A DNA stretch of 64,000 nucleotides from Desulfatiglandales bacterium. Lineage in GTDB: Bacteria > Desulfobacterota > DSM-4660 > Desulfatiglandales > Desulfatiglandaceae. Under the pieces are notes generated by a model. That model saw only the letters and a list, made by a program, of their open reading frames with translations. It did no database searches and was not told where the DNA came from. Both the position numbers and the translations under genes were made by a program. The DNA lies in NCBI GenBank assembly GCA_963662465.1, contig OY759599.1, positions 6,784,001-6,848,000 of the forward strand. Direction: 5' to 3'. This document shows positions 1 through 64,000 of this stretch, piece by piece. Position 1 is the first letter of the stretch. Every line of letters starts with the position of its first letter.

Positions 1-1662
1 ATACCTGCCGAGTCTCGTATAAGCCCTTCCAAGAACGGTAAAATACCAGGGAGGAGGTAAAGGATTTAATCGAAGTGCTTTTTTCAGTGATGTTAGTGCT
101 TCATTAAATTGGCCAATTTTGAATAGATAATAGCACCGAATTACGTAAATGTCCGGCCAATTGGGATCCATTTTGATGGCCTTATCGAACTGTTCTAAAG
201 CTTTCTCATCCTTTCCCACAAAAGTATAAACAGCGCCCATTGTTTCGTGAGCAAAAGGACAGGAGTTATTTACGGTTAGAGCTTTTTGGGCGAGTTCAAA
301 TGCTTTTCCGATTGATTCCTTCGGAGTTTTACTCACGCACATTCCCACTTCGGCCAAATAGCCCCAAGCGAGATAGGCATATGCTGCCCCATAGTTTGGA
401 TCTAGTTCGATGGCTTCCTGGCATTTTTGCATGGATAATTTGTTTCCCTCCACATCCCCCTGCCAACCGTAATACATAGCCTCAATGAACTTTAAATAAG
501 CACCAACATTATTTGTTCCTCTCGCGCAAGGACCTACACCGATGCCACCAATTATCTTGATATGAAGAGATTGCGATATTTTTAATGCAATTTCATCTTG
601 TAGGTCGAATATATCGTTAATATTGCGGTCATAAGTCTCCGCCCAAAGATGATTGCCATTCTTAGTATCAATGAACTGGGCCGTCACACGTATCCGATCC
701 CCAGATTTCTGAATGCTTCCTTCAAGTACATAATGAACATTTAGTTGCTGTCCCAATTCTTTAATATTTACGGGCTTGCCCTTAAAGGTAAAGGTCGTGT
801 TACGGGCGGTAACGGAAAGGTCTGGAATTTTGGCAAGTACAGTAATGATATGCTCTGTGAAACCATCGCAAAGATATTGTTGTTTTGGATCGCCAACCAT
901 ATTGGTGAAAGGCAGAACAGCGATAGAATTCTTCTCAGACATTGGGTTCAGCGGTTTTTTCGCCGAATCAGACGAAATGCTTTTGAGGGGTGATTTAGCG
1001 TCTGTTGGAAGTGAGTTTTGGTTTGGATAAAGACGCCAAAATGCAAGAGCAGCTCCGAGGATTACAAGAACAACCATCACCACGACTTTTTTTCTCCCCA
1101 ATTTCAATTTTCTTTCCGGTTCTGCAGCATCCTCGTGATCTAAGGATATCTTGTAAACCTTTATCGGTTTAGCGATATTCTTTACTGTGTGCTTACCAAT
1201 AAAATGAAATCCTAATTCCAACTTGTTTTCGATTTGCTCATAACCGCTTCCAGAAATACAGATTCCACCACCATCAGCCAATGATTCGATCCTAGCAGCA
1301 ATGTTTACTCCGTCACCGTAAATGCGATCAGCATCTTGAATAACATCGCCAAGGTTTATGCCCATTCTGAAAATCATCCTGCGATTTTCAGGCAGTTCCT
1401 CATTCTTGTCCTTCAGAGCTTTCTGGATTTCAACCGCACACTGGACAGCATCCACTACACTGGCGAATTCAGAAAGAATATTGTCACCGGGAGAATCCAC
1501 CACACGCCCGCTGTGCCTTTGGACGATTGCAGAGAAAATTTCGCGGTATTCAGTAATGGTTTTGACCGTGGCAATCTCATCGTCGCCCATGAGGCGACTA
1601 TAGCCTTGAACATCTGCGCTAAGTATGGCTCTGAGTTTTCTTACAACTCTATTTGGTTCCAT
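1..1662 (-). CDS. Class III adenylate/guanylate cyclase + TM + TolB-like + TPR protein; 3' end lies outside the window
   Basis: Not in the ORF track because it has no stop in the window. ATG at 1662 with GGAGG RBS. Translates as MEPNRVVRKLRAILSADVQGYSRLMGDDE...GINLGDV...YGDGVNIAARIE and ends in TPR-like RLNPLPPPWYFTVLGRAY. Confidence 0.9.
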   Translation of the reverse strand, partial: MEPNRVVRKLRAILSADVQGYSRLMGDDEIATVKTITEYREIFSAIVQRHSGRVVDSPGDNILSEFASVVDAVQCAVEIQKALKDKNEELPENRRMIFRMGINLGDVIQDADRIYGDGVNIAARIESLADGGGICISGSGYEQIENKLELGFHFIGKHTVKNIAKPIKVYKISLDHEDAAEPERKLKLGRKKVVVMVVLVILGAALAFWRLYPNQNSLPTDAKSPLKSISSDSAKKPLNPMSEKNSIAVLPFTNMVGDPKQQYLCDGFTEHIITVLAKIPDLSVTARNTTFTFKGKPVNIKELGQQLNVHYVLEGSIQKSGDRIRVTAQFIDTKNGNHLWAETYDRNINDIFDLQDEIALKISQSLHIKIIGGIGVGPCARGTNNVGAYLKFIEAMYYGWQGDVEGNKLSMQKCQEAIELDPNYGAAYAYLAWGYLAEVGMCVSKTPKESIGKAFELAQKALTVNNSCPFAHETMGAVYTFVGKDEKALEQFDKAIKMDPNWPDIYVIRCYYLFKIGQFNEALTSLKKALRLNPLPPPWYFTVLGRAYTRLGRY

Positions 1663-1795
1663 CACCGGCCTCCAAGATAATTGAGACTGAAAAAAAGACT
1701 ATGAGCAGGGCTGTACATATGGATTGTATCTATAATACGAAACGAATCTATAAATGCCAAATACCAAATTTGGGGGTTCTACGTCTTTGAAGGCT

Positions 1796-3919
1796 CTCAC
1801 GGTAGGAACGCCGGTCACCCAGCGCCCCCCGCACAGTCCCGGACGTGCGGTTTTCCCGCATCCGGTTCCTCGGTTGTACTCGCTTTCGCGCAAAGCATCA
1901 GCATTAGCAAAACACCTTTCGTGGCCGGGGTGCCGTCGGTAGCTTCGGTTTGGCGATCCCCAGGCGATTTATGGCCCGGTTGAAAGCCTTCCAGGTGAAA
2001 CTTCTCCGCTTACCCCCTCTTCGGTTCAGCCACTTAAACGCACAATCACTCGCCCATCGGTAAAAACGCCATAACGAATTGGCGTTCCCCACCACGCTGT
2101 AATAGTTGTAATGTCCGCGCAGTTTGCGGTTGAGCGTCTTTATGAACGCAATCCCCTTCAAATGTCGGTTTTCCTTCACCCATTCCTTGATGCGCCTGCA
2201 GGCACCCTGCAGCTTTTTACGGCCGGTGCGCTGCATGACTCTCACCTTTCCCTGTTTGTCATAGGTCCAGTAGGTCTCAAAACCCAAAAAGACAATCCGC
2301 CTGCGCATGCTCGGATCAAAACGACTGAATCGCATCATGGCGGTTTTATCAGGCGCTACACTGAGGCCAAACTTCAAAAGCCTTTCGGGCAGCACGTGGA
2401 AAAACCCTTTTGCCTCTTTTTTGTACTGAAAAGCACAGACAAAATCATCTGCGTACCGAATGATCATGGCGGCCCCTTTACAGTGGGGCTTCACCACCTT
2501 TTCAAACCATAAGTCAAGGGCAAAATGCAGGTAGACATTGGCCAAAACCGGCGATACAATCCCCCCTTGGGGAGTACCGCTGTCCGGATGGATAATTTTG
2601 CCATCCGTATCCAGAATGCCGGCTTTAAGCCATTTTTGGATCAGATTTAAAAACGGCGCATCATCAACTCTTTCCATGAGCATTCGCATCAGCCAATCAT
2701 GGTCCATATGGTCGAAAAAGCCTTTGATATCGGCCTCGACGACATATCCATATGATCCAAACTGAAGTTCAAAACGCAAATCATTGACAGCGTCTTTTGC
2801 GCTTCGGTTGGGCCTGTAACCATAGCTGACATTCAGAAAGTCAGCTTCGAATATGGCTGTCAGGAGTTTGGCACATGCCAATTGCACCAACCGGTCTTCA
2901 AGGGCCGGAATGCCCAAGGGGCGTTGTTTGCCGTTTTCTTTGGGGATGTAACTTCTGCGTACCAGTTTGGCACGGTAACGTCTGGTTTTCAATCGCTCCG
3001 CCAATGACGCGATATTGGCCTCAAGATTTCCTTCGTAGGCCTCGGCCGTCACTTTGTCCACACCACTGGCTGCATCCTTATTCAGGTCTTTCCAGCAGGC
3101 ACGGAGAAACGGCGCGTTCAGACACCGGTAAAGGTCTTGAAAGCGGTGTTTTCCATCAACTTTTGCCTTAATGGCTATTCCCTGCAGTGAGGTTGGCTCG
3201 TATTGTTCCAGCCCTACATTGTCCGGTGCGAGTTTCCTTTGCAGACTGCGTACTTCCGTCAGGTCCTTCCCCATGTGGTGGGCTTTCCCCACCGCTGAGT
3301 AGTATGCCTGATAAGACACCCCATTGGCGTATAGAGGGCCATCGGAGGTCCGATTTTCCTCCCACCCGGTTGTTCCTTTCAGCATTTCGGCTGTGTAGTG
3401 AACCACTGTTACTTTACCTCACCGTCAGTGTGAAATAAACTCCCTGGAGCCTTTGGGGCTTCCCGAGTTCTACGGCGCATCTCTTCCTGCATGCCACGGC
3501 CTGAGGACTCCGGCGGACCTCCACATCCTCGCCATAAACGGATGCTTCCGTGTTGCCTTCGGTGAACGTTCAAACCCTCGGCGTCCGCAATTGCTATTTC
3601 GAAGCTGTACCAGCACTTCAGGGTGCGCGATCACCCCTGCGGCCTACAGGATACTCTGCCTACGCTTAACCCATCTTGTTCGCTGCTTCCACCGTTAGGT
3701 GGGGTGAGTCCATCCGCCTATTTGCTCATCCCTGAGCGCGGCTCGTTTCCAACCAGCATATGAATGCCGATGTCCTACACCTGACAGACTGAACAACTCC
3801 GCCATGGGTCCAAGGCTCGATACGGGTGGGTGGCTAACCCTTACAGAAAGCCATTACTGATTTTCCTCCCGACAGGGACTTTCACCCTGCAAGATACGCC
3901 GAGCTTTCCTCGGCGCGAG
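1796..3919 (-). mobile_element. Group II intron, bacterial class E-like, inserted just after the GTT of an integron core site
   Basis: 5' end CTCGCGCCGAGGAAAGCTCGGCGTATCTTGCAGGGTGAAAGTCCCTG. DV/DVI GAACCGGATGCGGGAAAACCGCACGTCCGG...CCTACCGTGAG at about 1796-1870. Boundaries uncertain by 1-2 nt. Confidence 0.85.
1904..3274 (-). CDS. ltrA: Group II intron reverse transcriptase/maturase, no endonuclease domain (start uncertain)
   Basis: RPLGIP, GTPQGG, YADD motifs and an X domain; N-terminus TSLQGIAIKA...RFQDLY resembles class E. Confidence 0.93.
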   Translation of the reverse strand: MGKDLTEVRSLQRKLAPDNVGLEQYEPTSLQGIAIKAKVDGKHRFQDLYRCLNAPFLRACWKDLNKDAASGVDKVTAEAYEGNLEANIASLAERLKTRRYRAKLVRRSYIPKENGKQRPLGIPALEDRLVQLACAKLLTAIFEADFLNVSYGYRPNRSAKDAVNDLRFELQFGSYGYVVEADIKGFFDHMDHDWLMRMLMERVDDAPFLNLIQKWLKAGILDTDGKIIHPDSGTPQGGIVSPVLANVYLHFALDLWFEKVVKPHCKGAAMIIRYADDFVCAFQYKKEAKGFFHVLPERLLKFGLSVAPDKTAMMRFSRFDPSMRRRIVFLGFETYWTYDKQGKVRVMQRTGRKKLQGACRRIKEWVKENRHLKGIAFIKTLNRKLRGHYNYYSVVGNANSLWRFYRWASDCAFKWLNRRGGKRRSFTWKAFNRAINRLGIAKPKLPTAPRPRKVFC

Positions 3920-4047
3920 AACGTTTTAGTTAACAGGCGAACGGGCAAGAAAGAAATATGCGACCAATCCACCCGGAAGCGTGATACGGAAAAATCAATT
4001 TCAATTTGCTCCAATGACCAGTTTGCCTGTTCAACGGCTGGTTGGAC
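3920..4047 (-). other. attC of HUH cassette copy 2; R' interrupted by the intron
   Basis: GTCCAAC-cagcc-GTTGAACA...TGTTAAC-taaaac-GTT. Confidence 0.85.
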
Positions 4048-4307
4048 AGACCCGCGGGTCACACGCACATAGGTTAATGGGAGCAGAATCGCCGCTATGG
4101 AGATTAAACGATCTTTGCAGCTACCGCATGACTTCTTTTTGACCCATCATTCCGGTCTAAGCCAGTTAAAAATGATAAAATTTCTTTTTTTGATCGCATG
4201 GTCCCGCTAAAAATGCCAAAATATCGTGTTATTAGGCAGTTTACCAAACACCTCGACATCAAAAACCTTTCACTCGACTAAAGACCTTTCGACTGCGCAT
4301 GCTTAAT

Positions 4308-5483
4308 CTATGCTGCTTGGGCATGTATCATGTCCTGGACTTTATTGAACCTCGGAAGCTCTCTTAACTTTTTGACCGGCGTCAATATTTCCAGAGTTAT
4401 GAGGCGTTTCCCGCAAACAGGGCAACAATCCGGTCGCTCGTCGCTTCGCTGTTGCCAGAGACTCTGCCAATCCAGGAATTCCAGACTTTCAAGAGGCGGT
4501 TGACCCAGTATTTCCCGGCAGAGTGCCAGTTCTTCTTTTGAGCTGTGATGATAGAGTCCGTATGAACGCACCATCACGGTATTCGCTAGGGGGACGTGTT
4601 GCAGATAGCGGCTGATAAAGGTTTGAATCGGCAGGGAGATGAGTTCCACCTTCTCACGACCGTAATTGAAGGTCACGTTCCCGTTTTCAATGCTGTAGAT
4701 GCGTTTGTTTGAAATTGGCCCGCCTCTCAAGTAACGCGCCAGGTAAATCAACACGCCTTCGCCGTATGAATAGGTCTCTTTGAGCTTGACGTTCCATTTT
4801 TTGCGGCGGCCCAGTTTATTGAAGAGGTTCCGGGCCTGCTGAGGCCCCATACCCTCGGGCAGAACCAGTTCGTTCCGATCCAGGGCTTTTCTCAAATAGT
4901 AGAGGTACTTGCCTCGAAATACCGCCCGGACGATGCCAAAGGGCAAAAGGAATTTTTTTGATGAAGCGATCCACTCGCCGGCGATCAGCCCACCGGCCGT
5001 TACCAGACAATGCAGATGCGGATGAAAGTCCAGTTTTCGGCTCCAGGTATGCAGTGAGGCGATGATGCCGACTTTGCCCCCCAAATGCTTCGGATCTCCA
5101 AGGAGTTCGGAAAGGGTTTCAGTGGCGCTTTTGAACAGCAGATTGCCCATAAGCTTGCGGTTCAACCGCCATAAGTCGTGCAATTCATCGGAGATGGTGA
5201 AAATAACATGGAAATGTTCGGTGTTTAAGATGCGAGCCTTTTGTTTTGCCAGCCAACGTTCCACCTGGGTAAAAGCGCAGAGGGGGCACATGCGATGTTT
5301 ACACGAGTTGTACCAGTGCATTTTGAAGTGACCGTCCGGGCACGCCTGCACGTGACCCCCCAGAGCAGATGTGCGGCAACTCATCAGACGGTGTGCCGCT
5401 TCACGAATATGTTCCGGAAGAAGATGGGTCTGATCATAGAGGGCATAGCCTATAAGAAAGATGCTCTGAATCGTCGCTTCCAC
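4308..5483 (-). CDS. IS91-like HUH (Y2) transposase with N-terminal Zn-binding domain, carried as a gene cassette (copy 2)
   Basis: CRT...GGH...C...YNSCKHRMCPLC, HUH motif FHPHLHCLV, YLARY; GTG start with GGAGG. Confidence 0.9.
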   Translation of the reverse strand: MEATIQSIFLIGYALYDQTHLLPEHIREAAHRLMSCRTSALGGHVQACPDGHFKMHWYNSCKHRMCPLCAFTQVERWLAKQKARILNTEHFHVIFTISDELHDLWRLNRKLMGNLLFKSATETLSELLGDPKHLGGKVGIIASLHTWSRKLDFHPHLHCLVTAGGLIAGEWIASSKKFLLPFGIVRAVFRGKYLYYLRKALDRNELVLPEGMGPQQARNLFNKLGRRKKWNVKLKETYSYGEGVLIYLARYLRGGPISNKRIYSIENGNVTFNYGREKVELISLPIQTFISRYLQHVPLANTVMVRSYGLYHHSSKEELALCREILGQPPLESLEFLDWQSLWQQRSDERPDCCPVCGKRLITLEILTPVKKLRELPRFNKVQDMIHAQAA

Positions 5484-5543
5484 TGAAACCTCCTTTATTT
5501 ACTGGGAGTTACGACGTTAGTTCCCCCGCTGTCCAGCGGGTCT

Positions 5544-5629
5544 GTCCAACGACAAGCTCAGCGGCCCCTCCACCGCCCCCCGCCAGAACCGACAGATTTT
5601 CAGGGGTCCGCTGGAGCGTTTGGTTGTGT
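5544..5629 (-). other. attC site (86 bp family)
   Basis: ACACAAC-caaac-GCTCCAGC...GCTGAGC-ttgtc-GTTGGAC. Confidence 0.9.
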
Positions 5630-5631
5630 CA

Positions 5632-5850
5632 TCAGGAATGTGCTACAAGACGGAGTTCGTAAATTCGCCCGTATTTTGCTGCTAGAGCCAGATTCTTCTG
5701 GCGAAGCGCATCCCTAGCATCATCCAGTCTGTACGCATCTTCAAGGTGAATATAGGGCGACCAGCCTGTTTCATCTTCTAGCAAGTTAACTTCAACCTCG
5801 GCTACGTATTTGCCCTCATGGATATACTTTAATTTCTTCCGCTGTTTCAT
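5632..5850 (-). CDS. Small hypothetical protein, partner of DUF4258 (putative antitoxin)
   Basis: MKQRKKLKYIHEGKYVAEVEV...; TAATG overlap with the upstream gene. Confidence 0.7.
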   Translation of the reverse strand: MKQRKKLKYIHEGKYVAEVEVNLLEDETGWSPYIHLEDAYRLDDARDALRQKNLALAAKYGRIYELRLVAHS

Positions 5851-6185
5851 TATTTTCGCCTCCGGGTGAATGTGGCGTCCCAACGGTCGGGATCTGGGCG
5901 ATATGCAGTGACTAGAACCGCAGGTCTGGTTTGACGTTTGGGGACGCCCCATACTGTATGAATAGGCAGGCCTTTTAAATCCTTCTGTAAAAGCAGTGCG
6001 CACGGTCCCTTTGGATAGTTTGGGTATTCCTCAACTACCAAAGCATTTCGAACCCCTATGACAACCTCTTTTGCGGTGATGCCATCATCAGCTAGCTCAT
6101 CATAGCCGTGCTCAGATATTTGCACATCACCGGAAAGTATTAATGTGTTTAATTTGTAAATGAATTTAGACACTTGATAACTCAT
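5850..6185 (-). CDS. DUF4258-like protein (putative toxin)
   Basis: ISEHGYDEL...VEEYPNYPKGPCALLL...PIHTVW...VLVTAYRPDP. Confidence 0.8.
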   Translation of the reverse strand: MSYQVSKFIYKLNTLILSGDVQISEHGYDELADDGITAKEVVIGVRNALVVEEYPNYPKGPCALLLQKDLKGLPIHTVWGVPKRQTRPAVLVTAYRPDPDRWDATFTRRRK

Positions 6186-6254
6186 CAAAACATATCAGTT
6201 TTTTGGCTCACAAAAAAATGCCCGCGTACCGACGTTCTTCACTGTATTAAAGAA

Positions 6255-6279
6255 GTTCTCATGCATTGCGCATGAGAAC
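6255..6279 (-). terminator. Probable intrinsic terminator after the lipoprotein gene
   Basis: GTTCTCATGC/GCATGAGAAC stem followed by TTCTTT on the minus strand. Confidence 0.5.
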
Positions 6280-6300
6280 CTATAACGGAGCTGAATTCGT

Positions 6301-6753
6301 TTATCTCTTTTTCAATGTGCTAAAGATATCAAAACCTTCTGACGGTGATTCTGTGATTATCTCTAACGTTTTTCCACTATTAGCAATTTCACCTAAGCTA
6401 TTGACCCATCCATGTATAGTATTAAACTTAATTTCCTTAATGTCATTGCCTTTCAACTGACCCTTGATTTTTTGGGATTCGGTCATCGGGAAATTACCGC
6501 TCTCCAAATTTCCCACAAATTGGTTTCCTTCTTGTTTAATATTGACAACGCCGTTTAGCGTAGACACCGTCCCTACTTGAGTAGTGATATCCCATTTTCC
6601 ATTCAAATCGTAAACAACTTCTCCATTGGAGAGTGTCAAAGTGTTTTGCATTCCGGATTTTAATGCACGTGTTTGCGCGCCATTCCTCATGGCTGAATTG
6701 CAGGCTGCAGTACATAAGAGAACAAAAATGCAGATCATAAACAATTGTCTCAT
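6301..6753 (-). CDS. Hypothetical lipoprotein (cassette gene)
   Basis: Signal peptide with lipobox-like TAAC; homologous to 48776-49231. Confidence 0.75.
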   Translation of the reverse strand: MRQLFMICIFVLLCTAACNSAMRNGAQTRALKSGMQNTLTLSNGEVVYDLNGKWDITTQVGTVSTLNGVVNIKQEGNQFVGNLESGNFPMTESQKIKGQLKGNDIKEIKFNTIHGWVNSLGEIANSGKTLEIITESPSEGFDIFSTLKKR

Positions 6754-6909
6754 CTAAATATTTACCTCCGTTAGAGTTTGTTTTGATTTTGTCAAAATAC
6801 TCCTGATTAAACCTTTCACTTATCTGCTGATTTCTAACGCTTTAGTCCCTCGTCTTCTAGGCGCATTTTTTTTATTCCTCACCTCCTTCCTTAATGTCAT
6901 CGAGGACCA

Positions 6910-7040
6910 CCACAACGTTTTAGTTAACAGGCGAACGGGTACGAAAAGACATACGACCAATCCACCCGGAACTGTGATAAGGAAAAATCAATTTCAAATT
7001 ACTCCGATGACCAGTTTGCCTGTTGAACGGCTGGTTGGAC
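6910..7040 (-). other. attC of HUH cassette copy 1
   Basis: GTCCAAC-cagcc-GTTCAACA...TGTTAAC-taaaac-GTTGTGG. Confidence 0.9.
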
Positions 7041-7273
7041 AGAGCCGCGGGTCACCAGCACATATTTTATTGGAACCAGGCGCTCGGCTATGGAGATTAA
7101 GCGGCCTCCGCAGGTATCACAGGACGTTTTTTAACTCGTCATGGCCGGTTATGAATGATAAAATTCCTTTTTTTTGTTGCATAATCTTTCAAAATATACT
7201 GAAATATCAAGCTATTTACCTTTTTACCAAACACCTCGCCATCATACATCTTTAGGATATGCTCTTGTTTGAT

Positions 7274-8449
7274 TTATGCTGCCTGAGCATATATCGTACC
7301 CGGGTCCTTATTGAATCTCGGAAGCATTTTTGACTTTTTTACCGGTACAAGTATTTCCAGCGTGATGAGACGTTTCCCGCAAACAGGGCAACGGTCCGGC
7401 TGCTCGTCGCTTCCCTTTTGCCACAGGGTCTGCCAATCCAGGAATTTCTGGTTTTCAAGGGGCGGTTGACCCAGTATTTCCCGGCAGAGGGCAAGTTCTT
7501 CTCCCAGGCTATGATGATAGAGCCCGTATGACCGCACCATTACGGAATTCGGCAAGGGAACGTGTTGCAGGTAGCGGCCAATAAAGGTCTGAATGGGCAA
7601 GGAGATGAGGTTTACCTGCTCACGACCGTAGTTGAAGGTCACGTTCCCGTTTTCAACGCGGTAGATGCGCTTGTTTGAAATCGGTCCGCCTCTCAGATAC
7701 CGAGCCAGGTAAATTAAGACCCCTTCTCCGTATGAATAGGTCTCCTTGAGTTTAACGTTCCATTTCTTGCGGCGGCCCAGCTTATTGAACAGGTTCCGTG
7801 CCTGTTGGGGCCGCATGCCCTCGGGCAGAACCAGTTCTCCCCGGGAAAGGGCCATCCTCAAATAGTGGAGATATTTGCCTCGAAACACCGCCCGGACGAT
7901 ACCAAAGGGCAAAAGAAACGTTTTTGATGAAGTAATCCACTCACCGGCGGCCAACCCACCGGCCGTTACCAGGCAATGCAGATGCGGGTGAAAGTCCAGT
8001 TTTCGGCTCCAGGTATGCAATGAGGCGATGATGCCGACTTTCGCGCCCAAATGCTTTGGGTCTCCAAGAAGTTCGGAAAGGGTTTCTGTGGCGCTTTTGA
8101 ATAGCAGATTGCTCATTACTTTGCGGTTCAACCGCCATAAGTCATGCAATTCATCGGAGATAGTGAAAATAACGTGGAAATGTTCCGTGTTTAAAATACG
8201 GGCCTTTTGTTTCGCAAGCCACCGTTCAACCTGGGTAAAAGCGCACAGTGGGCACATGCGATGTTTGCACGAGTTGTACCAGTGCCTCTTTAAATGGCCG
8301 TCCGGGCAGGCCTGCACGTGGCCCCCAAGAACGGAAGTGCGACAAACCATGAGACTGTGAGCAGCATTACGTATATGTTCAGGAAGACAATGTGTCTGAT
8401 CATAGAGGGCATAGCCGAGAAGAAAGATGCTCTGAATCGTCGCTTCCAC
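7274..8449 (-). CDS. IS91-like HUH transposase cassette (copy 1, first position after attI; diverged paralogue)
   Basis: Same Zn, HUH and YLARY motifs; 391 aa. Confidence 0.9.
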   Translation of the reverse strand: MEATIQSIFLLGYALYDQTHCLPEHIRNAAHSLMVCRTSVLGGHVQACPDGHLKRHWYNSCKHRMCPLCAFTQVERWLAKQKARILNTEHFHVIFTISDELHDLWRLNRKVMSNLLFKSATETLSELLGDPKHLGAKVGIIASLHTWSRKLDFHPHLHCLVTAGGLAAGEWITSSKTFLLPFGIVRAVFRGKYLHYLRMALSRGELVLPEGMRPQQARNLFNKLGRRKKWNVKLKETYSYGEGVLIYLARYLRGGPISNKRIYRVENGNVTFNYGREQVNLISLPIQTFIGRYLQHVPLPNSVMVRSYGLYHHSLGEELALCREILGQPPLENQKFLDWQTLWQKGSDEQPDRCPVCGKRLITLEILVPVKKSKMLPRFNKDPGTIYAQAA

Positions 8450-8510
8450 TGATATTTCCCTTTATTACTAGTAATTTACGACGTTAGTTCCCCCGCTGTC
8501 CAGCGGGTCT

Positions 8511-8650
8511 GTCCAACCATTGATTATCAGGTCATTTTGCCCTGATAATAGGCCAATCCCTTTATTATCAAGGCATTTCCGCTTTGATATTGAATTATCA
8601 GGCAATTTTGCCTTGATATTGATGTTAAATCCTGTTATCAAGGCAAAACT
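8511..8650 (-). other. attI region of integron 1 (core GTTGGAC at 8517-8511) with upstream palindromic repeats
   Basis: The first cassette starts at this GTT with no attC upstream; lies 214 bp before the divergent intI. Confidence 0.75.
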
Positions 8651-8730
8651 TATTGGGGTCATATGGATCATAGGTTTACAATCCTTCCCTATTTTACAAT
8701 AACCGCTACAGTATAAAGAGATGAAATTCA

Positions 8731-9711
8731 ATGTCAACAAAAAACCAGAAACTAATGGATGATGTTCATTCGGTTATGCGGCTCGGGCATTATTCGATTC
8801 ACACGGAAAGATCCTATTGCGATTGGATTAAGCGTTTTATACTTTTCCATGGTATGAAATCTCGTAATGATCTTCAGGGCGCCGAAAGTAAGATCGAGCA
8901 ATTTTTGACCCATCTCGCTGTCAAAGGCAATGTTTCTCCTTCAACTCAGAATCAAGCCATGAACGCCCTTGTATTTTTGTATAAGAAGGTTCTCAAAGAG
9001 TCTCTTGATGGCAGGATTGATGCCGTTCGTGCGAAAAGAAAGCAAAACATTCCCGTGGTTCTCACCAAGGATGAGGTGGTTTCCGTGATCGCGCTCATGC
9101 AAGGAACACCGCAAGTCTTTGTGAAACTGCTTTATGGCAGCGGACTGAGGATGATGGAAGGCATACGGCTGCGCGTTCAAGATATTGAATATGACTTAAA
9201 GGAAATTACCGTGCGTTCGGGGAAAGGGAACAAGGACCGGATTACTACGTTTTCCGTTTCCCTGGCGCCCCTGTTGAAAAGCCATCTTATAAGGGTCAAG
9301 GCGATTCATGAGAAGGATCTTGCTGAGGGAAACGGCGCCGTTTATTTGCCCTACGCTCTGGAACGTAAATATCCCAATGCCGCCAGGGAATGGCAATGGC
9401 AATACGTTTTTCCGTCCGGCAATTTGTCGCGTGATCCCAGAAGCGGTCGGATCAGGCGCCATCATATTGATCCTTCCGTCATCAATAAGGCCATAAAGGT
9501 GGCAGCCAAAAAGGCGGATATTCATAAACGCGTATCCTCACACACATTCCGCCACAGTTTTGCAACTCACCTCTTGCAGCGCGGAACAGACATCCGTACG
9601 ATTCAGGCGCTTTTGGGTCATTCTGACGTTTCCACTACCATGATTTATACTCACGTCCTTCGGCAGGGAGGTCATGGTGTTGTAAGCCCCCTTGATGATC
9701 TTGATCTATGA
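8731..9711 (+). CDS. intI: Integron integrase, intact
   Basis: [21 protein letters not shown], IntI-specific patch [40 protein letters not shown]. Confidence 0.97.
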
Positions 9712-11526
9712 CCGCAGCATTCGGATTTCTTTCACCGACTCAAGGACCTCCCACCGTTTGTAGGCTTTTTCAAGCTCAATTTCAAGGGATTCAAGTTTCT
9801 CCTTTGATCCGGCGATTTCGGCGCTGTCTCTTTTGTAAAACGCAGGATCAGACAGGTGTTTGAAGATCTCCGTATGTTCCTGTTCCAGGGATTCAATGAG
9901 GGAAGGAATGCTTTCAAGCTCCAGGTTTTCCCGGTAGGTGAGTTTTTTTGGGGTTTCCGACTTTGGTTTGGGTTTTTTTTCGCCATTTTTTCTGGATCTG
10001 GATGGGGTCTGGATACTATCCTTTTTTCCCTGTTTCAGCCAATCGTCGTATCCGCCGATGTATTCCGTGACCCTGCCGTTTCCTTCAAAAACAAGGATGC
10101 TCGTGACCACGTTATTCAAGAATGCACGGTCATGACTGACCAGCAGTACGTTCCCTTGATAATTTAACAGCAGTTCTTCCAGCAACTCAAGGGTCTCGGC
10201 GTCCAGATCGTTGGTGGGTTCGTCCAGTACCAGAAGATTGGACGGTTTCATGAAGAGACGGGCCAGCAGAAGCCGGTTCTTTTCTCCCCCTGAAAGGGTT
10301 TTAACCGGACTTCGCATTTGGTCGGGCGTGAACAGAAATTCCTTGAGATAGCCCACGGCGTGTCGGCTTTTACCGTCGATGATGAGGAAGTCTCCTCCCC
10401 CCGTGACGTTTTCAATCACGGATTTTTCCGGATCAAGTTGTTCTCTTGTCTGGTCGAAATAGGCGCAGTTAACCCTGGCGCCCAGCCTGATATGGCCTTC
10501 AGAGGGCGCCAGCGTCTTCAGGAGAACGTGAATGAGGGTCGTCTTCCCACAGCCGTTTGGCCCCATCACGCCGACCTTATCGCCTCGCAGGATGGTGGTG
10601 GAAAACCCTTTAAGAATGGGGTGGTCATCATATTGGTAGGATACATTTTTCGCTTCCAGGACGAGTTTTCCGGGTCTGTCGGCTTCCTGTGCCGTCATTC
10701 GCACCCGTCCGGTTTGTTCGCGGCGTTTCCGTTTCTCCTCGCGCATCTTAATCAGCGCATTCACTCTTCCCTCGTCACGGGTTCGGCGAGCCTTAATCCC
10801 CTTTCGGATCCAGATCTCCTCTTTGGAAATTTTCTTGTCAAACTGACGGTCGTGTTCTTCCTCAGACTCGATAAGGGCTCTTTTTCTCTCAAGATAGGTC
10901 TTGAAATCACATGCCCAGGACGTGAGGCGCCCCCGGTCAATTTCAATGATCCGGGTGGCCAGTTTTTCCAGGAATACGCGGTCGTGACTGACAAAAAGGA
11001 GGGCCTTTCGATACTGAAGCAAAAAATTTTCCATTAATTCAATGGAAGGGATGTCCATGTGATTGGTGGGTTCATCCAGCAATAGCAGGTCAGGGCCTTC
11101 CGCAATGGTCTTTGCCAGAAGGACCCTGCGCTTCATGCCGGCTGAAAGCGTGCCGAATTCAGCGTCCGGCGTGAGGTTAAGCTGGGTGATGACTTTTTCG
11201 ACCTGGGCTTGAATTTCCCAGACGCTCTGTGACTCTTCCGTGAGAACGTTTTTTAGACCGGAAGAAACAACATCAATAATTTTCCCTTCGGTATGCGGCG
11301 GCACTTCCTGGGAAAGGGTTCCCATCAGCAGGCCGGGCTTCCGAAATATGTCTCCCGCGTCAGGCTTGATTTCATTGTTGATCAGGTTTATCAGCGTGCT
11401 TTTTCCCGCGCCATTTCGACCTACCAGACAGATGCGCTCACCCTGTTCGATTTGAAGATTGACGTTGTCAAGGACCAAAGGCCCGCCAAACGCCACACTG
11501 ATGTTTTGAAGGCTTAGTATTGCCAT
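9706..11526 (-). CDS. uup: ABC-F family ATPase (Uup-like)
   Basis: Two ABC domains ([28 protein letters not shown]) and a C-terminal coiled coil. Confidence 0.85.
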
Positions 11527-11590
11527 ACGATCATATCCAACCGAATTTGTTGTATTTGAATTCTTTTCATTCTATTTCACCGGCTAAATG

Positions 11591-12181
11591 TTAATTCTCC
11601 GGCATTCCAAAAATATAGCCCAAATCAATTTGAACTTCTTCGAATGGCGGGATCCTTACAGGCTTAAAATCATTGGGTTCCTTACATTCAACGGAAAATG
11701 CCACATGATACTTATCATTTGAAAGACTATAAGCAATTAACGTTTTATCTTCTGGGGAAATGACCCAATAATGCGGCGTCTTATGTCGCTGCAATAACAA
11801 AAAATGATGAAACAAATCTTTCCTTTCATGTCCTGGTGAAATAATTTCGCAGACCCAGTCCGGCGCCACTTCCATGATGCCTGTAGGCCGATTCGGCACA
11901 CGCTCTTTTCGCCAGCCCGCCAAATCATGACTGGGACATTGATGTTCATTATATCGAACACTGATCTCAGTCATTATCCACCAGCCTCCTGAGCCGCTTT
12001 TACGTTTGAAGCTTAAAACCTCATCTGATAAACTCGACTGAATCAATGCATGCTCGGAACGTGCCATGGCGCGCTTGACAATCTCGCCATCAATTAATTC
12101 AACACGCTCGTTTTCCGACAACATCAGATCATCAACGGTTTTTAATTTTTTTGCTTCCAAAGTGTTGACTCCGGTTCTCAC
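11591..12181 (-). CDS. Uma2 family endonuclease-like protein
   Basis: RVELIDGEIV, APDWVCEIISP, YWVISP. Confidence 0.85.
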   Translation of the reverse strand: MRTGVNTLEAKKLKTVDDLMLSENERVELIDGEIVKRAMARSEHALIQSSLSDEVLSFKRKSGSGGWWIMTEISVRYNEHQCPSHDLAGWRKERVPNRPTGIMEVAPDWVCEIISPGHERKDLFHHFLLLQRHKTPHYWVISPEDKTLIAYSLSNDKYHVAFSVECKEPNDFKPVRIPPFEEVQIDLGYIFGMPEN

Positions 12182-12230
12182 GGCCCGCGAATGTTTATTT
12201 AACTAATTGTAATCTTTAGCAATGCCTATC

Positions 12231-13520
12231 TTATTTCCAGGTCTCTTTCATGAAAAAGGTGCAAACGAGCGCCAAAAGTGATGAGATAAGCAGAATCAGA
12301 AGCAGGGCCGAATAGCCCTCAAGGGCGTATCCGGCATTTTCCGTTTTGGGATATGAATCCAGAACTTTACCCAGGAGGGGCATAAAGACGGCCCCTCCCA
12401 GAAATGGGAACAGGTTGACCATGCCCACCGAAGTGCCGGCGATTTCCACGGGAAACAATTCCTTGGTGGTGGTGAAACCGATCACCACGATGGCGGAGGC
12501 GCAAATGGCAAATATAAAGAAAAATGCGTATAATGCGGGTCTGGGAAGGCTTGCAGGGACCAGATATAGGCATAAAAGCAGGCTTGCAAGGATGGTGGTG
12601 CAGATCATAAATGGTTTTTTACGACTTTTGAGTACTTTATCCGACAAAAAACCCAAAAGGGGACTCCCGACAATCATGCCATAGGCGATCATGCTCAAGA
12701 TGGCGCCCGTTTCCGCCTGGCTCATGCCATAAACATGCATGAGATAGGGGCCGCCCCAGAGAGCGCCAAATCCAAAAAAAACGCCGCAGTCGAAAAAAAA
12801 CCAAATGGCCACCGGCCAGAAATATTTATGGGAAAGTACTCGCTTGGCGCCCTCAAGAAGCCCGATCTCAACGGGTTTTACATCCGATTGGGTTTCCATA
12901 TTTTCGATGGTGAGAATGGAGGGCCAGCCGCGATCCTCGGGACGATCTCTCACAACGAACCAAACGATTAACACCAGAAAGAGGGTGCAGCCGCCGATAA
13001 TGACAAAAGAGCTGCGCCATCCCATGCCTGCACTCATGAAGGCCAGAAGCCATGTGGCGGCCAGCGCGCCCACGCCGCCAACGGCGTTCAGGATGCCGGC
13101 CATGGAAGCGAATTCATTCGCGCGAAACCACTGACTCAGGATCTTCATGGTGGGGATGAACACCATGGAAACACCAAATCCCACCAGTATCCGACCGACA
13201 AAAGCGGTGTGGATATCCGGCGCCAGGCCAAAAACCACGCTTCCCGCGGAAGCCACCAGAAGGAAAACGGTAACCGTTTTTCGGGGGCCGATGGAGTCGG
13301 AGAGAAGGCCCGCCGGGAGCTGCATGGCGGCGTAGCAGTAAAAATAGATAGACCCCAAAAGACCCATGGCGCCGGCGGACATGTTGAAATCTTTTACAAT
13401 ATCGTCGGCCACCACGGAAAGGGAAAGGCGGTGAAAATAGACAAAAAAATATGCCAGGGCCAGAACCCAGAATATCAGCCACCGAAACCTTAACATTTTT
13501 TCAACCGAGTCCCTGACCAT
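12231..13520 (-). CDS. MFS transporter
   Basis: About 12 hydrophobic segments; GLLSDSIGPRK motif A. Confidence 0.9.
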   Translation of the reverse strand: MVRDSVEKMLRFRWLIFWVLALAYFFVYFHRLSLSVVADDIVKDFNMSAGAMGLLGSIYFYCYAAMQLPAGLLSDSIGPRKTVTVFLLVASAGSVVFGLAPDIHTAFVGRILVGFGVSMVFIPTMKILSQWFRANEFASMAGILNAVGGVGALAATWLLAFMSAGMGWRSSFVIIGGCTLFLVLIVWFVVRDRPEDRGWPSILTIENMETQSDVKPVEIGLLEGAKRVLSHKYFWPVAIWFFFDCGVFFGFGALWGGPYLMHVYGMSQAETGAILSMIAYGMIVGSPLLGFLSDKVLKSRKKPFMICTTILASLLLCLYLVPASLPRPALYAFFFIFAICASAIVVIGFTTTKELFPVEIAGTSVGMVNLFPFLGGAVFMPLLGKVLDSYPKTENAGYALEGYSALLLILLISSLLALVCTFFMKETWK

Positions 13521-13610
13521 GTGTATTTTCCTCTTTCCAATAACGTGGAAATTTTTCCGTGAAAGGTTGGTTTAGCGTCATGTGAAACGGGTGTTTTATT
13601 TAGACGCCAT

Positions 13611-14660
13611 TTATGGATTGGGTGAGAAAAGCACGCCTTGCCGGTTGTCGTCGGGCATCCTTTTTTCGGCGGTTTCCTGCGTTGCGGGTACGGCGTCCTT
13701 GAAGAAGTACTTGCTGAACATTCGGTTGAAATCCGTCCATGAACCTTCCTGTCGGTCCCGCTCCATAAAGCGTTCCAGGCCATTGATTTTGGCGTCCAGA
13801 TCATCCAGCAGATGAAGTGCAAAGGCTTCCAGGAATTTGGGCTCCTTGGGTGAACCAAAATTGTATTGACCATGGTGACTGAGGATCAAATGTCTCAGTC
13901 GCATGGCCAGATCATTGGGGAAATTTTTTAAAGACCTTAATTTTTCGTCCAGCATTGCCACGCCCAGAACAAGATGCCCAATCAGCCTGCCTTCATCCGT
14001 ATAATCAATTTTCAGCCCCTGGGAAAACTCCCGGGTTTTGCCCACGTCGTGAAGAAAGGCGGCGGTGATTAAGAGATCTTTATTGATGGATGGATAGTGG
14101 TCGGCTACCTGTGATGCCAGCCGGCACACTGACAGCGTATGCTCCAGTAGTCCGCCGATATAACCATGGTGAAAGTTTTTGGCCGCAGGCGCTTTTTTAA
14201 AAAGATCCATGAAATCTCGGTCTTTCCAAAATCGATCAATCAATGCTTTGAGGTGAATATCCGCAACCTGATTTAGAATCATTCTCAGGGATCGCATCAT
14301 TTCCGGGATGTCAAAGGGCGAGGTTTCCACGAAAATGTCAGGGTCCGGCATTTCAGCCAAAGGGTGAAGTTCAGAGACCGTCAACTGAACTTGACCCTGA
14401 TAAGTCACCGCTCGTCCATTGATTTCGACGACATCCCCTTCACGAAAAAGCGCCGATAAGGCGTCGGCCCCGTCCCAGACTTTTGCCGGCATTTCGCCTG
14501 TTTTGTCCGTCAACGTCAGACTCAAAAAAGGGTTTCCGTTGCGTGTGGTGGACAACCTTTTCGATTTGACCAGATAGCAGCCGGAAACCCTTGTTTCAGC
14601 TTCGATCTTTTCCACCCAGAGATGCCGATCGGGACGGAAATTTGCTGATGGTTCAGTCAT
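13611..14660 (-). CDS. OB-fold + HD domain 3'-5' exoribonuclease (YhaM-like)
   Basis: PAAKNFHHGYIGGLLEH, LHDVGK, ILSHHG; start MTEPS overlaps the fba stop. Confidence 0.85.
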   Translation of the reverse strand: MTEPSANFRPDRHLWVEKIEAETRVSGCYLVKSKRLSTTRNGNPFLSLTLTDKTGEMPAKVWDGADALSALFREGDVVEINGRAVTYQGQVQLTVSELHPLAEMPDPDIFVETSPFDIPEMMRSLRMILNQVADIHLKALIDRFWKDRDFMDLFKKAPAAKNFHHGYIGGLLEHTLSVCRLASQVADHYPSINKDLLITAAFLHDVGKTREFSQGLKIDYTDEGRLIGHLVLGVAMLDEKLRSLKNFPNDLAMRLRHLILSHHGQYNFGSPKEPKFLEAFALHLLDDLDAKINGLERFMERDRQEGSWTDFNRMFSKYFFKDAVPATQETAEKRMPDDNRQGVLFSPNP

Positions 14661-15948
14661 CAAATTCTCCTGCGGGGCCCTTATCCGAATCCAGTGTTGC
14701 GCTCCGTTTTCGAATTTTGTCTTCGGTCCACTGGGTTGGGTCCTCAATGCGAGCGCCTTTTGGTCCCATGTCATAAGATCCGGCCGCCAAAATCGCTTCC
14801 AGGGCCAGAGGGGCGGTATCCTGAGCATTGAACACCCGGGTTAACAGATGATAAACGAAATCCTCCACCCCTTTGGCCATTCGTTTTCGTATTTCAATGG
14901 GTTGCGCCAGTAATTTATTTTCAAAGGGCAGATTGAGTTTTTTATAGTTGCCGCCTTTAATTTCCCGTTCCTTGGCATAACCGACCATTTCCCGCCACAT
15001 GGCATCCGACATGCCCGCATCCGGCATTTTGATAAATTCGCCATTTTCATCCAGCATGGCATTTCCGAAATCATTGACCTTCACGCCCCATGAAATCATC
15101 TGCAGTGCTGTTGCCACATTGGCTTTGGTGGTGTGGGTATTTTGGGCAATATCCCTTAAGCGGTCGGAACTGTTGCCGGAAGTTCCGTGCTGAGCGCCGG
15201 ATATGTTGTATCGGGCCAGTGCCTGGTGGATTTCCAAAGTCAACGGCACCTGTATCCCCTCATCGCTCTGTTCGATGCCATGGGTGGTGCCGTTGTTGAG
15301 GGCGATCCAGTCGGGAAAAATATCGTGTGCATTCAACCCTTGAATCAGAAACAGGGCTTCGGCCGGGGTTGAGAGGCCCAGTTTTCCTTTGATCTCACCA
15401 ATTTCCGTTTCATAACCGGCCCATTTGGGCAGATATGAATTCAGGGCGAGATTGGCCAGAAGGTTATCCTCATCCGGCATATGGGACGCATCAATGGCAA
15501 TGGAGGTCATGCCCGCTTCAAACATTGTGGGGATTTCGATTCTGGCTGATGCCACGTCCTTGTCGCTTTTGATGCCGTAATGATCCGCATGAATGGCGAC
15601 GGGAACGGTGATGCTCAGTTCGTTCATGACGGCATCCGCCTGCCGGGCGAGGTTCCAGTAATTGACGGGACAGTAGGCATTGCCTCCGCCCTCGGATTTG
15701 GCGATTTCCAGAATAATGGCGGCATTGGCCCGTTGGGCTGCGCTTAATGCGCCGCGAATGACAAAGTGGTTTCGCCCGTTTGCCGCAATGGTCATGGCCT
15801 TGCCCTTTTTCATCAAGGCGCGATCAATGACCTTGCCGCTGACAATTAATGCCCTGGAATTGGGAAACAGTTGGACAATGTTGGGGGGACGACCGATTTT
15901 AAGTGCGTTTTCAAATTCTTCGGATACAGCTCCTTTTTTGAAAGACAT
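14653..15948 (-). CDS. fba: Class II fructose-bisphosphate aldolase
   Basis: IHADH, IDASH, ETEIGEI, NGTTHG, QHGTSG, KANVAT. Confidence 0.85.
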   Translation of the reverse strand: MSFKKGAVSEEFENALKIGRPPNIVQLFPNSRALIVSGKVIDRALMKKGKAMTIAANGRNHFVIRGALSAAQRANAAIILEIAKSEGGGNAYCPVNYWNLARQADAVMNELSITVPVAIHADHYGIKSDKDVASARIEIPTMFEAGMTSIAIDASHMPDEDNLLANLALNSYLPKWAGYETEIGEIKGKLGLSTPAEALFLIQGLNAHDIFPDWIALNNGTTHGIEQSDEGIQVPLTLEIHQALARYNISGAQHGTSGNSSDRLRDIAQNTHTTKANVATALQMISWGVKVNDFGNAMLDENGEFIKMPDAGMSDAMWREMVGYAKEREIKGGNYKKLNLPFENKLLAQPIEIRKRMAKGVEDFVYHLLTRVFNAQDTAPLALEAILAAGSYDMGPKGARIEDPTQWTEDKIRKRSATLDSDKGPAGEFDD

Positions 15949-16121
15949 GGGAAACCTCCTTTATATTTTCAGCCGAAAGACAGATAAACCTAAAAGTTGG
16001 CAAGCACTAACGTCCATATAAACATCAAAAGATGTTAATTCAGTAATATTCTACAATTTAAAAACCAAATCAACAAAATAACCTGCCGGAAGTCGAAAAA
16101 TCGATTTGGCTTATTCGCGAA

Positions 16122-17537
16122 TTATGTGTTATTTTGCATTTTTTCAAGGCTTTGGGTTTCTTTAAGGATTTTTTCTTGAAGGGCGTTATTTCCGGAAGCC
16201 ATGCGTTTGGCTTTTTCGAAGTGGAACATGGCTTTTTGGAATCTACCGGTATTTTTAAAAAAAATGCCAAAGTTGTAATGGGCAAGGGGCAGGTTGTTTT
16301 CCCTGCCGTAACAAATGCCCAAATGGTAATAAACCTCATTTTTGACGGGCTTGAGATAAGACAGCTTTTCAAATATGCGAAGGGCTTTTTCGATTTTGTT
16401 TTGTTCTTCGTAAAGCGTGCCCATTAAAAAAAGCGCTGCTTTGTCCCCATGATCCAGGTCAAGCGCCGTTTCCAGAATCTGCATGGCTTTTTTGGTTTGC
16501 CCGTCCATTAAATAGGCTTCCCCCAGGGTTCTCAGGATGGGGGGGAATTCGGGTTGTTCCGTGCGGGCCTTTTTGAGGGCGCTGATGGCCTCGGGATATT
16601 TTGATTCTCTCATGAAAACAATCCCCAGTCCCAGTTGCGGCAACCATGCCTGGGGATTTTTTTCCAAAACATTTTGAAAATGTTTTTGTGCTTCATCGGG
16701 ATCTTTACAGATGGCCATGACAATGGTCTGGAATGCAGGAAAAAGTGCCGTCAGGTAAACAGCCTCTTTGCTTAAAACCGCCCGTTGGTCATTGCTGGAC
16801 AGCGATTCAAGATTGCTCATTCGCTCGGGGCCCGTGGGATGGGTCAACAGATATGCCGGCGTTTTTCCACTCCCCTGCCAGCTGCCCTTCTGGATTTTTT
16901 GAAGGGCGCTGATCATTGCTTTTGAATCAAAGGTGGACGGTTTGATATATTTATAACTCAACTGGTCCGCCTGACGTTCATCCTCCCGGCTGTAGTGATA
17001 CTGGGCCTGCAGCCCGGCGGCCATGGCGCCGGTGATCAACGCGGCTGCCGCCGGCCCTCCGACCAATATGCCCGCCAGGATGCCCGCCATGGTGCCGATC
17101 CCGATATTTTTGCTTTGATCGATCCGTTTTGACAGGTGTCTGGCGGCAATATGCCCGATTTCATGGCACATGACCGCCGCTAGTTCATCGACCCGGTCCA
17201 TGGCCTCAATGAGACCCGCATAGAAAAAAATGTGCCCGCCGGGACCGGCAAATGCATTGAGGGTGTTGTCGCTGATGATGTAGAACTGAAAAGGGAATGG
17301 CTTCGTTTCAAGGGGTACGAGCAGATAGTGTCCCAGATCATTGATGTATTTTGAGGCGAACGGATCCGAGACCAGTTCATACTGGCCGCTGATCTGAAGA
17401 AAAAAGGCCTGGCCCATGTTCCATTCGTCCTCTATTGAGAGGGCATGGGCTTTCGACTTGAAGGGAAGGGGAGTACTGCACAGTAAAACAGCGATCAAGA
17501 CCGAAATGGTTCGCCTTAAACGTAAATGGGCTTTCAT
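16122..17537 (-). CDS. M48 family metalloprotease with TPR repeats (BepA-like)
   Basis: NAFA, HEIGH, YSREDERQAD, YLLTHP and TPRs. Confidence 0.88.
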   Translation of the reverse strand: MKAHLRLRRTISVLIAVLLCSTPLPFKSKAHALSIEDEWNMGQAFFLQISGQYELVSDPFASKYINDLGHYLLVPLETKPFPFQFYIISDNTLNAFAGPGGHIFFYAGLIEAMDRVDELAAVMCHEIGHIAARHLSKRIDQSKNIGIGTMAGILAGILVGGPAAAALITGAMAAGLQAQYHYSREDERQADQLSYKYIKPSTFDSKAMISALQKIQKGSWQGSGKTPAYLLTHPTGPERMSNLESLSSNDQRAVLSKEAVYLTALFPAFQTIVMAICKDPDEAQKHFQNVLEKNPQAWLPQLGLGIVFMRESKYPEAISALKKARTEQPEFPPILRTLGEAYLMDGQTKKAMQILETALDLDHGDKAALFLMGTLYEEQNKIEKALRIFEKLSYLKPVKNEVYYHLGICYGRENNLPLAHYNFGIFFKNTGRFQKAMFHFEKAKRMASGNNALQEKILKETQSLEKMQNNT

Positions 17538-17557
17538 TTTTAACCTCCCCCCTGGTT

Positions 17558-17902
17558 TTATGTTTCGAAGGTTACCTCCGGGGCCTCGACCCAGAGCCCT
17601 TCCAGGTCGTAGAACTCCCTGATAGGTTGATAGAAAATATGGACGACCACTTCTCCATAATCCAAAAGAACCCACTGCCCGTCCTGTTCGCCTTCAATGC
17701 CGTAGAGCGGTGCATCTTTTTCCTTTAATGTTCTTCTCAGACGCCGGGCAATGGCCTGTACCTGCCTTGTGGAAGTTCCGCCTGCTATCAAAAAATAGTC
17801 CGCAACGGATGTCAAATTTTCTACGTGCAGGAGAACGGGATCAACAGCTTTTCTTTCCAGAATGGTCGCAAGGCATAATTTCGCTTTTTCGATGGAAGTC
17901 AT
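17558..17902 (-). CDS. rsfS: Ribosome silencing factor
   Basis: DYFLIA, WVLLDYGEVVVHIF, FYDLEGLW. Confidence 0.93.
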   Translation of the reverse strand: MTSIEKAKLCLATILERKAVDPVLLHVENLTSVADYFLIAGGTSTRQVQAIARRLRRTLKEKDAPLYGIEGEQDGQWVLLDYGEVVVHIFYQPIREFYDLEGLWVEAPEVTFET

Positions 17903-18545
17903 CACTTCGATACAATCCTCTTTCAATAATATAGTCCCTGACGGTTTCAGGGACAAGGAAATGGATGGATTTATCCTCTTTTACCATGTTGCGAATATTT
18001 GTCGAGGATATTTCCATTCGGGTCGCCGTCATAAGGATAATCTTCCTGCCGGACGGGGCCTCAAAAAGAGTTGTGGTTTCTTTTTTCGACTTTTCGACGC
18101 CCAGGTCTTTAAAAATGGTCTGTAGTCCATGGTTTCGGAAACCTGGCCGGGAAAGAACAACAAAATGGGCATAGTCAAAGAGGCGTTTATAATCCCGCCA
18201 GGTCCTGATTTCCAGGAAAGCGTCCATGCCTAGAATAAAAAAAAGATCCGGGCTGGGACCGAAAATCCTGTGGAGTTCCAGCAGGGTTTCGATGGAATAG
18301 GAAAACCCGGGTCTTTTCCCCTCCAGGTCCATGGTTTCAAGCAGGTTTGAAGCATTCGTTCCCAACCGGGTCATGGCCAGGCGGTGGTGAAAGGGCGTCA
18401 CCGGCGTTGCGGTTTTATGAGGGGGCAGGGCAGAGGGGATCAAATAGACCTTTAGAAGCCCCAGATGCTGACAGATTTCTTCCGCTGAACGCAGATGCCC
18501 CAGATGAATTGGGTCAAAAGTGCCGCCCAGGATGCCCAGTTTCAA
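17841..18545 (-). CDS. nadD: Nicotinate-nucleotide adenylyltransferase
   Basis: GILGGTFDPIHLGH, ISSTNIR; TTG start after AGGAG. Confidence 0.95.
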   Translation of the reverse strand: MKLGILGGTFDPIHLGHLRSAEEICQHLGLLKVYLIPSALPPHKTATPVTPFHHRLAMTRLGTNASNLLETMDLEGKRPGFSYSIETLLELHRIFGPSPDLFFILGMDAFLEIRTWRDYKRLFDYAHFVVLSRPGFRNHGLQTIFKDLGVEKSKKETTTLFEAPSGRKIILMTATRMEISSTNIRNMVKEDKSIHFLVPETVRDYIIERGLYRSDDFHRKSEIMPCDHSGKKSC

Positions 18546-18555
18546 AAAAATACTC

Positions 18556-19812
18556 CTAGTTTCTGATTTGTCCCTGCCCGTAAACCACAAACTTGGTGGT
18601 GGTCAGTTCCTCCAGCCCCATGGGGCCGAAAGCATGGAGTTTGGAGGTGTTGATGCCGATCTCCGCCCCAAGACCCAACTGGTTGCCGTCGTTAAACCGC
18701 GTGGATGCATTCACCAGTACCACGGAAGAATCTACCTGCGTCAGGAAGCGCTGTGACCGTTCGTAATCATTGGTGACAATGGCTTCCGTATGTTGAGACC
18801 CATAGGCATCGATATGGTCCAGGGCCTCATCCATACTGCCGACGATTTTAACCGCCAGTACCAGGTCCAGGAATTCCGCGGGCCAATCCGATTCATCCGC
18901 GGGCGTTGCAGTGGGAATCAACGCCAGGGTTCTGGGACACCCCCTGATTTCAACACCGGCTTTCTGAAATTGTTTTGCCATTTCGGGAAGAAAGCCGGCA
19001 GCCGCATCCTCATGCACCAACAGGGTTTCCATGGCATTGCAGACGCCGGGTCGCTGGACTTTTGAATTAAAGCAGATATCTTTTGCCATTTCTATGGAAG
19101 CGGATTGATCCACGTATACGTGGCAAACGCCCTTGTAGTGTTTCAACACCGGAACCCGTGAGTGTTCCGTCACAAAACGGATCAACCCTTCTCCACCCCT
19201 GGGAATGATGACGTCAAGGTAATCATCCAGGCTGATCAGCGCATTGACGGAAGCCCTTTCGGTGCTGGGAACCACCTGAACGGCCTTTTCGGGAATGCCT
19301 GCTTCATGAAGGGCCTCCGCCATCAGTTTTCCTAAGATCAGGTTGGAATGGATGGCCTCGGAACCCCCTTTGAGGATGACGGCATTGCCTGCTTTAAGGC
19401 ATAATGCCCCCGCATCAACGGTCACATTGGGGCGGGATTCAAAGATGAAACCGATAACGCCCAAAGGGATTCGGACGCGCCCTACCAGCAGGCCGTTAGG
19501 TCGTTTCCTCATGCCCGTCACTTCTCCCACGGGATCGGGCAGCGCCGCAACTTCCCTGAGTCCGTCCGCCATGGAGGCGATAACCGCTTCATTTAAGGTC
19601 AGACGATCCAGCATGGCCGAAGAAAGACCTGCTTCCCTGGCGGCCGATAGATCTTTCCGGTTTTCGGCGATAATGGATTCCTTATGTTCCAAAAGCTTTT
19701 CGGCCATTCTCAGAAGGGCATCATCTTTTTGTGCGCTTCCCAGGCTTCGTAAACCCCTTGACGCCGTTTTGGCATCTTTGGCCATGGTCTCGATCAAATT
19801 TTCAAGCGACAT
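18556..19812 (-). CDS. proA: Glutamate-5-semialdehyde dehydrogenase
   Basis: [39 protein letters not shown]. Confidence 0.97.
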
Positions 19813-20972
19813 GCCTCATCTCCTTCATCTAAGTGCGCTGTCAGCACAAGATTATTTCGATGGATGACTTCGTCATCATGTTTAAACCCTAAAATAGATT
19901 CGATTTCAGCGCTCTTTGCCCCCATGATTTTTTTGATGTTTCCGGAGTGGTAGCTGACCATGCCCACTGCCACCGGTTGACCATCTTCATTGATCAGCAA
20001 TACCGAGTTGCCCAGACTGAATTGGCCCCGCACCTCTTTGATGCCCGATGGCAGCAGGCTTTTTCCATTTTCAAGAATGGCTTTCTCGGCCCCCCGATCG
20101 ATGATGATTTCCCCTTTTGGAGTCTTGGTAAAGGCAATCCAGTGTTTTCGGCTGCACAGGGAAACCGGTTCCGGCAAAAACAGGGTGCCTTCCGGCCGGC
20201 CCGCGAAGAGACGTCCAATAATGCCGGGTTTTAAGCCATTGGCAATGATGGTGGGTACGCCGGCAAGGGCTACTTTTTTAGCGGCTCTGATTTTACTTCC
20301 CATGCCGCCTCTTCCCAGGAATCCGGGTATGGCGCCGGCAAATTGCGTTATTTTTCGATTGACCTTTTCCACCACCTGTATAAGTGCGGCGTCGTCGTGA
20401 TCTCTTGGGTCTTTGTCAAACAGGCCGTCGATATTGGTCAGGTTGATCAGGAAATCGGATTCGGACAGGTTTGTCACCATGGCGCTGAGGTTATCATTAT
20501 CGCCGAATTTGATTTCATCCACAACGACGGTGTCGTTTTCATTGATAATGGGAATAATGTTCCAGGAAAGAAGCGTAAAGATCGTATTTCGTGCATTCAG
20601 GTAGCGGCGACGGTGGGTTAAATCATCACGGGTTAACAGGACCTGGCCTATTTGGTAACCGTGTCGCTCAAAGGCATTTTCCCAAGACCTGATCAGTTCC
20701 CCCTGGCCTACCGCGGCGGTTGCCTGTTGTTCGGATACCGAGCGGGGTCGATGGGTCAATTTCAATTTTCGGATGCCTGCCGCGATGGCGCCGGAGGAGA
20801 CCAGAATGATCTCCTTTCCGGATTTTTTAAGTGTGCTCATGTCGGCTGTCAGATGATCCATGACGGGTCTGTTGAGACCATCGGATGCCGTCAAGACCCC
20901 GCTTCCGATTTTGATGACAACTCTTTTTACCGATTTCAACAAGTCTTTTCTGGAAATGGTGTTTTCCGTCAT
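19794..20972 (-). CDS. proB: Glutamate 5-kinase
   Basis: [25 protein letters not shown] domain. Confidence 0.97.
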
Positions 20973-21982
20973 TTCGCTAGAATCTCTTTCCAGTTTTCAA
21001 AGATGAATTGAACTAAATCTTCGATTCCTTCACCGGTTAAGGCTGAAATACACATGGATTTTATGCCGATCCTGCCAAGGGCCTTGCGCAACGCTCTGAT
21101 ATCCTTGTTTTCAGGGCCGCAAATATCAATTTTGTTGATGACTGCAAAGTAAGGCTTTTTGGCAAGGGAATCGGAATAAGCTGACATCTCCTTCCTGAGC
21201 ATCAGAAAATCACTCAGGATGTCCTTTCCCGGTTGAGGCGTTGCATCCACCAGGTGCAATAAAAAGCGAGTTCGCTCTATGTGCCTCAAAAAACGGTGTC
21301 CCAGGCCGCGACCCAGCTGCGCGCCTTCCACGAGTCCGGGAATATCGGCAACCACCAGCGTCTGTGCGTCGTCAAAGGTCATGACGCCCAGATTGGGAAC
21401 CAATGTGGTGAATGGATAGCTGCCCACCTTGGGGCGCGCCTGTGTAAGGCGGGAGAGAAGGGTTGACTTTCCGGCGTTGGGAAGACCGACCAACCCCACG
21501 TCGGCCAGAAGCTTCAGGGTGAATTTAAGTTTCAGCGTCTCACCGGGGATACCGGGCTGCGCCATCCTTGGGGTCTGATGGGTCGATGTGGCAAAGTGCT
21601 GGTTCCCTTTCCCTCCCAAACCACCGGGAATGAGGACGATTTCCTGACCGTCAAGGACCAGGTCGGCAAGAACAAGGCCCGACTCAAACTCCTCCACGAT
21701 GGTGCCTACGGGCGTTTCCAAAATACAATCCGCGCCGTTTGCGCCGGATCTGTTTTTGCCGCTTCCCGGTGTGCCGTTTCGAGCGCTGAGATACCTTTTC
21801 GACCGGTAGTTTTCCAGGGTGAAAAGTTTACGGGTGCTTCTGATGATGACGCTCCCGCCTTTTCCCCCGTCGCCTCCGTCAGGCCCGCCTTTGGGGATAA
21901 ATTTCTCTCTCCTGAAACTGACGCATCCCCTTCCCCCATTTCCGGATCTGGCCGTGATGACGGCTTCATCTAAAAAAAACAT
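20969..21982 (-). CDS. obgE: GTPase ObgE
   Basis: FRREKFIPKGGPDGGDGG, GLPNAGKST, YPFTT, DIPG. Confidence 0.97.
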   Translation of the reverse strand: MFFLDEAVITARSGNGGRGCVSFRREKFIPKGGPDGGDGGKGGSVIIRSTRKLFTLENYRSKRYLSARNGTPGSGKNRSGANGADCILETPVGTIVEEFESGLVLADLVLDGQEIVLIPGGLGGKGNQHFATSTHQTPRMAQPGIPGETLKLKFTLKLLADVGLVGLPNAGKSTLLSRLTQARPKVGSYPFTTLVPNLGVMTFDDAQTLVVADIPGLVEGAQLGRGLGHRFLRHIERTRFLLHLVDATPQPGKDILSDFLMLRKEMSAYSDSLAKKPYFAVINKIDICGPENKDIRALRKALGRIGIKSMCISALTGEGIEDLVQFIFENWKEILAK

Positions 21983-22021
21983 TTATTATCTCTGGCGGGA
22001 GGGCAAAAAACGTATGGAAAT

Positions 22022-22276
22022 CTATCCGGCGTAAACACTGACTTTTTTTCGATCTTTTCCTAAGCGCTCATAGGCCACAATACCTTCAATCTTGGCAAAA
22101 AGAGTATAATCCCGACCTAATCCCACATTTTCTCCCGGGTGAATATGGGTCCCTCTTTGCCTGACAAGGATGCTTCCGGCAGTGACTTTCTGCCCGGAAT
22201 AGCGCTTAATGCCCCGTCTCTGACCGTTACTGTCTCTTCCGTTCCTTGAGCTTCCGCCTGCTTTTTTGTGTGACAT
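22022..22276 (-). CDS. rpmA: 50S ribosomal protein L27
   Basis: [15 protein letters not shown]. Confidence 0.98.
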
Positions 22277-22291
22277 GGTTTCCCCTTAGTC

Positions 22292-22609
22292 CTAAATACC
22301 TGATTCAATGCCGCTGATTTTGATAAGCGAAAATTGCTGGCGGTGTCCGTTTTTGCGTCGATATCCCTTTCGCCGTTTATACTTAACAACCAACACTTTT
22401 CGATGCTTGCCCTGACCGGTAATGCGGCCGGCCACTTTTGAATTTTCAAGAAACGGCTGTCCTACTTCGACGGTTTCGCCATCCGAGGTCAGGAGAACCT
22501 GATCAAACATTACCGTATCCCCCACTTCTCCCGGCAGTTTCTCGACCCGAAGTTCGTCGCCCTCGGCGACCCGATATTGCTTTCCGCCAGTCTTTATGAC
22601 CGCATACAT
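22292..22609 (-). CDS. rplU: 50S ribosomal protein L21
   Basis: MYAVIKTGGKQYRV...GHRQ. Confidence 0.98.
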   Translation of the reverse strand: MYAVIKTGGKQYRVAEGDELRVEKLPGEVGDTVMFDQVLLTSDGETVEVGQPFLENSKVAGRITGQGKHRKVLVVKYKRRKGYRRKNGHRQQFSLIKISGIESGI

Positions 22610-22686
22610 AGTTTAGTCTCCTTACTGATTAAAATGAATTGGTTACTATAAAGGCTCTCTTGATTTGAGTCAAGCATAAAAATAGT

Positions 22687-23649
22687 TTATGGTGATGCGA
22701 ATGGTTGTTTATTCTTGAAATCGGGGAGAAAGGAAGGCCGGTGCGTTGAGTAATCCGGGTAAGGTTCGGGAAACTGTACGAACATATGTTGAAATCCCAA
22801 TTGGTTGGCATGATCGTACACTTCCCCGAATTCCTGATCCGTAATGGTTCGGTTCAGTTCGGCATTTTTGTGGCGGACAACGGGATAATATTGAGACATC
22901 AGGCTGATGGGTAAATTCGCGCCGAACTCAATAAACAGGATGGTCAGTGCCTCAATGGAGTTCTCGATAGCGCCCGGAAGGATCAGGTGTCTCACCAGTA
23001 CTCCCTTGGTTGCAAGGGTCGATCCCGAAACTATGCAGTCCAGAAAGCCCTTTTGCCTGACCATTTCGGAAATGGCGGTGATTGCTTTTTGGGGATAGTC
23101 CGCACACCGGGAAAGCCGGCCGGCCAGCGCTGAATCGGAATATTTGAAGTCGGGCAGGTAGATGTCGGCATACTTTTCCAGACTTTTGAGCGTTTTCTCC
23201 GACTGGTATCCTGAAAAGTTATACACCGTGGGCAGAATCAGGTTCTCTCTTCGCAGATGGGAGACCGCCTGTATGATGTGGGGTGTGAAATGATCCGGCG
23301 TCACAAAATTCAGATTGTGTACCTTTTTTATAAGGATCATCTGTTTTATTTTTTCAATCAACTGATGCAAACCGATAACTTTTCCCATGCCGCCTCGGGA
23401 AATCTGGTGATTCTGGCAGAAAGTACACTGAAGGCCGCAACCTGAAAAGAAAACCGCGCCGGAGCCGTGGGTTCCCGTGATGGGGGGTTCCTCCCCGAAA
23501 TGCGGTCCCACATGGGCCACGCGAAGCCGAGCGGTTTCACCGCAGAAGCCGGAGTTTCCATGGGTCCTGTCCACGCGACAGGTCCGGGGACAGAGGTCGC
23601 AGGATCTGTAAATGGTTGCTAGATCCGGCGCCTGGTCGGAAAACCGCAT
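22687..23649 (-). CDS. Radical SAM protein (PflX-like)
   Basis: CDLCPRTC, HFGEEPPI, CGLQCTFCQN, YLPDFKY, LVRHLILP. Confidence 0.88.
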   Translation of the reverse strand: MRFSDQAPDLATIYRSCDLCPRTCRVDRTHGNSGFCGETARLRVAHVGPHFGEEPPITGTHGSGAVFFSGCGLQCTFCQNHQISRGGMGKVIGLHQLIEKIKQMILIKKVHNLNFVTPDHFTPHIIQAVSHLRRENLILPTVYNFSGYQSEKTLKSLEKYADIYLPDFKYSDSALAGRLSRCADYPQKAITAISEMVRQKGFLDCIVSGSTLATKGVLVRHLILPGAIENSIEALTILFIEFGANLPISLMSQYYPVVRHKNAELNRTITDQEFGEVYDHANQLGFQHMFVQFPEPYPDYSTHRPSFLPDFKNKQPFASP

Positions 23650-23921
23650 ATTCCTGTTCCTTCGTCAATTTCAAAAGAGAGGCAGTATGTTCGAAAGGGA
23701 ATCCCGTGTCAATTCGAAAAATCAAAATTGCTTTAGCATTGTTTTTTAACATTCGTTCAAAAAAGGGGCTTGACGAAGTCTGTTGAATGTTTATGGTTGA
23801 AGTGCTTTGGTAGCATTAAGGTGCTTGACATCAAAGGGCGTCGTTTTATAGAAGCTACGTGAAATGTTTCCGGTACATTGGAAAATTTCAAATGTTTTGA
23901 ATTCAGGAGGATTTATAAACC

Positions 23922-24308
23922 ATGAAAGATGGAAGAATTGCTATACCGAGCATGGGGGTTGGTGGTTTGGATGGAGAGAGGTCCGGCCATTTTGGTCATT
24001 GTGATGTGTTTACCTTCGTGGATGTGGAAGCGGGCGAGGTGAAGCAGGTTTCCACCATCCCGAATGAGAGCCATGTGCAGGGTGGATGCATGGTGCCCGT
24101 TAATTTGCTGGCCGGCCACAATGTGAAGGCCTTAATTGTCGGCGGCATCGGCATGCGGCCTCTGATGGGTTTCAAACAGGTTGGGGTGGATGTGTTTTAT
24201 GATGCGAGTCGTCCCCAGATCAGACCTGTGGTTGAGGATCTGATTGCGGGTAAGCTCCAGATGATCGATGATAATCAGGTGTGTGGCGGTGGCGGCGGTG
24301 GCGTTTGA
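23922..24308 (+). CDS. NifB/NifX family cluster-binding protein
   Basis: IAIPS, SGHFGHCD, IVGGIG. Confidence 0.85.
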   Translation: MKDGRIAIPSMGVGGLDGERSGHFGHCDVFTFVDVEAGEVKQVSTIPNESHVQGGCMVPVNLLAGHNVKALIVGGIGMRPLMGFKQVGVDVFYDASRPQIRPVVEDLIAGKLQMIDDNQVCGGGGGGV

Positions 24309-24357
24309 GCAAGGGTCCCCATATATTAAGAAAAATTTGAGGAAGAAGGTCGTTTTT

Positions 24358-24795
24358 ATGGAGAATGAGAAACCCAAAGACGATGTTTATAAAATGCTTT
24401 CCGAGTCTGGATATGCGGATAAGGCCATTGAATACTTTCAAAACCGAAACAATCTGGGCGTCATTGACGGCGCCGATCACTGTACGGATTTGACGGGGCC
24501 TTGCGGCGATACCATGAAGATTACCATGAATGTTAAAGGCGATCGAATCGAAGATGTCAAAATACAGGTCATGGGATGTCCGGGAGCAGTGGCTTCAGGC
24601 AGCGCCGCGGTTGCGCTTGCTAAAGGGAGGACCCTGGATGAGGCTGAATCCCTGAGTTTGGATGAGCTATATCATGAACTGGAAAAAATGCCTGACCAGA
24701 AAGTACATTGCGCCCGTTTGGCCATCAAAACCCTTCAAAAGGCCGTGGCCCAGTATCGGGAACAGCATTTAAGCCGGGCAGTCAACGAAAATTAG
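24358..24795 (+). CDS. NifU/IscU-like Fe-S scaffold
   Basis: GPCGD, GC, KVHCA. Confidence 0.85.
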   Translation: MENEKPKDDVYKMLSESGYADKAIEYFQNRNNLGVIDGADHCTDLTGPCGDTMKITMNVKGDRIEDVKIQVMGCPGAVASGSAAVALAKGRTLDEAESLSLDELYHELEKMPDQKVHCARLAIKTLQKAVAQYREQHLSRAVNEN

Positions 24796-24803
24796 GAGGT
24801 CCC

Positions 24804-25163
24804 ATGAAAATTGCCGTGACATCCAAAGGCGTCGAACTGGATTCTGAAGTGGATCCCCGGTTTGGGAGGGCAGCTTACATCCTGGTGGTGGATTCGGAGA
24901 CCCTTTCATTTGAAGTCTTGGACAATAAAGAGAATGTGAACGCATTTACAGGCGCGGGAATCCAGGCGGCCAAAATGGTGAGTGAGAAGGGCGCTGATGT
25001 TTTGTTGACCGGTTATTGCGGTCCCAACGCCTTTAAAGCCATGAATGCCGCGAAGGTTGGCGTTGCCAACGACGCGACGGGTTCCGTGCGTGAAGCCGTG
25101 GCTGATTACGTAGCGGGGAAACTGCCCCTGGCTGAAGATTCAAATGTTGAAGGTCAGTGGTAA
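24804..25163 (+). CDS. NifB/NifX family protein
   Basis: MKIAVTS, DPRFGRA, GAGIQAA, TGYCGPNA. Confidence 0.88.
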   Translation: MKIAVTSKGVELDSEVDPRFGRAAYILVVDSETLSFEVLDNKENVNAFTGAGIQAAKMVSEKGADVLLTGYCGPNAFKAMNAAKVGVANDATGSVREAVADYVAGKLPLAEDSNVEGQW

Positions 25164-25181
25164 AAAAAGGGAGAGGAAGCG

Positions 25182-25427
25182 ATGCCGATTTTTGAGTTTG
25201 AGTGTCTTGATTGTGGTCGGAATACGGAGATATTGATTGCGAGCAACGAAACCGATTTGGTGGCTTGTGGAAATTGCGGCAGCAAAAATCTCAAGAAATT
25301 ATTGTCGGCACACGCTTCCGTAAGTCCCACCGGGAGGTTCCCTGACAATGCGGCGGATCGCTGCTGTGGATCAGGCGGTCCTCCGTCTACTTGCGCCGGT
25401 CCCGGCAGTTGCTGCGGCCGGTCCTGA
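25182..25427 (+). CDS. FmdB family zinc-ribbon protein
   Basis: MPIFEFECLDCG...CGNCGS...KLLS. Confidence 0.85.
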   Translation: MPIFEFECLDCGRNTEILIASNETDLVACGNCGSKNLKKLLSAHASVSPTGRFPDNAADRCCGSGGPPSTCAGPGSCCGRS

Positions 25428-25611
25428 TCCGGGGCCTGTTTTTTCGGCGTTTATTTCAATCGCGTATTTCGCAACTGAGCAATGCCGGTCGTATTTTGAT
25501 TGAAATTGTTTTCCGCTGTGCTGTACCCTTCACGTTCCCGATTCTTCTTGCTCCTGTTGTGATCCGGGGCTATAATTATCCTTTTTCTAACCCATCTCAA
25601 CGTTTATGAAA

Positions 25612-25648
25612 ATTCGGGATTCAGTGTTTAATGCACTGAATTCCGAAT
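25612..25648. repeat. Intergenic 15 bp inverted repeat (terminator- or operator-like)
   Basis: ATTCGGGATTCAGTG / CACTGAATTCCGAAT. Confidence 0.5.
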
Positions 25649-25774
25649 CCTGGTTTCTGAATGCTTTGTTCAATTCATAAATTGCCGGAAAGGGGGTGAC
25701 GTGTTTTGATGGCGGCACGATGCTTAGGATAATGTCTTTATCCATCCGTTCACTTAAAAGCAAAGGGGGAACCC

Positions 25775-26818
25775 ATGAAAGATGTAACGCGAAGGGATTT
25801 CATGAAAAATGTGGCTATTGGCGGTGCTGTGCTGGGGCTTGGAAGCGCCGTGTTAAGCAAACCCGTAAAGGCGCTTGCCGGTGGGCAACATGATATTGGC
25901 CAATGCAAGAGCGTCAAAGTGAAATGTATTTCGGAATTGGGGTGGTTTGACAGCAAAGAGCTGATTGCACAGATGAAGGCAGCGGGAGGTCCCAAAACCA
26001 ACCAGTGGGAAATCCCCTGGGATCCCAAAAATGCCGCCGGCAGTTGTACGCTCATCGACATGGAAAGCCTGGATGGCAAGCACCACAAAATTCTCTTGGA
26101 CACGGGGTGGAACCGGGAATATATCGATGAGTGCTTCAAGAGAGAAGGCATCGATACCATGCTTAAGAACGGGGAGATCGAAGCGCTCGTTATCAGTCAC
26201 GAACACCTGGATCATTACTGGGGCCTGGAGACCACTCTCAAGTACAAGCCCGATATCAAGATCATCATTCCCAGCACATTTTATCCGGAAGGGATGTTTT
26301 ATCTGCGTGGCACGGAATATTTTACCCCGAATGCTCGGAACCGTGTGACTCACAGTGGAGAATTGGTCAAATGCGAGCCCGGAAAAGTCAACAAATTGTA
26401 TGATGGTTGTGCATTGGTTGCCTTTGATCTGCCCATTATAATCCGCGTCCGCGGTGAACAGTCCCTTTATTTCAATGTTAAGGATAAGGGGATGGTTTGT
26501 GTTACCGGGTGTTGCCATCAGGGCATTCTGACATTTGCTGATTTTGCGGCGGAAAATATTGCTGGCGGCGACAACATGTACGGCCTTTACGGGGGACTCC
26601 ACATTGCGCCTTTTGGTCCGGTGAATCCCGAACGGGAATACCTGATCAAGGGTATGGGCAATTACAATTTCAAGAAAATTGCTTGCAACCACTGTACCGG
26701 TCTTGCCGCCGTCAAAAAAATGGTCGAATTTGGATACCCAATGGTTAAGGGAACGGCCCGTTACGGGTCCAAGAGCGACCTCTACGTTGGGAATGGAGAT
26801 GAGGTCCTATTCGGTTGA
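25775..26818 (+). CDS. Tat-exported MBL-fold metallo-hydrolase
   Basis: TRRDFMK Tat signal, SHEHLDH, TGCCH, GGLH, HCTG. Confidence 0.88.
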   Translation: MKDVTRRDFMKNVAIGGAVLGLGSAVLSKPVKALAGGQHDIGQCKSVKVKCISELGWFDSKELIAQMKAAGGPKTNQWEIPWDPKNAAGSCTLIDMESLDGKHHKILLDTGWNREYIDECFKREGIDTMLKNGEIEALVISHEHLDHYWGLETTLKYKPDIKIIIPSTFYPEGMFYLRGTEYFTPNARNRVTHSGELVKCEPGKVNKLYDGCALVAFDLPIIIRVRGEQSLYFNVKDKGMVCVTGCCHQGILTFADFAAENIAGGDNMYGLYGGLHIAPFGPVNPEREYLIKGMGNYNFKKIACNHCTGLAAVKKMVEFGYPMVKGTARYGSKSDLYVGNGDEVLFG

Positions 26819-27051
26819 TGTTGCATGTTTATCTTTGGTTACCTTTTTCACACAGGTTCAGAGATGAATATATTTCAGCTTTCTGAACCTGTGTTGCATA
26901 TCCCCGCCTTGATGCATGGCACTTGACTTTTTCGAGAATGATGCATATCTATTGCGTGTCTTAAAGCTTTCCAAGATAGGAATTTCGGGAAACTTTTTTA
27001 ATATCGCTTATCAATTATTCCGGTTTGTCCGGTTGAGGAGACATCATAACA

Positions 27052-27918
27052 ATGGCGGATAATATGCAGGGTTGCGCCATGGGCAACCAAAATGAACAGC
27101 ATCAGTTGCAGGATAAAGAGATTGAACAAAGTCTTGCTCGCATCAAACATAAAATCCTGGTGATGAGCGGCAAGGGCGGTGTGGGCAAGAGCAGTGTGGC
27201 CGCTTATCTGGCGGGTGCTCTGGCCAAAAGGGGTAAAAAAGTGGGGCTTATGGACGTGGATCTTCATGGTCCCAGTATTCCCCGCATGCTGGGGCTTACG
27301 GGCAATATCCAAAGCGGCGTCAACGGTGAAAAGGCCAAACCCATCGAATACCTGCCCAACTTGCAGGTGATTTCCGTGGAGCCCCTCCTGGGAGAAAACA
27401 AGGATGCCGCAACTATCTGGCGGGGCCCTCTCAAGATCGGCGTCATTCGGCAGTTCATTTCCGATATTGAGTGGAATGATCTTGACTATCTGATTATCGA
27501 TTCGCCTCCCGGGACGGGCGATGAGCCCTTGACCGTTGCTCAGACCATCCCTGGGGCGGAAGCGTTGATTGTGACGACCCCTCAGGAAGTTTCCCTGGCG
27601 GATGTACGGAAATCCATCAGCTTCTGCCGCCAGGTTAATATGAAGATCCTCGGTCTGGTGGAAAATATGAGTGGCCTGATTTGCCCTCATTGTGGAAAAA
27701 CCATTGAATTGTTCAAGACTCACGGCGGCATGTTGACCGCTAAAAAAGAAAGCCTGAGATTCCTGGCAAGTCTGCCCCTGGAGCCGGAAGTGGTGATGCA
27801 GGGCGATGCCGGCGGTTTGGCGGTCCTTGAAAACGACAGTCTGGTTTTTTCCCGGGAATTCAACAAAATGGTGGATGAAATTGTGAATGTTTATGATCGA
27901 GAAGGCGGGCTTCATTGA
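27052..27918 (+). CDS. Mrp/ApbC/NBP35 Fe-S carrier ATPase
   Basis: SGKGGVGKS, WRGP, DSPPGTGD, TTPQ, ENMS...CPHC. Confidence 0.93.
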   Translation: MADNMQGCAMGNQNEQHQLQDKEIEQSLARIKHKILVMSGKGGVGKSSVAAYLAGALAKRGKKVGLMDVDLHGPSIPRMLGLTGNIQSGVNGEKAKPIEYLPNLQVISVEPLLGENKDAATIWRGPLKIGVIRQFISDIEWNDLDYLIIDSPPGTGDEPLTVAQTIPGAEALIVTTPQEVSLADVRKSISFCRQVNMKILGLVENMSGLICPHCGKTIELFKTHGGMLTAKKESLRFLASLPLEPEVVMQGDAGGLAVLENDSLVFSREFNKMVDEIVNVYDREGGLH

Positions 27919-27972
27919 GATCGGGTGAACTCTTGGATTAATGGTTCATAGTTGTGAAATAGGAACATTGCA

Positions 27973-28416
27973 ATGGCTGATAATCTGACGGATGTGAAAA
28001 AATTGCAGCAAGAGATTCTGCTGAAAAATGACGGTTACGGCGTTCCGGCGTTTGAGCGATGGCTCAATCCTCGTTACCGGGGCACCCTGGATGATCCCGA
28101 TGGATACGCCCGTGTGACCGGCCCCTGTGGGGATACTATGGAGATTTTTCTGCGGTTTGACAAGGACCGGATCAACCAGGCGGCATTTGAAACGGACGGG
28201 TGCGGGTCTAGCGCCGTATGCGGGTCTTTTGCAGCGGAAATGGCCTTTGGAAAGACCCCGGATGAGCTTCTGGCGGTAACCGGAGAGGCAATCCTTGAAA
28301 AAATGGGGGGCGCGCCCGAAAAAGAGCAGCATTGCGCCTTCCTGGCGGGGGAGACCCTTCAGGAGGCGCTTGGCAACTATATGATGAAAATTACGTCGGC
28401 TGGAAAAGACGGGTGA
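27973..28416 (+). CDS. NifU/IscU-like Fe-S scaffold
   Basis: GPCGD, DGC, HCA. Confidence 0.85.
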   Translation: MADNLTDVKKLQQEILLKNDGYGVPAFERWLNPRYRGTLDDPDGYARVTGPCGDTMEIFLRFDKDRINQAAFETDGCGSSAVCGSFAAEMAFGKTPDELLAVTGEAILEKMGGAPEKEQHCAFLAGETLQEALGNYMMKITSAGKDG

Positions 28417-28420
28417 TACG

Positions 28421-29284
28421 CTATTCCCCTTTTTTGGGCTTTTTGAAAACCAGAAAACTGCAGAGTTTGCAGATATCGAAGCCCGGATAGGTCTCGCCCG
28501 TGCGTGGAAAAGATACCCCGCCGTCACGAATCGTTCGCTCCAGGGTCCAGTGAAAAGTCGGTTCAAATTGTCCATAGGGCCAGATGTAGTTCATTTCCCC
28601 CTGTTCGGTTTTTCCGGCTGTTTTGCTGCTGCTGCACATCTGGGTGACATTCGGCTTTTTCGTGACATAACATTGGGCGCATCCATGACAAATGGATGAG
28701 TTCATGGTCATGACCGTTTCAAATGGATGGGTATCATGGGCCGCGCACCAGTCGTTGGCCATATGGTACGATTGCAGTGGGTCGCACATGCCATGAATCA
28801 GGTCGGGTTCAAAGGGCGCGGCGTGCAGGGGGGCTGTGGCAAAGGCCAGCAAACCCGGCGGCAGGCGTTTTTTGGTCTTGAGAAATTTCTCGGCCTGTTC
28901 CCGGCTTTTGGTGTATTTTAAGTGACTCTTTATTTCCGCTTCATCGATCTCTTTCCAGCCTAACACGTATTTTGCATTGGAACACCCTAGCTTGTCTTTT
29001 GTTCCCAGCAGGACATCCCCCCGCTGCCGGGATGCGGCCACATAGTGACAGAACGTATAGGGTCTGAGTCCCACCTGATAATCAATATTGGCTTTGAAAT
29101 CCGCCAGTTCTGCTTCGTCGAAAAAATATTTTATCGCTACGGGATAGTATTTCATTTTCAAAAGGTTGCGAAGCCCGAATACAATGTCCGACGGGCTCAG
29201 TTTACCATCGTTTACCTCTGCATTTTCAAGCAATCCCTTCGCTAAACTTACATCATCCATCAAAAGTCGGGTGTCTAATGTCAT
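28421..29284 (-). CDS. DUF169-like protein
   Basis: YPVAIK, TFCHYV, GCSNA, APL...PD, Cys-rich C-terminus. Confidence 0.7.
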   Translation of the reverse strand: MTLDTRLLMDDVSLAKGLLENAEVNDGKLSPSDIVFGLRNLLKMKYYPVAIKYFFDEAELADFKANIDYQVGLRPYTFCHYVAASRQRGDVLLGTKDKLGCSNAKYVLGWKEIDEAEIKSHLKYTKSREQAEKFLKTKKRLPPGLLAFATAPLHAAPFEPDLIHGMCDPLQSYHMANDWCAAHDTHPFETVMTMNSSICHGCAQCYVTKKPNVTQMCSSSKTAGKTEQGEMNYIWPYGQFEPTFHWTLERTIRDGGVSFPRTGETYPGFDICKLCSFLVFKKPKKGE

Positions 29285-29692
29285 CTATGATCTCCTGTCG
29301 CTGATTTTTTTTTAACCGCTTGCCCTTTTCATTTACATCTTCTGAGGTTGGCTATTGCAAATCCTATTTTAAGAACCGTTTAAAGTCAAACCACTTTTTC
29401 AATTGACTAAGGAACCTCAGTAATTCTATCAATCATTCAGCGCAATGATAATGCAGAGAGAAGTATTGCATTTTCTGGGAGCTATAGCGCTCAGATAAAC
29501 TGGTACAGGTCTGCTCAGATAAATTGATACACCAATTTTTTTTGGATTTCCCTACCTCTAAAGATAAAAACCCTTTACAGAAAAAGATACCCCTCGTAAT
29601 ACCCTATAATTTTGAGACCAATCAAAAAGAAAGAGGTATCACGAGGGTATGCCCAATTACATCAGTGACATAAGTGAGCAACTGGCTTTTTT

Positions 29693-30244
29693 ATAATAGA
29701 AATCCAAGGCCATTTTCAATTTATTTCTGGCTGGTACCGGGATGGAGAGGTCCGTGGTCTTGTTGCTCGCTATTATTTTGTTGTTCGCTCGGTTCTCAAG
29801 GAGAAACCCCACCTTAAAAACTGCCTGACTCGTTGCAAGCACTGCGGCATCTTTTTTATCACCCATCCCCGGAATGCCGGCCGAAATAATCTTGGTTGCC
29901 CCTTTGGCTGCCGGGAAGCTCACCGCCGAAAAAAATCCACGGAGAGAAGTACGGAGTATTACCGTAATAAAGAAGGCAAGGAAAAGAAAAAGGCCTTAAA
30001 CGAGAATCGCGGCAAAAAGGACAGCCCCCCGAAAGAAAAACAGGCGGAAACAATAGATGATGAACGTGAAGTGGTTGATGGCATTGTTCATCATGTTCGG
30101 ATGGTTACGAGCTTGATTGAAGGTCGTAATGTAAGCCTGGATGAAATTTATCGCATGCTGAACAATCCGATGAGACAACACAGCATCGACTCTGCGGAAA
30201 AATCGTTTTATGGTGGCCCTGGCTCTCGAAAAACTCCCCCGTGA
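29693..30244 (+). CDS. Cys-rich basic protein of E1; open frame has no standard start codon in its 5' part
   Basis: IIEIQGHFQFISGWY...CLTRCKHCGIFF...GCPFGCREAHRRKKS; similar to 49633-50049. Confidence 0.65.
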   Translation: MIEIQGHFQFISGWYRDGEVRGLVARYYFVVRSVLKEKPHLKNCLTRCKHCGIFFITHPRNAGRNNLGCPFGCREAHRRKKSTERSTEYYRNKEGKEKKKALNENRGKKDSPPKEKQAETIDDEREVVDGIVHHVRMVTSLIEGRNVSLDEIYRMLNNPMRQHSIDSAEKSFYGGPGSRKTPP

Positions 30245-30253
30245 GGAAGCAAA

Positions 30254-31150
30254 ATGGTCGATCAGATAGAAATTTCCAGTTTTGATTTACGATATGAGGA
30301 TTGCCGTTTGAAATCAGCAGGGACGGAAAGAGCCCTTTTGACCTCTGTGTCGGAAAACGGTATCCGGGATCCGCTCCAAGGGGTGGACATTGAAGACCAC
30401 AAAATTTTGCTCGATGGCTTCAAAAGATACCGGTGCGCAAAGAAATTGCATATCGAGATTGTGCCTTATCGGTCGATGGGGCGCGATGAGGCGAGTGGCA
30501 TCATTGATCTGATCCGGTTATCAAACACAAAATCCCTTAACATTCTGGAGCAGGCCCGTTTAATCGATGAACTGAAGCGAGGTCACCAGATGAGTCATTC
30601 AGATATCGCCGGACTGCTTGAAAAAAGCAAATCCTGGGTCAGCATGCGTTGCGGCATTATGGGTGAGATGAGTGAAACCGTGAAGAAAGAAGTTTTTGCC
30701 GGAAAATTTCCGGTCTATTCATTTATGTATACTCTGCGGGGGTTCATACGTATGAACACCGTTAAAAAAAGTGAAATTGATGAATTTGTTCGGTCCGTGT
30801 CAGGCAAAAAGCTGAGCATACGGGATATTGATCTGTTGGCAAATGGCTATTTCAAGGGTTCGGAGGAATTCCGGGAACAAATCAGAACCGGCAATCTTTC
30901 CTGGGGACTTGAGCGATTAAAACATCATAGCGCAATAAGCGATGGTCTGAGTAAGCGGGAAAAAACCCATTTGAAAACCCTCGAAACCATCTTGAGATAC
31001 ATACAGCGATTTATGGCGCAACAAAATGTTTCCTCCATGAGCAACGCATTTGCAGCCCAGGCCAACATGTTGTCGGGCGATATTATACAACTTTTTGATG
31101 CTTTTAAAATAGCAATGGAAGCCTTTCATGATACCACCGAACAAACGTAA
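30254..31150 (+). CDS. ParB/Srx-like N-domain + HTH protein
   Basis: SVSENGIRDPL, LLDGFKRYRCA, LEQARLI, IAGLLEKSKSWVS. Confidence 0.85.
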   Translation: MVDQIEISSFDLRYEDCRLKSAGTERALLTSVSENGIRDPLQGVDIEDHKILLDGFKRYRCAKKLHIEIVPYRSMGRDEASGIIDLIRLSNTKSLNILEQARLIDELKRGHQMSHSDIAGLLEKSKSWVSMRCGIMGEMSETVKKEVFAGKFPVYSFMYTLRGFIRMNTVKKSEIDEFVRSVSGKKLSIRDIDLLANGYFKGSEEFREQIRTGNLSWGLERLKHHSAISDGLSKREKTHLKTLETILRYIQRFMAQQNVSSMSNAFAAQANMLSGDIIQLFDAFKIAMEAFHDTTEQT

Positions 31151-32612
31151 AGCGATTTTCCTGCTGCATCAGGAGGGCATGGGCGTACGGGAGATCGCTC
31201 GCAGCATACACATCAGTCCCACCACCGTAATGGAAATTATCGGCCAAAAGGGCGAGATGCCTGAAATCCTACGTAAAGATAAAATCAAGATTGATTCGGC
31301 GCTTTTGGCAAATCTTTATGAAACATGTCAGGGCCGTGCGCAAAGAGTGTATGAAAAACTGACTGAAGAAGAAGGGATTGATGTTGCCTATTCAACCTTG
31401 ACTCGAATGCTCCGGGAACAGGGTTTGAGCCATAAAAAATCCGACCGGTGTCAACAGGTTCCGGACGTGCCCGGAGCTGAGATGCAGCATGACACGTCGC
31501 CTTATCGTATAAAACTGGGCAAAGAAATAGTGTTGGTCCAAGGAAGTCTTTTATATTTTCGGTATTGCAAAATTCGCTATCTGAAATTCTATCGTTCATT
31601 CAACCGGTTCCAAATGAAATGCTTTTTTCATGAAGCCCTTATGTACTGGCAATACGCGGCAGCGAACTGCATCATCGATAATACGAATCTGGCCCGTTTA
31701 CGGGGCACCGGCAAAGATGCCGTCATCGTTCCTGAAATGGAACGGTTCGCCAAACAGTACAGTTTCAAATTTGTATGCCATGAAATAGGGCATGCAAACC
31801 GAAAAGCAGGCAATGAGCGGGGTTTTTATACAGTGGAAACCAACTTTTTTCCAGGCCGTTCTTTTGAAAACCTTGAAGACATGAATCACCAGTCTTACAT
31901 ATGGGCGACTGATCGATCGGCCAACAGGCCCACCGGAAAGACGCGGCTGATCCCCTCCGTGGCTTTTGAATCTGAAAAACCATATCTCAGAAAAATGCCG
32001 CCATATGTCGAACCGCCCTACCTTGTTCATAAAAGAAAGATCGATCAGTACGGCTACGCCGCGGTTAATGGGAATTACTATTGGATTCCGGGAACGCGAC
32101 GTCATGACGTCAAGGTCCTGCAATATGCCGATTATTTAGATATTTATCACCAAAGAAAACTCTTGGGACGTTATGTTTTGCCGCCTGACGGCGTCAGGAA
32201 TGACGTCATCACTCCCGAGGGGGTAACAAAACCTTCTCACAAACCCTCGCAACGAAAAAAGCCAACGGCGCGGGAAGAAAACATTCTGCGATCAGATAAG
32301 GCCATTAATGATTATTTGAATTTCGCTTTACCCAAAAGTGGTAAGGCCAGGCATCACTTCATCCGAGCGCTTTTCAGCCTATATCGAAAAACCGCTCCTA
32401 CGGTTTTTATAAAAACGGTACAACGAGCCTTGAAATATCGCATTAAGGACATCAAAGTCATTGAAAACATAGTTGTTTTGATTTTAAGAGACGCTAGTAT
32501 CGAATTGGGGACACCTGAAATTGAACCGGATTTCACGAAAAGGGATGCCTATATCGAGGGCTGTTTTACCGATGAGCCGGATCTTTCCATTTATGAGGAT
32601 GAAAATGAATGA
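31128..32612 (+). CDS. istA: IS21 family transposase
   Basis: HTH, PGAEMQHD, IIDN, NRKAGNER. Confidence 0.9.
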   Translation: MIPPNKRKAIFLLHQEGMGVREIARSIHISPTTVMEIIGQKGEMPEILRKDKIKIDSALLANLYETCQGRAQRVYEKLTEEEGIDVAYSTLTRMLREQGLSHKKSDRCQQVPDVPGAEMQHDTSPYRIKLGKEIVLVQGSLLYFRYCKIRYLKFYRSFNRFQMKCFFHEALMYWQYAAANCIIDNTNLARLRGTGKDAVIVPEMERFAKQYSFKFVCHEIGHANRKAGNERGFYTVETNFFPGRSFENLEDMNHQSYIWATDRSANRPTGKTRLIPSVAFESEKPYLRKMPPYVEPPYLVHKRKIDQYGYAAVNGNYYWIPGTRRHDVKVLQYADYLDIYHQRKLLGRYVLPPDGVRNDVITPEGVTKPSHKPSQRKKPTAREENILRSDKAINDYLNFALPKSGKARHHFIRALFSLYRKTAPTVFIKTVQRALKYRIKDIKVIENIVVLILRDASIELGTPEIEPDFTKRDAYIEGCFTDEPDLSIYEDENE

Positions 32613-33351
32613 TGAGTTGATAAAGATGCTGAAATACCTTCGGCTCAATGTGTTGATTGAAAACTGGGATCGGTATCTCAAAATCGGCGCAAAAGGGGAT
32701 TATTCCCATGCGCGACTGTTGGAATATGTTGTTTCCGAGCAATATCAAATTAAAAAGGAAAACGCCCGCAAGATGAGAGTCAAACGAGCCGGTATTCCAG
32801 AAAAATTTGTTTTGGAGACCTTTCCTTTCAAGCGCCAGCCTAATCTCAATAAAAAGAGAATCGAATCCATATACGACGGTTTTGATTACATGACCAAATC
32901 CCGCAATATCATCTTCATTGGGCCGACGGGCACGGGAAAAAGCGGGCTGGCCACGGCGTTTCTGATCCACGCTATCAACCAGGGCTACAACGGGCTGTTT
33001 ATCACTTTCCCTGAACTGGTGGAACGTCTTTACCAATCGATGGCGGATAATACTCAGGCAAAGACCATCAAGAAGCTGTTATCCTATGATTGTTTGCTGA
33101 TTGATGAGCTTGGTTATATTCAAATAGAATCGGTTCAAGTGGGTCTATTTTTTAATCTAATGCAAAAAAGACATAAAAACAAAACGACCCTCATTACATC
33201 CAACCTCGGATTCGAAAAATGGAATTCCTTTCTTAAGAACAAGCATCTCACAGCCGCCCTGATCGATCGACTGACTGAAAGCAGTCATATCATCAATATG
33301 AAAAACTGCATAAGCTTAAGGCAGAGGCTTGATGAGGTTCCGGAGACATGA
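32605..33351 (+). CDS. istB: IS21 helper ATPase
   Basis: GPTGTGKS, LIDELGY, ITSN, ALIDRL. Confidence 0.93.
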   Translation: MNDELIKMLKYLRLNVLIENWDRYLKIGAKGDYSHARLLEYVVSEQYQIKKENARKMRVKRAGIPEKFVLETFPFKRQPNLNKKRIESIYDGFDYMTKSRNIIFIGPTGTGKSGLATAFLIHAINQGYNGLFITFPELVERLYQSMADNTQAKTIKKLLSYDCLLIDELGYIQIESVQVGLFFNLMQKRHKNKTTLITSNLGFEKWNSFLKNKHLTAALIDRLTESSHIINMKNCISLRQRLDEVPET

Positions 33352-33842
33352 CAAAACTTTTTTCGGCAAAGGAGCTTTACAGCGTGAGAAATGACATCCC
33401 GATTTCCGGTCTGATTGAAAACGTGCTGAATATACCGGCTCGCACAACTGAAGGGGTTTTCAGATTTCTTTGTCCTGTATGCGGGGAATTTAACACGGCG
33501 GTTAATCCAAAAACCAATCTGGCCAGATGTTTCTACTGTAAAAAAAACTTCAACACCATTGATCTGGTGATGATTGTCAAAAAGGCAAATTTTGTAGAAG
33601 CCGTCCGCTTTCTGAAAGCACACAAAAATAGATGTCAAAGTCATTGTGTTTCCAAAAAATCGGAAGATCACACTCAATCTCCCCAGCATATTGCCGACAT
33701 TGTAAAATCAATCATGCCCGCCAAACCGGATTCTGACCATCCAGAATCCATTGAAAGCATATCGAAGCGGGTTTTATGCATCGAGAAGATGCTTGAGCAA
33801 ATGACCCATCAAATGGGAATTATAGTAAAAACAATCACATAA
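33348..33842 (+). CDS. CHC2 (DnaG-type) zinc-finger protein
   Basis: FLCPVC...NLARCFYCKKNFNTIDLVM...FVEAV. Confidence 0.8.
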   Translation: MTKLFSAKELYSVRNDIPISGLIENVLNIPARTTEGVFRFLCPVCGEFNTAVNPKTNLARCFYCKKNFNTIDLVMIVKKANFVEAVRFLKAHKNRCQSHCVSKKSEDHTQSPQHIADIVKSIMPAKPDSDHPESIESISKRVLCIEKMLEQMTHQMGIIVKTIT

Positions 33843-34257
33843 CTCATTTCCTGGAATTTCATGCGAAAATAGGGTGTTCTGTTTTGATAGTCGTGTAACG
33901 CTAATCAAATTTTGGAGGTGGAAATGCGAGGCGGAAAGCGTGCTGGAGCCGGTCGAAAAAAGAAGCCGGATCACTTGAGACGTGAGTTGGTGACAATTCG
34001 ACTACCGAGGTGGATGATTACACAGCTTAAAAACAATGGTGAAATTGGCTATTTGATTGAGGATCTACTGGCAAAAAAGGGTTCCCTGAATCCACCCCGG
34101 GCGGCCACCCAAAATCCCCCACCTGTGGCCACTTGAAAATCCCCCACCTAAAGAGGTTCAAAATGTAGATTTTTGATCTTCGGCTCAATTCACAAAATGG
34201 TGACAGGACGTTATACCATCTCCCAATGCAATTTAATTGAATTGGGAGGAAGAAAGG

Positions 34258-36942
34258 ATGAACGTTTTGAAGCCGGACAAGAAATCTACCATCATTACCC
34301 TACTTAAAAATGGCGTTGGTCAGCGTGAAGTACATCGTAAGACCAATATTGACAGGAAAACGATCCGAAAATACGCAAAAGAAAGTGGCTTTTTACCCGA
34401 AGATTCCGACTTAAATTCAAGATCCCCCACCCTGGCCACCGGGGCTGATTGCATCATCAGTGAAAATCCCCCACCCCGGCCACCGGTAAACAGCACATTC
34501 AAGGGAGAAAAACGGGCGATTCCACTCCATGCCAGATCAGCATGTGAGCCTCACCGAGAATGGATTGAAAAGCAGGTGAAGCTCGGGAGGAATGCCGTAG
34601 CGATTTACCAAGATTTGGTCGAGCGATTTGCCTTTACCCACAAATACAACAGCGTAAAGCGGTTTGTAAGGGGACTGAGAAAAGAGGACCCCAAGCAATT
34701 CGATCGATTGGAGTTTTTACCAGGGGAAGAGGCTCAGGTAGACTATGGCACGGGAGCCAAAACGCTTCATTCGACAGGGAAATACCGTAAAACTCGTCTC
34801 TTTATAATGACGTTGAAATACTCCAGGCGCTCATTCCGGAAAGTAGTTTGGCAATCAAGCAAAGAAACATGGGCAAAACTTCATGAGGAGTCATTTCGAT
34901 ATTTCGGAGGTTGCCCCCAATATGTGGTTCTGGACAATTTGAAAGAGGGCGTCATCAAACCGGATCTTTACGAACCTGAATTGAACACCGTCTATGCGGC
35001 CATGCTGGAGCATTACGGGGTTGTTGCAGATCCGGCAAGAGTTAGAGACCCAAACCGGAAAGGGACTGTTGAAAATGCCGTACAGCATACCCAAGACACA
35101 GCTTTAAAAGGTCGCACATTTGAATCGATTGAACGACAGAATGAATGGCTTATGCACTGGGAGGAACAATGGGCTGCTCAGCGGATACACGGGAGAACCA
35201 AGCGACAGGTTGAAGAAATGTTTCAAGAAGAAAAACCGTACCTTAAACAACTTCCCTTAACTGCATTCAGCTATTTCAGCCAAGAAATCCGTACGGTCTG
35301 GGATGACGGCGCCATTCAGGTGGGGAAATCCTATTATTCAGCCTTGCCGGCGCCCCTTTATACAAAGGTTATTGTCAGGATTTATGACAGAGAGATTGAG
35401 ATTATCAATCCTGTAACAATGGAGATTTTCCGCAGGCACGCCAAGAACAGCAGGCCGGGATCTGTCAATATACCGCCGGAAGATAGGATTTTTAATCCTT
35501 CACGTCAAACAACGTATCTCTTTGCCAAAGCAGAGAGCATTGGTCCCGCAACTTTAAAATTATGCAAGGTCTTGTTTGAGGAAGAAGGCAGAACCGGTCA
35601 AAGACGAATACAGGGGATTGTCAACCTGGTCCGACATTATGAGGCCCGTTACGTGGAACAGGCCTGCATCAAAGCCAATAATGTGGGGCTGCGCAATTAC
35701 AAATCCATCCGCAACCTTGTCAAAACGTTAGCCGAAAAAAACCAGGAAGAAAAGGATTCTGAGGGGCTGATTCAGGAACATAAATTAATACGCCCTCCGG
35801 AAGATTATGCTGCATTCTGGGAGCAGCACGCCGCACAGACACCGGTTTCGGAGGAAGGAGCAAACCGTTTTGTCATGCCCAAAGAGCAACTACCCGCAGT
35901 TTGGAAAAATGCAAGCTGGGAGAGAGTGATTGATGTTTTTGGCCTGGAAGTTGATGGAAACCGCCGCTGTAAGGCCAACGAGACATGGATCAAATCGCCT
36001 TTTACAGGCGAAAAAACTGCTTCGCTGCATTTGAACCTGACGGAGAATATCTTCAAGGATTTCAGCAGTGGCCTGGGGGCGAAAGTCGGTGTACTCAATT
36101 TCTGCCAGGATCTTTTAGCGCTGCGAGGCCAGGCAATGAATTGCTATGAAGTTGCCTCCTGGATGGTGGAAAATGGAATTTCAAATTTGGATATACGTTC
36201 ACGCGAGGTTAAAAACCATGTTCCTGAACTCAAAAAACCGAAAGAAAACAAACCGATTCAAGTGGATTTAAGGCGTTTTGTACAGCCGCAACATCCAGAA
36301 TTAAAACATCGACAGGTTTCAGAGGCGACATGTCGCTATCTGGGATGTGGTTTTCTCCCGGAAAGGCCGAATGGAAACAAACAGTCACCTCTCAATGGCC
36401 GGTTGGTGTTTCAAGTGCGGGGAATGTCCGGCGCTATACTGACACATGTCGGTCGTGCATTGACACTGCAGCAAGAAAAAACGAATGGGAAATACTGGAG
36501 CTTTCCGTTCTTCAAAAAACTGGAAATATACAACCAGGACAAACTGTTATCAGATGCTTCAGCAAAGGATCAAGTTCAGCGGCTTGGCTTGGTGCTGGTA
36601 GAAGGTTTTTTTGATGTGGCAGTTTTGGTCGAATCGGGTTGTTTGAACGTCGGAGCACTGATGGGGTCGCACATGACCGAACAACAGGCAGCCCGAATAA
36701 AGTTAATCAGCTCACACATTGAGATTCCCAAAATTACCGTTTTTTTGGACAGGGATGAAGCTGGGAGGATTGGCGCACAAAAAGCAGTTACTGTGCTGCG
36801 GAAAAATGGGTTTTCAGCCGAGGCCTTTGACTGGAACCAGACCCTTGGGTCGTCATTTGTGAAAATCCCAATGGCCGTTATGGATCCAGGCGATATGTCG
36901 TTAAGGCAGCTAAAGTGGTTGAGAAAAAAGGGAAACATTTGA
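34258..36942 (+). CDS. istA: IstA transposase fused to a DnaG-like primase (degenerate ZBD + TOPRIM)
   Basis: PGEEAQVDY, DNLK, RKGTVE, followed by SPF..EKTASL..FKDFSSG, GRLVFQ, VGRAL, VEGFFD, FLDRDEAG, DPGD. Confidence 0.88.
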   Translation: MNVLKPDKKSTIITLLKNGVGQREVHRKTNIDRKTIRKYAKESGFLPEDSDLNSRSPTLATGADCIISENPPPRPPVNSTFKGEKRAIPLHARSACEPHREWIEKQVKLGRNAVAIYQDLVERFAFTHKYNSVKRFVRGLRKEDPKQFDRLEFLPGEEAQVDYGTGAKTLHSTGKYRKTRLFIMTLKYSRRSFRKVVWQSSKETWAKLHEESFRYFGGCPQYVVLDNLKEGVIKPDLYEPELNTVYAAMLEHYGVVADPARVRDPNRKGTVENAVQHTQDTALKGRTFESIERQNEWLMHWEEQWAAQRIHGRTKRQVEEMFQEEKPYLKQLPLTAFSYFSQEIRTVWDDGAIQVGKSYYSALPAPLYTKVIVRIYDREIEIINPVTMEIFRRHAKNSRPGSVNIPPEDRIFNPSRQTTYLFAKAESIGPATLKLCKVLFEEEGRTGQRRIQGIVNLVRHYEARYVEQACIKANNVGLRNYKSIRNLVKTLAEKNQEEKDSEGLIQEHKLIRPPEDYAAFWEQHAAQTPVSEEGANRFVMPKEQLPAVWKNASWERVIDVFGLEVDGNRRCKANETWIKSPFTGEKTASLHLNLTENIFKDFSSGLGAKVGVLNFCQDLLALRGQAMNCYEVASWMVENGISNLDIRSREVKNHVPELKKPKENKPIQVDLRRFVQPQHPELKHRQVSEATCRYLGCGFLPERPNGNKQSPLNGRLVFQVRGMSGAILTHVGRALTLQQEKTNGKYWSFPFFKKLEIYNQDKLLSDASAKDQVQRLGLVLVEGFFDVAVLVESGCLNVGALMGSHMTEQQAARIKLISSHIEIPKITVFLDRDEAGRIGAQKAVTVLRKNGFSAEAFDWNQTLGSSFVKIPMAVMDPGDMSLRQLKWLRKKGNI

Positions 36943-36999
36943 TTTCCATCGCCACGTTCTCGGTGGCGCGGAAATTTGTTTAACCTAAACGGCCATCCG

Positions 37000-37475
37000 A
37001 AGGAATCGGGCTTATGTATAAGCGAATATGGTCGGACTTTTTGAATCTCGTTACACGATAATCATAGGGCTTGATTGTTTTGGAGGTGAAAATGGGAGGC
37101 GGAAAACGTATGGGAGCCAGTCGAAAAAAGAAATCAGATCATTTGAGACGTGAACTGCTGACAATTCGATTGCCGAAGTGGATGATTTCACAGCTCAAAA
37201 ACAAATGTGAAATTGGCTATTTGATCGAGGATCAATTAAGGAATCGGGCTTATGTATAGGCGAATATGGTCGGACTTTTTGAATCTCGTTACACGATAAT
37301 CATAGGGCTTGATTGTTTTGGAGGTGAAAATGCGAGGCGGAAAACGTACGGGAGCCGGTCGAAAAAAGAAATCAGATCATTTGAGACGTGAACTGCTGAC
37401 AATTCGATTGCCGAAGTGGATGATTTCACAGCTCAAAAACAAATGTGAAATTGGCTATTTGATCGAGGATCAATT
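37000..37475 (+). repeat. 238 bp tandem duplication covering the operator and small gene
   Basis: Units start AAGGAATCGGGCTTATGTATA at 37000 and 37238. Confidence 0.95.
37092..37259 (+). pseudogene. 3'-truncated copy of the small regulator gene
   Basis: MGGGKRMGASRKKK...; lacks the PDDY tail. Confidence 0.7.
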
Positions 37476-37527
37476 GAGGAAGATAGATTTTTTGGATATC
37501 CCGGATGACTATGACATTGATAACTGA
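37330..37527 (+). CDS. Small basic DNA-binding-like protein (RGGKRxGAGRK + RHH-like)
   Basis: MRGGKRTGAGRKKKSDHLRRELLTIRLPKWMISQLK. Confidence 0.75.
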   Translation: MRGGKRTGAGRKKKSDHLRRELLTIRLPKWMISQLKNKCEIGYLIEDQLRKIDFLDIPDDYDIDN

Positions 37528-37550
37528 AATCGAGAAAGGAGAAACTGAAT

Positions 37551-38324
37551 ATGCCGATGTCAATGCAGGAAATAGAGAAAAGTCTAGGAACGCTACGTTT
37601 AAGCGGTATGCGAGCAACATTAGAAACCCGAGTGATACAGGCAAATCAAGGAGAATCTTCTTTCCTGGAAGTCTTTTCATGCCTGCTTCAGGATGAGTTA
37701 GATTACAGGCGGTCGTGCCTGATAGAACGTAGATTTAATGCTTCCGGTCTTCGTGAGAGAAAAACATTGACTGAGTTTGATTGGGGCTTTAATCCAAGAC
37801 TTCCAAAAAAGGAAATTTTTGAACTGGTGACCATCAAATTTATACACAACGGTGAAGACGCACTCCTGATCGGTTCTCCCGGGACTGGGAAAAGCCATAT
37901 CGTTAAAACAATTGCTCATGCTGCAACACAGGCATGCCATCAGGTTGTTTATCGTGAGGCCCATACTTTCTTTGAAGATGTCTTCGAAGCAGCCCAAACA
38001 GGGAAGACAAAAAAAATAACAAAGCTTTTTTCAGAAGCAGACTTGCTAATAATAGATGATCTTTTCCTGAGAAAAAGGGTCCCTGAACATGCGGCAGATG
38101 ATCTTCTTGATATCATACTGAATCGTTATTCCAAAAGAAAAAGTACACTCATAACATCAAACCGTCCGGTGGAGGACTGGGGTAAACTGCTCAGAGACAA
38201 TGCCGCATCCTCTGCGATCCTTGACAGGTTGCTCCACCGAGGCCATTTGCTCAAATTTGAAGGAAAAAGCTACAGGCTAAAGGAGGCTGCAGAAAAACTT
38301 GCCATAGGGAAGAAAAAAGAATAA
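37551..38324 (+). CDS. istB: IS21 helper ATPase
   Basis: GSPGTGKSH, LIIDD, ITSNRP, AILDRLLH, SYR. Confidence 0.95.
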   Translation: MPMSMQEIEKSLGTLRLSGMRATLETRVIQANQGESSFLEVFSCLLQDELDYRRSCLIERRFNASGLRERKTLTEFDWGFNPRLPKKEIFELVTIKFIHNGEDALLIGSPGTGKSHIVKTIAHAATQACHQVVYREAHTFFEDVFEAAQTGKTKKITKLFSEADLLIIDDLFLRKRVPEHAADDLLDIILNRYSKRKSTLITSNRPVEDWGKLLRDNAASSAILDRLLHRGHLLKFEGKSYRLKEAAEKLAIGKKKE

Positions 38325-39201
38325 AGTGTAACCGTTCTGTCGCTGAAGATCTTTCCAATGCCACGGTCAAGATCCTACATGGCCACCTTCACAGGTGGGG
38401 GATTTTGGGGTGGCCACAAGTGGGGGATTTTGAAGTGGCCATCCGGGTCCACCTGATGATTATGATTTCAATAGCTGAAATCGACGGACCCATTCATCTC
38501 TTTTCTACGATTTGATTGAAAACGCCTTCCAACCGACATCTGAAATAGCCCCAGGTTGTATCCAACACTGAAGTCCCCCACAAGTCAGCGTGTTTGTCCA
38601 TAGCTTAGCACGGCTTTTCGGATCGAACCTGTCGCAAATATCCAGGTCAAATTTCGATACGGCCTGCTGGTTTGTAGTCGTTTGCTCAGCCGTTCCGGCA
38701 TCAATCTCCTTCTCCAACTTAAGCCATTTTTCCGCTGCGGGGTAGCAGCAAAGGCGGGGTTCTATTCAATTCTTGGGGCGGGGTGAGCATAGCTGCAGGG
38801 TAGTCGTGCGAACGAACGTATCAGTTTTCATGAGCAGAAGTGTATCAGTTTATCTGAGCGCCATAGGGGAGGGCATACTCCAAGGCACGAAACAAATCTT
38901 GTAACTTAAGTGAGTAGATGTAGGTAATGGCATTTACCCGTTTGACAATATCTGACCTGTACCAAGTGTTAAGGCTTTTTATATCGATCACCCAACCAGG
39001 TTTTTTTTCATTTGGTACTACTATCCATGGATATTCATTTGGATAAATCTCAATCGCCGATTCAGCCTTTATCCATAAGATGGAAAGATACTCACGGTCA
39101 GGGCAAGTAGAATCTTTGATAAAGTCTGCGAGAAAATCTTGAAAATTTTCTTTCATATCATCACGTCTCATCTTCGCTAAGCATAAATATTTTCGCAGCC
39201 T

Positions 39202-39246
39202 CGCACGGTAGGAACGCCGGTTACCCGGCGCCCCCCGCACAGAACC
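39202..39246 (-). mobile_element. 3' remnant (half DV + DVI) of a class-E-like group II intron
   Basis: GGTTCTGTGCGGGGGGCGCCGGGTAACCGGCGTTCCTACCGTGCG, near-identical to 1796-1840. Confidence 0.85.
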
Positions 39247-39325
39247 ACTATATAATGCCCATCAAAACCAGTTTATAACTTGGGTATATTACCCATTTCA
39301 CCCAAGAACCGGTGAAGAAATTTAT

Positions 39326-39637
39326 GTGGTAGGTACCAGAAACCATCGTGGAGAAACTTGTTTTGTAACAAAGAAACCTGATGGTCGCCATGAATTGATA
39401 CCTGCGTGGATGACCAATCCAAAGTATGAAAAGATATCCCTCGGCTCAAAACCCGCTATCGAAATCAGGGCGCTTAAGAATTTATATTGCTTAATAGTGA
39501 ATAGAAAAATACCGTTTCCTCCTGATGAAGTCAATTCGAAAACAAGGAGGAAAGATGACGAAACAAAAATATCATCAACTTCGGCTTTGGGATTATTTAC
39601 CATCACCGATCGAAATTCCAAGAGAAACACGAAATAG
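39326..39637 (+). CDS. Small accessory protein of the recombinase element (Y4bD/DUF5372-like); frame is open back to the left end
   Basis: YPFHPRTG upstream in frame; IPAWMT. Confidence 0.6.
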   Translation: MVGTRNHRGETCFVTKKPDGRHELIPAWMTNPKYEKISLGSKPAIEIRALKNLYCLIVNRKIPFPPDEVNSKTRRKDDETKISSTSALGLFTITDRNSKRNTK

Positions 39638-39716
39638 ATTGATTGATTTCCTTGCAGAGCTTCTGTCAGGTTTCTGGCAAAATTCTGAGGGTAACAGAAA
39701 TAGAAAAGAGAAGTAG
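39555..39716 (+). CDS. Small hypothetical protein upstream of the recombinase
   Basis: MTKQKYHQLRLWD...LAELL; AGGAGG RBS. Confidence 0.5.
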   Translation: MTKQKYHQLRLWDYLPSPIEIPRETRNRLIDFLAELLSGFWQNSEGNRNRKEK

Positions 39717-40267
39717 TTTCACTAACGTAAAATCGCGGTCTGATATTGGAAGCAGTCAAGAGACTGGAGTTGTTGAAGCAAGCAGCTTAATCCGACTCAG
39801 AAAAATCGTAACGATAAATCATAAATAGCTTATTTTCCGATAGAAATAGGTGTTTAACTGAAAAACGTACACGGTATTCAAAAATATTGGACGAATTTGA
39901 AGGTGAAAAGGAGCGATGAAAATGAGAGGTGGGAGTCGAAAAGGCGCTGGTCGAAAAAGGAGTCCTGAACATCTGAGGCGTATCCCCGTCACGATTCGGT
40001 TACCGAAGTGGATGGTTTCACAGATCAAAATGAAAGGCGAGATAGGGTATTTGATTGAACTCGAATTAGCGACGAAAAAGGGTTTTCTCGACTTACCAGA
40101 TGATTATCTGGTCGGAAGCTGACTAAGGTGCGGTTATGGTCGCTCTTTTAATGGATATTTCGGCAGGAGCCACCGGAGCCTTCTATGACCTCGTCGCAGC
40201 TTACAATTACTCATATGGGGGTCAAAATTCGGTTGTCGCAAGAGGTCAATTTTCGGTTGACATTTCG
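39710..40267 (+). mobile_element. Right-end remnant of a fourth IS21-like element
   Basis: IS21-type doubled end GGTCAAAATTCGGTTGTC..GGTCAATTTTCGGTTGACATTTCG; flanked by an AGAAAAGA direct repeat; carries the small regulator gene. Confidence 0.55.
39922..40122 (+). CDS. Small RGGxRxGAGRK regulator-like protein
   Basis: MRGGSRKGAGRKRSPEHLRRIPVTIRLPKW...LPDDY. Confidence 0.75.
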   Translation: MRGGSRKGAGRKRSPEHLRRIPVTIRLPKWMVSQIKMKGEIGYLIELELATKKGFLDLPDDYLVGS

Positions 40268-40290
40268 AGAAAAGAAAGGTGGAAATGAGC

Positions 40291-42372
40291 ATGAGCAATA
40301 AAATCAATGCTGAACATATTAGTCGGGAAGCATGTATATATATCCGTCAGTCAACACCGGGCCAAGTTCTACAGCATCGTGAAAGCCAACTTTTACAATA
40401 TGGCTTGGTAGAAAGGGCAAAAGAATTAGGATGGAACGAGAAAAACATATGGATGATAGATAGTGATTTGGGAATAACTGCATCGGGATGCGTTGACAGA
40501 AAAGGATTCCAGAATCTTCTTTCATCTGTGTGTGAAGGAAGAATAGGGGGTATTTTCTCGATTGAATCATCGAGGTTGGCCCGCAACGGTCGAGAGTGGC
40601 ATACGTTGCTTGAGATCTGTGCACTTAAAAAAACGGTTCTTGTAGATCAAGGAGCTGTTTATGACCTAAACGTGTCAAATGATCGTTTGCTCCTGGGCTT
40701 AAAGGGAGAAATGAGTGCAATGGAATTGAGCCTATTAAAGGAACGTTCTCAGGCGGCAATACAACAAAAAGCGAAGCGGGGAGAATTATATCTTACTGTA
40801 CCGGCAGCCTATATAAAGACCAGGGATAATAAGCTGAAAAAGAATCCTGACAAACGAATTCAAGAAGTCATTGATTTGGTATTCACGAAATTCAAGGAAT
40901 ATGGCGCCCTTCGTCGGGTGTATCATTGGTTTTTAGATAAACAGATTGAGATTGCTGTTGTTTCCAGCGGTAAAGGGGAACGTAGGATAGAGTGGAAACT
41001 ACCGTCTGCTCATACCTTCTCGCATATAGTGAACAACCCAATTTACGCCGGCGCCTACGCCTATGGCCGGACTAAAACAGAGGTAACTTTTGAAAATGGG
41101 CGCAAGCGACTGAGGAAGGGTATTCGTAAGGAACAAAAGGATTGGGACGTTTTAATATTGGATCACCATGAAGGTTACATCACATGGGAAGAGTACCAGT
41201 ATAACATGGAGATACTAACTCAAAATACAAATAAGAAAAGGCCGGTGGTGAGAGGAGCTGTTCGCGGAGGAAAGGCATTGCTTGGAGGTTTGTTAAGATG
41301 CGGTCATTGCGGTAGAAAGTTAATTGTACGATACCAAGGCCGTAATGGAACTCATAAACGTTATGAGTGTAGCCGCAAACGAGGTAACGAGACAGGAAAG
41401 GCGTGTATATCATTTGGTGGATTCCGTGTTGACCGGGCTGTTACGGATTTTCTTTTGAAAGTATTATCACCGATAGGATTAGAAGCTTCTTTAGAGGCGA
41501 TAAAGAAAATCAACCATGAATCGGATTCAGTGAAACGGCAACGGGAACTGGAGTTGGAACAAGCGCGTTATGAAGCTTTACGGGCAAAACGTCAATACAA
41601 TGCAGTGGACCCTGATAATCGTTTGGTAGCATCTACATTGGAGAAGGATTGGAATGACGCTCTTGTTAAGGTAGCAAGATTGGAGAATGAGATTACCGCT
41701 ATGGGGTCGAACACCCCTTCGCTTTCCCCTGAGGAAGAGACCGAGATCAGAGATCTGTCACAAGATTTACCTCGTGTATGGAATGATCCGTGTTGCTCTT
41801 TGGATTTAAAGAAGCGTATAATCCGGACGGTTATCAAAGAGATCGTTGTTTATTTGGAAGAGCAAAAGATCAAATTAATCATTCACTGGGAAGGGGGTGA
41901 GCATACGGAATTGGAGGTACTGAAGAATAAGTCTTCCAGTTACCCATTGAAAACCGATGTTGATACAAAAAAGATAATATCCGATTTGGCTAGAATTATG
42001 CCTGATAAACACATCGTGGCCTTTCTCAACCGTGTGGGTACAAAGACTACAAAGGGATATACCTGGAATCCGGTAAGGTTGCGTTCATTTCGAAATAGGC
42101 ATAATATCCCTGTATATCATGAAGGAGAGAGGCAGCGACGAGAAGAATATACGGTAGCTGAAGCAAGCGAAAGGCTGGGTATTGGCAGCACCAAAGTTTG
42201 GAGACTTATACAACATGAGATTCTACCCGCCAAGCGAGTATGTTCCGGTGCTCCATGGATCATTTCAAAAAAGGACCTTGAATCTGAAGTGATAAAAAAG
42301 GCAGCTCATTCCGGGCTTCCAAAGAGCCCGCTTTCAAGAAACTCAAAACAACAAGTCTTTAATTTTCAATAA
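40291..42372 (+). CDS. Large serine recombinase (resolvase + recombinase + Zn ribbon + C-terminal HTH)
   Basis: YIRQST, SRLARN, NPIYAG, LRCGHCG. Confidence 0.93.
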   Translation: MSNKINAEHISREACIYIRQSTPGQVLQHRESQLLQYGLVERAKELGWNEKNIWMIDSDLGITASGCVDRKGFQNLLSSVCEGRIGGIFSIESSRLARNGREWHTLLEICALKKTVLVDQGAVYDLNVSNDRLLLGLKGEMSAMELSLLKERSQAAIQQKAKRGELYLTVPAAYIKTRDNKLKKNPDKRIQEVIDLVFTKFKEYGALRRVYHWFLDKQIEIAVVSSGKGERRIEWKLPSAHTFSHIVNNPIYAGAYAYGRTKTEVTFENGRKRLRKGIRKEQKDWDVLILDHHEGYITWEEYQYNMEILTQNTNKKRPVVRGAVRGGKALLGGLLRCGHCGRKLIVRYQGRNGTHKRYECSRKRGNETGKACISFGGFRVDRAVTDFLLKVLSPIGLEASLEAIKKINHESDSVKRQRELELEQARYEALRAKRQYNAVDPDNRLVASTLEKDWNDALVKVARLENEITAMGSNTPSLSPEEETEIRDLSQDLPRVWNDPCCSLDLKKRIIRTVIKEIVVYLEEQKIKLIIHWEGGEHTELEVLKNKSSSYPLKTDVDTKKIISDLARIMPDKHIVAFLNRVGTKTTKGYTWNPVRLRSFRNRHNIPVYHEGERQRREEYTVAEASERLGIGSTKVWRLIQHEILPAKRVCSGAPWIISKKDLESEVIKKAAHSGLPKSPLSRNSKQQVFNFQ

Positions 42373-42406
42373 CGTACGGAGGTGTGTATTATGCCGCTAT
42401 TACCCT

Positions 42407-43301
42407 GGGGGACGTGTTGCAGATAGCGGCTGATAAAGGTTTGAATCGGCAGGGAGATGAGTTCCACCTTCTCACGACCGTAATTGAAGGTCACGTTCCC
42501 GTTTTCAATGCTGTAGATGCGTTTGTTTGAAATTGGCCCGCCTCTCAAGTAACGCGCCAGGTAAATCAACACGCCTTCGCCGTATGAATAGGTCTCTTTG
42601 AGCTTGACGTTCCATTTTTTGCGGCGGCCCAGTTTATTGAAGAGGTTCCGGGCCTGCTGAGGCCCCATACCCTCGGGCAGAACCAGTTCGTTCCGATCCA
42701 GGGCTTTTCTCAAATAGTAGAGGTTCTTGCCTCGAAATACCGCCCGGACGATGCCAAAGGGCAAAAGGAATTTTTTTGATGAAGCGATCCACTCGCCGGC
42801 GATCAGCCCACCGGCCGTTACCAGACAATGCAGATGCGGATGAAAGTCCAGTTTTCGGCTCCAGGTATGCAGTGAGGCGATGATGCCGACTTTGCCCCCC
42901 AAATGCTTCGGATCTCCAAGGAGTTCGGAAAGGGTTTCAGTGGCGCTTTTGAACAGCAGATTGCCCATAAGCTTGCGGTTCAACCGCCATAAGTCGTGCA
43001 ATTCATCGGAGATGGTGAAAATAACATAGAAATGTTCGGTGTTTAAGATGCGAGCCTTTTGTTTTGCCAGCCAACGTTCCACCTGGGTAAAAGCGCAGAG
43101 GGGGCACATACGATGTTTACACGAGTTGTACCAGTGCCTTTTGAAGTGACCGTCCGGGCACGCCTGCACGTGACCCCCCAGAGCAGATGTGCGGCAACTC
43201 ATCAGACGGTGTGCCGCTTCACGAATATGTTCCGGAAGAAGATGGGTCTGATCATAGAGGGCATAGCCTATAAGAAAGATGCTCTGAATCGTCGCTTCCA
43301 C
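42407..43301 (-). pseudogene. IS91-like HUH transposase cassette copy 3, 3'-truncated
   Basis: Matches copy 2 with 3 amino-acid differences up to YLQHVP, then diverges. Confidence 0.9.
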
Positions 43302-43361
43302 TGAAACCTCCTTTATTTACTGGGAGTTACGACGTTAGTTCCCCCGCTGTCCAGCGGGTCT

Positions 43362-43422
43362 GTCCAACGGGCTCTTCAGCGGGCGCGGCTTTTTGCGATC
43401 CGCTGAAAGAGCTTGGTTATGC
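43362..43422 (-). other. attC site
   Basis: GCATAAC..CTTTCAGC...GCTGAAG-agccc-GTTGGAC. Confidence 0.88.
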
Positions 43423-43461
43423 CCGTTTTGCCTCATGCCTTGCTTTGGATGTTTGGTGTTA

Positions 43462-43713
43462 TTATGTCGGTTCAGACTGAACCATCTGCATTTCCTCAGT
43501 CAACGTTTCTGGCGATATATCTTGTTCATTGGGCCAAGTCACAGCACCAAATAGAACTCCAACCTGATTAAAATAATTTATATTCTTAAGTTCTCTGAAC
43601 ATTCCTCTTTCCAGATAGGGGCTCATGTCAAAAATTCCTTTTCGCCCATCTTCCGTCTCGACATAAATTTTATAGCCAGGTTTCGGCTTCACGATTTTTA
43701 CATCCCAGTGCAT
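43462..43713 (-). CDS. DUF2442-like protein (putative TA component)
   Basis: VKP...DG..G.FDM.PYL...F..V....GAVTWPNEQDISPE. Confidence 0.85.
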   Translation of the reverse strand: MHWDVKIVKPKPGYKIYVETEDGRKGIFDMSPYLERGMFRELKNINYFNQVGVLFGAVTWPNEQDISPETLTEEMQMVQSEPT

Positions 43714-43722
43714 GGAATCACC

Positions 43723-43989
43723 TCATAGTGGCTTGATTTTATAAGGATTCTCGCCCAATGTGGCAATCTCCCAGTTGGCCAAAAGCTCATCCCGGTGAAG
43801 CTCTATCCAGGCCTGAACCAGTCTCAACTGTTTCCTGGGTAGCCTTCCGGCAAGTATCTCTCCCTCGTCAATGCCGATTGATGCCTCAAATTCGGCATAC
43901 TTTGCATGGATATGCGGCAAATTATGATGCTTGTTATCAAGCAGATACATACGGATTATTATTCCGTAAAACATCGAAATTATTGGCAT
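43723..43989 (-). CDS. DUF4160-like protein (putative TA component)
   Basis: MPIISMFYGIIIRMY...HNLPHIHAKY...VQAWIELH...IKPL. Confidence 0.9.
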   Translation of the reverse strand: MPIISMFYGIIIRMYLLDNKHHNLPHIHAKYAEFEASIGIDEGEILAGRLPRKQLRLVQAWIELHRDELLANWEIATLGENPYKIKPL

Positions 43990-44050
43990 ATAATGTCCTC
44001 ATGTTATGTTTTTTCTGGTTATTTTATAATTTCTCCGGCAATTTATAAAG

Positions 44051-44098
44051 GCATAACTTTTAATTCAGCGACTATGTTCGCTGCAATGGTTGTTGAAT
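44051..44098 (-). other. Short attC of an ORF-less cassette
   Basis: ATTCAAC..TTGCAGC-gaacatagtc-GCTGAAT-taaaa-GTTATGC; R'' matches the cassette start GTTGAAT at 44255. Confidence 0.75.
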
Positions 44099-44248
44099 TG
44101 CCCGGGTAAGTGGGGTGTATAATTCACCTTACTGCCGCTGAAGCGTTGCTTTTTCAATGTCTACATAACGCAGTTATGCAGCTGAAAAAGCAACGCTTCA
44201 GCGGTAGCATAAAATCGGATAATTGTACAGCCCGCTCCCGGATGTCAC

Positions 44249-44340
44249 ATTCAACGTTTGAACTCAGCGGCTGGCCACCCAAACTTTCCGCGATTAGCGC
44301 CGCCGCGCCTCTTCCAGTCCGCTGAAGTGATTTGTTAGCG
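44249..44340 (-). other. attC site
   Basis: CGCTAAC-aaatc-ACTTCAGC...GCTGAGT-tcaaac-GTTGAAT. Confidence 0.88.
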
Positions 44341-44607
44341 CCACATTTGCTCTGAGCTCTAAATCTCTATGACTGTTTGGTACGATTGGTAAAATCATCA
44401 AATATGAGCTCTGCTCACGTTAGTTTCTTTTCTTACCAACTTGATCCTAAATCACAGCCAACAGACTGGGCTGCTGAACTCATCGGTTCCTCCTCTATGA
44501 TCATTTTTGGAACCTATAATATCATGCTCAAAAAGCTAAATCACGCAGGCTTGCCGAAGGAACACAAAATAACATAAAAACAAAAGATAAGAATCTGATA
44601 GAATTTC

Positions 44608-45078
44608 CTATATCCGCTTGGAACGATAATGAATCAACCTCCACCCGTAATAACCACCACGAACAAAGACAAAAATACTTTCCCATTTTTGACCGCCAGG
44701 TCTTTCAATTACCTTTACTTCACCCACGCAACCATCATCATTTATAGAAATAAAGTCATACTTTATGATCATGCCAGCCCAAGTATTAGCAATCAACTTA
44801 TGCATACTATCATAATCCCTATATCTTCCTTCATCCATTGCGGTTACATGTTTGTGCAATATTGCATCAGCAAGGCGATCACCATCTTGCTGTGAATACT
44901 TGCCACCAAACTTCATGACAATATTGCTCAATTGCGTTGAATCTTGAGCATATGCATCGGATACGCATATCAACAAAATTGCCGCAATGGAGCAGAAAAT
45001 CACTGGAAAGATAAAAATTACATTGGTCAAAATTCTTTCATTTTTCATATAAAATACCTCCTGATTAAGATTTACCAT
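44608..45078 (-). CDS. Hypothetical secreted protein (cassette gene)
   Basis: Hydrophobic leader ending AYA; AT-rich; lies between two attC sites. Confidence 0.6.
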   Translation of the reverse strand: MVNLNQEVFYMKNERILTNVIFIFPVIFCSIAAILLICVSDAYAQDSTQLSNIVMKFGGKYSQQDGDRLADAILHKHVTAMDEGRYRDYDSMHKLIANTWAGMIIKYDFISINDDGCVGEVKVIERPGGQKWESIFVFVRGGYYGWRLIHYRSKRI

Positions 45079-45272
45079 GCTATGAATCTATCATCGATTC
45101 AAAAAAGCTGCATAATAGATATTCACGGAAATAAATTTTTTTCTCTAAAATGCCATTTCCACAGAAGCTGAAACCCAGTGTTTTCATGCATTCCGGACAT
45201 CAGCTTTCGTGGATATAGTGCAAATTTTTTATTTCCGATAATGTATAATATAGTAATCATTGCCCTCCGTCT

Positions 45273-45399
45273 TACTAACGTTTGGGTAACGGGCAGCAAG
45301 GGTTTCCAAAAAAATTACTCAAAAGCACATCATTTAAAAATTTTTCAAATTCTTTTAAAAAAGCAGACCCTTGCTGTCCGGTTCACCTGCTGGTTATGT
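45273..45399 (-). other. attC site (127 bp)
   Basis: ACATAAC..GTGAACCGG-acagcaaggg...cccttgctgc-CCGTTAC..GTTAGTA. Confidence 0.85.
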
Positions 45400-45722
45400 T
45401 AAATACGAATTGCTTTGAATCCAGATTCTTCGCCTTGATGAAAATAAATATTACCTACTAAATCATCATTTTGTATGGTTGCAGAACCTCTACCAAAAGC
45501 TGGGTCCATTTCATCATTACCTTCCCAAGAGAACTCAATTGTATCGTCTTTTTTGAGTTTCGAAGGTCGATAATCTATATAACCATGAACATAGCCAAAC
45601 TGAAATTCACCTATGCCCTTTTTGCCAAATTTAATGAAACCTTTGACCTCAGCATCTATAAAGTCTTGATCCCATTGATCCATTTCTACAATTCGCCATC
45701 TTCCAATAAATTTTTTACTCAT
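45399..45722 (-). CDS. Hypothetical cassette protein
   Basis: GRWRIVEMDQWD...GEFQFG...FSWEGNDEMD; stop overlaps R''. Confidence 0.75.
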   Translation of the reverse strand: MSKKFIGRWRIVEMDQWDQDFIDAEVKGFIKFGKKGIGEFQFGYVHGYIDYRPSKLKKDDTIEFSWEGNDEMDPAFGRGSATIQNDDLVGNIYFHQGEESGFKAIRI

Positions 45723-45756
45723 AAATATTTCATTTTTTTTTAAATGGTTGATCAAA

Positions 45757-45873
45757 ACATAACGCCTGTAACCAGGCGCTGCACTAAATTTGGATTAAAG
45801 GTAATGTTATCAAAACCGCAAATCTTGGGTTCATCAGCGGCCTATTCCGCTCTGGTTGATATAAATATTATGC
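45757..45873 (-). other. Degenerate attC (R'' GCATAAT)
   Basis: R' GTTATGT; L boxes ATCAACCA/TGGTTAC; cassette start GTTATGC at 48179. Confidence 0.6.
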
Positions 45874-45899
45874 AATTTGCACTAATGTCCCACTTTCTT

Positions 45900-47697
45900 C
45901 AGCAATTCCCGCTTAGATTCTAAAGGCGCTAGGACAGTACCTTTTGGCATTTCCTTTTCGTAAAGCTTTACGTTGAATGAATAGCCTGAAAAGGCTTTTT
46001 TCTCCAATTTTTAAAATAAAACAGGAATTTTTTTGGCAATTCTCAGAAAAAGCTGGACTTTCAGATCAACTTGGCCGATGATTACTGCCTATGGGAATCA
46101 GAAGCCAAAAAGGAAGAAAAGAGAGAGGCAAGATTGGAGTTCGCAAGCATCTTAATGCAGATGCAATTTTCAAGCGTCTGCATAAAGATTTTTCTGAAGT
46201 CTCTGACTGCCGTGAGGATCCCGATATTACTATTGCGGATGCCTTGATGTCCGGGTTTGCAATGTTTTCGCTCAAGGAGCCATCGTTGCTTGCCTTTGAT
46301 GAAAGAAGAAAAACCGATAGTAATCTTGGGAACATATACCATATTGGAAAGATCCCATGTGACAGTACGATGCGCACCATTCTTGATGAAGTGCTCGCAG
46401 AAGAACTTCGGAAACCGTATAGGAATATCTTCTGGGAACTGCAAAGGGGAAAGGTGCTTGAACGTATGGTATTTTTCGAAGGTTGTTATCTTCTATCTTT
46501 GGATGGAACGGGTTTCTTCTCATCGAAGAAACTTTCCTCTGATAGTTGTTTGGTAAAAGTATCGAAAAAAACCGGCGAAAAAACCTATTATCAGCAGATG
46601 TTGGGGGCAGCAATTGTCCATCCGGATTTCAAAGAGGTCATTCCGCTTGCTCCGGAATTCATAGTCAAGCAGGATGGCCAAAGCAAGAACGACTGTGAGC
46701 GTAATGCCGCGAAACGTTTCTTGCAAAAGCTAAAAGAGGAGCATCCCCATCTGCCTATCATTATAACAGAGGACGCGTTAAGTTCGAATGCACCCCACAT
46801 TGAAGAAATACAAAAGCAAAATTTTCATTATATTCTGGGAGTTAAAAAAGGAGATCACCATTTCTTGTTTAATCACGTCGAACAAGCGCGGATAAATGGT
46901 GACGTCACTGAATTCGAATTGGTCGATAAAGAGGATCCGGAAAAAATACATCGTTTCCGATTTATTAACCAGGTACCTCTCAATGCCTCTAACAAGAATA
47001 TGCTGGTTAACTTTCTGGAATATTGGGAAATTACACCGAAAAAAACAAAACATTTTAGTTGGGTGACAGATTTTTTAATAGGAAAGGACAATGCATACCA
47101 GCTAATGCGAGGCGGCCGTGCGAGATGGAAGATCGAAAATGAAACCTTCAATACTCTTAAGAACCAAGGATATCATTTTGAACACAACTACGGGCTCGGC
47201 AAGAAGAATCTGAGTGTTGTTTTTGCGATGCTCATGATGCTGGCATTCTTGGTGGATCAAACTCAACAGCTTTGTTGCCCTCTATTTATAGCCGCATGGC
47301 ATAAACTCGGCTCAAAAAGGGAATTGTGGGAACGGATGAGAGCTTTGTTTAGAGATTTTGAATTCAAATCGATGAGGATGCTCTATGAAGCCCTCTATTA
47401 TGGCGTAAAGTTTCAAGCGCCAGTTATTCTATATAACAGTGGTTAAATTTGTCATGCCCAAGTTCGCATACAAAAATGCTCTCATTAATAAAAAACTGGA
47501 GATTCCGGAAATGGATATCTCTGCCCTAACTCGTGCTTTTATGCTCTTACTCTTGTCAAAGAAGCTCAACCTGCAAGAAATCGAGGGAGGTAATAGTGGA
47601 TTTAATACAATTTTTCTGAAAAGGATCTGATCTCAGGGTTTGTTTTTGAAATATGTTTTTCAAACTCTGTGAGTAAATTCTTGACCGGGAATTGCTG
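45900..47697 (+). mobile_element. 1798 bp DDE insertion sequence (ISNCY/IS4-like), copy A
   Basis: IR CAGCAATTCCCG; 9 bp TSD CACTTTCTT. Confidence 0.95.
46091..47446 (+). CDS. DDE transposase
   Basis: SLDGT, EDAL, GRARWKIENETFNTLK. Confidence 0.92.
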   Translation: MGIRSQKGRKERGKIGVRKHLNADAIFKRLHKDFSEVSDCREDPDITIADALMSGFAMFSLKEPSLLAFDERRKTDSNLGNIYHIGKIPCDSTMRTILDEVLAEELRKPYRNIFWELQRGKVLERMVFFEGCYLLSLDGTGFFSSKKLSSDSCLVKVSKKTGEKTYYQQMLGAAIVHPDFKEVIPLAPEFIVKQDGQSKNDCERNAAKRFLQKLKEEHPHLPIIITEDALSSNAPHIEEIQKQNFHYILGVKKGDHHFLFNHVEQARINGDVTEFELVDKEDPEKIHRFRFINQVPLNASNKNMLVNFLEYWEITPKKTKHFSWVTDFLIGKDNAYQLMRGGRARWKIENETFNTLKNQGYHFEHNYGLGKKNLSVVFAMLMMLAFLVDQTQQLCCPLFIAAWHKLGSKRELWERMRALFRDFEFKSMRMLYEALYYGVKFQAPVILYNSG

Positions 47698-47705
47698 CAC
47701 TTTCT

Positions 47706-48131
47706 TTATTCATTATACAGGTGAAATTCTGGATCCTCTCCAATTTTTTTTACAATTATAGGGTATTCTACATTTGATTTAGCTTCTATTCGTTTTCTGC
47801 TTTTTTTTATTTGAAATATCCATTCATCGCCAAAGTCATATAAGAAATAGAACTTTAAATTACCAAGTGGAAAAATAGAGTTCAATGAAGAATTATATGA
47901 TCTACATTTATAACCATAAAACTCGTCCTTATTTCCAAATAATATTTTTTTATTTCTTGGCGTTCTTCCCAGGTAGAACATATGTGCGTGATCAAAACCA
48001 AAACCATTTGCTTCTCTTATTATATCAAAAAGATCGTGCAATTGAGCGTTTTCGTCTATGTCTATTATACGTACAGTTTCATGATCATAATGCCACCCTT
48101 CTAAGCATTCTACCGTCAATCTAAAAATCAT
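47706..48131 (-). CDS. pRiA4b ORF-3-like protein (cassette gene)
   Basis: LHDL...FDHAHMF...FLYDFGDEW...YP. Confidence 0.75.
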   Translation of the reverse strand: MIFRLTVECLEGWHYDHETVRIIDIDENAQLHDLFDIIREANGFGFDHAHMFYLGRTPRNKKILFGNKDEFYGYKCRSYNSSLNSIFPLGNLKFYFLYDFGDEWIFQIKKSRKRIEAKSNVEYPIIVKKIGEDPEFHLYNE

Positions 48132-48172
48132 TTTTAATCATTCCTATGTCTGAAATGAGGATTAGTTTACGT

Positions 48173-48452
48173 GCATAACGGGCCGGGCTGTTAAGCCGCG
48201 AGACTCGGAGGCCTTGAAAGGAAATGGTTTTTTATTTCTTTTCAAGGCTGAGAATCGCAGTCGGCTTCAACGCCGTGGATGGGTGGAGCGCGCAGCGCGG
48301 AACCTGTCCACGGTGTTGATCAGCCCGGCCCGATGGGGTGGAGCGCGGAGCGGTCCACCCCATCGCTAAGCTCACCGGCGCAAGGGCAAAATCAAGGCGT
48401 TGGGAGTTTAAAAGACGGAGCCCTTGCGTCCGAGTTCAGCGCCGGGTTATAA
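48173..48452 (-). other. Composite attC region with an inserted multi-hairpin segment
   Basis: R'' TTATAAC at 48452, L arms at 48365-48445, R' GTTATGC displaced to 48179. Confidence 0.65.
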
Positions 48453-48520
48453 TGCGTTCTTCCACTATTTAAAATCATAACAAACTGAATTATAATTGAA
48501 ATAACAATAATATAACAGCA

Positions 48521-48606
48521 TTATAACGACAAGCTCACCAGCGCCTCCACCGGTCCCCGCTGGAACCGCCGGACTATCAGGCGTCTGGCGCAGCGTTTGG
48601 TTGGGT
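48521..48606 (-). other. attC site (86 bp family)
   Basis: ACCCAAC-caaac-GCTGCGCC...GGTGAGC-ttgtc-GTTATAA. Confidence 0.88.
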
Positions 48607-48732
48607 GTTGGTGCTCCATACTGAGGTTGATTGTTTCATCATATGGCCCAATAATACAGTTTTAAATAATGCAGCTGTTCTCACACGCTACCATCCGAAT
48701 GTTTACGAGGCAAGGGCTGGAATATAAGAATC

Positions 48733-48758
48733 GGTTCCCATAGAAACCTATGGGAACC
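48733..48758 (-). terminator. Hairpin after the lipoprotein gene
   Basis: GGTTCCCATAG/CTATGGGAACC. Confidence 0.55.
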
Positions 48759-48775
48759 TAAAAGGAATATCTATT

Positions 48776-49231
48776 TTATTTTTCTTTGGTCAGCGTAGTG
48801 TCCCACCTTATATTATCGGTAGGCAGTCCAGTACTTATGTCTATCACCGTTCCACTGTTAAGAATTTCTGCATCACTTGCAATAAAACCAGCACGCGTAT
48901 TGAACTTAATTTCTGCTATATCGGCCCCTTTTAAGGTTCCTCGAATCATATCATAGTTATCGACCGGGTAGCTCCCGCTCTGTAGACTGCCCACAATGAG
49001 ATTCCCTTCTTGAGTTATAGCAATGGTTCCATCAAAAGTTTTTCCACATGAGCTCTTAGTAGCAGCGCGCCAGTTACCGGATAGGTTATAGACCAATTCT
49101 CCGTTTGCAAGTTTTACGGTATTTGGCATATCAGCATTTAGTGCTGTGGATTTTGCATCATCCCGCATAGCGGAATTGCAGCCAACAACAAATAATAAAA
49201 TGAAGAAACCCATGACTATCCATCTTTTCAT
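48776..49231 (-). CDS. Hypothetical lipoprotein, paralogue of 6301-6753
   Basis: VVGC lipobox; shares CNSAMR, NGE.VY.L.G.W, QEGN, EIKFNT. Confidence 0.8.
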   Translation of the reverse strand: MKRWIVMGFFILLFVVGCNSAMRDDAKSTALNADMPNTVKLANGELVYNLSGNWRAATKSSCGKTFDGTIAITQEGNLIVGSLQSGSYPVDNYDMIRGTLKGADIAEIKFNTRAGFIASDAEILNSGTVIDISTGLPTDNIRWDTTLTKEK

Positions 49232-49632
49232 TTTTAATATTCTCCTTTCACTTGAAACTGGGATTGAAAACTTCAACGCTAATCAAAACTGAACCAAGTT
49301 TGCTAATGGAAATTGAACCATTGGCTGTCACCGCCGGTGAGTACGGCCCTCAGGTATAGCGGACGATGAGGGATCCATAAGTGGCGGCAAAGGAGTCGTT
49401 GATGTAGATTTACTTTTCAATAAATTTTTATAAAATCTATTTTCTTTGGATTTGGTTTTCTTCTTCCAAGACAGAGGCTTGGTTAAGTGGAAATGCGATT
49501 TACTTTGTAGAATGGATGGTGAAGGCCCGAAGTAGCCGCTTCGGGCCTTCTTTTTTGACCACCGGATAGAGCCGGAAGCCACACACACGCCAATTTTATA
49601 TAAGTGTGTTTCCGGCCAATTGCAAGGCCGGA

Positions 49633-50049
49633 ATGATGGGAGATGTCCTTTTAAGAGTGGTTCAATGCCGATGTTGTGGTTGCTTTTTTCACGTCTGTCG
49701 GTCGTGTTGGCGTGGCCAGGCCTATTGTGGGGAACGATGTCGCAGGATACGCCAAAGACAGCTGCACCGGAAAGCTCAGGGGAAATACCGCAATTCGAAA
49801 AAAGGGAAAGAGCGCTGTCGTTTGTACGAAAAAACAAAAAAATCCAAAAAAAATGGACTGAACCCTGGTGATGATAGTTCAACACCTCAAAAAGACTGTG
49901 ATATTGAACCCAAAAAGCGGTCGGGGAACCGACCCAGCTGTCTTTTTTGCGGGTCGATCGGGGTTGTTGTGGACCATTTTCCTCGCCGTGCTTATGCAGG
50001 GAGGGTTTTTTCAGATGTAACAGGCTTTGAGAAAACCCCATATCCATGA
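49633..50049 (+). CDS. Cys-rich basic protein
   Basis: CRCC..F.VCRSC.RGQAYC..RC; C-terminal CLFCG. Confidence 0.7.
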   Translation: MMGDVLLRVVQCRCCGCFFHVCRSCWRGQAYCGERCRRIRQRQLHRKAQGKYRNSKKGKERCRLYEKTKKSKKNGLNPGDDSSTPQKDCDIEPKKRSGNRPSCLFCGSIGVVVDHFPRRAYAGRVFSDVTGFEKTPYP

Positions 50050-50061
50050 CAGGAGAAAAAA

Positions 50062-50481
50062 ATGATCAAAAAAAGAGTCCTTTTTCCCGAAAGAGTGCGT
50101 GTCATCAATGGAAGCTTCGGCTTTCTGGAGCATCGTTTTTTGAGAAACGGCTTTTGGGAGAGCCTGAATCATCATGAGCTGCTGCTCTACATTTTTCTGG
50201 TGTTGGTATCTGACAAAAACGGGCTCTCTTATTATGGTTACGACAGAATCTGCCGGATTTTAAAGGTGCATTTGGATCAATATATCGATGCCCGCGATGG
50301 CTTGTTGGACAAGGATCTGATTGGGTTTGATGGCCGTCTGTTTCAGGTTCTTTCGCTTCCCAGACGTCCTGTGATTGTGAAACAGGTAAAGGAGATCCGG
50401 CAAGGAAATTGGGTCAGTCTTGGAGAAACCATAGAGGAAATCTTTCGGGAGACTGGGTATGGAATCCATCCGAACCGTTGA
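50062..50481 (+). CDS. Putative winged-HTH protein
   Basis: LLLYIFLVLVSDKNGLSYYGYDRICRIL...ARDGLLDKDLI. Confidence 0.7.
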   Translation: MIKKRVLFPERVRVINGSFGFLEHRFLRNGFWESLNHHELLLYIFLVLVSDKNGLSYYGYDRICRILKVHLDQYIDARDGLLDKDLIGFDGRLFQVLSLPRRPVIVKQVKEIRQGNWVSLGETIEEIFRETGYGIHPNR

Positions 50482-50688
50482 TATTCATTTGCTGGAGTTG
50501 CGTTACGCTCATTGCCGGATAATGAATCACCAGGCTTTAAAGCGATTGAGGGATTCCATCGAAACTTACGGGCAGATCGTTCCGGCCCTGGCTATTGAAG
50601 AAAAAGACAAACTGATTCTGATTGATGGCTACCTGCGTGTTCGAGCGCTTTGTGCTTGTGGAAAGGACCGGATATGTGTCCAATTCTC

Positions 50689-52486
50689 CAGCAATTCCCG
50701 GTCAAGAATTTACTCACAGAGTTTGAAAAACATATTTCAAAAACAAACCCTGAGATCAGATCCTTTTCAGAAAAATTGTATTAAATCCACTATTACCTCC
50801 CTCGATTTCTTGCAGGTTGAGCTTCTTTGACAAGAGTAAGAGCATAAAAGCACGAGTTAGGGCAGAGATATCCATTTCCGGAATCTCCAGTTTTTTATTA
50901 ATGAGAGCATTTTTGTATGCGAACTTGGGCATGACAAATTTAACCACTGTTATATAGAATAACTGGCGCTTGAAACTTTACGCCATAATAGAGGGCTTCA
51001 TAGAGCATCCTCATCGATTTGAATTCAAAATCTCTAAACAAAGCTCTCATCCGTTCCCACAATTCCCTTTTTGAGCCGAGTTTATGCCATGCGGCTATAA
51101 ATAGAGGGCAACAAAGCTGTTGAGTTTGATCCACCAAGAATGCCAGCATCATGAGCATCGCAAAAACAACACTCAGATTCTTCTTGCCGAGCCCGTAGTT
51201 GTGTTCAAAATGATATCCTTGGTTCTTAAGAGTATTGAAGGTTTCATTTTCGATCTTCCATCTCGCACGGCCGCCTCGCATTAGCTGGTATGCATTGTCC
51301 TTTCCTATTAAAAAATCTGTCACCCAACTAAAATGTTTTGTTTTTTTCGGTGTAATTTCCCAATATTCCAGAAAGTTAACCAGCATATTCTTGTTAGAGG
51401 CATTGAGAGGTACCTGGTTAATAAATCGGAAACGATGTATTTTTTCCGGATCCTCTTTATCGACCAATTCGAATTCAGTGACGTCACCATTTATCCGCGC
51501 TTGTTCGACGTGATTAAACAAGAAATGGTGATCTCCTTTTTTAACTCCCAGAATATAATGAAAATTTTGCTTTTGTATTTCTTCAATGTGGGGTGCATTC
51601 GAACTTAACGCGTCCTCTGTTATAATGATAGGCAGATGGGGATGCTCCTCTTTTAGCTTTTGCAAGAAACGTTTCGCGGCATTACGCTCACAGTCGTTCT
51701 TGCTTTGGCCATCCTGCTTGACTATGAATTCCGGAGCAAGCGGAATGACCTCTTTGAAATCCGGATGGACAATTGCTGCCCCCAACATCTGCTGATAATA
51801 GGTTTTTTCGCCGGTTTTTTTCGATACTTTTACCAAACAACTATCAGAGGAAAGTTTCTTCGATGAGAAGAAACCCGTTCCATCCAAAGATAGAAGATAA
51901 CAACCTTCGAAAAATACCATACGTTCAAGCACCTTTCCCCTTTGCAGTTCCCAGAAGATATTCCTATACGGTTTCCGAAGTTCTTCTGCGAGCACTTCAT
52001 CAAGAATGGTGCGCATCGTACTGTCACATGGGATCTTTCCAATATGGTATATGTTCCCAAGATTACTATCGGTTTTTCTTCTTTCATCAAAGGCAAGCAA
52101 CGATGGCTCCTTGAGCGAAAACATTGCAAACCCGGACATCAAGGCATCCGCAATAGTAATATCGGGATCCTCACGGCAGTCAGAGACTTCAGAAAAATCT
52201 TTATGCAGACGCTTGAAAATTGCATCTGCATTAAGATGCTTGCGAACTCCAATCTTGCCTCTCTCTTTTCTTCCTTTTTGGCTTCTGATTCCCATAGGCA
52301 GTAATCATCGGCCAAGTTGATCTGAAAGTCCAGCTTTTTCTGAGAATTGCCAAAAAAATTCCTGTTTTATTTTAAAAATTGGAGAAAAAAGCCTTTTCAG
52401 GCTATTCATTCAACGTAAAGCTTTACGAAAAGGAAATGCCAAAAGGTACTGTCCTAGCGCCTTTAGAATCTAAGCGGGAATTGCTG
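50689..52486 (-). mobile_element. 1798 bp DDE insertion sequence, copy B (inverted)
   Basis: Same IRs as copy A; 9 bp TSD CCAATTCTC. Confidence 0.95.
50940..52295 (-). CDS. DDE transposase, identical protein to 46091-47446
   Basis: ORF track translations match. Confidence 0.92.
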   Translation of the reverse strand: MGIRSQKGRKERGKIGVRKHLNADAIFKRLHKDFSEVSDCREDPDITIADALMSGFAMFSLKEPSLLAFDERRKTDSNLGNIYHIGKIPCDSTMRTILDEVLAEELRKPYRNIFWELQRGKVLERMVFFEGCYLLSLDGTGFFSSKKLSSDSCLVKVSKKTGEKTYYQQMLGAAIVHPDFKEVIPLAPEFIVKQDGQSKNDCERNAAKRFLQKLKEEHPHLPIIITEDALSSNAPHIEEIQKQNFHYILGVKKGDHHFLFNHVEQARINGDVTEFELVDKEDPEKIHRFRFINQVPLNASNKNMLVNFLEYWEITPKKTKHFSWVTDFLIGKDNAYQLMRGGRARWKIENETFNTLKNQGYHFEHNYGLGKKNLSVVFAMLMMLAFLVDQTQQLCCPLFIAAWHKLGSKRELWERMRALFRDFEFKSMRMLYEALYYGVKFQAPVILYNSG

Positions 52487-53146
52487 CCAATTCTCAAAAG
52501 AAAACGAACAAAATGCCATGTTTTCGCTTTTAACCAAGGCCAATGAACGGCAATGGGAAGTCATTGAGCAGTCTGTTTTACTTCAGGAATTACATCGGCG
52601 TTTTGGGTGCAGCCTCTCCCATATTGCAACCCGAATAGGGCGCGACAAGAGTTTTGTAAAACGGCGGCTGGACCTGGTTGAAGCCCTGCCGGAAAATATT
52701 TTGAGAACCGTGATTGCAGGCTCACTTTCAACCTGGGCTGCCAGCCGTGTCATGGCGCCGTTGGCGCGCGCCAACGGTGAAGACGCACAAAAACTGTTGG
52801 CCCACCTGGAAAAAGAACCTCTATCCACAAGGGAACTGGCCCGTTTCTACGCACATTACCAGAAAAGCAACCGGTCTGTTCGAGACCACATGCTGGAAAA
52901 TCCATCCCTTTTCATAAAAGTTCTCGAACAAAGAACCCAGTCTAAACAAGCCAAAGAAGTTCATGATGGACCGGAAGGCAAATGGTTCAAGGATATTGAA
53001 ATGGTATATGCGGTTCTCAAACGTCTGGTGAAAACCGTTTCGCATGTCCATTACCCAAAAAGCGATCAGTTGAAGAAACAAACGCTCAAAACCTGGGTGA
53101 AAAAGATAGAAAAACAAGCACTGGAACTCAAGAAAGCGACCCAATT

Positions 53147-54529
53147 ATGATCCGACAATCCAAAAAAGATGCCATTGTGGAATTGAAAAAAACCGGCATG
53201 AGTTTGCGCGACATCGCCAAAACCCTGAAGGCCGGTCGCAATACCGTCACGAAGGTTTTAGATGATCATGACGAAGAGGCGGTACCCCAAAGGAACTCCC
53301 GGTATGAAGAACATGTCCCGTTGATCCGCGAGCTTTTCAAGGAATGTAAAGGAAATGCCGTGCGAGTAGCCGAGGAACTGGAAAGCCGCCAACAGATCAA
53401 AATCCCTTATCAGAGTCTGACCTGGATTATGAGAAAGTACGAGATCCGGGAACGTAAAAAAAGACGGGCGGGCCAATACCATTTTAAACCCGGTCAGGAG
53501 ATGCAGCATGATACGTCACCCCATCTGGTTGTCATTAATGGGAAAAAAATGTCGACCCAGTGCGCGTCCCTGACCCTGGCCTTTTGCCGAAGGATTTTTA
53601 TTCAGTATTACCCCTGTTTTACCCGGTTTGAGTGCAAGGTTTTCCTAAAAAAAGCATTCGAGTTTATGGACGGGGTGTGTTCCCGGTGCATGGTTGACAA
53701 CACCAATGTTATTGTGGCCGGCGGCACCGGGCCTGATGCATTGATTGCGCCTGAAATGAAATACTTCGGCGATATGTATGGAACCCGGTTTGAGGCCCAT
53801 GCTGTAGGAGACGCCAATCGAAGTGCCCGTGTGGAAAGGCCTTTTCATTTTGTGGAAAACAATTTTCTTCCCGGTAGAACATTTGTTAGCTGGCAGGATT
53901 TGAACCGGCAGGCAATCGACTGGTGCCGGAATACAAGCGATAAAAAGTTTAAACGGGCTTTAGGGATGACGCCGGATGAGGCCTATGTCATTGAAAAGCC
54001 ATATCTCATTGATTTACCGGCATACCAGCCGCCAGTCTATGTGGCAGAACACAGGGTAGCCGATGTTCAGGGATATGTGCACTTGGACACCAACCGCTAT
54101 TCAGTCCCTGAAGCGCTGATTGGGAACTCCCTGGAAGTACAGAAACATTGGCTCAAGGTCATCGTTTACGACAAAAACACAAAAGTGGCGGAACATGACC
54201 GCATACTGGATAAACGCAACACCCGAACAACCCTGCCCGGTCACCATGTTCCCATTCGAAGAAAAAAAGATCCCCGAATCCCTTCAAAAGAAGAACAGCT
54301 GTTGACGGGAGAGGATGCCATCCTGGATGAGTATGTGGCTGAACTGAAGAAAAGAAGTCACGGTCGCGGTGTGGTCAAGTTACGTCGGTTGCTTCATCTG
54401 AAACGCACTTATCCCGGGGAACCTTTTTTGAAAGCCATAACACAGGCGCTTAAATATGGACTTTTTGATTTGTCGCGTCTGGAAAACATTATTCTCGATT
54501 ATATCGCGGGAGACTTTTTTGATCTATGA
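53147..54529 (+). CDS. istA: IS21 family transposase
   Basis: PGQEMQHD, MVDN, NRSARVER, NRYSVP. Confidence 0.92.
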   Translation: MIRQSKKDAIVELKKTGMSLRDIAKTLKAGRNTVTKVLDDHDEEAVPQRNSRYEEHVPLIRELFKECKGNAVRVAEELESRQQIKIPYQSLTWIMRKYEIRERKKRRAGQYHFKPGQEMQHDTSPHLVVINGKKMSTQCASLTLAFCRRIFIQYYPCFTRFECKVFLKKAFEFMDGVCSRCMVDNTNVIVAGGTGPDALIAPEMKYFGDMYGTRFEAHAVGDANRSARVERPFHFVENNFLPGRTFVSWQDLNRQAIDWCRNTSDKKFKRALGMTPDEAYVIEKPYLIDLPAYQPPVYVAEHRVADVQGYVHLDTNRYSVPEALIGNSLEVQKHWLKVIVYDKNTKVAEHDRILDKRNTRTTLPGHHVPIRRKKDPRIPSKEEQLLTGEDAILDEYVAELKKRSHGRGVVKLRRLLHLKRTYPGEPFLKAITQALKYGLFDLSRLENIILDYIAGDFFDL

Positions 54530-55245
54530 AAAAGAAAATTGAACAGTTACTCATTGATTTGAAGTTTAAAGGCATGCTGAAGGCTCTCGAAGAACAGTTG
54601 GCTTCGGCTGAAAAGAACGGTTTTTCCATTCACGAGGTCATCTACAATCTCCTGGCTGAGGAATTACGTTTCCGGCAGGAGCGCAGCATGATCTATCGGG
54701 TCCAGATTGCAAAGCTTCCATGGGAATGGACCCTCAACTCCTTTCCGTTTGATCTTCAGCCGGGAATACAGAAGAGCCGGATCATGACGTTGTCCGGCCT
54801 TGACTTTATCAGCCGAAGAGAAAACATCGTGTTCCATGGAAAAACCGGCGTCGGCAAAACGGGATTGGCCGTGGGGATCCTTCGTCAAGCCATTATTGCC
54901 GGGTACCGGGGGCGTTTTTATAATGTTCAGGATTTGCTGGATCAGCTCTATGCGTCTTTGGCAGATCGGTCCACCCCGAAACTCCTCAATGCCCTTTGCA
55001 GATATGACCTGCTTCTGCTCGATGAACTGGGATACCTGACCCTCAAAAAAGAGCAGATGAACGCCTTTTTTAAACTCATGAAAGATCGCTATGAAGCCGG
55101 TCGGTCCACAATTATTACGACCAATCTTCAACCTGAACAATGGTATTCGCTGCTTGAACCAAAGGACATGGTCGATGCCTTGCTGGATCGTCTCAACCAT
55201 CGCTGCATCAACATTCATATTGATGGTCCTTCCCTCAGAAAATGA
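54526..55245 (+). CDS. istB: IS21 helper ATPase
   Basis: GKTGVGKT, LDELGY, ITTN, ALLDRL. Confidence 0.94.
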   Translation: MKKKIEQLLIDLKFKGMLKALEEQLASAEKNGFSIHEVIYNLLAEELRFRQERSMIYRVQIAKLPWEWTLNSFPFDLQPGIQKSRIMTLSGLDFISRRENIVFHGKTGVGKTGLAVGILRQAIIAGYRGRFYNVQDLLDQLYASLADRSTPKLLNALCRYDLLLLDELGYLTLKKEQMNAFFKLMKDRYEAGRSTIITTNLQPEQWYSLLEPKDMVDALLDRLNHRCINIHIDGPSLRK

Positions 55246-55343
55246 GATGTTCGCCAAAGGGCCGGTTTTGAGGTCTGAATATCACCGGTCTGTTTGAATC
55301 TCGTTACACGAATATCAGAAATTACCTTGTCTTGGAGCTTGAA

Positions 55344-55541
55344 ATGAGAGGTGGAAAACGGGTAGGCGCCGGCCGAAGAAAGAAACCGGAACATTTGAGA
55401 CGTGAACTGCTCACCATTCGTCTCCCCAAATGGATGATTCTACAGCTGAAAAAAAACGGGGAAATTGGATATTTGATTGAGGATCAATTGGCGAAGGGAG
55501 GCCTCCTGAATTTACCGGACGACTATGACATAGACAAATAG
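55344..55541 (+). CDS. Small RGGKRxGAGR regulator-like protein
   Basis: MRGGKRVGAGRRKKPEHLRRELLTIRLPKW...LPDDY. Confidence 0.75.
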   Translation: MRGGKRVGAGRRKKPEHLRRELLTIRLPKWMILQLKKNGEIGYLIEDQLAKGGLLNLPDDYDIDK

Positions 55542-56004
55542 TTCCTCAATAAGCATTGCCCTTAACCGAAAAATCTAATCCCCTCTTCTCTGCCATCACC
55601 ATATTGATGGTATCCTCATCACTGATTCTTCAACCAGAACGCTACGTGTCTCACCAGCATTTTTAAAATACCATCTGATATACTCTTTCATGCAACCTCT
55701 AACAAATTTACAAGAAAACCCTTCTAAAAGGAAAAGACCAGTGCGCAATATCTGGTTCCGTTTGGAGTAGCAAAACTGGTTCCATTTTGGTTAGCGCCCA
55801 AGATTGAAAACCGATTCTTCTATTAAAAATATCTTGAAGAGTACTTGAAAACAACATTTCTCGTAGTGGTGGCACCTCCTTTCGAATCTTATTGTACGGG
55901 GCTAACAAGTTCGTGTAAAAATTGCATTGGCTCGTAGCATTATCGGTTATTTGTCTACGGTTTCCATAACCAGCGCTATTTTTTTTGGAATCTTACCTCC
56001 GCAC

Positions 56005-56090
56005 ACCCAACGATAAGCTCACCTGCGCCTCCGACCAATGTCGCGAGAACCGCATGACTTCCAGGCGTCAGGTGAAGCGCCAGGTTCGCG
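56005..56090 (-). other. attC site (86 bp family)
   Basis: CGCGAAC-ctggc-GCTTCACC...GGTGAGC-ttatc-GTTGGGT. Confidence 0.88.
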
Positions 56091-56154
56091 CTTCGTTAAT
56101 TTGGAGGGACCTGAGGTCCTTCTTGCAGGGGCTAGATTCTTTGGCTCCGAAAAA

Positions 56155-57606
56155 TTATTGAGGAAGCACCTTTACATTTGGCTCTAATTTTACGGCCCCA
56201 CCACCTGTGGCTAAAGCATTGTAAATTTCACTCATTCCGTCGTGCACTGTAAACGACTCTTTCCAACCGCCACTGATGGTAACCATTCCAGTTTTTTTCC
56301 AATTCGGCGTTTCTGAATAAGTACCATCGGCAACCTTGATGAGTGAACCATCCTCGGCCGCTTCTAAGGCAAGCTGGATCGTTTGGTAGCAGGGGTCTTG
56401 GCCACATTGTCCGTCTGAAATTACATACAAGGTGGATGCGTAAGAGGTCGTAAAAGGTATATTATCACCATACCCTGTTTCAGCTGAATTACTTGCGTAT
56501 GCCCTTACATGATAGGTAATTCCGGGATTCAGCCCTGTAATTGAACTTGTGAACTCTCCTTTTCCACTACCATCTACGGTATGGCTGTCACTGGTGGTGG
56601 GATCACCCGAGGTATTCCAGCAAACCCCTCTGACCGTTACTGTATCGCCGCCTTCTGATACAACCGTACCGCCACTTTGAGCGCTGGTGGATGTGATGGA
56701 AGATATGGAGGGATTCGTGGTAACACTAGGAGACGTGCAGCTTTTAAAAGAGAAAAATACGGTATTCGAAATGTAAGCATCTTCCTGCTCCAGATATGCG
56801 TCTGCGCGCAAAAGGTGTATCCCCGGTTGATTCCAATTGTACATAAGCATTATGGGAGTATATAGCACCAGATCAAACGTTCCTTGAGGCAAATTGGTGC
56901 TCATGTATTCCAAATTTTCATTTACAATATAGGAGTGATAATAATTTTCACCGTCATCAGATGTGAGGGTTGTGCCAAGATACGGAGAATTGCCTATGCA
57001 CGATTCAAAGGGAGCTGCCGGGCCGATTGAGAGAGACACACTTGTCTTGCAGGATTTGGTTTGGTAAGTGATTTCAGTGCTGGCAAGAAGATTGGACGAT
57101 GAGTCTAAAACTTCAATTCCCAAAGTACCGCCACCGTTAATCTGATTAAGTGTGCTGGACGACAAGTTTGGAAACGGATTATGAAAGTAAGGAGAAGAAT
57201 CAACGTTCAAAGAGTAATTAGAGATCGGAGAACCATCCAATTTGATGATTACATATACTCTCTGCAACGTATCCAGCACAATTTTGACCATCTTTATGGG
57301 ACCGGTTCGAGTGTCGGCCGTTACCACCGGCTCGCAATAAGTTTGTGTTTCCCCCCATTCACCCAACCCTAGACTTAATATTTGCACTTCATTTGCTCGA
57401 TCTTTTTCCATATCAGAAGGAATTTCAAATGTGGACTGCTCCGCTAATGACGCATCTCCGCTTGAGAAACCGGCTGAAATGATGTCACTATTTGTCCTAT
57501 CTTCCCCAATAATTTCTGTGTCACAAAATGCTGGCGGATTAAAATCAGGGCTAAAAAAAACAAAACTCATAGTAGATAGCGCTATAAAAAAGATTACACT
57601 TTTCAT
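56155..57606 (-). CDS. Secreted protein with an FN3-like domain; first cassette of integron 2
   Basis: Signal peptide; RGVCW...PT...F.S.ITGL.PG.TYHVRAYA.N..GYG; GGAGG RBS. Confidence 0.8.
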   Translation of the reverse strand: MKSVIFFIALSTMSFVFFSPDFNPPAFCDTEIIGEDRTNSDIISAGFSSGDASLAEQSTFEIPSDMEKDRANEVQILSLGLGEWGETQTYCEPVVTADTRTGPIKMVKIVLDTLQRVYVIIKLDGSPISNYSLNVDSSPYFHNPFPNLSSSTLNQINGGGTLGIEVLDSSSNLLASTEITYQTKSCKTSVSLSIGPAAPFESCIGNSPYLGTTLTSDDGENYYHSYIVNENLEYMSTNLPQGTFDLVLYTPIMLMYNWNQPGIHLLRADAYLEQEDAYISNTVFFSFKSCTSPSVTTNPSISSITSTSAQSGGTVVSEGGDTVTVRGVCWNTSGDPTTSDSHTVDGSGKGEFTSSITGLNPGITYHVRAYASNSAETGYGDNIPFTTSYASTLYVISDGQCGQDPCYQTIQLALEAAEDGSLIKVADGTYSETPNWKKTGMVTISGGWKESFTVHDGMSEIYNALATGGGAVKLEPNVKVLPQ

Positions 57607-57702
57607 GGTACTTCCTCCTAATTCGAATTGTCGAGTAGCCAGGGGATGTCACCATCCCCCAGCCCTCTAAGAACCGTGCGTGCGCCGTTAAACGCACACG
57701 GC

Positions 57703-59559
57703 TCAAGCATTCCAAAGGCAAGCCCTTTCGGGGCTACCCGGTTGTGACGTTTTATGCTCTTTACGCCTGTCTGCCTTCTGCTGACTGCGTTGGGCATATC
57801 GTTTCCTGAAATATTGTTCATATTTCGGATCGAAGGGGTTCGCATCCCCTCGAATTTTGACATGGCGTTTTATCCTGACGTTGTGAGCCTTCTCAAGTTC
57901 AATTCTGGCGGATTTCGCATAGCCGTCCTCGATCACCGCTGAAAAGGACCACGGGCCAGATCCTTTTGACCAGTATTTATCCACCAGCCAACTCTTACTC
58001 TTGCCCGAATGTTTCCTCCTCATCCATTGCCAAATATAGCTGTAGATACGGTGATCTACAAACCCGAAAGTTCTACCTGAAACCACATGCCTGTGGTAAT
58101 TGGCCCACCCCCTGATTTTGGGATTGAGTACTTTAATCAGAATGTCGGCTCTTGATGCCGCATGCTTTCGGATTGTTTGCCGGATATTGCCTAAAAAGGC
58201 TTTCACGTTTTTGCGAGAGGGCTTTATCAAAAGTTTTCCTCCGTATTTGCGTGAACTTTGTCCGAGAAAATCAAATCCTTCTTCTATCCTTGTGATCAAC
58301 GTTTTTTCCGCTGAAAGCGAAAGACCTCTTCGCTCCATAAATGCTTCAATTTCCAGCTTGATCTCATTTAGCATCTCTCTGGAATTCCCGGTGATGATAA
58401 AATCATCAGCGTAGCGGATTACGTTTATCTTGGACCGTATATTTCCCTGAATTCTTATCGGGGCGGTGCTTTTGGCTGCCGCTTCCAGACCATCCAGGAC
58501 CATATTAGCCAACGTTGGAGAGATAATCCCGCCTTATGCAAAGAAAGTAATTATGCAAAGTAAGCCATAAAATTCATAGTAATTCAAGGGTTTCTTTTTG
58601 ATTTACTTAGCATAATCTCCACTTATGATGACTGAGAAAAAGTTCAAATAATCATTAGATGGAACAAAGGAGATATTTTTGTCCAAAACAAACCAAGGAT
58701 ACTGCATTGTTTAATTGGATTTCAAGTCTGCAGTAGCCGTGATATTATGCAAAGTAAATCCACTGAAGGTGCTGTAAATCTAATAACTTAACGATCTACT
58801 TCGCATAATCGCGAACTTTGCATAAGGGGGTTTATGCAAAGCTTTGCATAACCCGCCTTGCGGGGTTCCTCTGTATGTTGGATAGAGCTTGCCTCTTTCT
58901 ACATACCCGGCTTTCAGCCATTTCTGAAGCGTCTGTTTATCCATCGGGATATTTTCCAGCATCCATTGATGGCTGATTTCGTCAAAACAGGCCTTTATAT
59001 CTCCCTCCAGAATCCATACGGGTGAGTGGCGCTTGGCCAGAGAAATAAAACACTGACCGATGGCATCCGCACATCCCCGATAGGGTCTGAACCCGTAAGA
59101 GTTCGGATCGGCGGTGGTTTCCGCCACCGGATCAAGCGCCAATTTGTACAACGCCTGCATGGCTCTGTCCTTCATTGTGGGAATGCCCAATGGGCGTTTC
59201 TTGCCGTTTTTCTTGGGTATGTAAATTCGGCGCAGCGGTTTGGGTTGGTAGGCTCTTCGGCGCAGGTCGTTTACCGCCTGCATTTTGTCAATGTGGGTGG
59301 ACCATATGACTTTATCCACTCCCGGTGTGCGTTTACCCCGGTTGGAAGTAACGCGCTTGATAGCCAACAACTTGGCATAAAACGAATGAGTCAAAAGCCA
59401 CTGTATCACCTTGACTTTTCCCCATCGCTTTTCCTTCACAGCCTTTGCGATACGCACCTGCAGTCTTCTAACGTGCTCGCCGACGGTTTTCCAGTTTATG
59501 GATTTCCACCAGTTTGTTCCGTCCAAAGGTGCACCAGTCGCCAAAACGGCCACCGTCAT
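57703..59559 (-). pseudogene. ltrA: Intron RT/maturase interrupted at PQGG by a MITE
   Basis: WKSINW..V.RLQ.RIAKA, TPGVD, GTPQGG|IISP, YADD; 510 aa when rejoined. Confidence 0.92.
58534..58851. mobile_element. 318 bp non-coding MITE-like insertion with repeated TTATGCAAAG sites
   Basis: Terminal TTATGCAAAG/CTTTGCATAA; flanking CCCGCC duplication. Confidence 0.85.
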
Positions 59560-60194
59560 TCGCCCGTTTCACTGGCTGTTTTCCCCTGTTTGAAGATTCG
59601 ACAGATTATCTCGCAATGGAACACCGGTCAGAAGTCTGCTCTCTTTCGAGCCGGATCATGTAGGTAGTTACACCCTCAATCCGTATCCCCATCATTACAA
59701 CGAGGCATTCGCTTTTTCTGACATCCTTTACCCGCAACCCCATGGGCTCACCTTGCGGTTCGCTTTCCCCGTGGGGAGGATTACGGGCTTACCATGTTCC
59801 GCGTAAGTACCAGAGCAGGTTAGGTTCCGCCTTTACGCCGGTGGCACAACATCCGCGACGGAGGAGTTCGCAGCCTCCGTTCCTGGCCACGTACCTTTTG
59901 GTCCAAGCCTTTCAGCATCTTAGGCTTGTTCTCGTGACGACGCTGCAGCGATTCACATGTGTTAACCGTACTGCTCAATTCTAGCTCCCTTACCGCATGA
60001 TGCTTGCAGAGTTGAGGTCCCCTCACGGTTTCCTCTCCCGGAAAATTCCGCGGGCTTCATTGTCCCGAGAGCTTCACACCCCCGGATTACTCCGGACGCA
60101 TGTCCCGGTAGAATACCTGTTGCAGAAAACAGGGTTTTGTTATATGGTTTATATCAATATATAAAACAGCTACTTACGCGACATCACGTCGCAC

Positions 60195-60260
60195 ACGAAC
60201 CAGTTATTATACGGTTTTTTTTGTCATCAAATATCCGTTTCCGCATGTTATCCGACAAAA
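60195..60260 (-). other. Putative attI of integron 2 (GTT at 60200-60198)
   Basis: GTTCG matches R'' CGAAC of the first attC; lies upstream of the divergent intI. Confidence 0.65.
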
Positions 60261-60352
60261 TCGAACCAATCTCCCACTGGAATCTATATTCTGTAAATTA
60301 TTCGATGGAAAAATGCAAGGGCAATGTTTTTATTCTCTGTAAAATATTTAAT

Positions 60353-60568
60353 TAGCAATTCTTATTAGAGATGTGGCTTTCGCTCTCGTTCATACGTTCT
60401 AATGTGGGAATAGTTTTGGGACGCTCCGCGTCCTGCGGCAAACTCGAAAAACACTTGTTTAAATTGGGGATATTCATGATTTAGGACGCAGATCGTCCAG
60501 AAGCGGGTTCCAACATAGGGCGTGTAAAGCAGGATGAGGAGATCGTAATTCCAAAATGAGAATTGCTA
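60353..60568. repeat. Degenerate MITE with AGCAATTCT ends and REP-like palindromes
   Basis: TAGCAATTCT...AGAATTGCTA; GGACGCTCCGCGTCC / GGACGCAGATCGTCC; no TSD seen. Confidence 0.55.
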
Positions 60569-62186
60569 ATTTCCGGTTTTTTCAGAGGCTCATTATGATT
60601 TGCCGGTTGAAAGCCGGCATGAAATTATTATTGACAAAGATAAATGGCATGGCGTATGCATTCCGTATATTGTGCGTATTTGTAATATTGAACATCCAAT
60701 AGGAGGGCATATCATGATTCCAGTTCCGCCAGACATCATAGCGCGTTTTCAGCATTTTCTGGATCGGAAACCCGTTCAAAAGCGATTTCAGGCATATTAC
60801 AAAAAATGGCTTCGATTTTACTGGGATTTTTGCCAAAAATATCATCATCCGGTCTCAAAATATGAAAGCCTCAGTCATTTTATCGAAAAACTCCATCAGA
60901 AAAAACAGAAAGATTATCAAATCAAACAAGCCTCGGATGCCGTTTCTTTGTATTATGAAATCGTCAAAGACAGGCCCTCGGTTGCCGAACATGTGACAAT
61001 TCGAAAGAATGCTTCCGTCAAAAAGGCCGAGATCTTTCCAGATAACGATACAAGTGTTTTTGTCGCGCCCGCCGAGAAACGTTCAAATGCCGTTCAAGCC
61101 GGGCCTGTGGACGTCCCGCTCTCCCGGACGGGTTGTTGGGTTTCGGGGAACAAAAATTCGCCGGAGGCGATATCAAAAACTACCTGTCAAGAGGCGGATC
61201 GAAAACCTTCCGGGTTTTTTGACAAAACTGTTTGCAATAAACGGCAAACATCGGATCAACCGGTTGAAATCGGCACAAGCTGGAAATTCGCCTTTGATGG
61301 CCTCCGTGATGAGATCATGGTTCGGCAGTATTCTCCCAAGACATTGAAGAGCTATTCAATGTGGGTCCGCAAGTTTCAGGCCTTCACCAAATCCAAAACG
61401 TTGGCATCGGTCACCGACGAAGATTACAAAGCCTTTTTGACATTTCTGGCTGTGAAAAGAAAGGTGTCCGCTTCAACTCAGAATCAAGCATTCAATGCCT
61501 TGTTGTTCTTTTTCCGTCATGTTATGAAACGGGAACCTGGCGACATAAAGAACGTTGTCAGAGCAAAGCAGAAACCGTATAGGCCGGTGGTGTTGTCGAG
61601 GCGGGAAATTGATCTGGTTTTGACGCATCTTTCCCATCCATATGACCTCATCGTGAAATTGCTCTACGGTTGCGGATTACGATTGTTTGAATGTCTCAAC
61701 CTTCGCCTTAGTGATTTCGACCTCGAGGGTTGTATGTTGACCGTACATGACGGCAAAGGAAAAAAAGACCGCTCCATTCCTTTGCCGGAAACGGTCATAC
61801 CGGAAATCCGTAACCAATTCGATGTGGTCGCCGATTTGCATGAAAAGGATTTGAATGCCGGGTACGCCGGCGCCTTCTTAAAGGGGCGGTTGGATAAAAA
61901 GTATAAAAATGCGGCCAAAGAATTGGCTTGGCAATGGGTTTTCCCCGGCCTTTCTCTTACCACCGTTAATTCTACTTTGTCATTCTCCATTTGAGGGTTA
62001 TTTTCAATATATGCTATTGATTTAATTTATATTTTTCTCTTGACATGGTCAGAATAACATGTTAGTTTCGACCCATGAAAAAACGAAATCAATGGGGCGT
62101 TGGTATGAGTACCAACAGCCCACCAGAACAATCGTAGTCTTGATAAAGGAGCGACCCATGCCAACAGCCCCCTCGGGGGCATAGAT

Positions 62187-63512
62187 GTGTATTTTGGTGA
62201 GTTCCACGATAGATATTCTCCGTTATTTCAAACACATAGCAGAGTAGCGGCAAGAAAGTCTCTTCAATATTTTAAAGGCTTGGTCCAAGCAAAGAAAAAG
62301 AACATGGAGCGGATGGCCGAGGCTGTTCCTTTTTCAGATGATCAAGCTCTTCAACATTTTTTGACAAATTCTCGGTGGGATGAACAACTGATTGTCGACC
62401 AAATTGCGGCAGACGCAAACAATCATATTGGGGGAAAACAAGACAGCTGTTTGATCATTGATGAAACGGGGTTCCCCAAGAAAGGAGATAAGTCGGTTGG
62501 GGTTAAAAGGCAGTGGTGTGGGCAACTTGGGAAGGTAGACAATTGTCAGGTAGGCGTTTTTTCAGCGCTTGGGTGCAGGGAACACGCTACTCCTGTTGGC
62601 TTCAAATTGTACCTTCCGGAAGACTGGACTGATGATAAGGAAAGATGTAAAGCTGCTGGTATTCCAGATGAATCCATTGTTTTTTACAGCAAGCATGACC
62701 TTGCTTTCCAGCTGGTCCTTGAGGCCCGGAAACAGGGCATTCAATTCGGCTGGGTCGGTGCAGATGGTTTCTACGGGGAAAGCCCTGCCTTTTTACGGTC
62801 TTTGGATCAAATCAATGAAACCTTCATGATTGACGTTCATAAGAATCAACGTATTTATCTCGAAAACCCGGAGCCGGTAGTTCCACAGAGAAGATCAAAT
62901 AAAGGTCCAGAGCCGAAAAAGGCAAAAGCCCAAACAGAACCTGTCAGGGTCGATAAGTGGTCAGAACAACAGCCGGAAGATGCTTGGCAGAGAACGAATG
63001 TAAGAGACACGACCAAGGGAAAGCTTCAGGTCGACGTTCTGCATAGACGTGTATGGCTTTGGGACGGGGAGGAACTGGAGGCACATTGTTGGCACCTGAT
63101 TGTTCGGAGGGAGGTTGCTGGAAATAAAGTAAAATTTACTTTGAGCAATGCTCCAGAGAACACTTCGCTGGAACGTTTGATATTTATGCAGGCACAGCGC
63201 TACTGGATAGAGCGTTCATTTCAAGACGCAAAGGTTGAATGTGGTTTAGGGGAGTACCAGGTGCGAAAGTGGCGGAGTTGGCATCACCACATGGCAATGG
63301 TCATGATGGCAATGCTATTTTTATTAGAGCAACGCCTTTTATATAAAAGGGATATCCCCTTATTGAGTTGTTTTGACATTGTTTGCATTCTTTCATTTCT
63401 TTTACCCCAAAGAGCCTTCACAACGGATGAAGTTTTTCGGCAAATGGAAATTCGCCACAAAAAGCGTCAATCTGCAATTGACTCAGCATATCGTAAACAG
63501 CTCGCAGAATAA
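62187..63512 (+). CDS. IS701 family transposase
   Basis: IIDETGFPKKG..SVGV.RQWCG.LGK.DNCQ, ADGFYG, RYWIE..F..AK. Confidence 0.93.
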   Translation: MYFGEFHDRYSPLFQTHSRVAARKSLQYFKGLVQAKKKNMERMAEAVPFSDDQALQHFLTNSRWDEQLIVDQIAADANNHIGGKQDSCLIIDETGFPKKGDKSVGVKRQWCGQLGKVDNCQVGVFSALGCREHATPVGFKLYLPEDWTDDKERCKAAGIPDESIVFYSKHDLAFQLVLEARKQGIQFGWVGADGFYGESPAFLRSLDQINETFMIDVHKNQRIYLENPEPVVPQRRSNKGPEPKKAKAQTEPVRVDKWSEQQPEDAWQRTNVRDTTKGKLQVDVLHRRVWLWDGEELEAHCWHLIVRREVAGNKVKFTLSNAPENTSLERLIFMQAQRYWIERSFQDAKVECGLGEYQVRKWRSWHHHMAMVMMAMLFLLEQRLLYKRDIPLLSCFDIVCILSFLLPQRAFTTDEVFRQMEIRHKKRQSAIDSAYRKQLAE

Positions 63513-63535
63513 GCGGAAGGTTGGTTGTGGGAAAG

Positions 63536-63890
63536 CAGCAATTCTAATTACGGCTTTTGAGTTAAGCCGCAGTTTGTTTTTTTTGTTGCCATTCACGGGT
63601 AGCGAATTCACCTTATTCCCAGATTCTGTTCAGGAATAAGGGAAAAAACATTAGGCGCTGGATGTTATTGTAGGGGCAAGCCCCTGTGCCTGCCCTGCTG
63701 ATGCTGTCCAAACGCCTTAATAGAGGACAAGCAGGGTAACCACGGGGGGATTGCCCCTACGGCACGACATAAAACTGGATGTGTAATGAGATGTGTTTGT
63801 GGGAGCAACTTTCAGAACTACGAGAAATTGTGGAGGAATGCCGTCTGTACTGCGTTTTGCGATTAAACGACATCATAATGAGAATTGCTG
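63536..63890. mobile_element. 355 bp MITE nested in the IS701 right end, carrying a REP-like pair
   Basis: CAGCAATTCT...AGAATTGCTG; 9 bp TSD GTGGGAAAG; GTAGGGGCAAGCCCC...GGGGGATTGCCCCTAC. Confidence 0.88.
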
Positions 63891-64000
63891 GTGGGAAAGT
63901 GACAAAGTAGAATTAAGAACACAGGAGAAAAAAAAAGATATCACATCCATGAAAGTCATGTGCAACGAGCCATCAGGGATACCGTACGAAAGACAAAACT

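What the first reader, a model, noticed from the sequence alone, without database searches (positions are those of the whole stretch)
3920..8517. Solo IS91-like HUH transposase packaged as an integron gene cassette, three copies across two integrons
Seen: each copy (7274-8449, 4308-5483, 42407-43301) starts at a GTTGGAC core, and the two complete copies end in their own attC of about 130 bp. No tyrosine-recombinase partner gene is included and no TSD is visible. A 42 bp leader with hairpin CCCGCTG-GA-CAGCGGG is identical in all three even though the copy 1 ORF has diverged. In copy 2 the cassette ends are complementary over 15 bp (GTTGGACAGACCCGC), next to the palindrome GACCCGCGGGTC. Copy 1 occupies the attI-proximal slot; copies 2 and 3 differ by 3 aa. 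Known: HUH enzymes nick ssDNA hairpins, and IntI recombines folded single-stranded attC. Inference: a selfish cassette that makes its own ssDNA circle by rolling circle and uses IntI to integrate. It might also mobilise or help create neighbouring cassettes.
Basis: partly seen in the sequence, partly recalled or inferred. Interest (0 to 1): 0.88.

Follow-up and report, generated by a model that had tools for sequence, protein, structure and literature searches.

The report
Transposase gene living as integron cassette
A rolling-circle (IS91-type) transposase gene is built as an integron gene cassette with its own recombination site, and it has multiplied within this genome and many others, probably by using the integron's own integrase.

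Summary
The window holds two complete cassettes and one truncated cassette that encode a 391-aa IS91-family HUH/Y2 transposase. Each begins at G|TTGGAC. The two complete ones end in their own canonical attC of 131-132 bp. Copy 1 is the first cassette after attI of an intact intI.

The genome holds 17 such copies. Eight stand in an identical tandem array at another attI. An identical ninth copy stands at the attI of a third integron.

Relatives at 37-88% identity were found in 73 loci from many phyla. They share a core GTT heptamer, a 3-nt spacer and a hairpin with compensatory stem changes. They also share a CCATAG box and an R'' box complementary to their own 5' core. Nine sit directly beside a divergent intI.

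The sister clade is a set of two-gene IS91 elements (IntI-like recombinase plus transposase) with the same cis elements. The cassette form is therefore a recombinase-less version that most likely uses the resident IntI. That the transposase supplies single-stranded circles is plausible but not shown.

One member is on record by name only: gcISKpn22 of class 1 integron In722. This scan had already noted the eightfold array in this genome and two-gene relatives in other genomes.

The parts
8731..9711 (+). intI, complete integron integrase (326 aa), divergent from the cassettes
   Evidence: TIGR02249 at 454 bits (cut-off 265), plus Phage_integrase and SAM_4 domains
8710..8737 (-). Pc-like promoter pointing into the array (TTGACA, 16 nt, TATACT)
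   Evidence: 11 of 12 consensus matches. This is a consensus match only. The total number of hits in the region equals the shuffled expectation.
8518..8730 (.). attI region with repeated TTATCARG-type inverted motifs. The crossover lies between G8517 and T8516.
   Evidence: Sequence. The same last 31 nt precede another copy at C1:3747483.
6916..8516 (-). Cassette copy 1 (1601 bp), first cassette of integron 1
   Evidence: Limits set by loss of homology at GTT on both sides
7274..8449 (-). tnpA copy 1, 391 aa, IS91-family HUH/Y2 transposase
   Evidence: NF033538 at 348 bits; PF04986 and PF14319. It is 88% identical to copy 2, with dN/dS 0.11.
8476..8517 (-). 42-nt leader of copy 1: core 8517-8511, spacer AGA, hairpin 8507-8492 (7-bp stem, 2-nt loop)
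   Evidence: Identical in the three window copies. The first 26 nt are exact at 15 sites in the genome. The geometry is conserved in relatives.
7088..7093 (-). CCATAG box of copy 1, 47 nt before R''
   Evidence: Box found in 61 of 67 sequences with at least 250 nt downstream. It is also present in two-gene relatives.
6910..7040 (-). attC of copy 1 (131 nt; R'' GTCCAAC 7040-7034, R' GTTGTGG 6916-6910)
   Evidence: Sequence. The homologous junction in the tandem array folds as a canonical attC.
3922..5549 (-). Cassette copy 2 (1628 bp), last cassette of integron 1, followed by a group II intron
   Evidence: It lies within a segmental duplication (window 1-5626 = C1:6741436-6747061, 99.66% identical).
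4308..5483 (-). tnpA copy 2, 391 aa
   Evidence: NF033538 at 352 bits
5509..5550 (-). Leader of copy 2 (core 5550-5544, hairpin 5540-5525)
4049..4100 (-). 3' conserved block of copy 2: CCATAG box (4100-4095) and palindrome (4060-4049) abutting R''
3916..4047 (-). attC of copy 2 (132 nt; R'' 4047-4041, R' GTTCTCG 3922-3916)
5544..5629 (-). attC of the upstream cassette. Its R' is completed by the first bases of copy 2.
42407..43367 (-). Cassette copy 3, truncated. tnpA residues 1-299 are kept. The leader core is at 43368-43362. It is preceded by another cassette's attC (43362-43422).
60600..61994 (+). Broken intI of integron 2 (matches positions 3-224 of the 315-position model). A DDE insertion sequence follows at 62187-63512.
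   Evidence: TIGR02249 at 240 bits, partial. The rest of the gene lies near C1:6847906.

Best explanation
The element belongs to a subgroup of the IS91 family that has been reduced to a single gene and formatted as an integron gene cassette.

**Shown.** It has cassette boundaries at G|TT, its own canonical attC, and an intact HUH/Y2 transposase under purifying selection. It carries two conserved non-attC cis elements. One is a hairpin 3 nt inside the 5' core. The other is a CCATAG box 20-55 nt before R''. Its sister elements carry their own IntI-like recombinase. It sits repeatedly at attI and occurs in tandem arrays.

**Inferred.** The resident integron integrase carries out insertion and excision through the element's attC, mainly attI x attC. 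In doing so it replaces the lost partner recombinase.

The transposase acts on the conserved hairpin. On the bottom strand this reads hairpin, 3 nt, then GTCC or GTTC. That is the layout of an IS91-family terIS. Acting there, the transposase would produce extra single-stranded bottom-strand copies by rolling-circle replication.

The bottom strand carries the recombinogenic strand of attC, so such circles would be ready substrates for IntI. In a tandem array each hairpin-GTYC site could end one unit and start the next. That would give unit-length circles and a self-reinforcing amplification at attI.
For: **Cassette format**
- Three window copies and 15 of 17 genome copies begin with the same exact 26 nt after different upstream sequences: two types of attI, three different attC, and the element's own attC. 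All complete copies end at ...CG|TT.
- intI lies directly beside three of these sites.
- The cassette at two paralogous integrons is 100% identical, while their intI-attI regions are about 94% identical. Eight identical copies stand in tandem, period 1609 bp.
- A homologue at 37% identity is the fourth cassette of clinical class 1 integron In722. It lies between the aadA2 attC and the 3'-CS, with G|TT limits. PMC6262049 (passages) names it gcISKpn22.

**Enzyme**
- NF033538 scores 348-352 bits.
- The HPHLH motif and the two tyrosines (Y247, Y251) are invariant in 22 aligned sequences.
- dN/dS is 0.07-0.11.

**Cis elements**
- A fixed-geometry leader (GTT heptamer, 3 nt, perfect stem of at least 5 bp, loop of 2-4 nt) occurs in 33 of 60 loci. 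The rate at other GTT sites is 119 of 19,700.
- There are 38 distinct leader variants. Swapping 3' stem halves between them drops pairing from 97% to 41% (the 97% is partly by construction).
- R'' is the exact reverse complement of the element's own 5' core in 24 of 38 loci.
- The CCATAG box is present in 61 of 67 sequences.

**Context elsewhere**
- A divergent intI starts within 459 nt of the core in 9 loci, and within 3.4 kb in 16 of about 49 loci with enough flank.
- An attC abuts the core in 13 loci, against 5% at control sites.
- Tandem pairs occur in L007, L039 and L043, and L073 is a circularly assembled contig.

**Need for a recombinase**
- The sister clade has an IntI-like recombinase gene overlapping tnpA and the same leader, CCATAG box and attC-like end. 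It includes elements on Clostridium estertheticum and Rhizobium johnstonii plasmids and in L007 and L057.

**Strand logic**
- In IS91, terIS lies upstream of tnpA, with one subterminal palindrome next to a GTTC-type cleavage site. The functional intermediate is the bottom-strand circle (PMC13181058, passages).
Against: - No circle, nick or excision product was seen. In run X1 the depth of copy-2-type sequence is about 3-5 times the single-copy flank. This matches the 4-5 chromosomal copies, so there is no sign of a large free pool (contigs only, a weak measure).
- For a single, non-tandem copy I could not find a site at the right boundary where the transposase would start so that attC is included. 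The CCATAG box lies inside attC, on the tnpA side.
- The inverted-repeat covariation of the ends would also be expected if one protein simply binds both ends.
- In about 33 of 49 loci, no intI lies within the flank held. Some copies stand after an attI remnant without intI (L002; C1:3747483).
- The extra base in L'' is G on the top strand in copy 2 and in most relatives. In the aadA2 attC it is C. I could not test what that means for IntI.
- The In722 member lacks the CCATAG box.
Confidence: 0.55

Rival explanations
1. Autonomous attC/attI-homing IS91 element. The transposase alone cuts, circularises and inserts the element next to GTT cores. The attC-like end would be its oriIS, and IntI would not be needed.
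For: - The end layout parallels IS801 and IS1294: tetranucleotide and palindrome, then tnpA, then palindromes and tetranucleotide (PMC13181058, passages).
- GTTG, GTCC and GTTC lie within the R boxes.
- Relatives with the same ends live on plasmids without integrons.
- Some solo copies have no intI in the flank held.
Against: - All 17 genome copies and most relatives sit at integron crossover points, many at attI, which is IntI's preferred entry site.
- An unrelated IS91-family element in the same genome sits at scattered CTTG/GTTC sites outside integrons.
- The non-integron relatives all carry their own IntI-like recombinase. This suggests that a recombinase is required.
- The attC has the canonical R/L box layout with an extra base in L''.
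Confidence: 0.15
2. Passive cassette. An IS91 transposase gene was once captured as cargo. IntI, homologous recombination and unequal crossing-over account for the spread and the arrays, and the transposase does nothing for the cassette.
For: - Cassette duplication and tandem cassettes are known in large chromosomal integrons (background knowledge).
- Part of the copy number here is segmental duplication.
- There is no depth excess that would point to free circles.
Against: - dN/dS is 0.07-0.11, and the catalytic residues are invariant across relatives at 37-88% identity.
- The 5' hairpin and CCATAG box are conserved with compensatory changes and are shared with transposing two-gene relatives.
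- Nine identical copies stand at two attI sites whose integrases differ by about 6%.
- Multi-copy and tandem states recur in several unrelated genomes.
Confidence: 0.2
3. The hairpin is only an RNA-level element, for example a 5'-UTR structure that controls translation of tnpA transcribed from Pc, and not a DNA site for the transposase.
For: - It lies in the 5' UTR, 39-200 nt before the start codon.
- It is followed by a purine-rich RGA.
- A Pc-like promoter reads into copy 1.
Against: - It keeps a fixed 3-nt distance from the recombination core rather than from the start codon. Its distance to the start codon varies from 39 to 200 nt.
- Its 5' half and the spacer are mirrored at the 3' end before R''.
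- In two-gene relatives it lies upstream of the recombinase gene at the element's end.
Confidence: 0.1

Closest known systems
gcISKpn22, fourth cassette of class 1 integron In722 on IncN blaIMP-6 plasmids (INTEGRALL name, quoted in PMC6262049; passages read)
   Same: It is an IS91-family transposase gene inside a true cassette with G|TT limits and its own attC. It falls in the same clade as the window's protein (37% identity). It has a leader with a GTTGAAC core, a 3-nt spacer and an imperfect hairpin.
   Different: It sits in a clinical mobile integron, in fourth position and as a single copy. It has no CCATAG box. In the papers I could search it is known only as a name, with no analysis of its ends, relatives or mechanism.
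IS91, IS801 and IS1294 (IS91 family, HUH Y2 rolling-circle insertion sequences)
   Same: The transposase family is the same. A single subterminal palindrome lies next to a GTTC-type tetranucleotide upstream of tnpA. About 200 nt of non-coding DNA lies downstream of tnpA before the other end. There is no target duplication (PMC13181058 and PMC6218425, passages).
   Different: Those elements insert at GTTC/CTTG sites anywhere. This one is found at integron crossover points, carries a canonical attC, and has ends that form inverted repeats including the R boxes.
IS91-family elements with an upstream IntI-like tyrosine recombinase (two-gene subgroup, e.g. on C. estertheticum pCF001-A and R. johnstonii pRL10)
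   Same: This is the sister clade (SH-aLRT 97 for the two-gene set, 92 for the solo set; quick tree). It has the same core, 3-nt spacer and hairpin, the same CCATAG box, an R''-like box and an attC-like hairpin.
   Different: They carry their own recombinase, which lacks the IntI-specific insertion (184-198 bits on TIGR02249, below the cut-off of 265). They occur outside integrons. The window's element has no such gene.
ISCR1 of complex class 1 integrons
   Same: It is an IS91-related transposase linked to integrons, with about 232 bp of oriIS region downstream of the gene (PMC6218425, passages).
   Different: ISCR1 is not a cassette. It has no attC, sits in the 3'-CS, and is thought to move flanking genes by one-ended transposition.
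IS1111-attC elements and group IIC-attC introns (recalled from background knowledge)
   Same: They are mobile elements specialised on integron recombination sites.
   Different: They insert into attC as foreign bodies using their own machinery. This element is itself a cassette with its own attC.

Membership tests
Integron gene cassette | Limits at the G|TT crossover of attI or attC core sites, in several different contexts | tested here: met
   Homology between copies ends at GTT on both sides. Upstream partners include two attI types, at least three foreign attC and the element's own attC.
Integron gene cassette | Own attC with R''-spacer-L''...L'-spacer-R', AAC/GTT triplets and an extra base in L'' | tested here: met
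   attC at 7040-6910 and 4047-3916. The tandem junction folds into this structure, with z = -2.4 (top strand) and -3.8 (bottom strand) against shuffles.
Integron gene cassette | Lies in an array next to intI/attI, in the array's orientation | tested here: met
   intI scores 454 bits on TIGR02249. Copy 1 is the first cassette. intI also lies beside copies at C1:3288822 and C1:4425229.
Integron gene cassette | Excised and inserted by IntI | not testable with these tools
   Only contigs of public runs could be laid, and they gave no informative junction.
IS91 family | HUH/Y2 transposase with an N-terminal zinc-binding domain | tested here: met
   PF04986 at 164-165 bits, PF14319 at 83-85 bits, NF033538 at 348-352 bits. 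The HPHLH motif and Y247/Y251 are invariant in 22 sequences. That these are the catalytic residues is recalled, not tested.
IS91 family | Distinct terIS and oriIS ends with subterminal palindromes beside a tetranucleotide | tested here: inconclusive
   A terIS-like layout is conserved at the 5' end. No oriIS could be assigned. The CCATAG box is only a candidate.
IS91 family | Insertion beside GTTC/CTTG tetranucleotides at many kinds of site | tested here: not met
   All 17 genome copies lie at integron sites. A canonical-type family member in the same genome lies at scattered CTTG/GTTC sites.
IS91 subgroup with tyrosine recombinase | Recombinase gene directly upstream of, and overlapping, tnpA inside the element | tested here: not met
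   The core and hairpin lie 39-200 nt before the tnpA start, which leaves no room for a gene.
IS91 subgroup with tyrosine recombinase | Shared end architecture (core, 3 nt, hairpin; CCATAG box; attC-like end) | tested here: met
   Seen in L075 and L076.
gcISKpn22-type cassettes | Transposase in the same clade and the same cassette layout | tested here: met
   37% identity with E 8e-74. Limits read in L074. It lies inside the solo clade of 67 rows (quick tree, long branch).

The most novel reading that the evidence does not exclude
A two-enzyme relay between two single-strand DNA systems. The HUH transposase copies the cassette out as a bottom-strand circle. In tandem arrays each terIS-like hairpin-GTYC site ends one unit and starts the next. 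IntI then pastes the folded attC of that circle into attI. If this is right, these elements are self-amplifying cassettes. Together with their recombinase-bearing sisters, they would form a living bridge between IS91-type transposons and the IntI/attC system. Read-through at the hairpin could also package neighbouring DNA together with an attC, which would offer a route to new cassettes.
Probability: 0.3. Interest if true: 0.85.

Novelty: new variant of a known kind. Interest (0 to 1): 0.7.

Why it matters
Integron cassettes are usually treated as passive cargo. This widespread family instead encodes an enzyme that makes single-stranded DNA circles, which is the form of DNA that the integron integrase recombines. 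It keeps that enzyme's recognition hairpin at the cassette edge.

If the two enzymes cooperate, it would explain how a cassette can multiply: 17 copies here, eightfold arrays, and first position in many integrons. It would show that integrons can be parasitised from within. It would also give an experimental handle on how DNA becomes joined to an attC.

One member already sits in a clinical class 1 integron next to carbapenemase and aminoglycoside resistance cassettes.

Tried and rejected
- **Public reads.** Only Logan contigs were available, no raw reads.
  - The joint 3918->5547, which skips the 1628 bp of copy 2, has single-copy depth and only 25 nt on one side. It is most likely another locus where a similar attC is followed by the same intron family, not an excision product.
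  - Depth gave no sign of free circles.
  - The RNA run X8 held too little to speak of expression.
  - The joint 5546->6913 in run X3 shows two such cassettes adjoining in a second organism, nothing more.
- **First attC scan.** It was too strict and found nothing useful. The relaxed scan found 24 sites against 7-11 in shuffles. I used it only to see that hairpins lie between copy 3 and the second intI.
- **MAFFT alignment of leaders.** It placed no gaps in the loops, so column-wise pair counting was not possible. I counted stems in a script instead. The relaxed finder picks some false cores, and it feeds the distinct-variant count and the stem-half swap test, so those two counts include a few false cores. 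The fixed-geometry counts do not use it.
- **Co-movement of intI-attI with the cassette by read-through.** Rejected for the two paralogous integrons, because the cassette is identical while intI-attI is about 6% diverged.
- **Copy 2 and C1:6746985 as independent insertions.** Rejected, because they lie in a 5.6-kb or longer segmental duplication.
- **Matching the CCATAG box to a canonical oriIS.** The only canonical-type element I could delimit has CATAGG at the end next to its target tetranucleotide. However, that end lies upstream of its tnpA, so the geometries do not map onto each other. I left the box unassigned.
- **Literature.** Searches for IS91 with attC or cassette, PF04986 with integron, HUH with attC, ISKpn22, In722, and IS91 with tyrosine recombinase found no analysis of such cassettes beyond the name gcISKpn22.
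- **Tree.** The careful tree search did not finish, so only the quick tree is reported.

Full report
**What is in the window.**

The gene at 8731-9711 (+) is a complete integron integrase. It scores 454 bits on TIGR02249 against a cut-off of 265. The cassettes run leftwards from it on the minus strand. A promoter-like site at 8737-8710 (TTGACA, 16 nt, TATACT) points into the array.

The first cassette spans 8516-6916. The last cassette of this array spans 5549-3922. Each carries a 391-aa ORF (7274-8449 and 4308-5483). Both ORFs score as IS91-family transposase: NF033538 at 348 and 352 bits against a cut-off of 125, plus Y2_Tnp and the IS91 zinc-binding domain.

A third copy (43367-42407) lies in a second array, whose intI (60600-61994) is broken. 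This copy is cut off at residue 299 by an element that carries a serine recombinase gene.

- the GTTGGAC cores;
- the identical 42-nt leader with a 7-bp hairpin;
- the attC of 131 and 132 nt;
- the 15-nt complementarity of the ends in copy 2, and the palindrome;
- the three residue differences between copies 2 and 3.

The attC are canonical. Each has R'' GTCCAAC, a 5-nt spacer, an L'' with one base more than L', and a 6-nt spacer before GTT. Homology between copies ends exactly at GTT on both sides.

**The genome.**

The genome is a single contig of 8.16 Mb. It holds 17 copies at 80-100% protein identity and 15 distant IS91-family genes at 21-31%.

The first 26 nt of the leader occur 15 times, always exact. 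The sequences upstream of them differ:
- an attI beside the window's intI;
- a second type of attI beside intI genes at C1:3287696 and C1:4425405;
- three different foreign attC;
- the element's own attC.

In the two remaining copies, what looks like the end of a group II intron replaces the first six bases.

At C1:4412446-4425229, eight copies stand head to tail with a period of 1609 bp, starting at attI. An identical ninth copy is the first cassette of the paralogous integron at C1:3288822. The cassette is 100% identical between these two places, whereas the adjoining intI-attI segment is about 94% identical. The cassette therefore arrived recently and separately at the two sites.

Not all copies are independent. 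Window 1-5626, which includes copy 2, is part of a segmental duplication.

The transposase is under purifying selection, with dN/dS of 0.11, 0.10 and 0.07 between lineages. With dS at 0.59 between copies 1 and 2, a 42-nt leader without any change is not neutral.

**Relatives.**

A protein search found 3371 proteins with E <= 1e-30 among 5651 candidates. Many lie on contigs of about 1.5-1.7 kb, which is the size of the cassette.

In one genome per species, 105 of 125 candidate stretches encoded relatives. 80 were kept, in 73 loci, at 37-88% identity. The loci come from Thermodesulfobacteriota, Nitrospirota, Nitrospinota, Gammaproteobacteria, Burkholderiales, Halanaerobiales and others.

*Leader.* A leader of fixed geometry (GTT heptamer, 3 nt, perfect stem of at least 5 bp, loop of 2-4 nt) lies 30-230 nt before the gene in 33 of 60 loci with enough upstream sequence. 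The same pattern occurs at 119 of 19,700 other GTT sites. About a dozen more loci have an imperfect version visible by eye.

The stems differ between lineages but stay complementary. Among 38 distinct variants, exchanging the 3' halves lowers pairing from 97% to 41%. The 97% figure is partly a result of how the stems were chosen.

*R'' box.* About 200-300 nt after the gene, 24 of 38 loci have an R'' box that is the exact reverse complement of their own 5' core. Spacer and stem bases are often mirrored as well.

*CCATAG box.* This box lies 20-55 nt before R'' in 61 of 67 sequences with at least 250 nt downstream. I estimate the chance rate for this loose pattern at roughly 10-15%. No formal control was run.

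*Context.* A divergent intI starts within 459 nt of the core in 9 loci and within 3.4 kb in 7 more, of about 49 loci with enough flank. An attC abuts the core in 13 loci, against 5% of 313 control sites. The rest showed neither within the flank held. L002 has an attI remnant without intI.

*Multi-copy signs.* Tandem pairs occur in L007, L039 and L043. L073 is a contig with a 55-nt terminal overlap. Several short contigs begin and end exactly at the cassette limits, as expected of a multi-context repeat.

**A named member.**

A homologue at 37% identity (E 8e-74) lies on IncN plasmids of Klebsiella and E. coli. In pTHC11-2 it stands between aadA2 and qacEdelta1.

Its cassette begins at G|TTGAAC, directly after the aadA2 attC. 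It ends at ...G|TTAGAT, where I recognise the start of the 3'-CS from memory. It has its own attC and an imperfect hairpin 3 nt after the core.

PMC6262049 (passages) lists In722 as intI1, aacA4'-3, blaIMP-6, aadA2 and gcISKpn22, following INTEGRALL. PMC12772345 (passages) mentions In722 with and without ISKpn22.

My other searches found nothing on such cassettes.

**Sister elements.**

The best plasmid hits outside this clade are two-gene elements on Clostridium estertheticum (37%) and Rhizobium johnstonii (35%) plasmids. A 285-286-aa tyrosine recombinase gene lies directly upstream of tnpA, overlapping it in the Clostridium element.

The recombinase is 30% identical to the window's IntI but lacks the segment that sets IntI apart. 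It scores 184-198 bits on TIGR02249, below the cut-off.

These elements have the same ends:
- ATTGAAC, 3 nt and a hairpin before the recombinase gene;
- after tnpA, the CCATAG box, a box complementary to the core, and an attC-like hairpin.

The same kind of pair lies next to solo cassettes in L007 and L057.

In a quick maximum-likelihood tree of 74 rows, the 67 solo sequences, including the In722 one, form a group (SH-aLRT 92). This group lies beside the four two-gene sequences (SH-aLRT 97). Two canonical-type elements of this genome serve as distant outgroup. The careful search did not finish, and no row was dropped except proteins shorter than 330 aa. The tree does not say whether the recombinase was lost or gained.

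**How it most likely works.**

*Shown.* The element is a true cassette. The enzyme is intact and constrained. The element has two conserved cis elements that ordinary cassettes lack and that it shares with transposing relatives. It enters attI repeatedly and forms arrays.

*From the literature.* PMC13181058 (passages) reports the following for the IS91 family. terIS lies upstream of tnpA and has a single subterminal palindrome beside a GTTC-type cleavage tetranucleotide. oriIS lies downstream, beside a GTTC/CTTG target. The functional intermediate of IS91 is the bottom-strand circle. ISCR1 has a 232-bp oriIS region after its gene (PMC6218425, passages).

*Comparison.* The cassette's 5' end read on the bottom strand is hairpin, 3 nt, then GTCC or GTTC followed by AAC. 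This matches the terIS layout. It also matches one end of an unrelated IS91-family element in this genome, which reads hairpin, TAA, GTTC.

*Inference.* The resident IntI carries out insertion and excision through the attC, taking the place of the partner recombinase. The transposase makes extra bottom-strand copies, and that strand carries the recombinogenic strand of attC.

At a cassette-cassette junction, the predicted fold is a canonical attC whose stem runs on into the leader. Successive hairpin-GTYC sites would then delimit unit-length circles, which would make arrays self-amplifying.

I give the full relay model about 0.55. I give IntI-dependent insertion alone about 0.85, and a role of the transposase in the cassette's spread about 0.6.

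**What speaks against it.**

- No circle or excision product was seen. Contig depth of copy-2-type sequence fits the chromosomal copy number.
- For a single copy I cannot name the start site that would include attC.
- The covariation of the ends is also what a protein binding both ends would give.
- Many loci show no intI in the flank held.
- The extra base in L'' is G on the top strand in copy 2 and most relatives, against C in the aadA2 attC.

The rivals are an autonomous attC-homing IS (0.15), a passive cassette (0.2), and a hairpin that is only an RNA element (0.1). The last of these is compatible with the others.

**Novelty.**

That an IS91-type gene can be a cassette is on record by one database name. 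The following were not found in the papers I could search:
- the family and its conserved ends;
- its sister relation to recombinase-bearing IS91 elements;
- its bias to attI and its arrays;
- the strand logic that links the two enzymes.

This scan had noted the eightfold array in this same genome, and two-gene relatives in other genomes, before.

Noticed in passing
window 1700-3921 (-), RT ORF 1904-3406: A group II intron (RVT_1 plus GIIM domains) follows copy 2 on the same strand. It starts about 3 nt after the GTT of copy 2's attC. In two genome copies (C1:3339700 and C1:3354083), what looks like an intron 3' end replaces the first six bases of the cassette core. Earlier notes of this scan describe this intron family.
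   Followed up: partly
window 57703-59559 (-): A second group II intron reverse transcriptase is split into two ORFs (RVT_N plus RVT_1, then RVT_1 plus GIIM). It lies between the broken intI and the cassettes of integron 2.
   Followed up: no
window 60600-63512: The intI of integron 2 is cut after model position 224. A DDE_5 transposase gene (62187-63512) follows. The rest of intI appears near C1:6847906, just beyond the window.
   Followed up: partly
window 40279-42406: A 697-aa large serine recombinase gene (Resolvase, Recombinase, zinc ribbon and HTH_17 domains) ends exactly where cassette copy 3 is truncated. It probably marks the edge of an inserted element.
   Followed up: no
window 46091-47446 (+) and 50940-52295 (-): Two 451-aa DDE transposase ORFs with identical Pfam scores lie in inverted orientation. 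They flank about 3.5 kb that contains small ORFs. This may be a composite element inside integron 2.
   Followed up: no
window 5632-6188 (-): The cassette between the two transposase cassettes encodes a DUF4258 protein (112 aa) and an overlapping 123-aa ORF with no family hit. This may be a toxin-antitoxin pair.
   Followed up: no
G000 C1:381069, 506196, 1051497, 1525199, 1704359, 7213307: A canonical-type IS91-family element of about 1565 bp (23% identical transposase) lies outside integrons. One end adjoins flanking CTTG (4 of 6 copies), GTTC (1) or TTTA (1). The other end is a GC hairpin followed by TAAGTTC. The end next to the target lies upstream of tnpA, which is the opposite of the published IS91 drawing.
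   Followed up: partly
window 1-5626 = C1:6741436-6747061: A segmental duplication at 99.66% identity ends at the R'' side of an attC (window 5626). It includes chromosomal genes (adenylate cyclase/TPR), the intron and cassette copy 2.
   Followed up: partly
L006 and L007: Identical transposase cassettes occur in a Desulfobacteraceae bin and in a bin labelled as an archaeon from what look like companion assemblies. The contig may have been assigned to the wrong bin.
   Followed up: no
L002 5790-5933; C1:3747483: attI-like sequence is retained in front of the cassette without any intI nearby. L002 has about 140 nt of it. C1:3747483 has only 31 nt.
   Followed up: partly

Follow-up and report, generated by a model that had tools for sequence, protein, structure and literature searches.

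Transposition in the IS21 family leaves short target duplications of variable length, 4–8 bp. Three of four named members used as controls (IS5376, ISPepr5 and ISAs29) start with TG; the ends of ISEc12 could not be resolved. The family is described as carrying two ORFs and terminating in CA-3' (PMC10122671, PMC11208146). The window analysed here, a stretch of 64,000 nucleotides from contig OY759599.1 of a Desulfatiglandales bacterium, contains three elements, E1, E2 and E3, each with an istA transposase gene and, as in IS21, an istB gene for an AAA+ helper. Compared with the two-ORF plan (PMC10122671), E1 and E2 have five to six genes and E3 has three, one of them a fusion. In place of CA-3', E1 and E2 end in AG-3' and E3 in GG-3', as fixed by the flanking target duplications, and the C..G termini are conserved in relatives (CT..AG for E1 and E2, CC..GG for E3). 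The IS21 arrangement of two repeats per end is retained, with a spacing of 24–25 bp at all six ends, and the target duplications of the three elements are likewise short (5–8 bp). The DDE residues of E1 IstA align with those of IS5376, and E3 IstA scores 261.6 bits on the IS21 IstA model NF033546; relative to its cut-off of 160 bits, only E3 lies above, whereas E1 (102.8) and E2 (129.4) lie below. E1 and E2 also form a clade apart from the IS21 family proper.

E1 (29482–38866) is an IS21-like IstA/IstB element of six ORFs into which E3 has inserted. It is flanked by the target duplication GGGAG (29477–29481 on the left, 38867–38871 on the right). The left end (29482–29530, plus strand) starts with CTAT and contains two repeats ~25 bp apart, and the right end occupies 38818–38866 on the minus strand; together they form a 49 bp terminal inverted repeat with 84% complementarity. 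The left-end sequence is conserved across the E1 clade. The genome holds two E1 copies, both with a target duplication; the second is 5028 bp long, lacks E3 and is flanked by CCTTTGC. The plus strand of E1 encodes a Cys4 zinc-ribbon/basic-helix protein (29678–30244, an ORF read stop-to-stop that has no ATG, GTG or TTG start and matched no Pfam or NCBIfam family), a ParB-fold protein (parB, 30254–31150), the IstA transposase (31128–32612; D122, D184 and E231 line up with the triad motifs of IS5376), the IstB AAA+ ATPase (32599–33351; PF01695 7e-49; NF038214 195 bits, cut-off 200), a zinc finger of the CHC2 primase type whose C-terminal tail varies (33348–33842; PF01807 1.1e-7) and a small regulator. 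The regulator ORF, interrupted by E3 into a 5' part (33924–34095) and a 3' part (38448–38478), is uninterrupted in the second E1 copy, and its product may be RHH-like, a lead from the Atlas only. A promoter and terminator scan of E1 gave a signal no higher than shuffled sequence, and an Rfam search found no match within E1, E2 or E3.

E3 (34096–38447, plus strand; 4352 bp) has the ends CCCGG..CCGGG and the target duplication TCCAC (34091–34095 and 38448–38452). It is nested in E1, where it cuts the small regulator ORF, and the E3-free joint (34090 to 38448) is seen in contigs of three of the four runs. Two of the three full E3 copies have a 5-bp target duplication, and the third shows a 6-of-7 match. 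Its three plus-strand ORFs encode an IstA fused to a DnaG-fold primase (34264–36942, the primase part at about 35860–36939; NF033546 1e-77, TIGR01391 5.5e-21), a small regulator and IstB (37551–38324; PF01695 7e-51; NF038214 212 bits, cut-off 200). A 238-bp tandem duplication (37000–37475, plus strand) contains a cut regulator copy (37092–37259), and the whole regulator copy (37330–37527) begins within it; in run X8 the region is single-copy and the duplication is missing. E3 IstA is IS1631-like. An IS1631-like element on a plasmid of Bradyrhizobium sp. LCT2 (NZ_CP034431) has an IstA that is 59% identical to the E3 core and falls in the same clade; it is also C-ended (CCCC..GGGG, 5-bp target duplication), so C-ends already exist within a named IS21 subgroup. 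Unlike E3, the IS1631-like element has neither a fused primase nor a small regulator.

E2 (49271–55802, plus strand) has the ends CTT..AAG and the target duplication ATTGAAAA. Its six plus-strand ORFs encode a Cys-rich zinc protein (49606–50049), a winged-helix (wHTH) protein (50062–50481; HTH_36, below cut-off), ParB (50459–53150), IstA (53147–54529), IstB (54526–55245; PF01695 3.5e-59; NF038214 225 bits, cut-off 200) and a small regulator (55344–55541). In the window parB is interrupted by a 1798-bp DDE element unrelated to E2 (50689–52486, minus strand; 9-bp target duplication; second copy at 45900–47697), and elsewhere it is whole, encoding 294 aa. Other E2 copies are mostly 4725 bp long, and the 19 copies of this length differ from one reference copy at 0–6 nt. 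The original prediction had given these gene orders for E1, E2 and E3, had placed all three within inverted repeats and target duplications, and had noted that the ParB-like genes overlap istA. The orders are as claimed, the boundaries are borne out by the terminal repeats and target duplications, and parB shares 23 nt with istA in E1 but only 4 nt in E2. All three are IstA/IstB transposons that have moved recently.

E2 is the most amplified of the three elements, yet it lacks a primase module. Besides one orphan left end and one orphan right end, the genome contains 25 paired E2 copies, of which 19 have target duplications of 5–8 bp and six have none. No target-site consensus was evident among the 19 sites, the empty site of one copy is seen in contigs of one of the four runs, and a search of viral contigs with E2 IstA gave no match. 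One inverted E2 pair carries swapped 7-bp flanks. This pair and the six copies lacking duplications could reflect Mu-like replicative strand transfer, in which cointegrates would form and the primase would prime the lagging strand at the strand-transfer fork; in addition, IstA resembles MuA and IstB is a DnaC/I paralogue (PMC10122671, PMC11208146). Such a route is nonetheless quite unlikely, as 19 of the 25 copies are simple insertions, no resolvase gene lies within E1, E2 or E3, and the swapped flanks, found in an element without a primase, are explained equally well by recombination between copies.

The original prediction had also assigned the three elements to one distinct class, in which ParB, zinc-finger and primase modules would take part in transposition, target capture or upkeep of a circular intermediate. 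The IstA tree and profile comparisons do not support a single class: E1 and E2 fall in a separate IstA clade from E3, and the primase-type modules are not closely related. By sequence comparison, the elements form two lineages, a ParB clade comprising E1 and E2 and a separate one with E3; long-branch warnings apply to the deep joins of the tree. E2 has no primase, and E3 carries no ParB. Plasmid pHRM2a of Desulforapulum autotrophicum HRM2 (NC_012109.1, ~11.3–15.5 kb) carries an E1-type element with five genes and a length of 4737 bp; it has CTAT ends, an 8-bp target duplication and the palindrome described below. Its genes are annotated as hypothetical, ParB, HTH, ATP-binding and CHC2, and never as an insertion sequence. 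A literature search found no description of such elements, although ISfinder, TnCentral, subscription reviews or supplements may hold one.

The parB gene lies ahead of istA in 77 of 80 E1 relatives, a set that spans many phyla, two of the misses being cut by contig ends, and in 14 of 16 E2 loci, where both misses are cut and the gene is thus present in 14 of 14 loci with room. Locus L067 has istA and E1-type ends but lacks parB, the palindrome and istB. The protein comprises a ParB/Srx domain, an HTH and C-terminal helices, and the structure model of E1 ParB (pLDDT 88) matches ParB, Noc and KorB best. Residues G55, F56, K57, R58 and R60 of E1 ParB are invariant. Among these, G55, R58 and R60 of the retained GxxRxxR CTP-binding motif are invariant in 47 of 47 ParBs, as is F56, which occupies the position of Spo0J E78. 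Both catalytic glutamates (B. subtilis E78 and E111) are replaced in E1 ParB, by Phe and Ser, respectively. PadC shows the same pattern: Phe replaces its catalytic Glu, and the protein binds CTP but does not hydrolyse it (PMC8494293). No ParA ORF was found in searches of E1 and E2.

A parS-like 16-bp palindrome, GTTCATACGTATGAAC, is located within E1 parB (30742–30757), and E2 parB contains another, GTTGGCGCGCGCCAAC (52760–52775), which differs in sequence and lies at matching parB codons, as judged by eye. All 63 non-redundant parB genes form six or more of the eight pairs; 58 of them form seven or more (recoding null 15.4, maximum 27) and 37 form all eight (recoding null 3.1, maximum 9). Two palindrome positions covary, both sides changing together. 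With a strict pattern, no palindrome was found in five of the eight E2-type loci tested (L183, L184, L186, L155 and L158). Palindromes in the other genes (zinc ORF 11/54, istA 23/67, Toprim 16/36, CHC2 7/14) look codon-driven and were set aside. In two genomes an E2 site occurs in the absence of parB, with an E2-type end at distances of 271 and 208 bp. Neither a second end nor a target duplication accompanies these gene-less sites, so they are no evidence of movement, and complete gene-less miniatures with two ends were sought and none found.

The ParB fold, together with a 16-bp palindrome as putative site and a probable use other than segregation, recalls the KorB-OB-KorA system of RK2, Noc and PadC, from which E1 and E2 differ in that the site lies within the transposon parB itself and no ParA accompanies it. 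With a clamp-locking partner, KorB can silence promoters at distances of up to 1.5 kb (PMC11790492). This, and the position of the E1 palindrome ~1.3 kb from the left end and ~370 bp upstream of istA, favour the view that ParB and its site constitute a KorB-type transcriptional autoregulator only, the primase-type genes being helpers common to many mobile elements that act outside transposition, for example in the host replisome or on a co-resident plasmid. The two genomes that keep the site near ends without parB argue against it.

The gene that follows istB is of primase type in 60 of the 63 informative E1 relatives (istB present and room for a further gene). It encodes a DUF3991-Toprim primase in 44 and a lone CHC2 finger in 16, never both, and the two kinds have been exchanged at least five times along the IstA tree. 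The Toprim gene of the E1 clade has intact acidic motifs, with LCESAIDA and CGFDxD conserved. The CHC2 protein of E1 itself has the zinc ligands (PF01807) and no polymerase/Toprim Glu + DxD fold. That the CHC2 gene is a cut-down Toprim gene is rejected, as the two have no BLAST similarity and share a motif of 26 columns only, and as closer CHC2 homologs are found next to other elements. The best fold match of the E3 primase part is the Aquifex primase, covering the zinc-binding and polymerase domains (E 3.7e-13). All 37 sequences compared keep its acidic residues E248, D252, D297 and D299, the strict primase motifs are each present in 114 of 120 homologs, Ser and Asp replace Cys at CHC2 positions of the zinc-binding domain, and nothing follows the Toprim core, which ends the protein. 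The modules resemble DnaG-type and DUF3991-Toprim primases in the zinc-binding-domain fold and in a polymerase/Toprim core whose Glu and DxD are intact. They differ in that a transposase is joined to them or encoded ahead of them and, in E3, in the loss of the zinc ligands. Another polymerase-type helper of insertion sequence movement is IEE, the IS629 excision enhancer, which is a separate gene, apparently not inside the element, that promotes excision via end joining (PMC9943667). BLAST and profile comparisons indicate no close kinship among the three primase-type modules; this fits repeated recruitment, and primase-type modules appear to have been gained three times, separately.

Close relatives of E3 include 15 with the primase fusion and 13 with plain istA-istB, the latter having 65–72% identity and being nested among the fused ones on the tree. 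A phylum-wide search with the E3 primase returned mostly host DnaG; a fused copy was found in one of 400 other genomes, and one of the 400 had three stand-alone homologs, none of them beside istA/istB. A representative search with the E3 IstA core yielded mostly fragments, unfit for counting fusions. Nearer homologs of the CHC2 protein (58–62%) adjoin other elements, and CHC2 and wHTH homologs also head RIT-like tyrosine-recombinase trios in the same genome, so that these proteins are not specific to IstA/IstB chemistry. Such trios, and the lack of a primase in E2 and in 13 E3 relatives, add to the case for ParB as a mere autoregulator with primase-type helpers employed elsewhere. We nevertheless consider that account rather unlikely, as the in-frame IstA fusion, which is under selection, places a primase at the transpososome.

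Across pairs of relatives, which are non-independent, identity correlates with IstA identity for ParB (rho 0.77), Toprim (0.81) and the zinc ORF (0.52), the last being present in 62 of 80 E1 relatives. The dN/dS ratio is 0.13–0.22 for the E3 primase part in 12 of 13 relatives (one is saturated), 0.10–0.26 for all E1 genes against L031 and 0.21–0.38 for the Toprim gene over eight pairs; purifying selection is thus seen in each of the accessory genes measured. The small regulator occurs in one of 80 E1 relatives, six of 31 E3 loci and two of 16 E2 loci and is common to a serine-recombinase element. This patchy occurrence rules it out as a core gene, and it is a local passenger. A non-random distribution of the accessory genes among IstA relatives, as originally predicted, thus holds for ParB, the zinc ORF and the primase slot and breaks down for the small regulator. 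The notion that the extra genes are chance cargo of ordinary IS21 elements describes the regulator well; for the set as a whole it is scarcely credible, being already contradicted for those three components. Linkage across phyla at 52–86% IstA identity, purifying selection and the conserved parS-like site indicate that the accessory genes are not random cargo.

A copy-out route is known from other IS families. We see a close to even chance that the conserved extra genes are working parts of such a route, in which ParB would mark the element in E1 and E2, and the primase of E3 and of most E1 relatives would prime the second strand of the circle. ParB would bind the 16-bp site in its own gene and then close on CTP. 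Since Phe or Tyr stands at the position of the catalytic Glu, a trait also seen in PadC, little CTP would be hydrolysed, and ParB would therefore stay bound and slide along the copy that encodes it. Near the left end the clamp would be halted, in a KorA-like manner, by the zinc or winged-helix protein, which would time the reading of the operon and the use of the ends. IstA would nick one G-3' end and join it near the opposite end, replication would displace one strand, and the primase would prime this strand for conversion to a double-stranded circle. In E1, the lone CHC2 finger would instead direct or restrain the host primase. IstB would then capture the target, giving the 5–8 bp duplications. 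The primase would be an optional helper, since E2 and the 13 unfused close relatives of E3 manage without one. Against the route stand the lack of a primase in E2 and in those relatives, locus L067, the five E2-type loci without a strict-pattern palindrome, the CHC2 and wHTH homologs of the tyrosine-recombinase trios and the lost zinc ligands of E3.

No circle or end-to-end junction was found in loci or contigs (eight run comparisons); contigs drop rare forms, so a missing circle junction is not evidence of absence. An excised circle could alternatively be a mini-replicon, partitioned by ParB and its site, initiated by the wHTH protein, supplied with helicase by IstB and primed by the primase. 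The gene set does resemble a replication-partition module, and the E2 contig depth is ~30–35 times that of its flanks against 25–27 genome copies, depth being a poor measure of copy number. This is very unlikely, however, because no element has a ParA, none of the three window elements combines wHTH with primase, no circle was seen, and the catalytic glutamates are lost; in Smc-deficient B. subtilis, segregation by ParABS is impaired by hydrolysis mutations (PMC8494293). Returning to the copy-out route, a stronger version of it is conceivable but doubtful: pairing or licensing of the ends would require, in cis, a hydrolysis-dead ParB clamp loaded at an internal centromere-like site, the primase and IstB would start synthesis without the host restart primosome, and the elements would represent a widespread, undescribed type of self-marking, self-priming transposon.

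IS21 serves as a structural model of ATPase-controlled transposition and has been described as a two-gene system. New relative to that system are a ParB accompanied by what looks like its cognate site, and primase-type modules seemingly recruited three times. Such elements have probably been overlooked, because the E1-type copy of the cultured D. autotrophicum HRM2 went unrecognised as an insertion sequence by annotation. If the inferred roles are true, the questions of who primes DNA synthesis in IS transposition and of how a transposon can act in cis on the very copy that encodes its proteins would become testable by single-gene changes in an element of 4–5 kb, and the ParB clamp would have a new job beside a DDE transposase that uses G-3' ends.

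The window lies at positions 6784001–6848000 of a genome assembled as one contig of 8.16 Mb. The predicted bounding of the elements by inverted repeats and target duplications was borne out by their ends, duplications and further genome copies. E1 (29482–38866) has 49-bp inverted repeats and the target duplication GGGAG, and a genome search located a second copy of 5028 bp with a 7-bp duplication and without E3. In the window, E3 (34096–38447, target duplication TCCAC) is inserted in the last ORF of E1; the genome contains three full E3 copies, and the joint without E3 is present in contigs from three of four runs. E2 (49271–55802) has 25 paired copies, 19 of them with a 5–8 bp duplication. 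The 4725-bp E2 copies (n = 19) are 0–6 nucleotides away from one reference copy, the empty site of one copy was found in another sample, and parB of the window copy is interrupted by an unrelated 1798-bp element. Because the flanking duplications delimit the elements, their ends are fixed as CT..AG in E1 and E2 and CC..GG in E3; the E1-type end is kept throughout the E1 clade. In one inverted E2 pair (contig positions 5347739–5352463 and 6062590–6067428), the two copies have a 7-bp duplication in common crosswise, which points to a replicative event or to the copies having recombined into an inversion.

The original prediction placed all three elements in one distinct class, whereas the IstA tree and family scores separate two lineages. 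In a tree of 45 rows (14 E1-type, 5 E2-type), E1-type and E2-type IstAs unite at SH-aLRT 100. E3 and its relatives cluster with an IS1631-like element, away from the named members of IS21, the deep joins involving long branches according to the tool's warning. E1 and E2 IstA fall under the IS21 family cut-off and E3 IstA exceeds it. IS5376, ISPepr5 and ISAs29 start with TG, unlike the CT and CC starts of our elements, and the IS1631-like element starts with CCCC, comparable to the ends of E3. The IS21 literature gives a two-ORF definition, terminal CA, tandem substrates and kinship of IstB to DnaC (PMC10122671, PMC11208146). Since E1 and E2 depart from the two-ORF layout, the CA end and the family cut-off, we call them an IS21-related sister lineage that works like IS21; E3 is an IS1631-like element carrying a fusion. 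Searches of openly available papers turned up no description of such elements; PMC12045711, 10.1101/2024.03.22.586370, PMC8649781 and PMC9943667 describe different associations of ParB or polymerases.

The expectation that accessory genes track IstA relatives held for ParB, the Zn ORF and the gene after istB, which recur, but not for the patchy small regulator. Among the best 80 of 193 E1 relatives, found by E1 IstA alone (52–86% identity, many phyla), ParB lies directly upstream of IstA in 77. Two of the three misses are cut by contig ends and the third, locus L067, genuinely lacks ParB, together with istB and the parS-like site described below; its E1-type ends (L067:4196–6544) enclose only istA and an unrelated Cys-rich ORF. 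The Zn ORF occurs in 62 of these best 80, and about 7 of the 18 misses have upstream room. In the E1-type Zn ORF, the 25 codons ahead of the conserved WYR motif contain no ATG, GTG or TTG in 17/17 loci checked (window 29678–29740; L031–L099) and an in-frame stop in 14/17; a conserved TTT TTT ATA/GTA run suggests that translation frameshifts or starts at a non-standard codon. Of 17 E2 matches outside this genome 16 were fetched; ParB is present in 14 and the other two are cut, the wHTH is found in 12 and the Zn ORF in 9, and the primase module is absent from all 16.

The predicted E1 ParB structure (pLDDT 88) matches ParB, Noc and KorB. Residues G55, F56, K57, R58 and R60 are invariant (47/47) and align with Spo0J GERRFR, which places Phe and Ser at the Spo0J E78 and E111 positions. 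According to PMC8494293, the E78Q and E111Q mutants no longer hydrolyse CTP and spread more widely, and PadC, with Phe at the E78 position, binds CTP without hydrolysing it.

A palindrome search over five gene sets, with no site specified beforehand, singled out one position, a 16-bp parS-like site inside parB. Of its 8 pairs, 6 or more are kept in every one of the 63 non-redundant genes (out of 71). Seven or more are kept in 58 genes versus 15.4 under synonymous recoding, and all 8 in 37 versus 3.1. Two positions covary across both sides (C:G 39, T:A 19; G:C 35, A:T 18), and the partner changes are non-synonymous (Met/Ile). E2 parB has another 16-mer at the corresponding codons. This genome contains 26 occurrences of it: 25 are inside E2 copies, and one stands without the gene, 271 bp away from an E2-type end that has diverged; the canonical parS pattern has a single match (contig position 5786765). 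The E2 16-mer was found in 5/104 family genomes. The sites fetched there, including only part of the 36 in genome G522, lie in parB with two exceptions: one has no gene around it and is 208 bp away from an end, and the other lies where a parB remnant begins. No complete miniature element was found, and under the strict pattern the site is missing in 5 of 8 E2-type loci tested.

The C-terminal 360 residues of the E3 fusion have a predicted DnaG-like fold, best matching the Aquifex zinc-binding and polymerase domains; E248, D252, D297 and D299 do not vary among 37 aligned sequences, and the zinc ligands have been lost. A search restricted by length, which favours fusions, returned 549 homologs, with 95 of the best 120 at least 840 residues long. 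Searching with IstA alone yielded 31 loci, of which 15 are fused (14 at 81–95%, one at 63%), 13 are plain istA-istB (65–72%) and 3 are fragments. Unfused IstAs stop soon past the motif marking the primase start and are nested among fused ones, so the primase was gained or lost as a module. In profile comparison the three primase-type modules share no significant likeness save a 26-column motif. Three stand-alone homologs of the E3 primase (L111–L113, 32–35%) lie in one other genome (G279:C2) away from istA/istB, one with a convergent coiled-coil ORF opposite.

Values of dN/dS are 0.10–0.26 for every E1 gene against L031, 0.13–0.22 for the E3 primase part, 0.21–0.31 for E2 accessory genes and 0.21–0.38 for the Toprim gene. 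Accessory-gene dS is mostly similar to that of istA; the E2 Zn ORF is exceptional (1.7–1.8 versus 0.47), which suggests its exchange. The small regulator is conserved wherever present and is common to a serine-recombinase element. Homologs of CHC2 and wHTH lead tyrosine-recombinase trios in this genome, so several accessories are drawn from a common mobile-element pool. The homologs lie directly upstream of RIT-like runs (contig 7051320–7053646, 285378–288273 and 3489873–3493973; L117–L119), the wHTH ones following a Cys-rich ORF. A further element type (L189, contig 393234–401205) encodes a Zn ORF, a CHC2 ORF into which an E2 copy has inserted, a 224-residue ORF and a transposase-like ORF of 507–521 residues without a Pfam match.

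The window itself resembles an array of cassettes densely populated by mobile elements. A large serine recombinase element (39243–42372; 7 genome copies) carries two small ORFs and the same small regulator, inserts at CAGAACC and is cut here by an IS91-type gene; its flanks, which we take to resemble group II intron ends, gave no Rfam match. A group II intron (57630–60134, minus strand) has its reverse-transcriptase ORF broken in two. By resemblance, there are also an IS-cut integron-integrase-like ORF (60600–61994), attC-like repeats (5548, 48525, 56009) and repeated IS91-type units (3951–8517).

That the accessory genes are working parts of the elements is well supported. In the mechanism we propose, a self-loaded, long-lived ParB clamp would control and license its own element copy, and an optional primase would prime second-strand synthesis on a copied-out circle. 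Work on IS911-type elements is the source of the copy-out route and of its dependence on host restart proteins. The clamp follows the analogy of KorB–KorA, as presented in PMC11790492. As a whole the model is tentative, in our judgement falling just short of an even chance. Against it, E2 thrives without a primase, L067 exists without ParB, and no circle or end-to-end junction was found in the loci or contigs examined, the latter dropping rare forms.

The main new addition concerns the E1 branch, where a fifth gene follows istB. Among the best 80 of 193 E1-type loci, 44 have a DUF3991-Toprim gene (LCESAIDA and CGFDxD conserved), 16 a CHC2 finger as in E1, and none both; of the rest, 14 stop too early, 3 lack istB and 3 are roomy without such a gene. 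On the IstA tree, Toprim and CHC2 replace one another five or more times, even at near-identical IstAs (L046, L048), and a CHC2-type element of a cultured organism is on pHRM2a. With 44 Toprim loci inside the ParB clade, many elements thus combine ParB, its site and a putative primase with intact acidic motifs.

Follow-up and report, generated by a model that had tools for sequence, protein, structure and literature searches.

The window, a stretch of 64,000 nucleotides of bacterial DNA, carries an IS21-family insertion sequence in which the IstA transposase continues, in a single reading frame, into a DnaG-type primase module. That this tethered, minimal primase primes the element's own copying during transposition is the best-supported reading of the fusion, which we infer from its sequence and predicted structure and to which we give about an even chance of being right.

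A recently active insertion sequence

The element lies at 34096-38447 and has two repeats of the transposase-binding type at each end. Its parts, apart from the subdivisions of the fusion gene, are:

34096-38447, 4352 bp: IS21-family insertion sequence with inverted repeat-bearing ends and istB
34091..34095, no strand: left copy of the target-site duplication, TCCAC; same 5 bases at 38448-38452
34096..34149, + strand: left terminal inverted repeat, in which the GGCCAC...AAAATCCCCCAC motif stands twice, as direct copies
34258..36942, + strand: istA-primase fusion gene, a single ORF of 894 aa plus stop
37000..37481, + strand: tandem duplication of a 238-bp unit, seen as a self-match within the element
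37092-37259, + strand: small ORF in the first 238-bp unit, 55 aa
37330-37527, + strand: small ORF in the second 238-bp unit, 65 aa
37551..38324, + strand: istB, AAA+ helper ATPase of 257 aa (PF01695, E 7e-51)
38393..38447, + strand: right terminal inverted repeat, in which the GGCCAC...AAAATCCCCCAC motif stands twice in inverse orientation
38448..38452, no strand: right copy of the target-site duplication, TCCAC, directly after the right end

The left boundary is set by three copies with 100% identity and differing flanks, and contigs of other organisms diverge from the window starting at 34096; on the right, the loose ends of foreign contigs start at 38447-38451. The three copies, all in the single 8.16-Mb contig that makes up the genome, are identical over the full 4352 bp, fusion gene included, and sit between different flanks. 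Two of them have clean 5-bp target duplications; the flanks of the two copies outside the window are CCGTC in one and, in the other, tcaaga with one extra T, so that this third copy has 6 matching flank bases plus the additional one. The window copy is inserted into a separate IS21-type element, E1, of which an intact copy preserves the empty site, and the empty-site joint (34090>38448) is present in contigs of runs X1 and X4. The element has thus moved recently. Joints between its two ends, of the kind expected from a circle or tandem junction, are absent from four runs, in all of which contigs, a form of data that drops rare forms, were searched. Contigs of the metatranscriptome run X8 match parts of the element at 90-99% identity, a match that does not show transcription. 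An Rfam scan of 29000-43500 returns no family, and a promoter and terminator scan finds 10 promoter-like sites against 6.1±2.6 expected.

IstB matches NF038214 with 212.5 bits (cutoff 200). In relatives, istB begins about 20-50 bp past the stop codon of the fusion gene; in the window the distance is 608 bp, because the small-ORF insert lies between the two genes. Runs X4 and X9 contain the element with a single 238-bp unit (joint 36999>37238), and neither small ORF of the duplicated unit matches a Pfam family.

An orientation bias of the insertions relative to replication was considered and dropped. All three insertions in the window genome (G000; origin near 5.74 Mb and terminus near 1.78 Mb by skew) are co-directional with replication; genome G402 has 3 co-directional and 6 head-on insertions, with near-zero skew behind three of these calls, and the sign of the 40-kb skew is correct about 83% of the time in G000. 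Over the two genomes, 6 of 12 insertions are co-directional and there is no bias, at low power.

The fused transposase

The fusion gene is subdivided as follows:

34258..35847, + strand: IstA part, aa 1-530 (NF033546; alignment of the closest unfused IstA)
35746..35871, + strand: predicted flexible linker between IstA and primase, aa 497-538 (pLDDT <50 in the full-length model)
35881..36171, + strand: zinc-ribbon-like domain devoid of zinc ligands, aa 542-638 (2au3 and 1d0q by Foldseek)
36268..36939, + strand: DnaG-type RNA-polymerase domain, aa 671-894 (TIGR01391, Toprim_2, Toprim_4, phmmer and Foldseek)
36583-36837, + strand: TOPRIM fold, aa 776-860, inside the RNA-polymerase domain

The frame is open from 34237, which would give 901 aa from a TTG; the ATG at 34258, giving 894 aa, agrees with the start of the relatives. 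An earlier note on this DNA had read the ORF as IstA followed, without a stop, by a zinc-binding-like domain lacking cysteines and an intact TOPRIM core, and profile and structure matches bear this out. Residues 14-333 match NCBIfam NF033546 (IS21 family transposase) with 261.6 bits against a cutoff of 160; the Pfam rve model does not reach E 0.01 on the fusion protein of the window, and is among the precomputed matches of most relatives. The closest unfused IstA (P0004, 547 aa) aligns to residues 1-529, in line with the roughly 530 aa of IstA proposed in that note, and the full-length model shows the layout of an IstA: HTH, Pro-rich linker, second HTH, DDE core, β-barrel and helical C-terminal region. 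Of 96 fusions, 95-96 retain the DDE residues D162, D226 and E272. IstA's C-terminal region, from which the primase extends, is described in the available text of the literature as invisible in the holo-transpososome and of undefined role. Between the two parts, the linker varies in length and sequence among relatives; since its pLDDT is below 50 and the pTM of the full-length prediction is 0.32, the primase module appears to be tethered to the transposase, not docked on it.

The note had also pointed to a possible internal start for a separate primase. The signals exist in the window, where a purine-rich GGAGGAAGGAG at 35850-35860 precedes an ATG at 35875-35877 by 14 nt, but they are not conserved among relatives. 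The corresponding M540 is present in 62 of 96 fusions; at the DNA level, 19 of 21 distinct relatives have another codon at the site (ATC, GTC, ATT, ATA, GAA and others), one further relative has ATG without an SD-like motif, and the sole SD-like motif found within 5-13 nt precedes a GTA codon. None of the 21 has both one of the usual start codons and an SD motif at a suitable distance, and the window's own motif lies at least 14 nt upstream of its ATG. This survey rules out the internal start as a conserved feature.

The primase module

The C-terminal 360 aa are modelled by AlphaFold2 with a mean pLDDT of 92. The best Foldseek match is 2au3, the structure of the zinc-binding (ZBD) and RNA-polymerase domains of Aquifex primase (E 2.3e-16), followed by the DnaG cores of B. 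subtilis, S. aureus, E. coli, M. tuberculosis and P. aeruginosa, the primases of T4 and T7 and, as an isolated zinc-binding domain, 1d0q; every one of the top structural matches is a primase, and phmmer against the PDB likewise finds DnaG primases. At the profile level, residues 698-861 match positions 184-337 of the TIGR01391 dnaG profile (E 5.4e-21), with 74.9 bits, far under the cutoff of 283.6 for this equivalog, and Pfam Toprim_2 and Toprim_4 pass their cutoffs at residues 778-858. The acidic motifs of the module are EGFFD (aa 782-786), DRDEAG (aa 831-836) and DPGD (aa 876-879), which we take to be the motifs named EGxxD, DxD and DPxD. Template-directed synthesis of RNA primers would be a further property in common with DnaG.

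In two respects the module departs from DnaG. The protein ends 15 residues past DPGD, and no helicase-binding domain is detected in the fusion by Pfam. In addition, the Cys/His/Cys/Cys ligand positions of DnaG, assigned by alignment to 2au3 and in part from what we take to be the DnaG ligand positions, are occupied by S580, T583, D601 and S604. The DnaG ZBD is required for template recognition; with the zinc ligands gone from all 96 fusions, the module may have a changed activity or none.

The zinc finger might conceivably be supplied in trans by a neighboring gene, the free CHC2 protein that the earlier note had seen in E1:

33348-33842: CHC2 protein of E1 (PF01807, E 1.1e-7)

The finger is real, but it belongs to a different element and is not tied to the fusion: a search with this CHC2 protein as query finds genes of the E1 type in no more than 2 of 5 further genomes that carry the fusion, and the protein has no BLASTP similarity to the ZBD-like domain of the fusion. 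It is thus not generally required.

Spread, conservation and selection

The fusion is not confined to this genome. Among 78 related loci, 39 combine a complete fused ORF of 840 aa or more with an istB that follows immediately, 6 further loci are fused but broken by a contig end, and 6 carry stops or frameshifts, which represent decayed copies or assembly errors; the hosts are Desulfobacterota and Acidobacteriota. A protein search returns 566 clusters at E<=0.001, and 95 of the 120 matches listed have at least 840 aa. The covalent link is retained in every complete copy seen. The relatives are labelled in databases only as 'IS21 family transposase' or 'transposase', and the primase is therefore invisible in annotation.

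Conservation was counted over the 96 full-length fusions. R715, R733, E782, D786, D831 and D833 are kept in all 96, D876 in 95 and D879 in 94, and the basic residues R715, R733 and K/R745 are conserved among the fusions. The former ligand positions are themselves almost fixed, with S580 and D601 in 96 of 96, S604 in 95 of 96, and T (86) or S (10) at position 583; Cys or His is found at none of the four in any fusion. Among the pairs listed out of 225, with dS of 0.05-1.2, dN/dS is 0.08-0.38 for the ZBD-like part, 0.08-0.35 for the RPD and 0.09-0.23 for IstA, so that the values of the primase part are close to those of the transposase. Together with the catalytic residues, this purifying selection makes an inactive, dispensable domain, the possibility that the earlier note had held against its own reading, unlikely.

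Origin of the module

Stand-alone primases of about 370-440 aa, 37-42% identical to the module, are encoded at three loci (L062, L064 and L065) next to MobA/VirD2 relaxase, MobC, T4 coupling protein, ParA and Rep3 genes; a CHC2 zinc finger is detectable by Pfam in all three. In a quick tree rooted on chromosomal DnaG, 24 of 24 fused modules form one clade, sister to the stand-alone primases; most likely, the module was captured once from such primases of mobilisable plasmids or ICEs. One stand-alone protein of 383 aa (P0010), 59% identical and perhaps a split form or a fragment, is nested among the fusions in the tree; the metagenome scan yields no locus for its genomic context.

Possible roles of the module

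If the module is an active primase, IstA tetramers would synapse the ends and IstB would deliver the target, as in canonical IS21, and the tethered modules would come to adjoin the single-stranded DNA exposed at the intermediate, be it the copy-out/paste-in or the strand-transfer structure proposed for IS21. There, they would lay RNA primers on the exposed single strands, from which a host polymerase could copy the element without waiting for assembly of the host helicase and primase. Counted against such self-priming are the lost zinc ligands, the missing helicase-binding domain and the low TIGR01391 score, as well as the lack of an end-to-end joint in contigs and of an orientation bias (6/12); and, to our knowledge, canonical IS21 elements manage without any primase. 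A more specific form, to which we lean less, is that of an IS21 lineage with its own minimal primosome, in which a helicase-independent primase starts lagging- or complementary-strand synthesis on the intermediate, perhaps together with the DnaC-like IstB.

The module could instead bind single-stranded or forked DNA without making primers, and steer or license transposition, for example by sensing forks or gaps; some transposons target replicating DNA, although the comparison is loose. The missing zinc ligands and helicase-binding domain are as this would have it, and R715, R733 and K/R745 would also suit plain binding of single strands. Plain binding would not demand, however, that the acidic metal-binding residues be invariant or nearly so, and the 12 insertions, at low power, show no orientation bias; we consider this role unlikely.

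Two further roles are clearly improbable, and about equally so. In the first, the TOPRIM would be a nuclease that attacks the non-transferred strand or the flanking DNA and thereby alters the pathway; it might, for instance, release the element, which in Tn7 is the work of a second nuclease. TOPRIM is indeed the catalytic core of nucleases as well as of primases, and RNase M5 Toprim domains appear among the weak Foldseek matches, at rank 50; but the module keeps the full DnaG-specific architecture of ZBD fold, N-terminal subdomain of the RNA polymerase and TOPRIM, its top structural matches are without exception primases, and its nearest relatives are primases of plasmids or ICEs. What becomes of the non-transferred strand in IS21, on which such a nuclease would act, is unsettled in the available text of PMC11208146. 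In the second, the primase would serve a plasmid-like function, priming either the excised circle of the element or the complementary strand after conjugative entry of a carrier plasmid or ICE. This would fit the descent of the module from primases of mobilisable elements, and plasmid-type functions are hinted at in this group of elements: ParB-like genes occur in two other IS21-type elements of the window, and a primase zinc finger in one. Retention of the fusion in 39 complete ORFs, with no conserved internal start, argues for action within the transpososome instead, and Pfam, promoter/terminator and Rfam scans find no replication initiator or origin inside the 4352 bp.

There is a negligible chance that the fusion arose as an artefact of assembly or sequencing, or that the domain is a dead passenger, with nothing found in its favor beyond the 6 of 78 loci with stops or frameshifts: the presence of three copies at 100% identity, of which two are flanked by clean 5-bp duplications, means that the fusion is neither artefact nor unique, contigs of independent runs cross the junction whose verification the earlier note had called for (2933 bp from X1, which may be the source sample, spanning 34119-37051 with zero differences; 4235 bp from X9, from another organism, spanning the whole element with an ORF free of indels) and exclude an artefact, and complete fused ORFs in other genomes, invariant catalytic residues and dN/dS well below 1 speak against a passenger.

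Implications

How IS21 handles the non-transferred strand, and whether it follows a replicative copy-out/paste-in route, are open questions according to the available text of PMC11208146. A widespread and selected primase fusion at the C-terminus of IstA represents a natural experiment on both; it leads one to expect that DNA synthesis forms an integral step, which the element can organise itself, and point mutants of the TOPRIM provide a simple handle on the role of this synthesis. Should self-priming prove true, the replicative (copy-out) step would be independent of host fork restart, the element would become the first DDE insertion sequence with demonstrated priming of its own replication, and there would be direct evidence for replicative movement of IS21-type elements. 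A literature search, mostly of non-subscription journals and without ISfinder or TnPedia, returned no paper on an IstA-primase fusion.

Comparison with known systems

With canonical IS21 and IS5376, the element shares the IstA DDE transposase and the IstB AAA+ helper, both above their NCBIfam cutoffs, inverted ends that each bear two repeats, and short target duplications. It differs by the 360-aa DnaG-type primase module on IstA and, in its lineage, by a small extra ORF between istA and istB; at 4352 bp it is also longer than typical IS21 members, which measure roughly 2-2.7 kb. Whereas the transferred strand of IS21 is described in the available text of PMC11208146 as ending in CA, the ends of the window element read CCCGG...CCGGG, and the CA dinucleotide is absent from the transferred-strand end.

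The module shares with DnaG the ZBD fold, the RNA-polymerase domain with its TOPRIM, and the conserved acidic and basic catalytic residues, but lacks the zinc ligands and the C-terminal helicase-binding domain, and is joined to a transposase. The stand-alone ZBD+TOPRIM primases of plasmids and ICEs agree with it in their two-domain layout and in the motif at the C-terminal end; unlike the fused module, they are encoded by separate genes and retain the CHC2 finger.

Phage Mu also combines a DDE transposase with an AAA+ helper, and its strand-transfer intermediate must become a replication fork; for this, Mu depends on the restart primosome of the host, whereas the window element carries a primase module of its own. 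In bringing its own replication enzyme, the element resembles the self-synthesising transposons (casposons, Polintons), which differ in having a protein-primed DNA polymerase and other integrases where the window element has a DDE transposase and a primase only. If the module does prime replication, the idea of a mobile element that supplies its own replication enzyme would extend from these giants, which carry a polymerase, to a bacterial insertion sequence of 4 kb.

Domains of the fusion

The open reading frame at 34237/34258..36942 (+) comprises 901/894 codons, the ATG at 34258 being the start codon common to its relatives; its aa 14-333 match the NCBIfam IS21 family transposase model (NF033546) with 261.6 bits against a cutoff of 160. 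The C-terminal module is matched at aa 698-861 by profile positions 184-337 of TIGR01391 dnaG (E 5.4e-21), and at aa 778-858 by Pfam Toprim_2 and Toprim_4, both above their cutoffs. Among PDB sequences searched with the last 364 aa (phmmer), only DnaG primases reach E <0.01 (S. aureus 4e2k, Aquifex 2au3, B. subtilis 5guj, and P. aeruginosa 5vaz; E 2e-7 to 3e-6). The last 360 aa were modelled with AlphaFold2 (32-row alignment, mean pLDDT 92), and the model has as its top Foldseek match 2au3, the zinc-binding and RNA-polymerase structure of the Aquifex primase (E 2.3e-16); five bacterial DnaG catalytic cores, the T4 and T7 primases, and the isolated zinc-binding domain 1d0q are matched as well. 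The primase motifs in the fusion are:

aa 782-786, EGFFD
aa 831-836, DRDEAG
aa 876-879, DPGD

The zinc-ligand positions are occupied by S580, T583, D601, and S604; these positions and the motif names are the ones we take to apply, matched through the PDB phmmer alignment. The earlier note had described an IstA joined in frame to a primase with a Cys-less ZBD-like domain and intact TOPRIM motifs; profiles, fold, and sequence bear this out, and its description of the frame is therefore accurate. The module is not a DnaG equivalog: it is without zinc ligands and helicase-binding domain, and its TIGR01391 score of 74.9 bits lies below the cutoff of 283.6. It is nonetheless predicted to act like DnaG-type primases, and to descend from them.

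An internal start for separate translation of the module, for which the earlier note pointed to a possible ribosome-binding site and ATG, does not hold up as a conserved feature. In the window, an ATG stands at 35875, with a purine-rich stretch ending 14 nt upstream, but only 62 of 96 fusions have Met at the aligned position and the codon is not ATG (ATC, GTC, ATT, ATA, GAA, or other) in 19 of 21 distinct related loci; one other locus has the ATG with the SD-like motif absent, and the sole SD-like motif at a useful distance among the 21 stands before a GTA codon. A model of the full-length fusion (69-row alignment, mean pLDDT 66.5, pTM 0.32) shows well-formed domains joined by disordered linkers at aa 48-92, 497-538, and 646-668. 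The module, produced as a portion of the transposase itself, hangs on a tether and is not docked.

A mobile element of the IS21 family

The host genome, a single 8.16-Mb contig, encodes the fusion protein in three copies of 100% identity. Aligned with 12-kb flanks, these delimit a 100% identical unit of 4352 bp (window 34096-38447), whose ends are imperfect inverted repeats starting CCCGG, each with two copies of a GGCCAC...AAAATCCCCCAC motif. It contains:

34258..36942, + strand, fusion gene
37000-37481, 238-bp unit, twice in tandem, each with a small ORF and its own Shine-Dalgarno sequence
37551-38324, istB (PF01695, E 7e-51; NF038214, 212.5 bits against a cutoff of 200)

Clean 5-bp duplications (CCGTC, TCCAC) flank two of the copies. 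Sequencing runs from two other organisms yield contigs with the same element at ~96-97% identity, with identical boundaries (34096, 38447-38451) and different flanks; in one of them (run X9) a 4235-bp contig crosses the whole element, its ORF without indels. The 238-bp unit is in tandem in all three copies of this genome and single in runs X4 and X9. The element is thus mobile and recently active.

At the left junction of the third copy (genome 7835547-7839898) an extra T stands between the duplication tcaaga (six matching bases) and the end, and may be a trace of end joining prior to insertion. A fusion-gene fragment (aa 1-139, 97% identity) at genome 2861202-2861618 (-), adjoining a copy of the IS21-type element E3 at 2855525-2858840, is probably a truncated older copy.

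Neighbouring mobile elements

The 4352-bp element is inserted inside a second IS21-type element, E1 (window 29482-34095 and 38448-38866). An intact E1 copy of 5028 bp (genome 8094473-8099500) is bounded by inverted repeats of its own, with two GCTCAGATAAA-type repeats in the ends, and by target duplications of 5 and 7 bp (GGGAG, CCTTTGC). Its five genes are those of a ParB-like protein of 298 aa, a distant IstA of 494 aa (only 102.8 bits with NF033546), an IstB of 276 aa, and a stand-alone CHC2 primase zinc finger of 164 aa, with a small ORF as the fifth. The free CHC2 finger reported for E1 is thus real, but with its own ends and genes E1 is a different element, and the finger is not part of the one that carries the fusion. 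Between the E1 CHC2 protein and the ZBD-like domain of the fusion no similarity is detectable; the former belongs to a stand-alone family of ~165 aa (1013 clusters at E<=0.001, mostly on 1-5-kb contigs), and it finds matches in two of five other fusion-bearing genomes.

E3 (3316 bp, window 52487-55802) encodes a ParB-HTH protein (210 aa), IstA (460 aa), IstB (239 aa), and a small ORF, and has 24 further matches >2 kb in the genome at >=99.4% identity, 23 of them full length. Three otherwise unrelated IS21-type elements of the genome have in common a small basic protein (55-69 aa) with the core MRGGKR...RRELLTIRLPKWMI.QLK..GEIGYLIEDQL; its ORFs in the window are:

33924-34136
37092-37259
37330-37527
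about 55330-55530

These ORFs are 79-88% identical in nucleotides between elements whose IstA proteins are only 22-25% identical, and they seem to have been exchanged. The protein matches no Pfam family; our guess is a ribbon-helix-helix regulator. A large serine recombinase of 697 aa, which ends in an HTH of the excisionase type (40279-42372, +), adjoins an IS91-family (Y2) transposase (42366-43301, -), the region around them being a nest of mobile elements.

Distribution and conservation

The fusion recurs in other genomes. The top match of a whole-library phmmer search is a 913-aa protein aligning end to end at 66% identity; others are junction-spanning fragments, ~380-aa stand-alone proteins matching the C-terminal module only, and a 547-aa IstA matching aa 1-529 only. 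Scanning species-representative genomes with the module alignment gave 78 loci, mainly in Desulfobacterota and Acidobacteriota, which were sorted by tblastn, the queries being the IstA, primase module, and IstB of the window.

Classes of the 78 loci
Fused ORF complete (840 aa or more), istB following directly: 39
Fused, cut by contig end: 6
IstA and primase split by stop or frameshift: 6
IS-type fragments: 14
DnaG-like, stand-alone or chromosomal, with neither IstA nor IstB: 12
No match at 1e-5: 1

Four genomes hold 24 (G401), 9 (G402), 4 (G403), and 4 (G404) matches. Several of the G401 loci L058, L059, L061, L073, L074, and L077 begin inside the primase module (query residues ~130-250 onward), with istB behind most and IstA absent upstream, and may be 5'-truncated copies. 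In a collection of 5.8 billion proteins, the module has matches in 566 clusters (E<=0.001); among the 120 matches listed, 95 have at least 840 aa and most carry precomputed rve and Toprim domains, under the source names 'IS21 family transposase', 'transposase', or 'hypothetical protein'. Of 400 other genomes sampled evenly from the window's phylum, only two have a match at E<=1e-40, one a fused frame of 946 aa, the other two stand-alone genes of 369 aa; such patchiness is as expected of an insertion sequence, and repeats are often lost from draft genomes.

Conservation was assessed over 96 full-length fusions, the window's and those of 95 clusters (module identity 58-96%; median identity to the window 72.5% for IstA and 65.8% for the module).

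Residues kept among 96 fusions
IstA DDE residues D162, D226, E272: 95-96
Primase acidic E782, D786, D831, D833: 96
D876: 95
D879: 94
Basic R715, R733: 96
Four former zinc-ligand positions, Cys/His: 0
S580, D601: 96; S604: 95; position 583: T 86, S 10

Nei-Gojobori dN/dS, from complete-locus pairs with dS 0.05-1.2 (225 pairs; ranges from the non-redundant ones), is 0.09-0.23 in IstA; in the module it is 0.08-0.38 (ZBD-like part) and 0.08-0.35 (RNA-polymerase domain), which points to purifying selection on both parts of the module, about as strong as on the transposase.

Origin of the module

Three stand-alone relatives (L062, L064, L065; 37-42% identity), in which the CHC2 finger is still Pfam-detectable, have as neighbours MobA/VirD2 relaxases, MobC/NikA, a type IV coupling protein, ParA, and a Rep3 initiator. 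A quick maximum-likelihood tree, which covers 38 modules and takes three chromosomal DnaGs as its root, places all 24 of the fused modules in a single clade (SH-aLRT 93), with the 383-aa stand-alone protein P0010 nested among them; the sister is one further stand-alone protein, followed by primases of mobilisable elements. By neighbour genes and tree, the module resembles a primase of plasmids or ICEs, of a kind that would act without a helicase partner. The starred branches of the tree allow a single origin, and it appears that an IS21 lineage captured the module once.

Possible role in transposition

What is established, then, is an active element of the IS21 type that encodes IstB and a complete IstA, to which a flexible tether joins a minimal DnaG-type primase whose catalytic residues are under selection. 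According to PMC11208146, the ends are synapsed by tetramers of IstA, IstB decamers present the target DNA in bent form and are contacted by the IstA β-barrel, and IstA's C-terminal portion is invisible and its role undefined. A transpososome of the fusion would carry up to four hanging primase modules, with single-stranded DNA of the intermediate within their reach; primers laid there could let a host polymerase complete the copy without assembly of the host primosome. That the tethered modules prime copying at the transposition intermediate we hold to be an evenly balanced proposition. The observation of the earlier note is confirmed, and its interpretation, self-priming by the element, is partly supported.

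Counted against priming are the lost zinc ligands, the orientation of insertions relative to replication, which shows no bias (6 of 12 co-directional, at low power), and end-to-end junctions, none of which appeared in the contig-only runs. A module that merely binds single-stranded DNA or the fork, without catalysis, is unlikely, the acidic residues being kept. It is improbable that the TOPRIM domain is a nuclease acting on the non-transferred strand, and there is similarly little to expect of a plasmid-like role, in replication of a circular form or establishment of a carrier replicon, for all that the module's relatives lie beside mobilisation genes. An artefact or a dead passenger can be dismissed as highly improbable, given the intact X9 contig and the low dN/dS.

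Comparison with known IS21 elements

No transposase-primase fusion in IS21 or another DDE insertion sequence was found in the literature covered; most subscription journals and the ISfinder/TnPedia pages lay outside this coverage, so an entry there may exist. The fusion is widespread, selected, and apparently undescribed, and it bears directly on how IS21-type elements replicate during transposition. IS21, as described in PMC11208146, has a CA dinucleotide at its ends, whereas the ends of the 4352-bp element (34096-34100, 38443-38447) read CCCGG...CCGGG, with CA absent; it is by its transposase, helper, end structure, and target duplications that the element belongs to the IS21 family.
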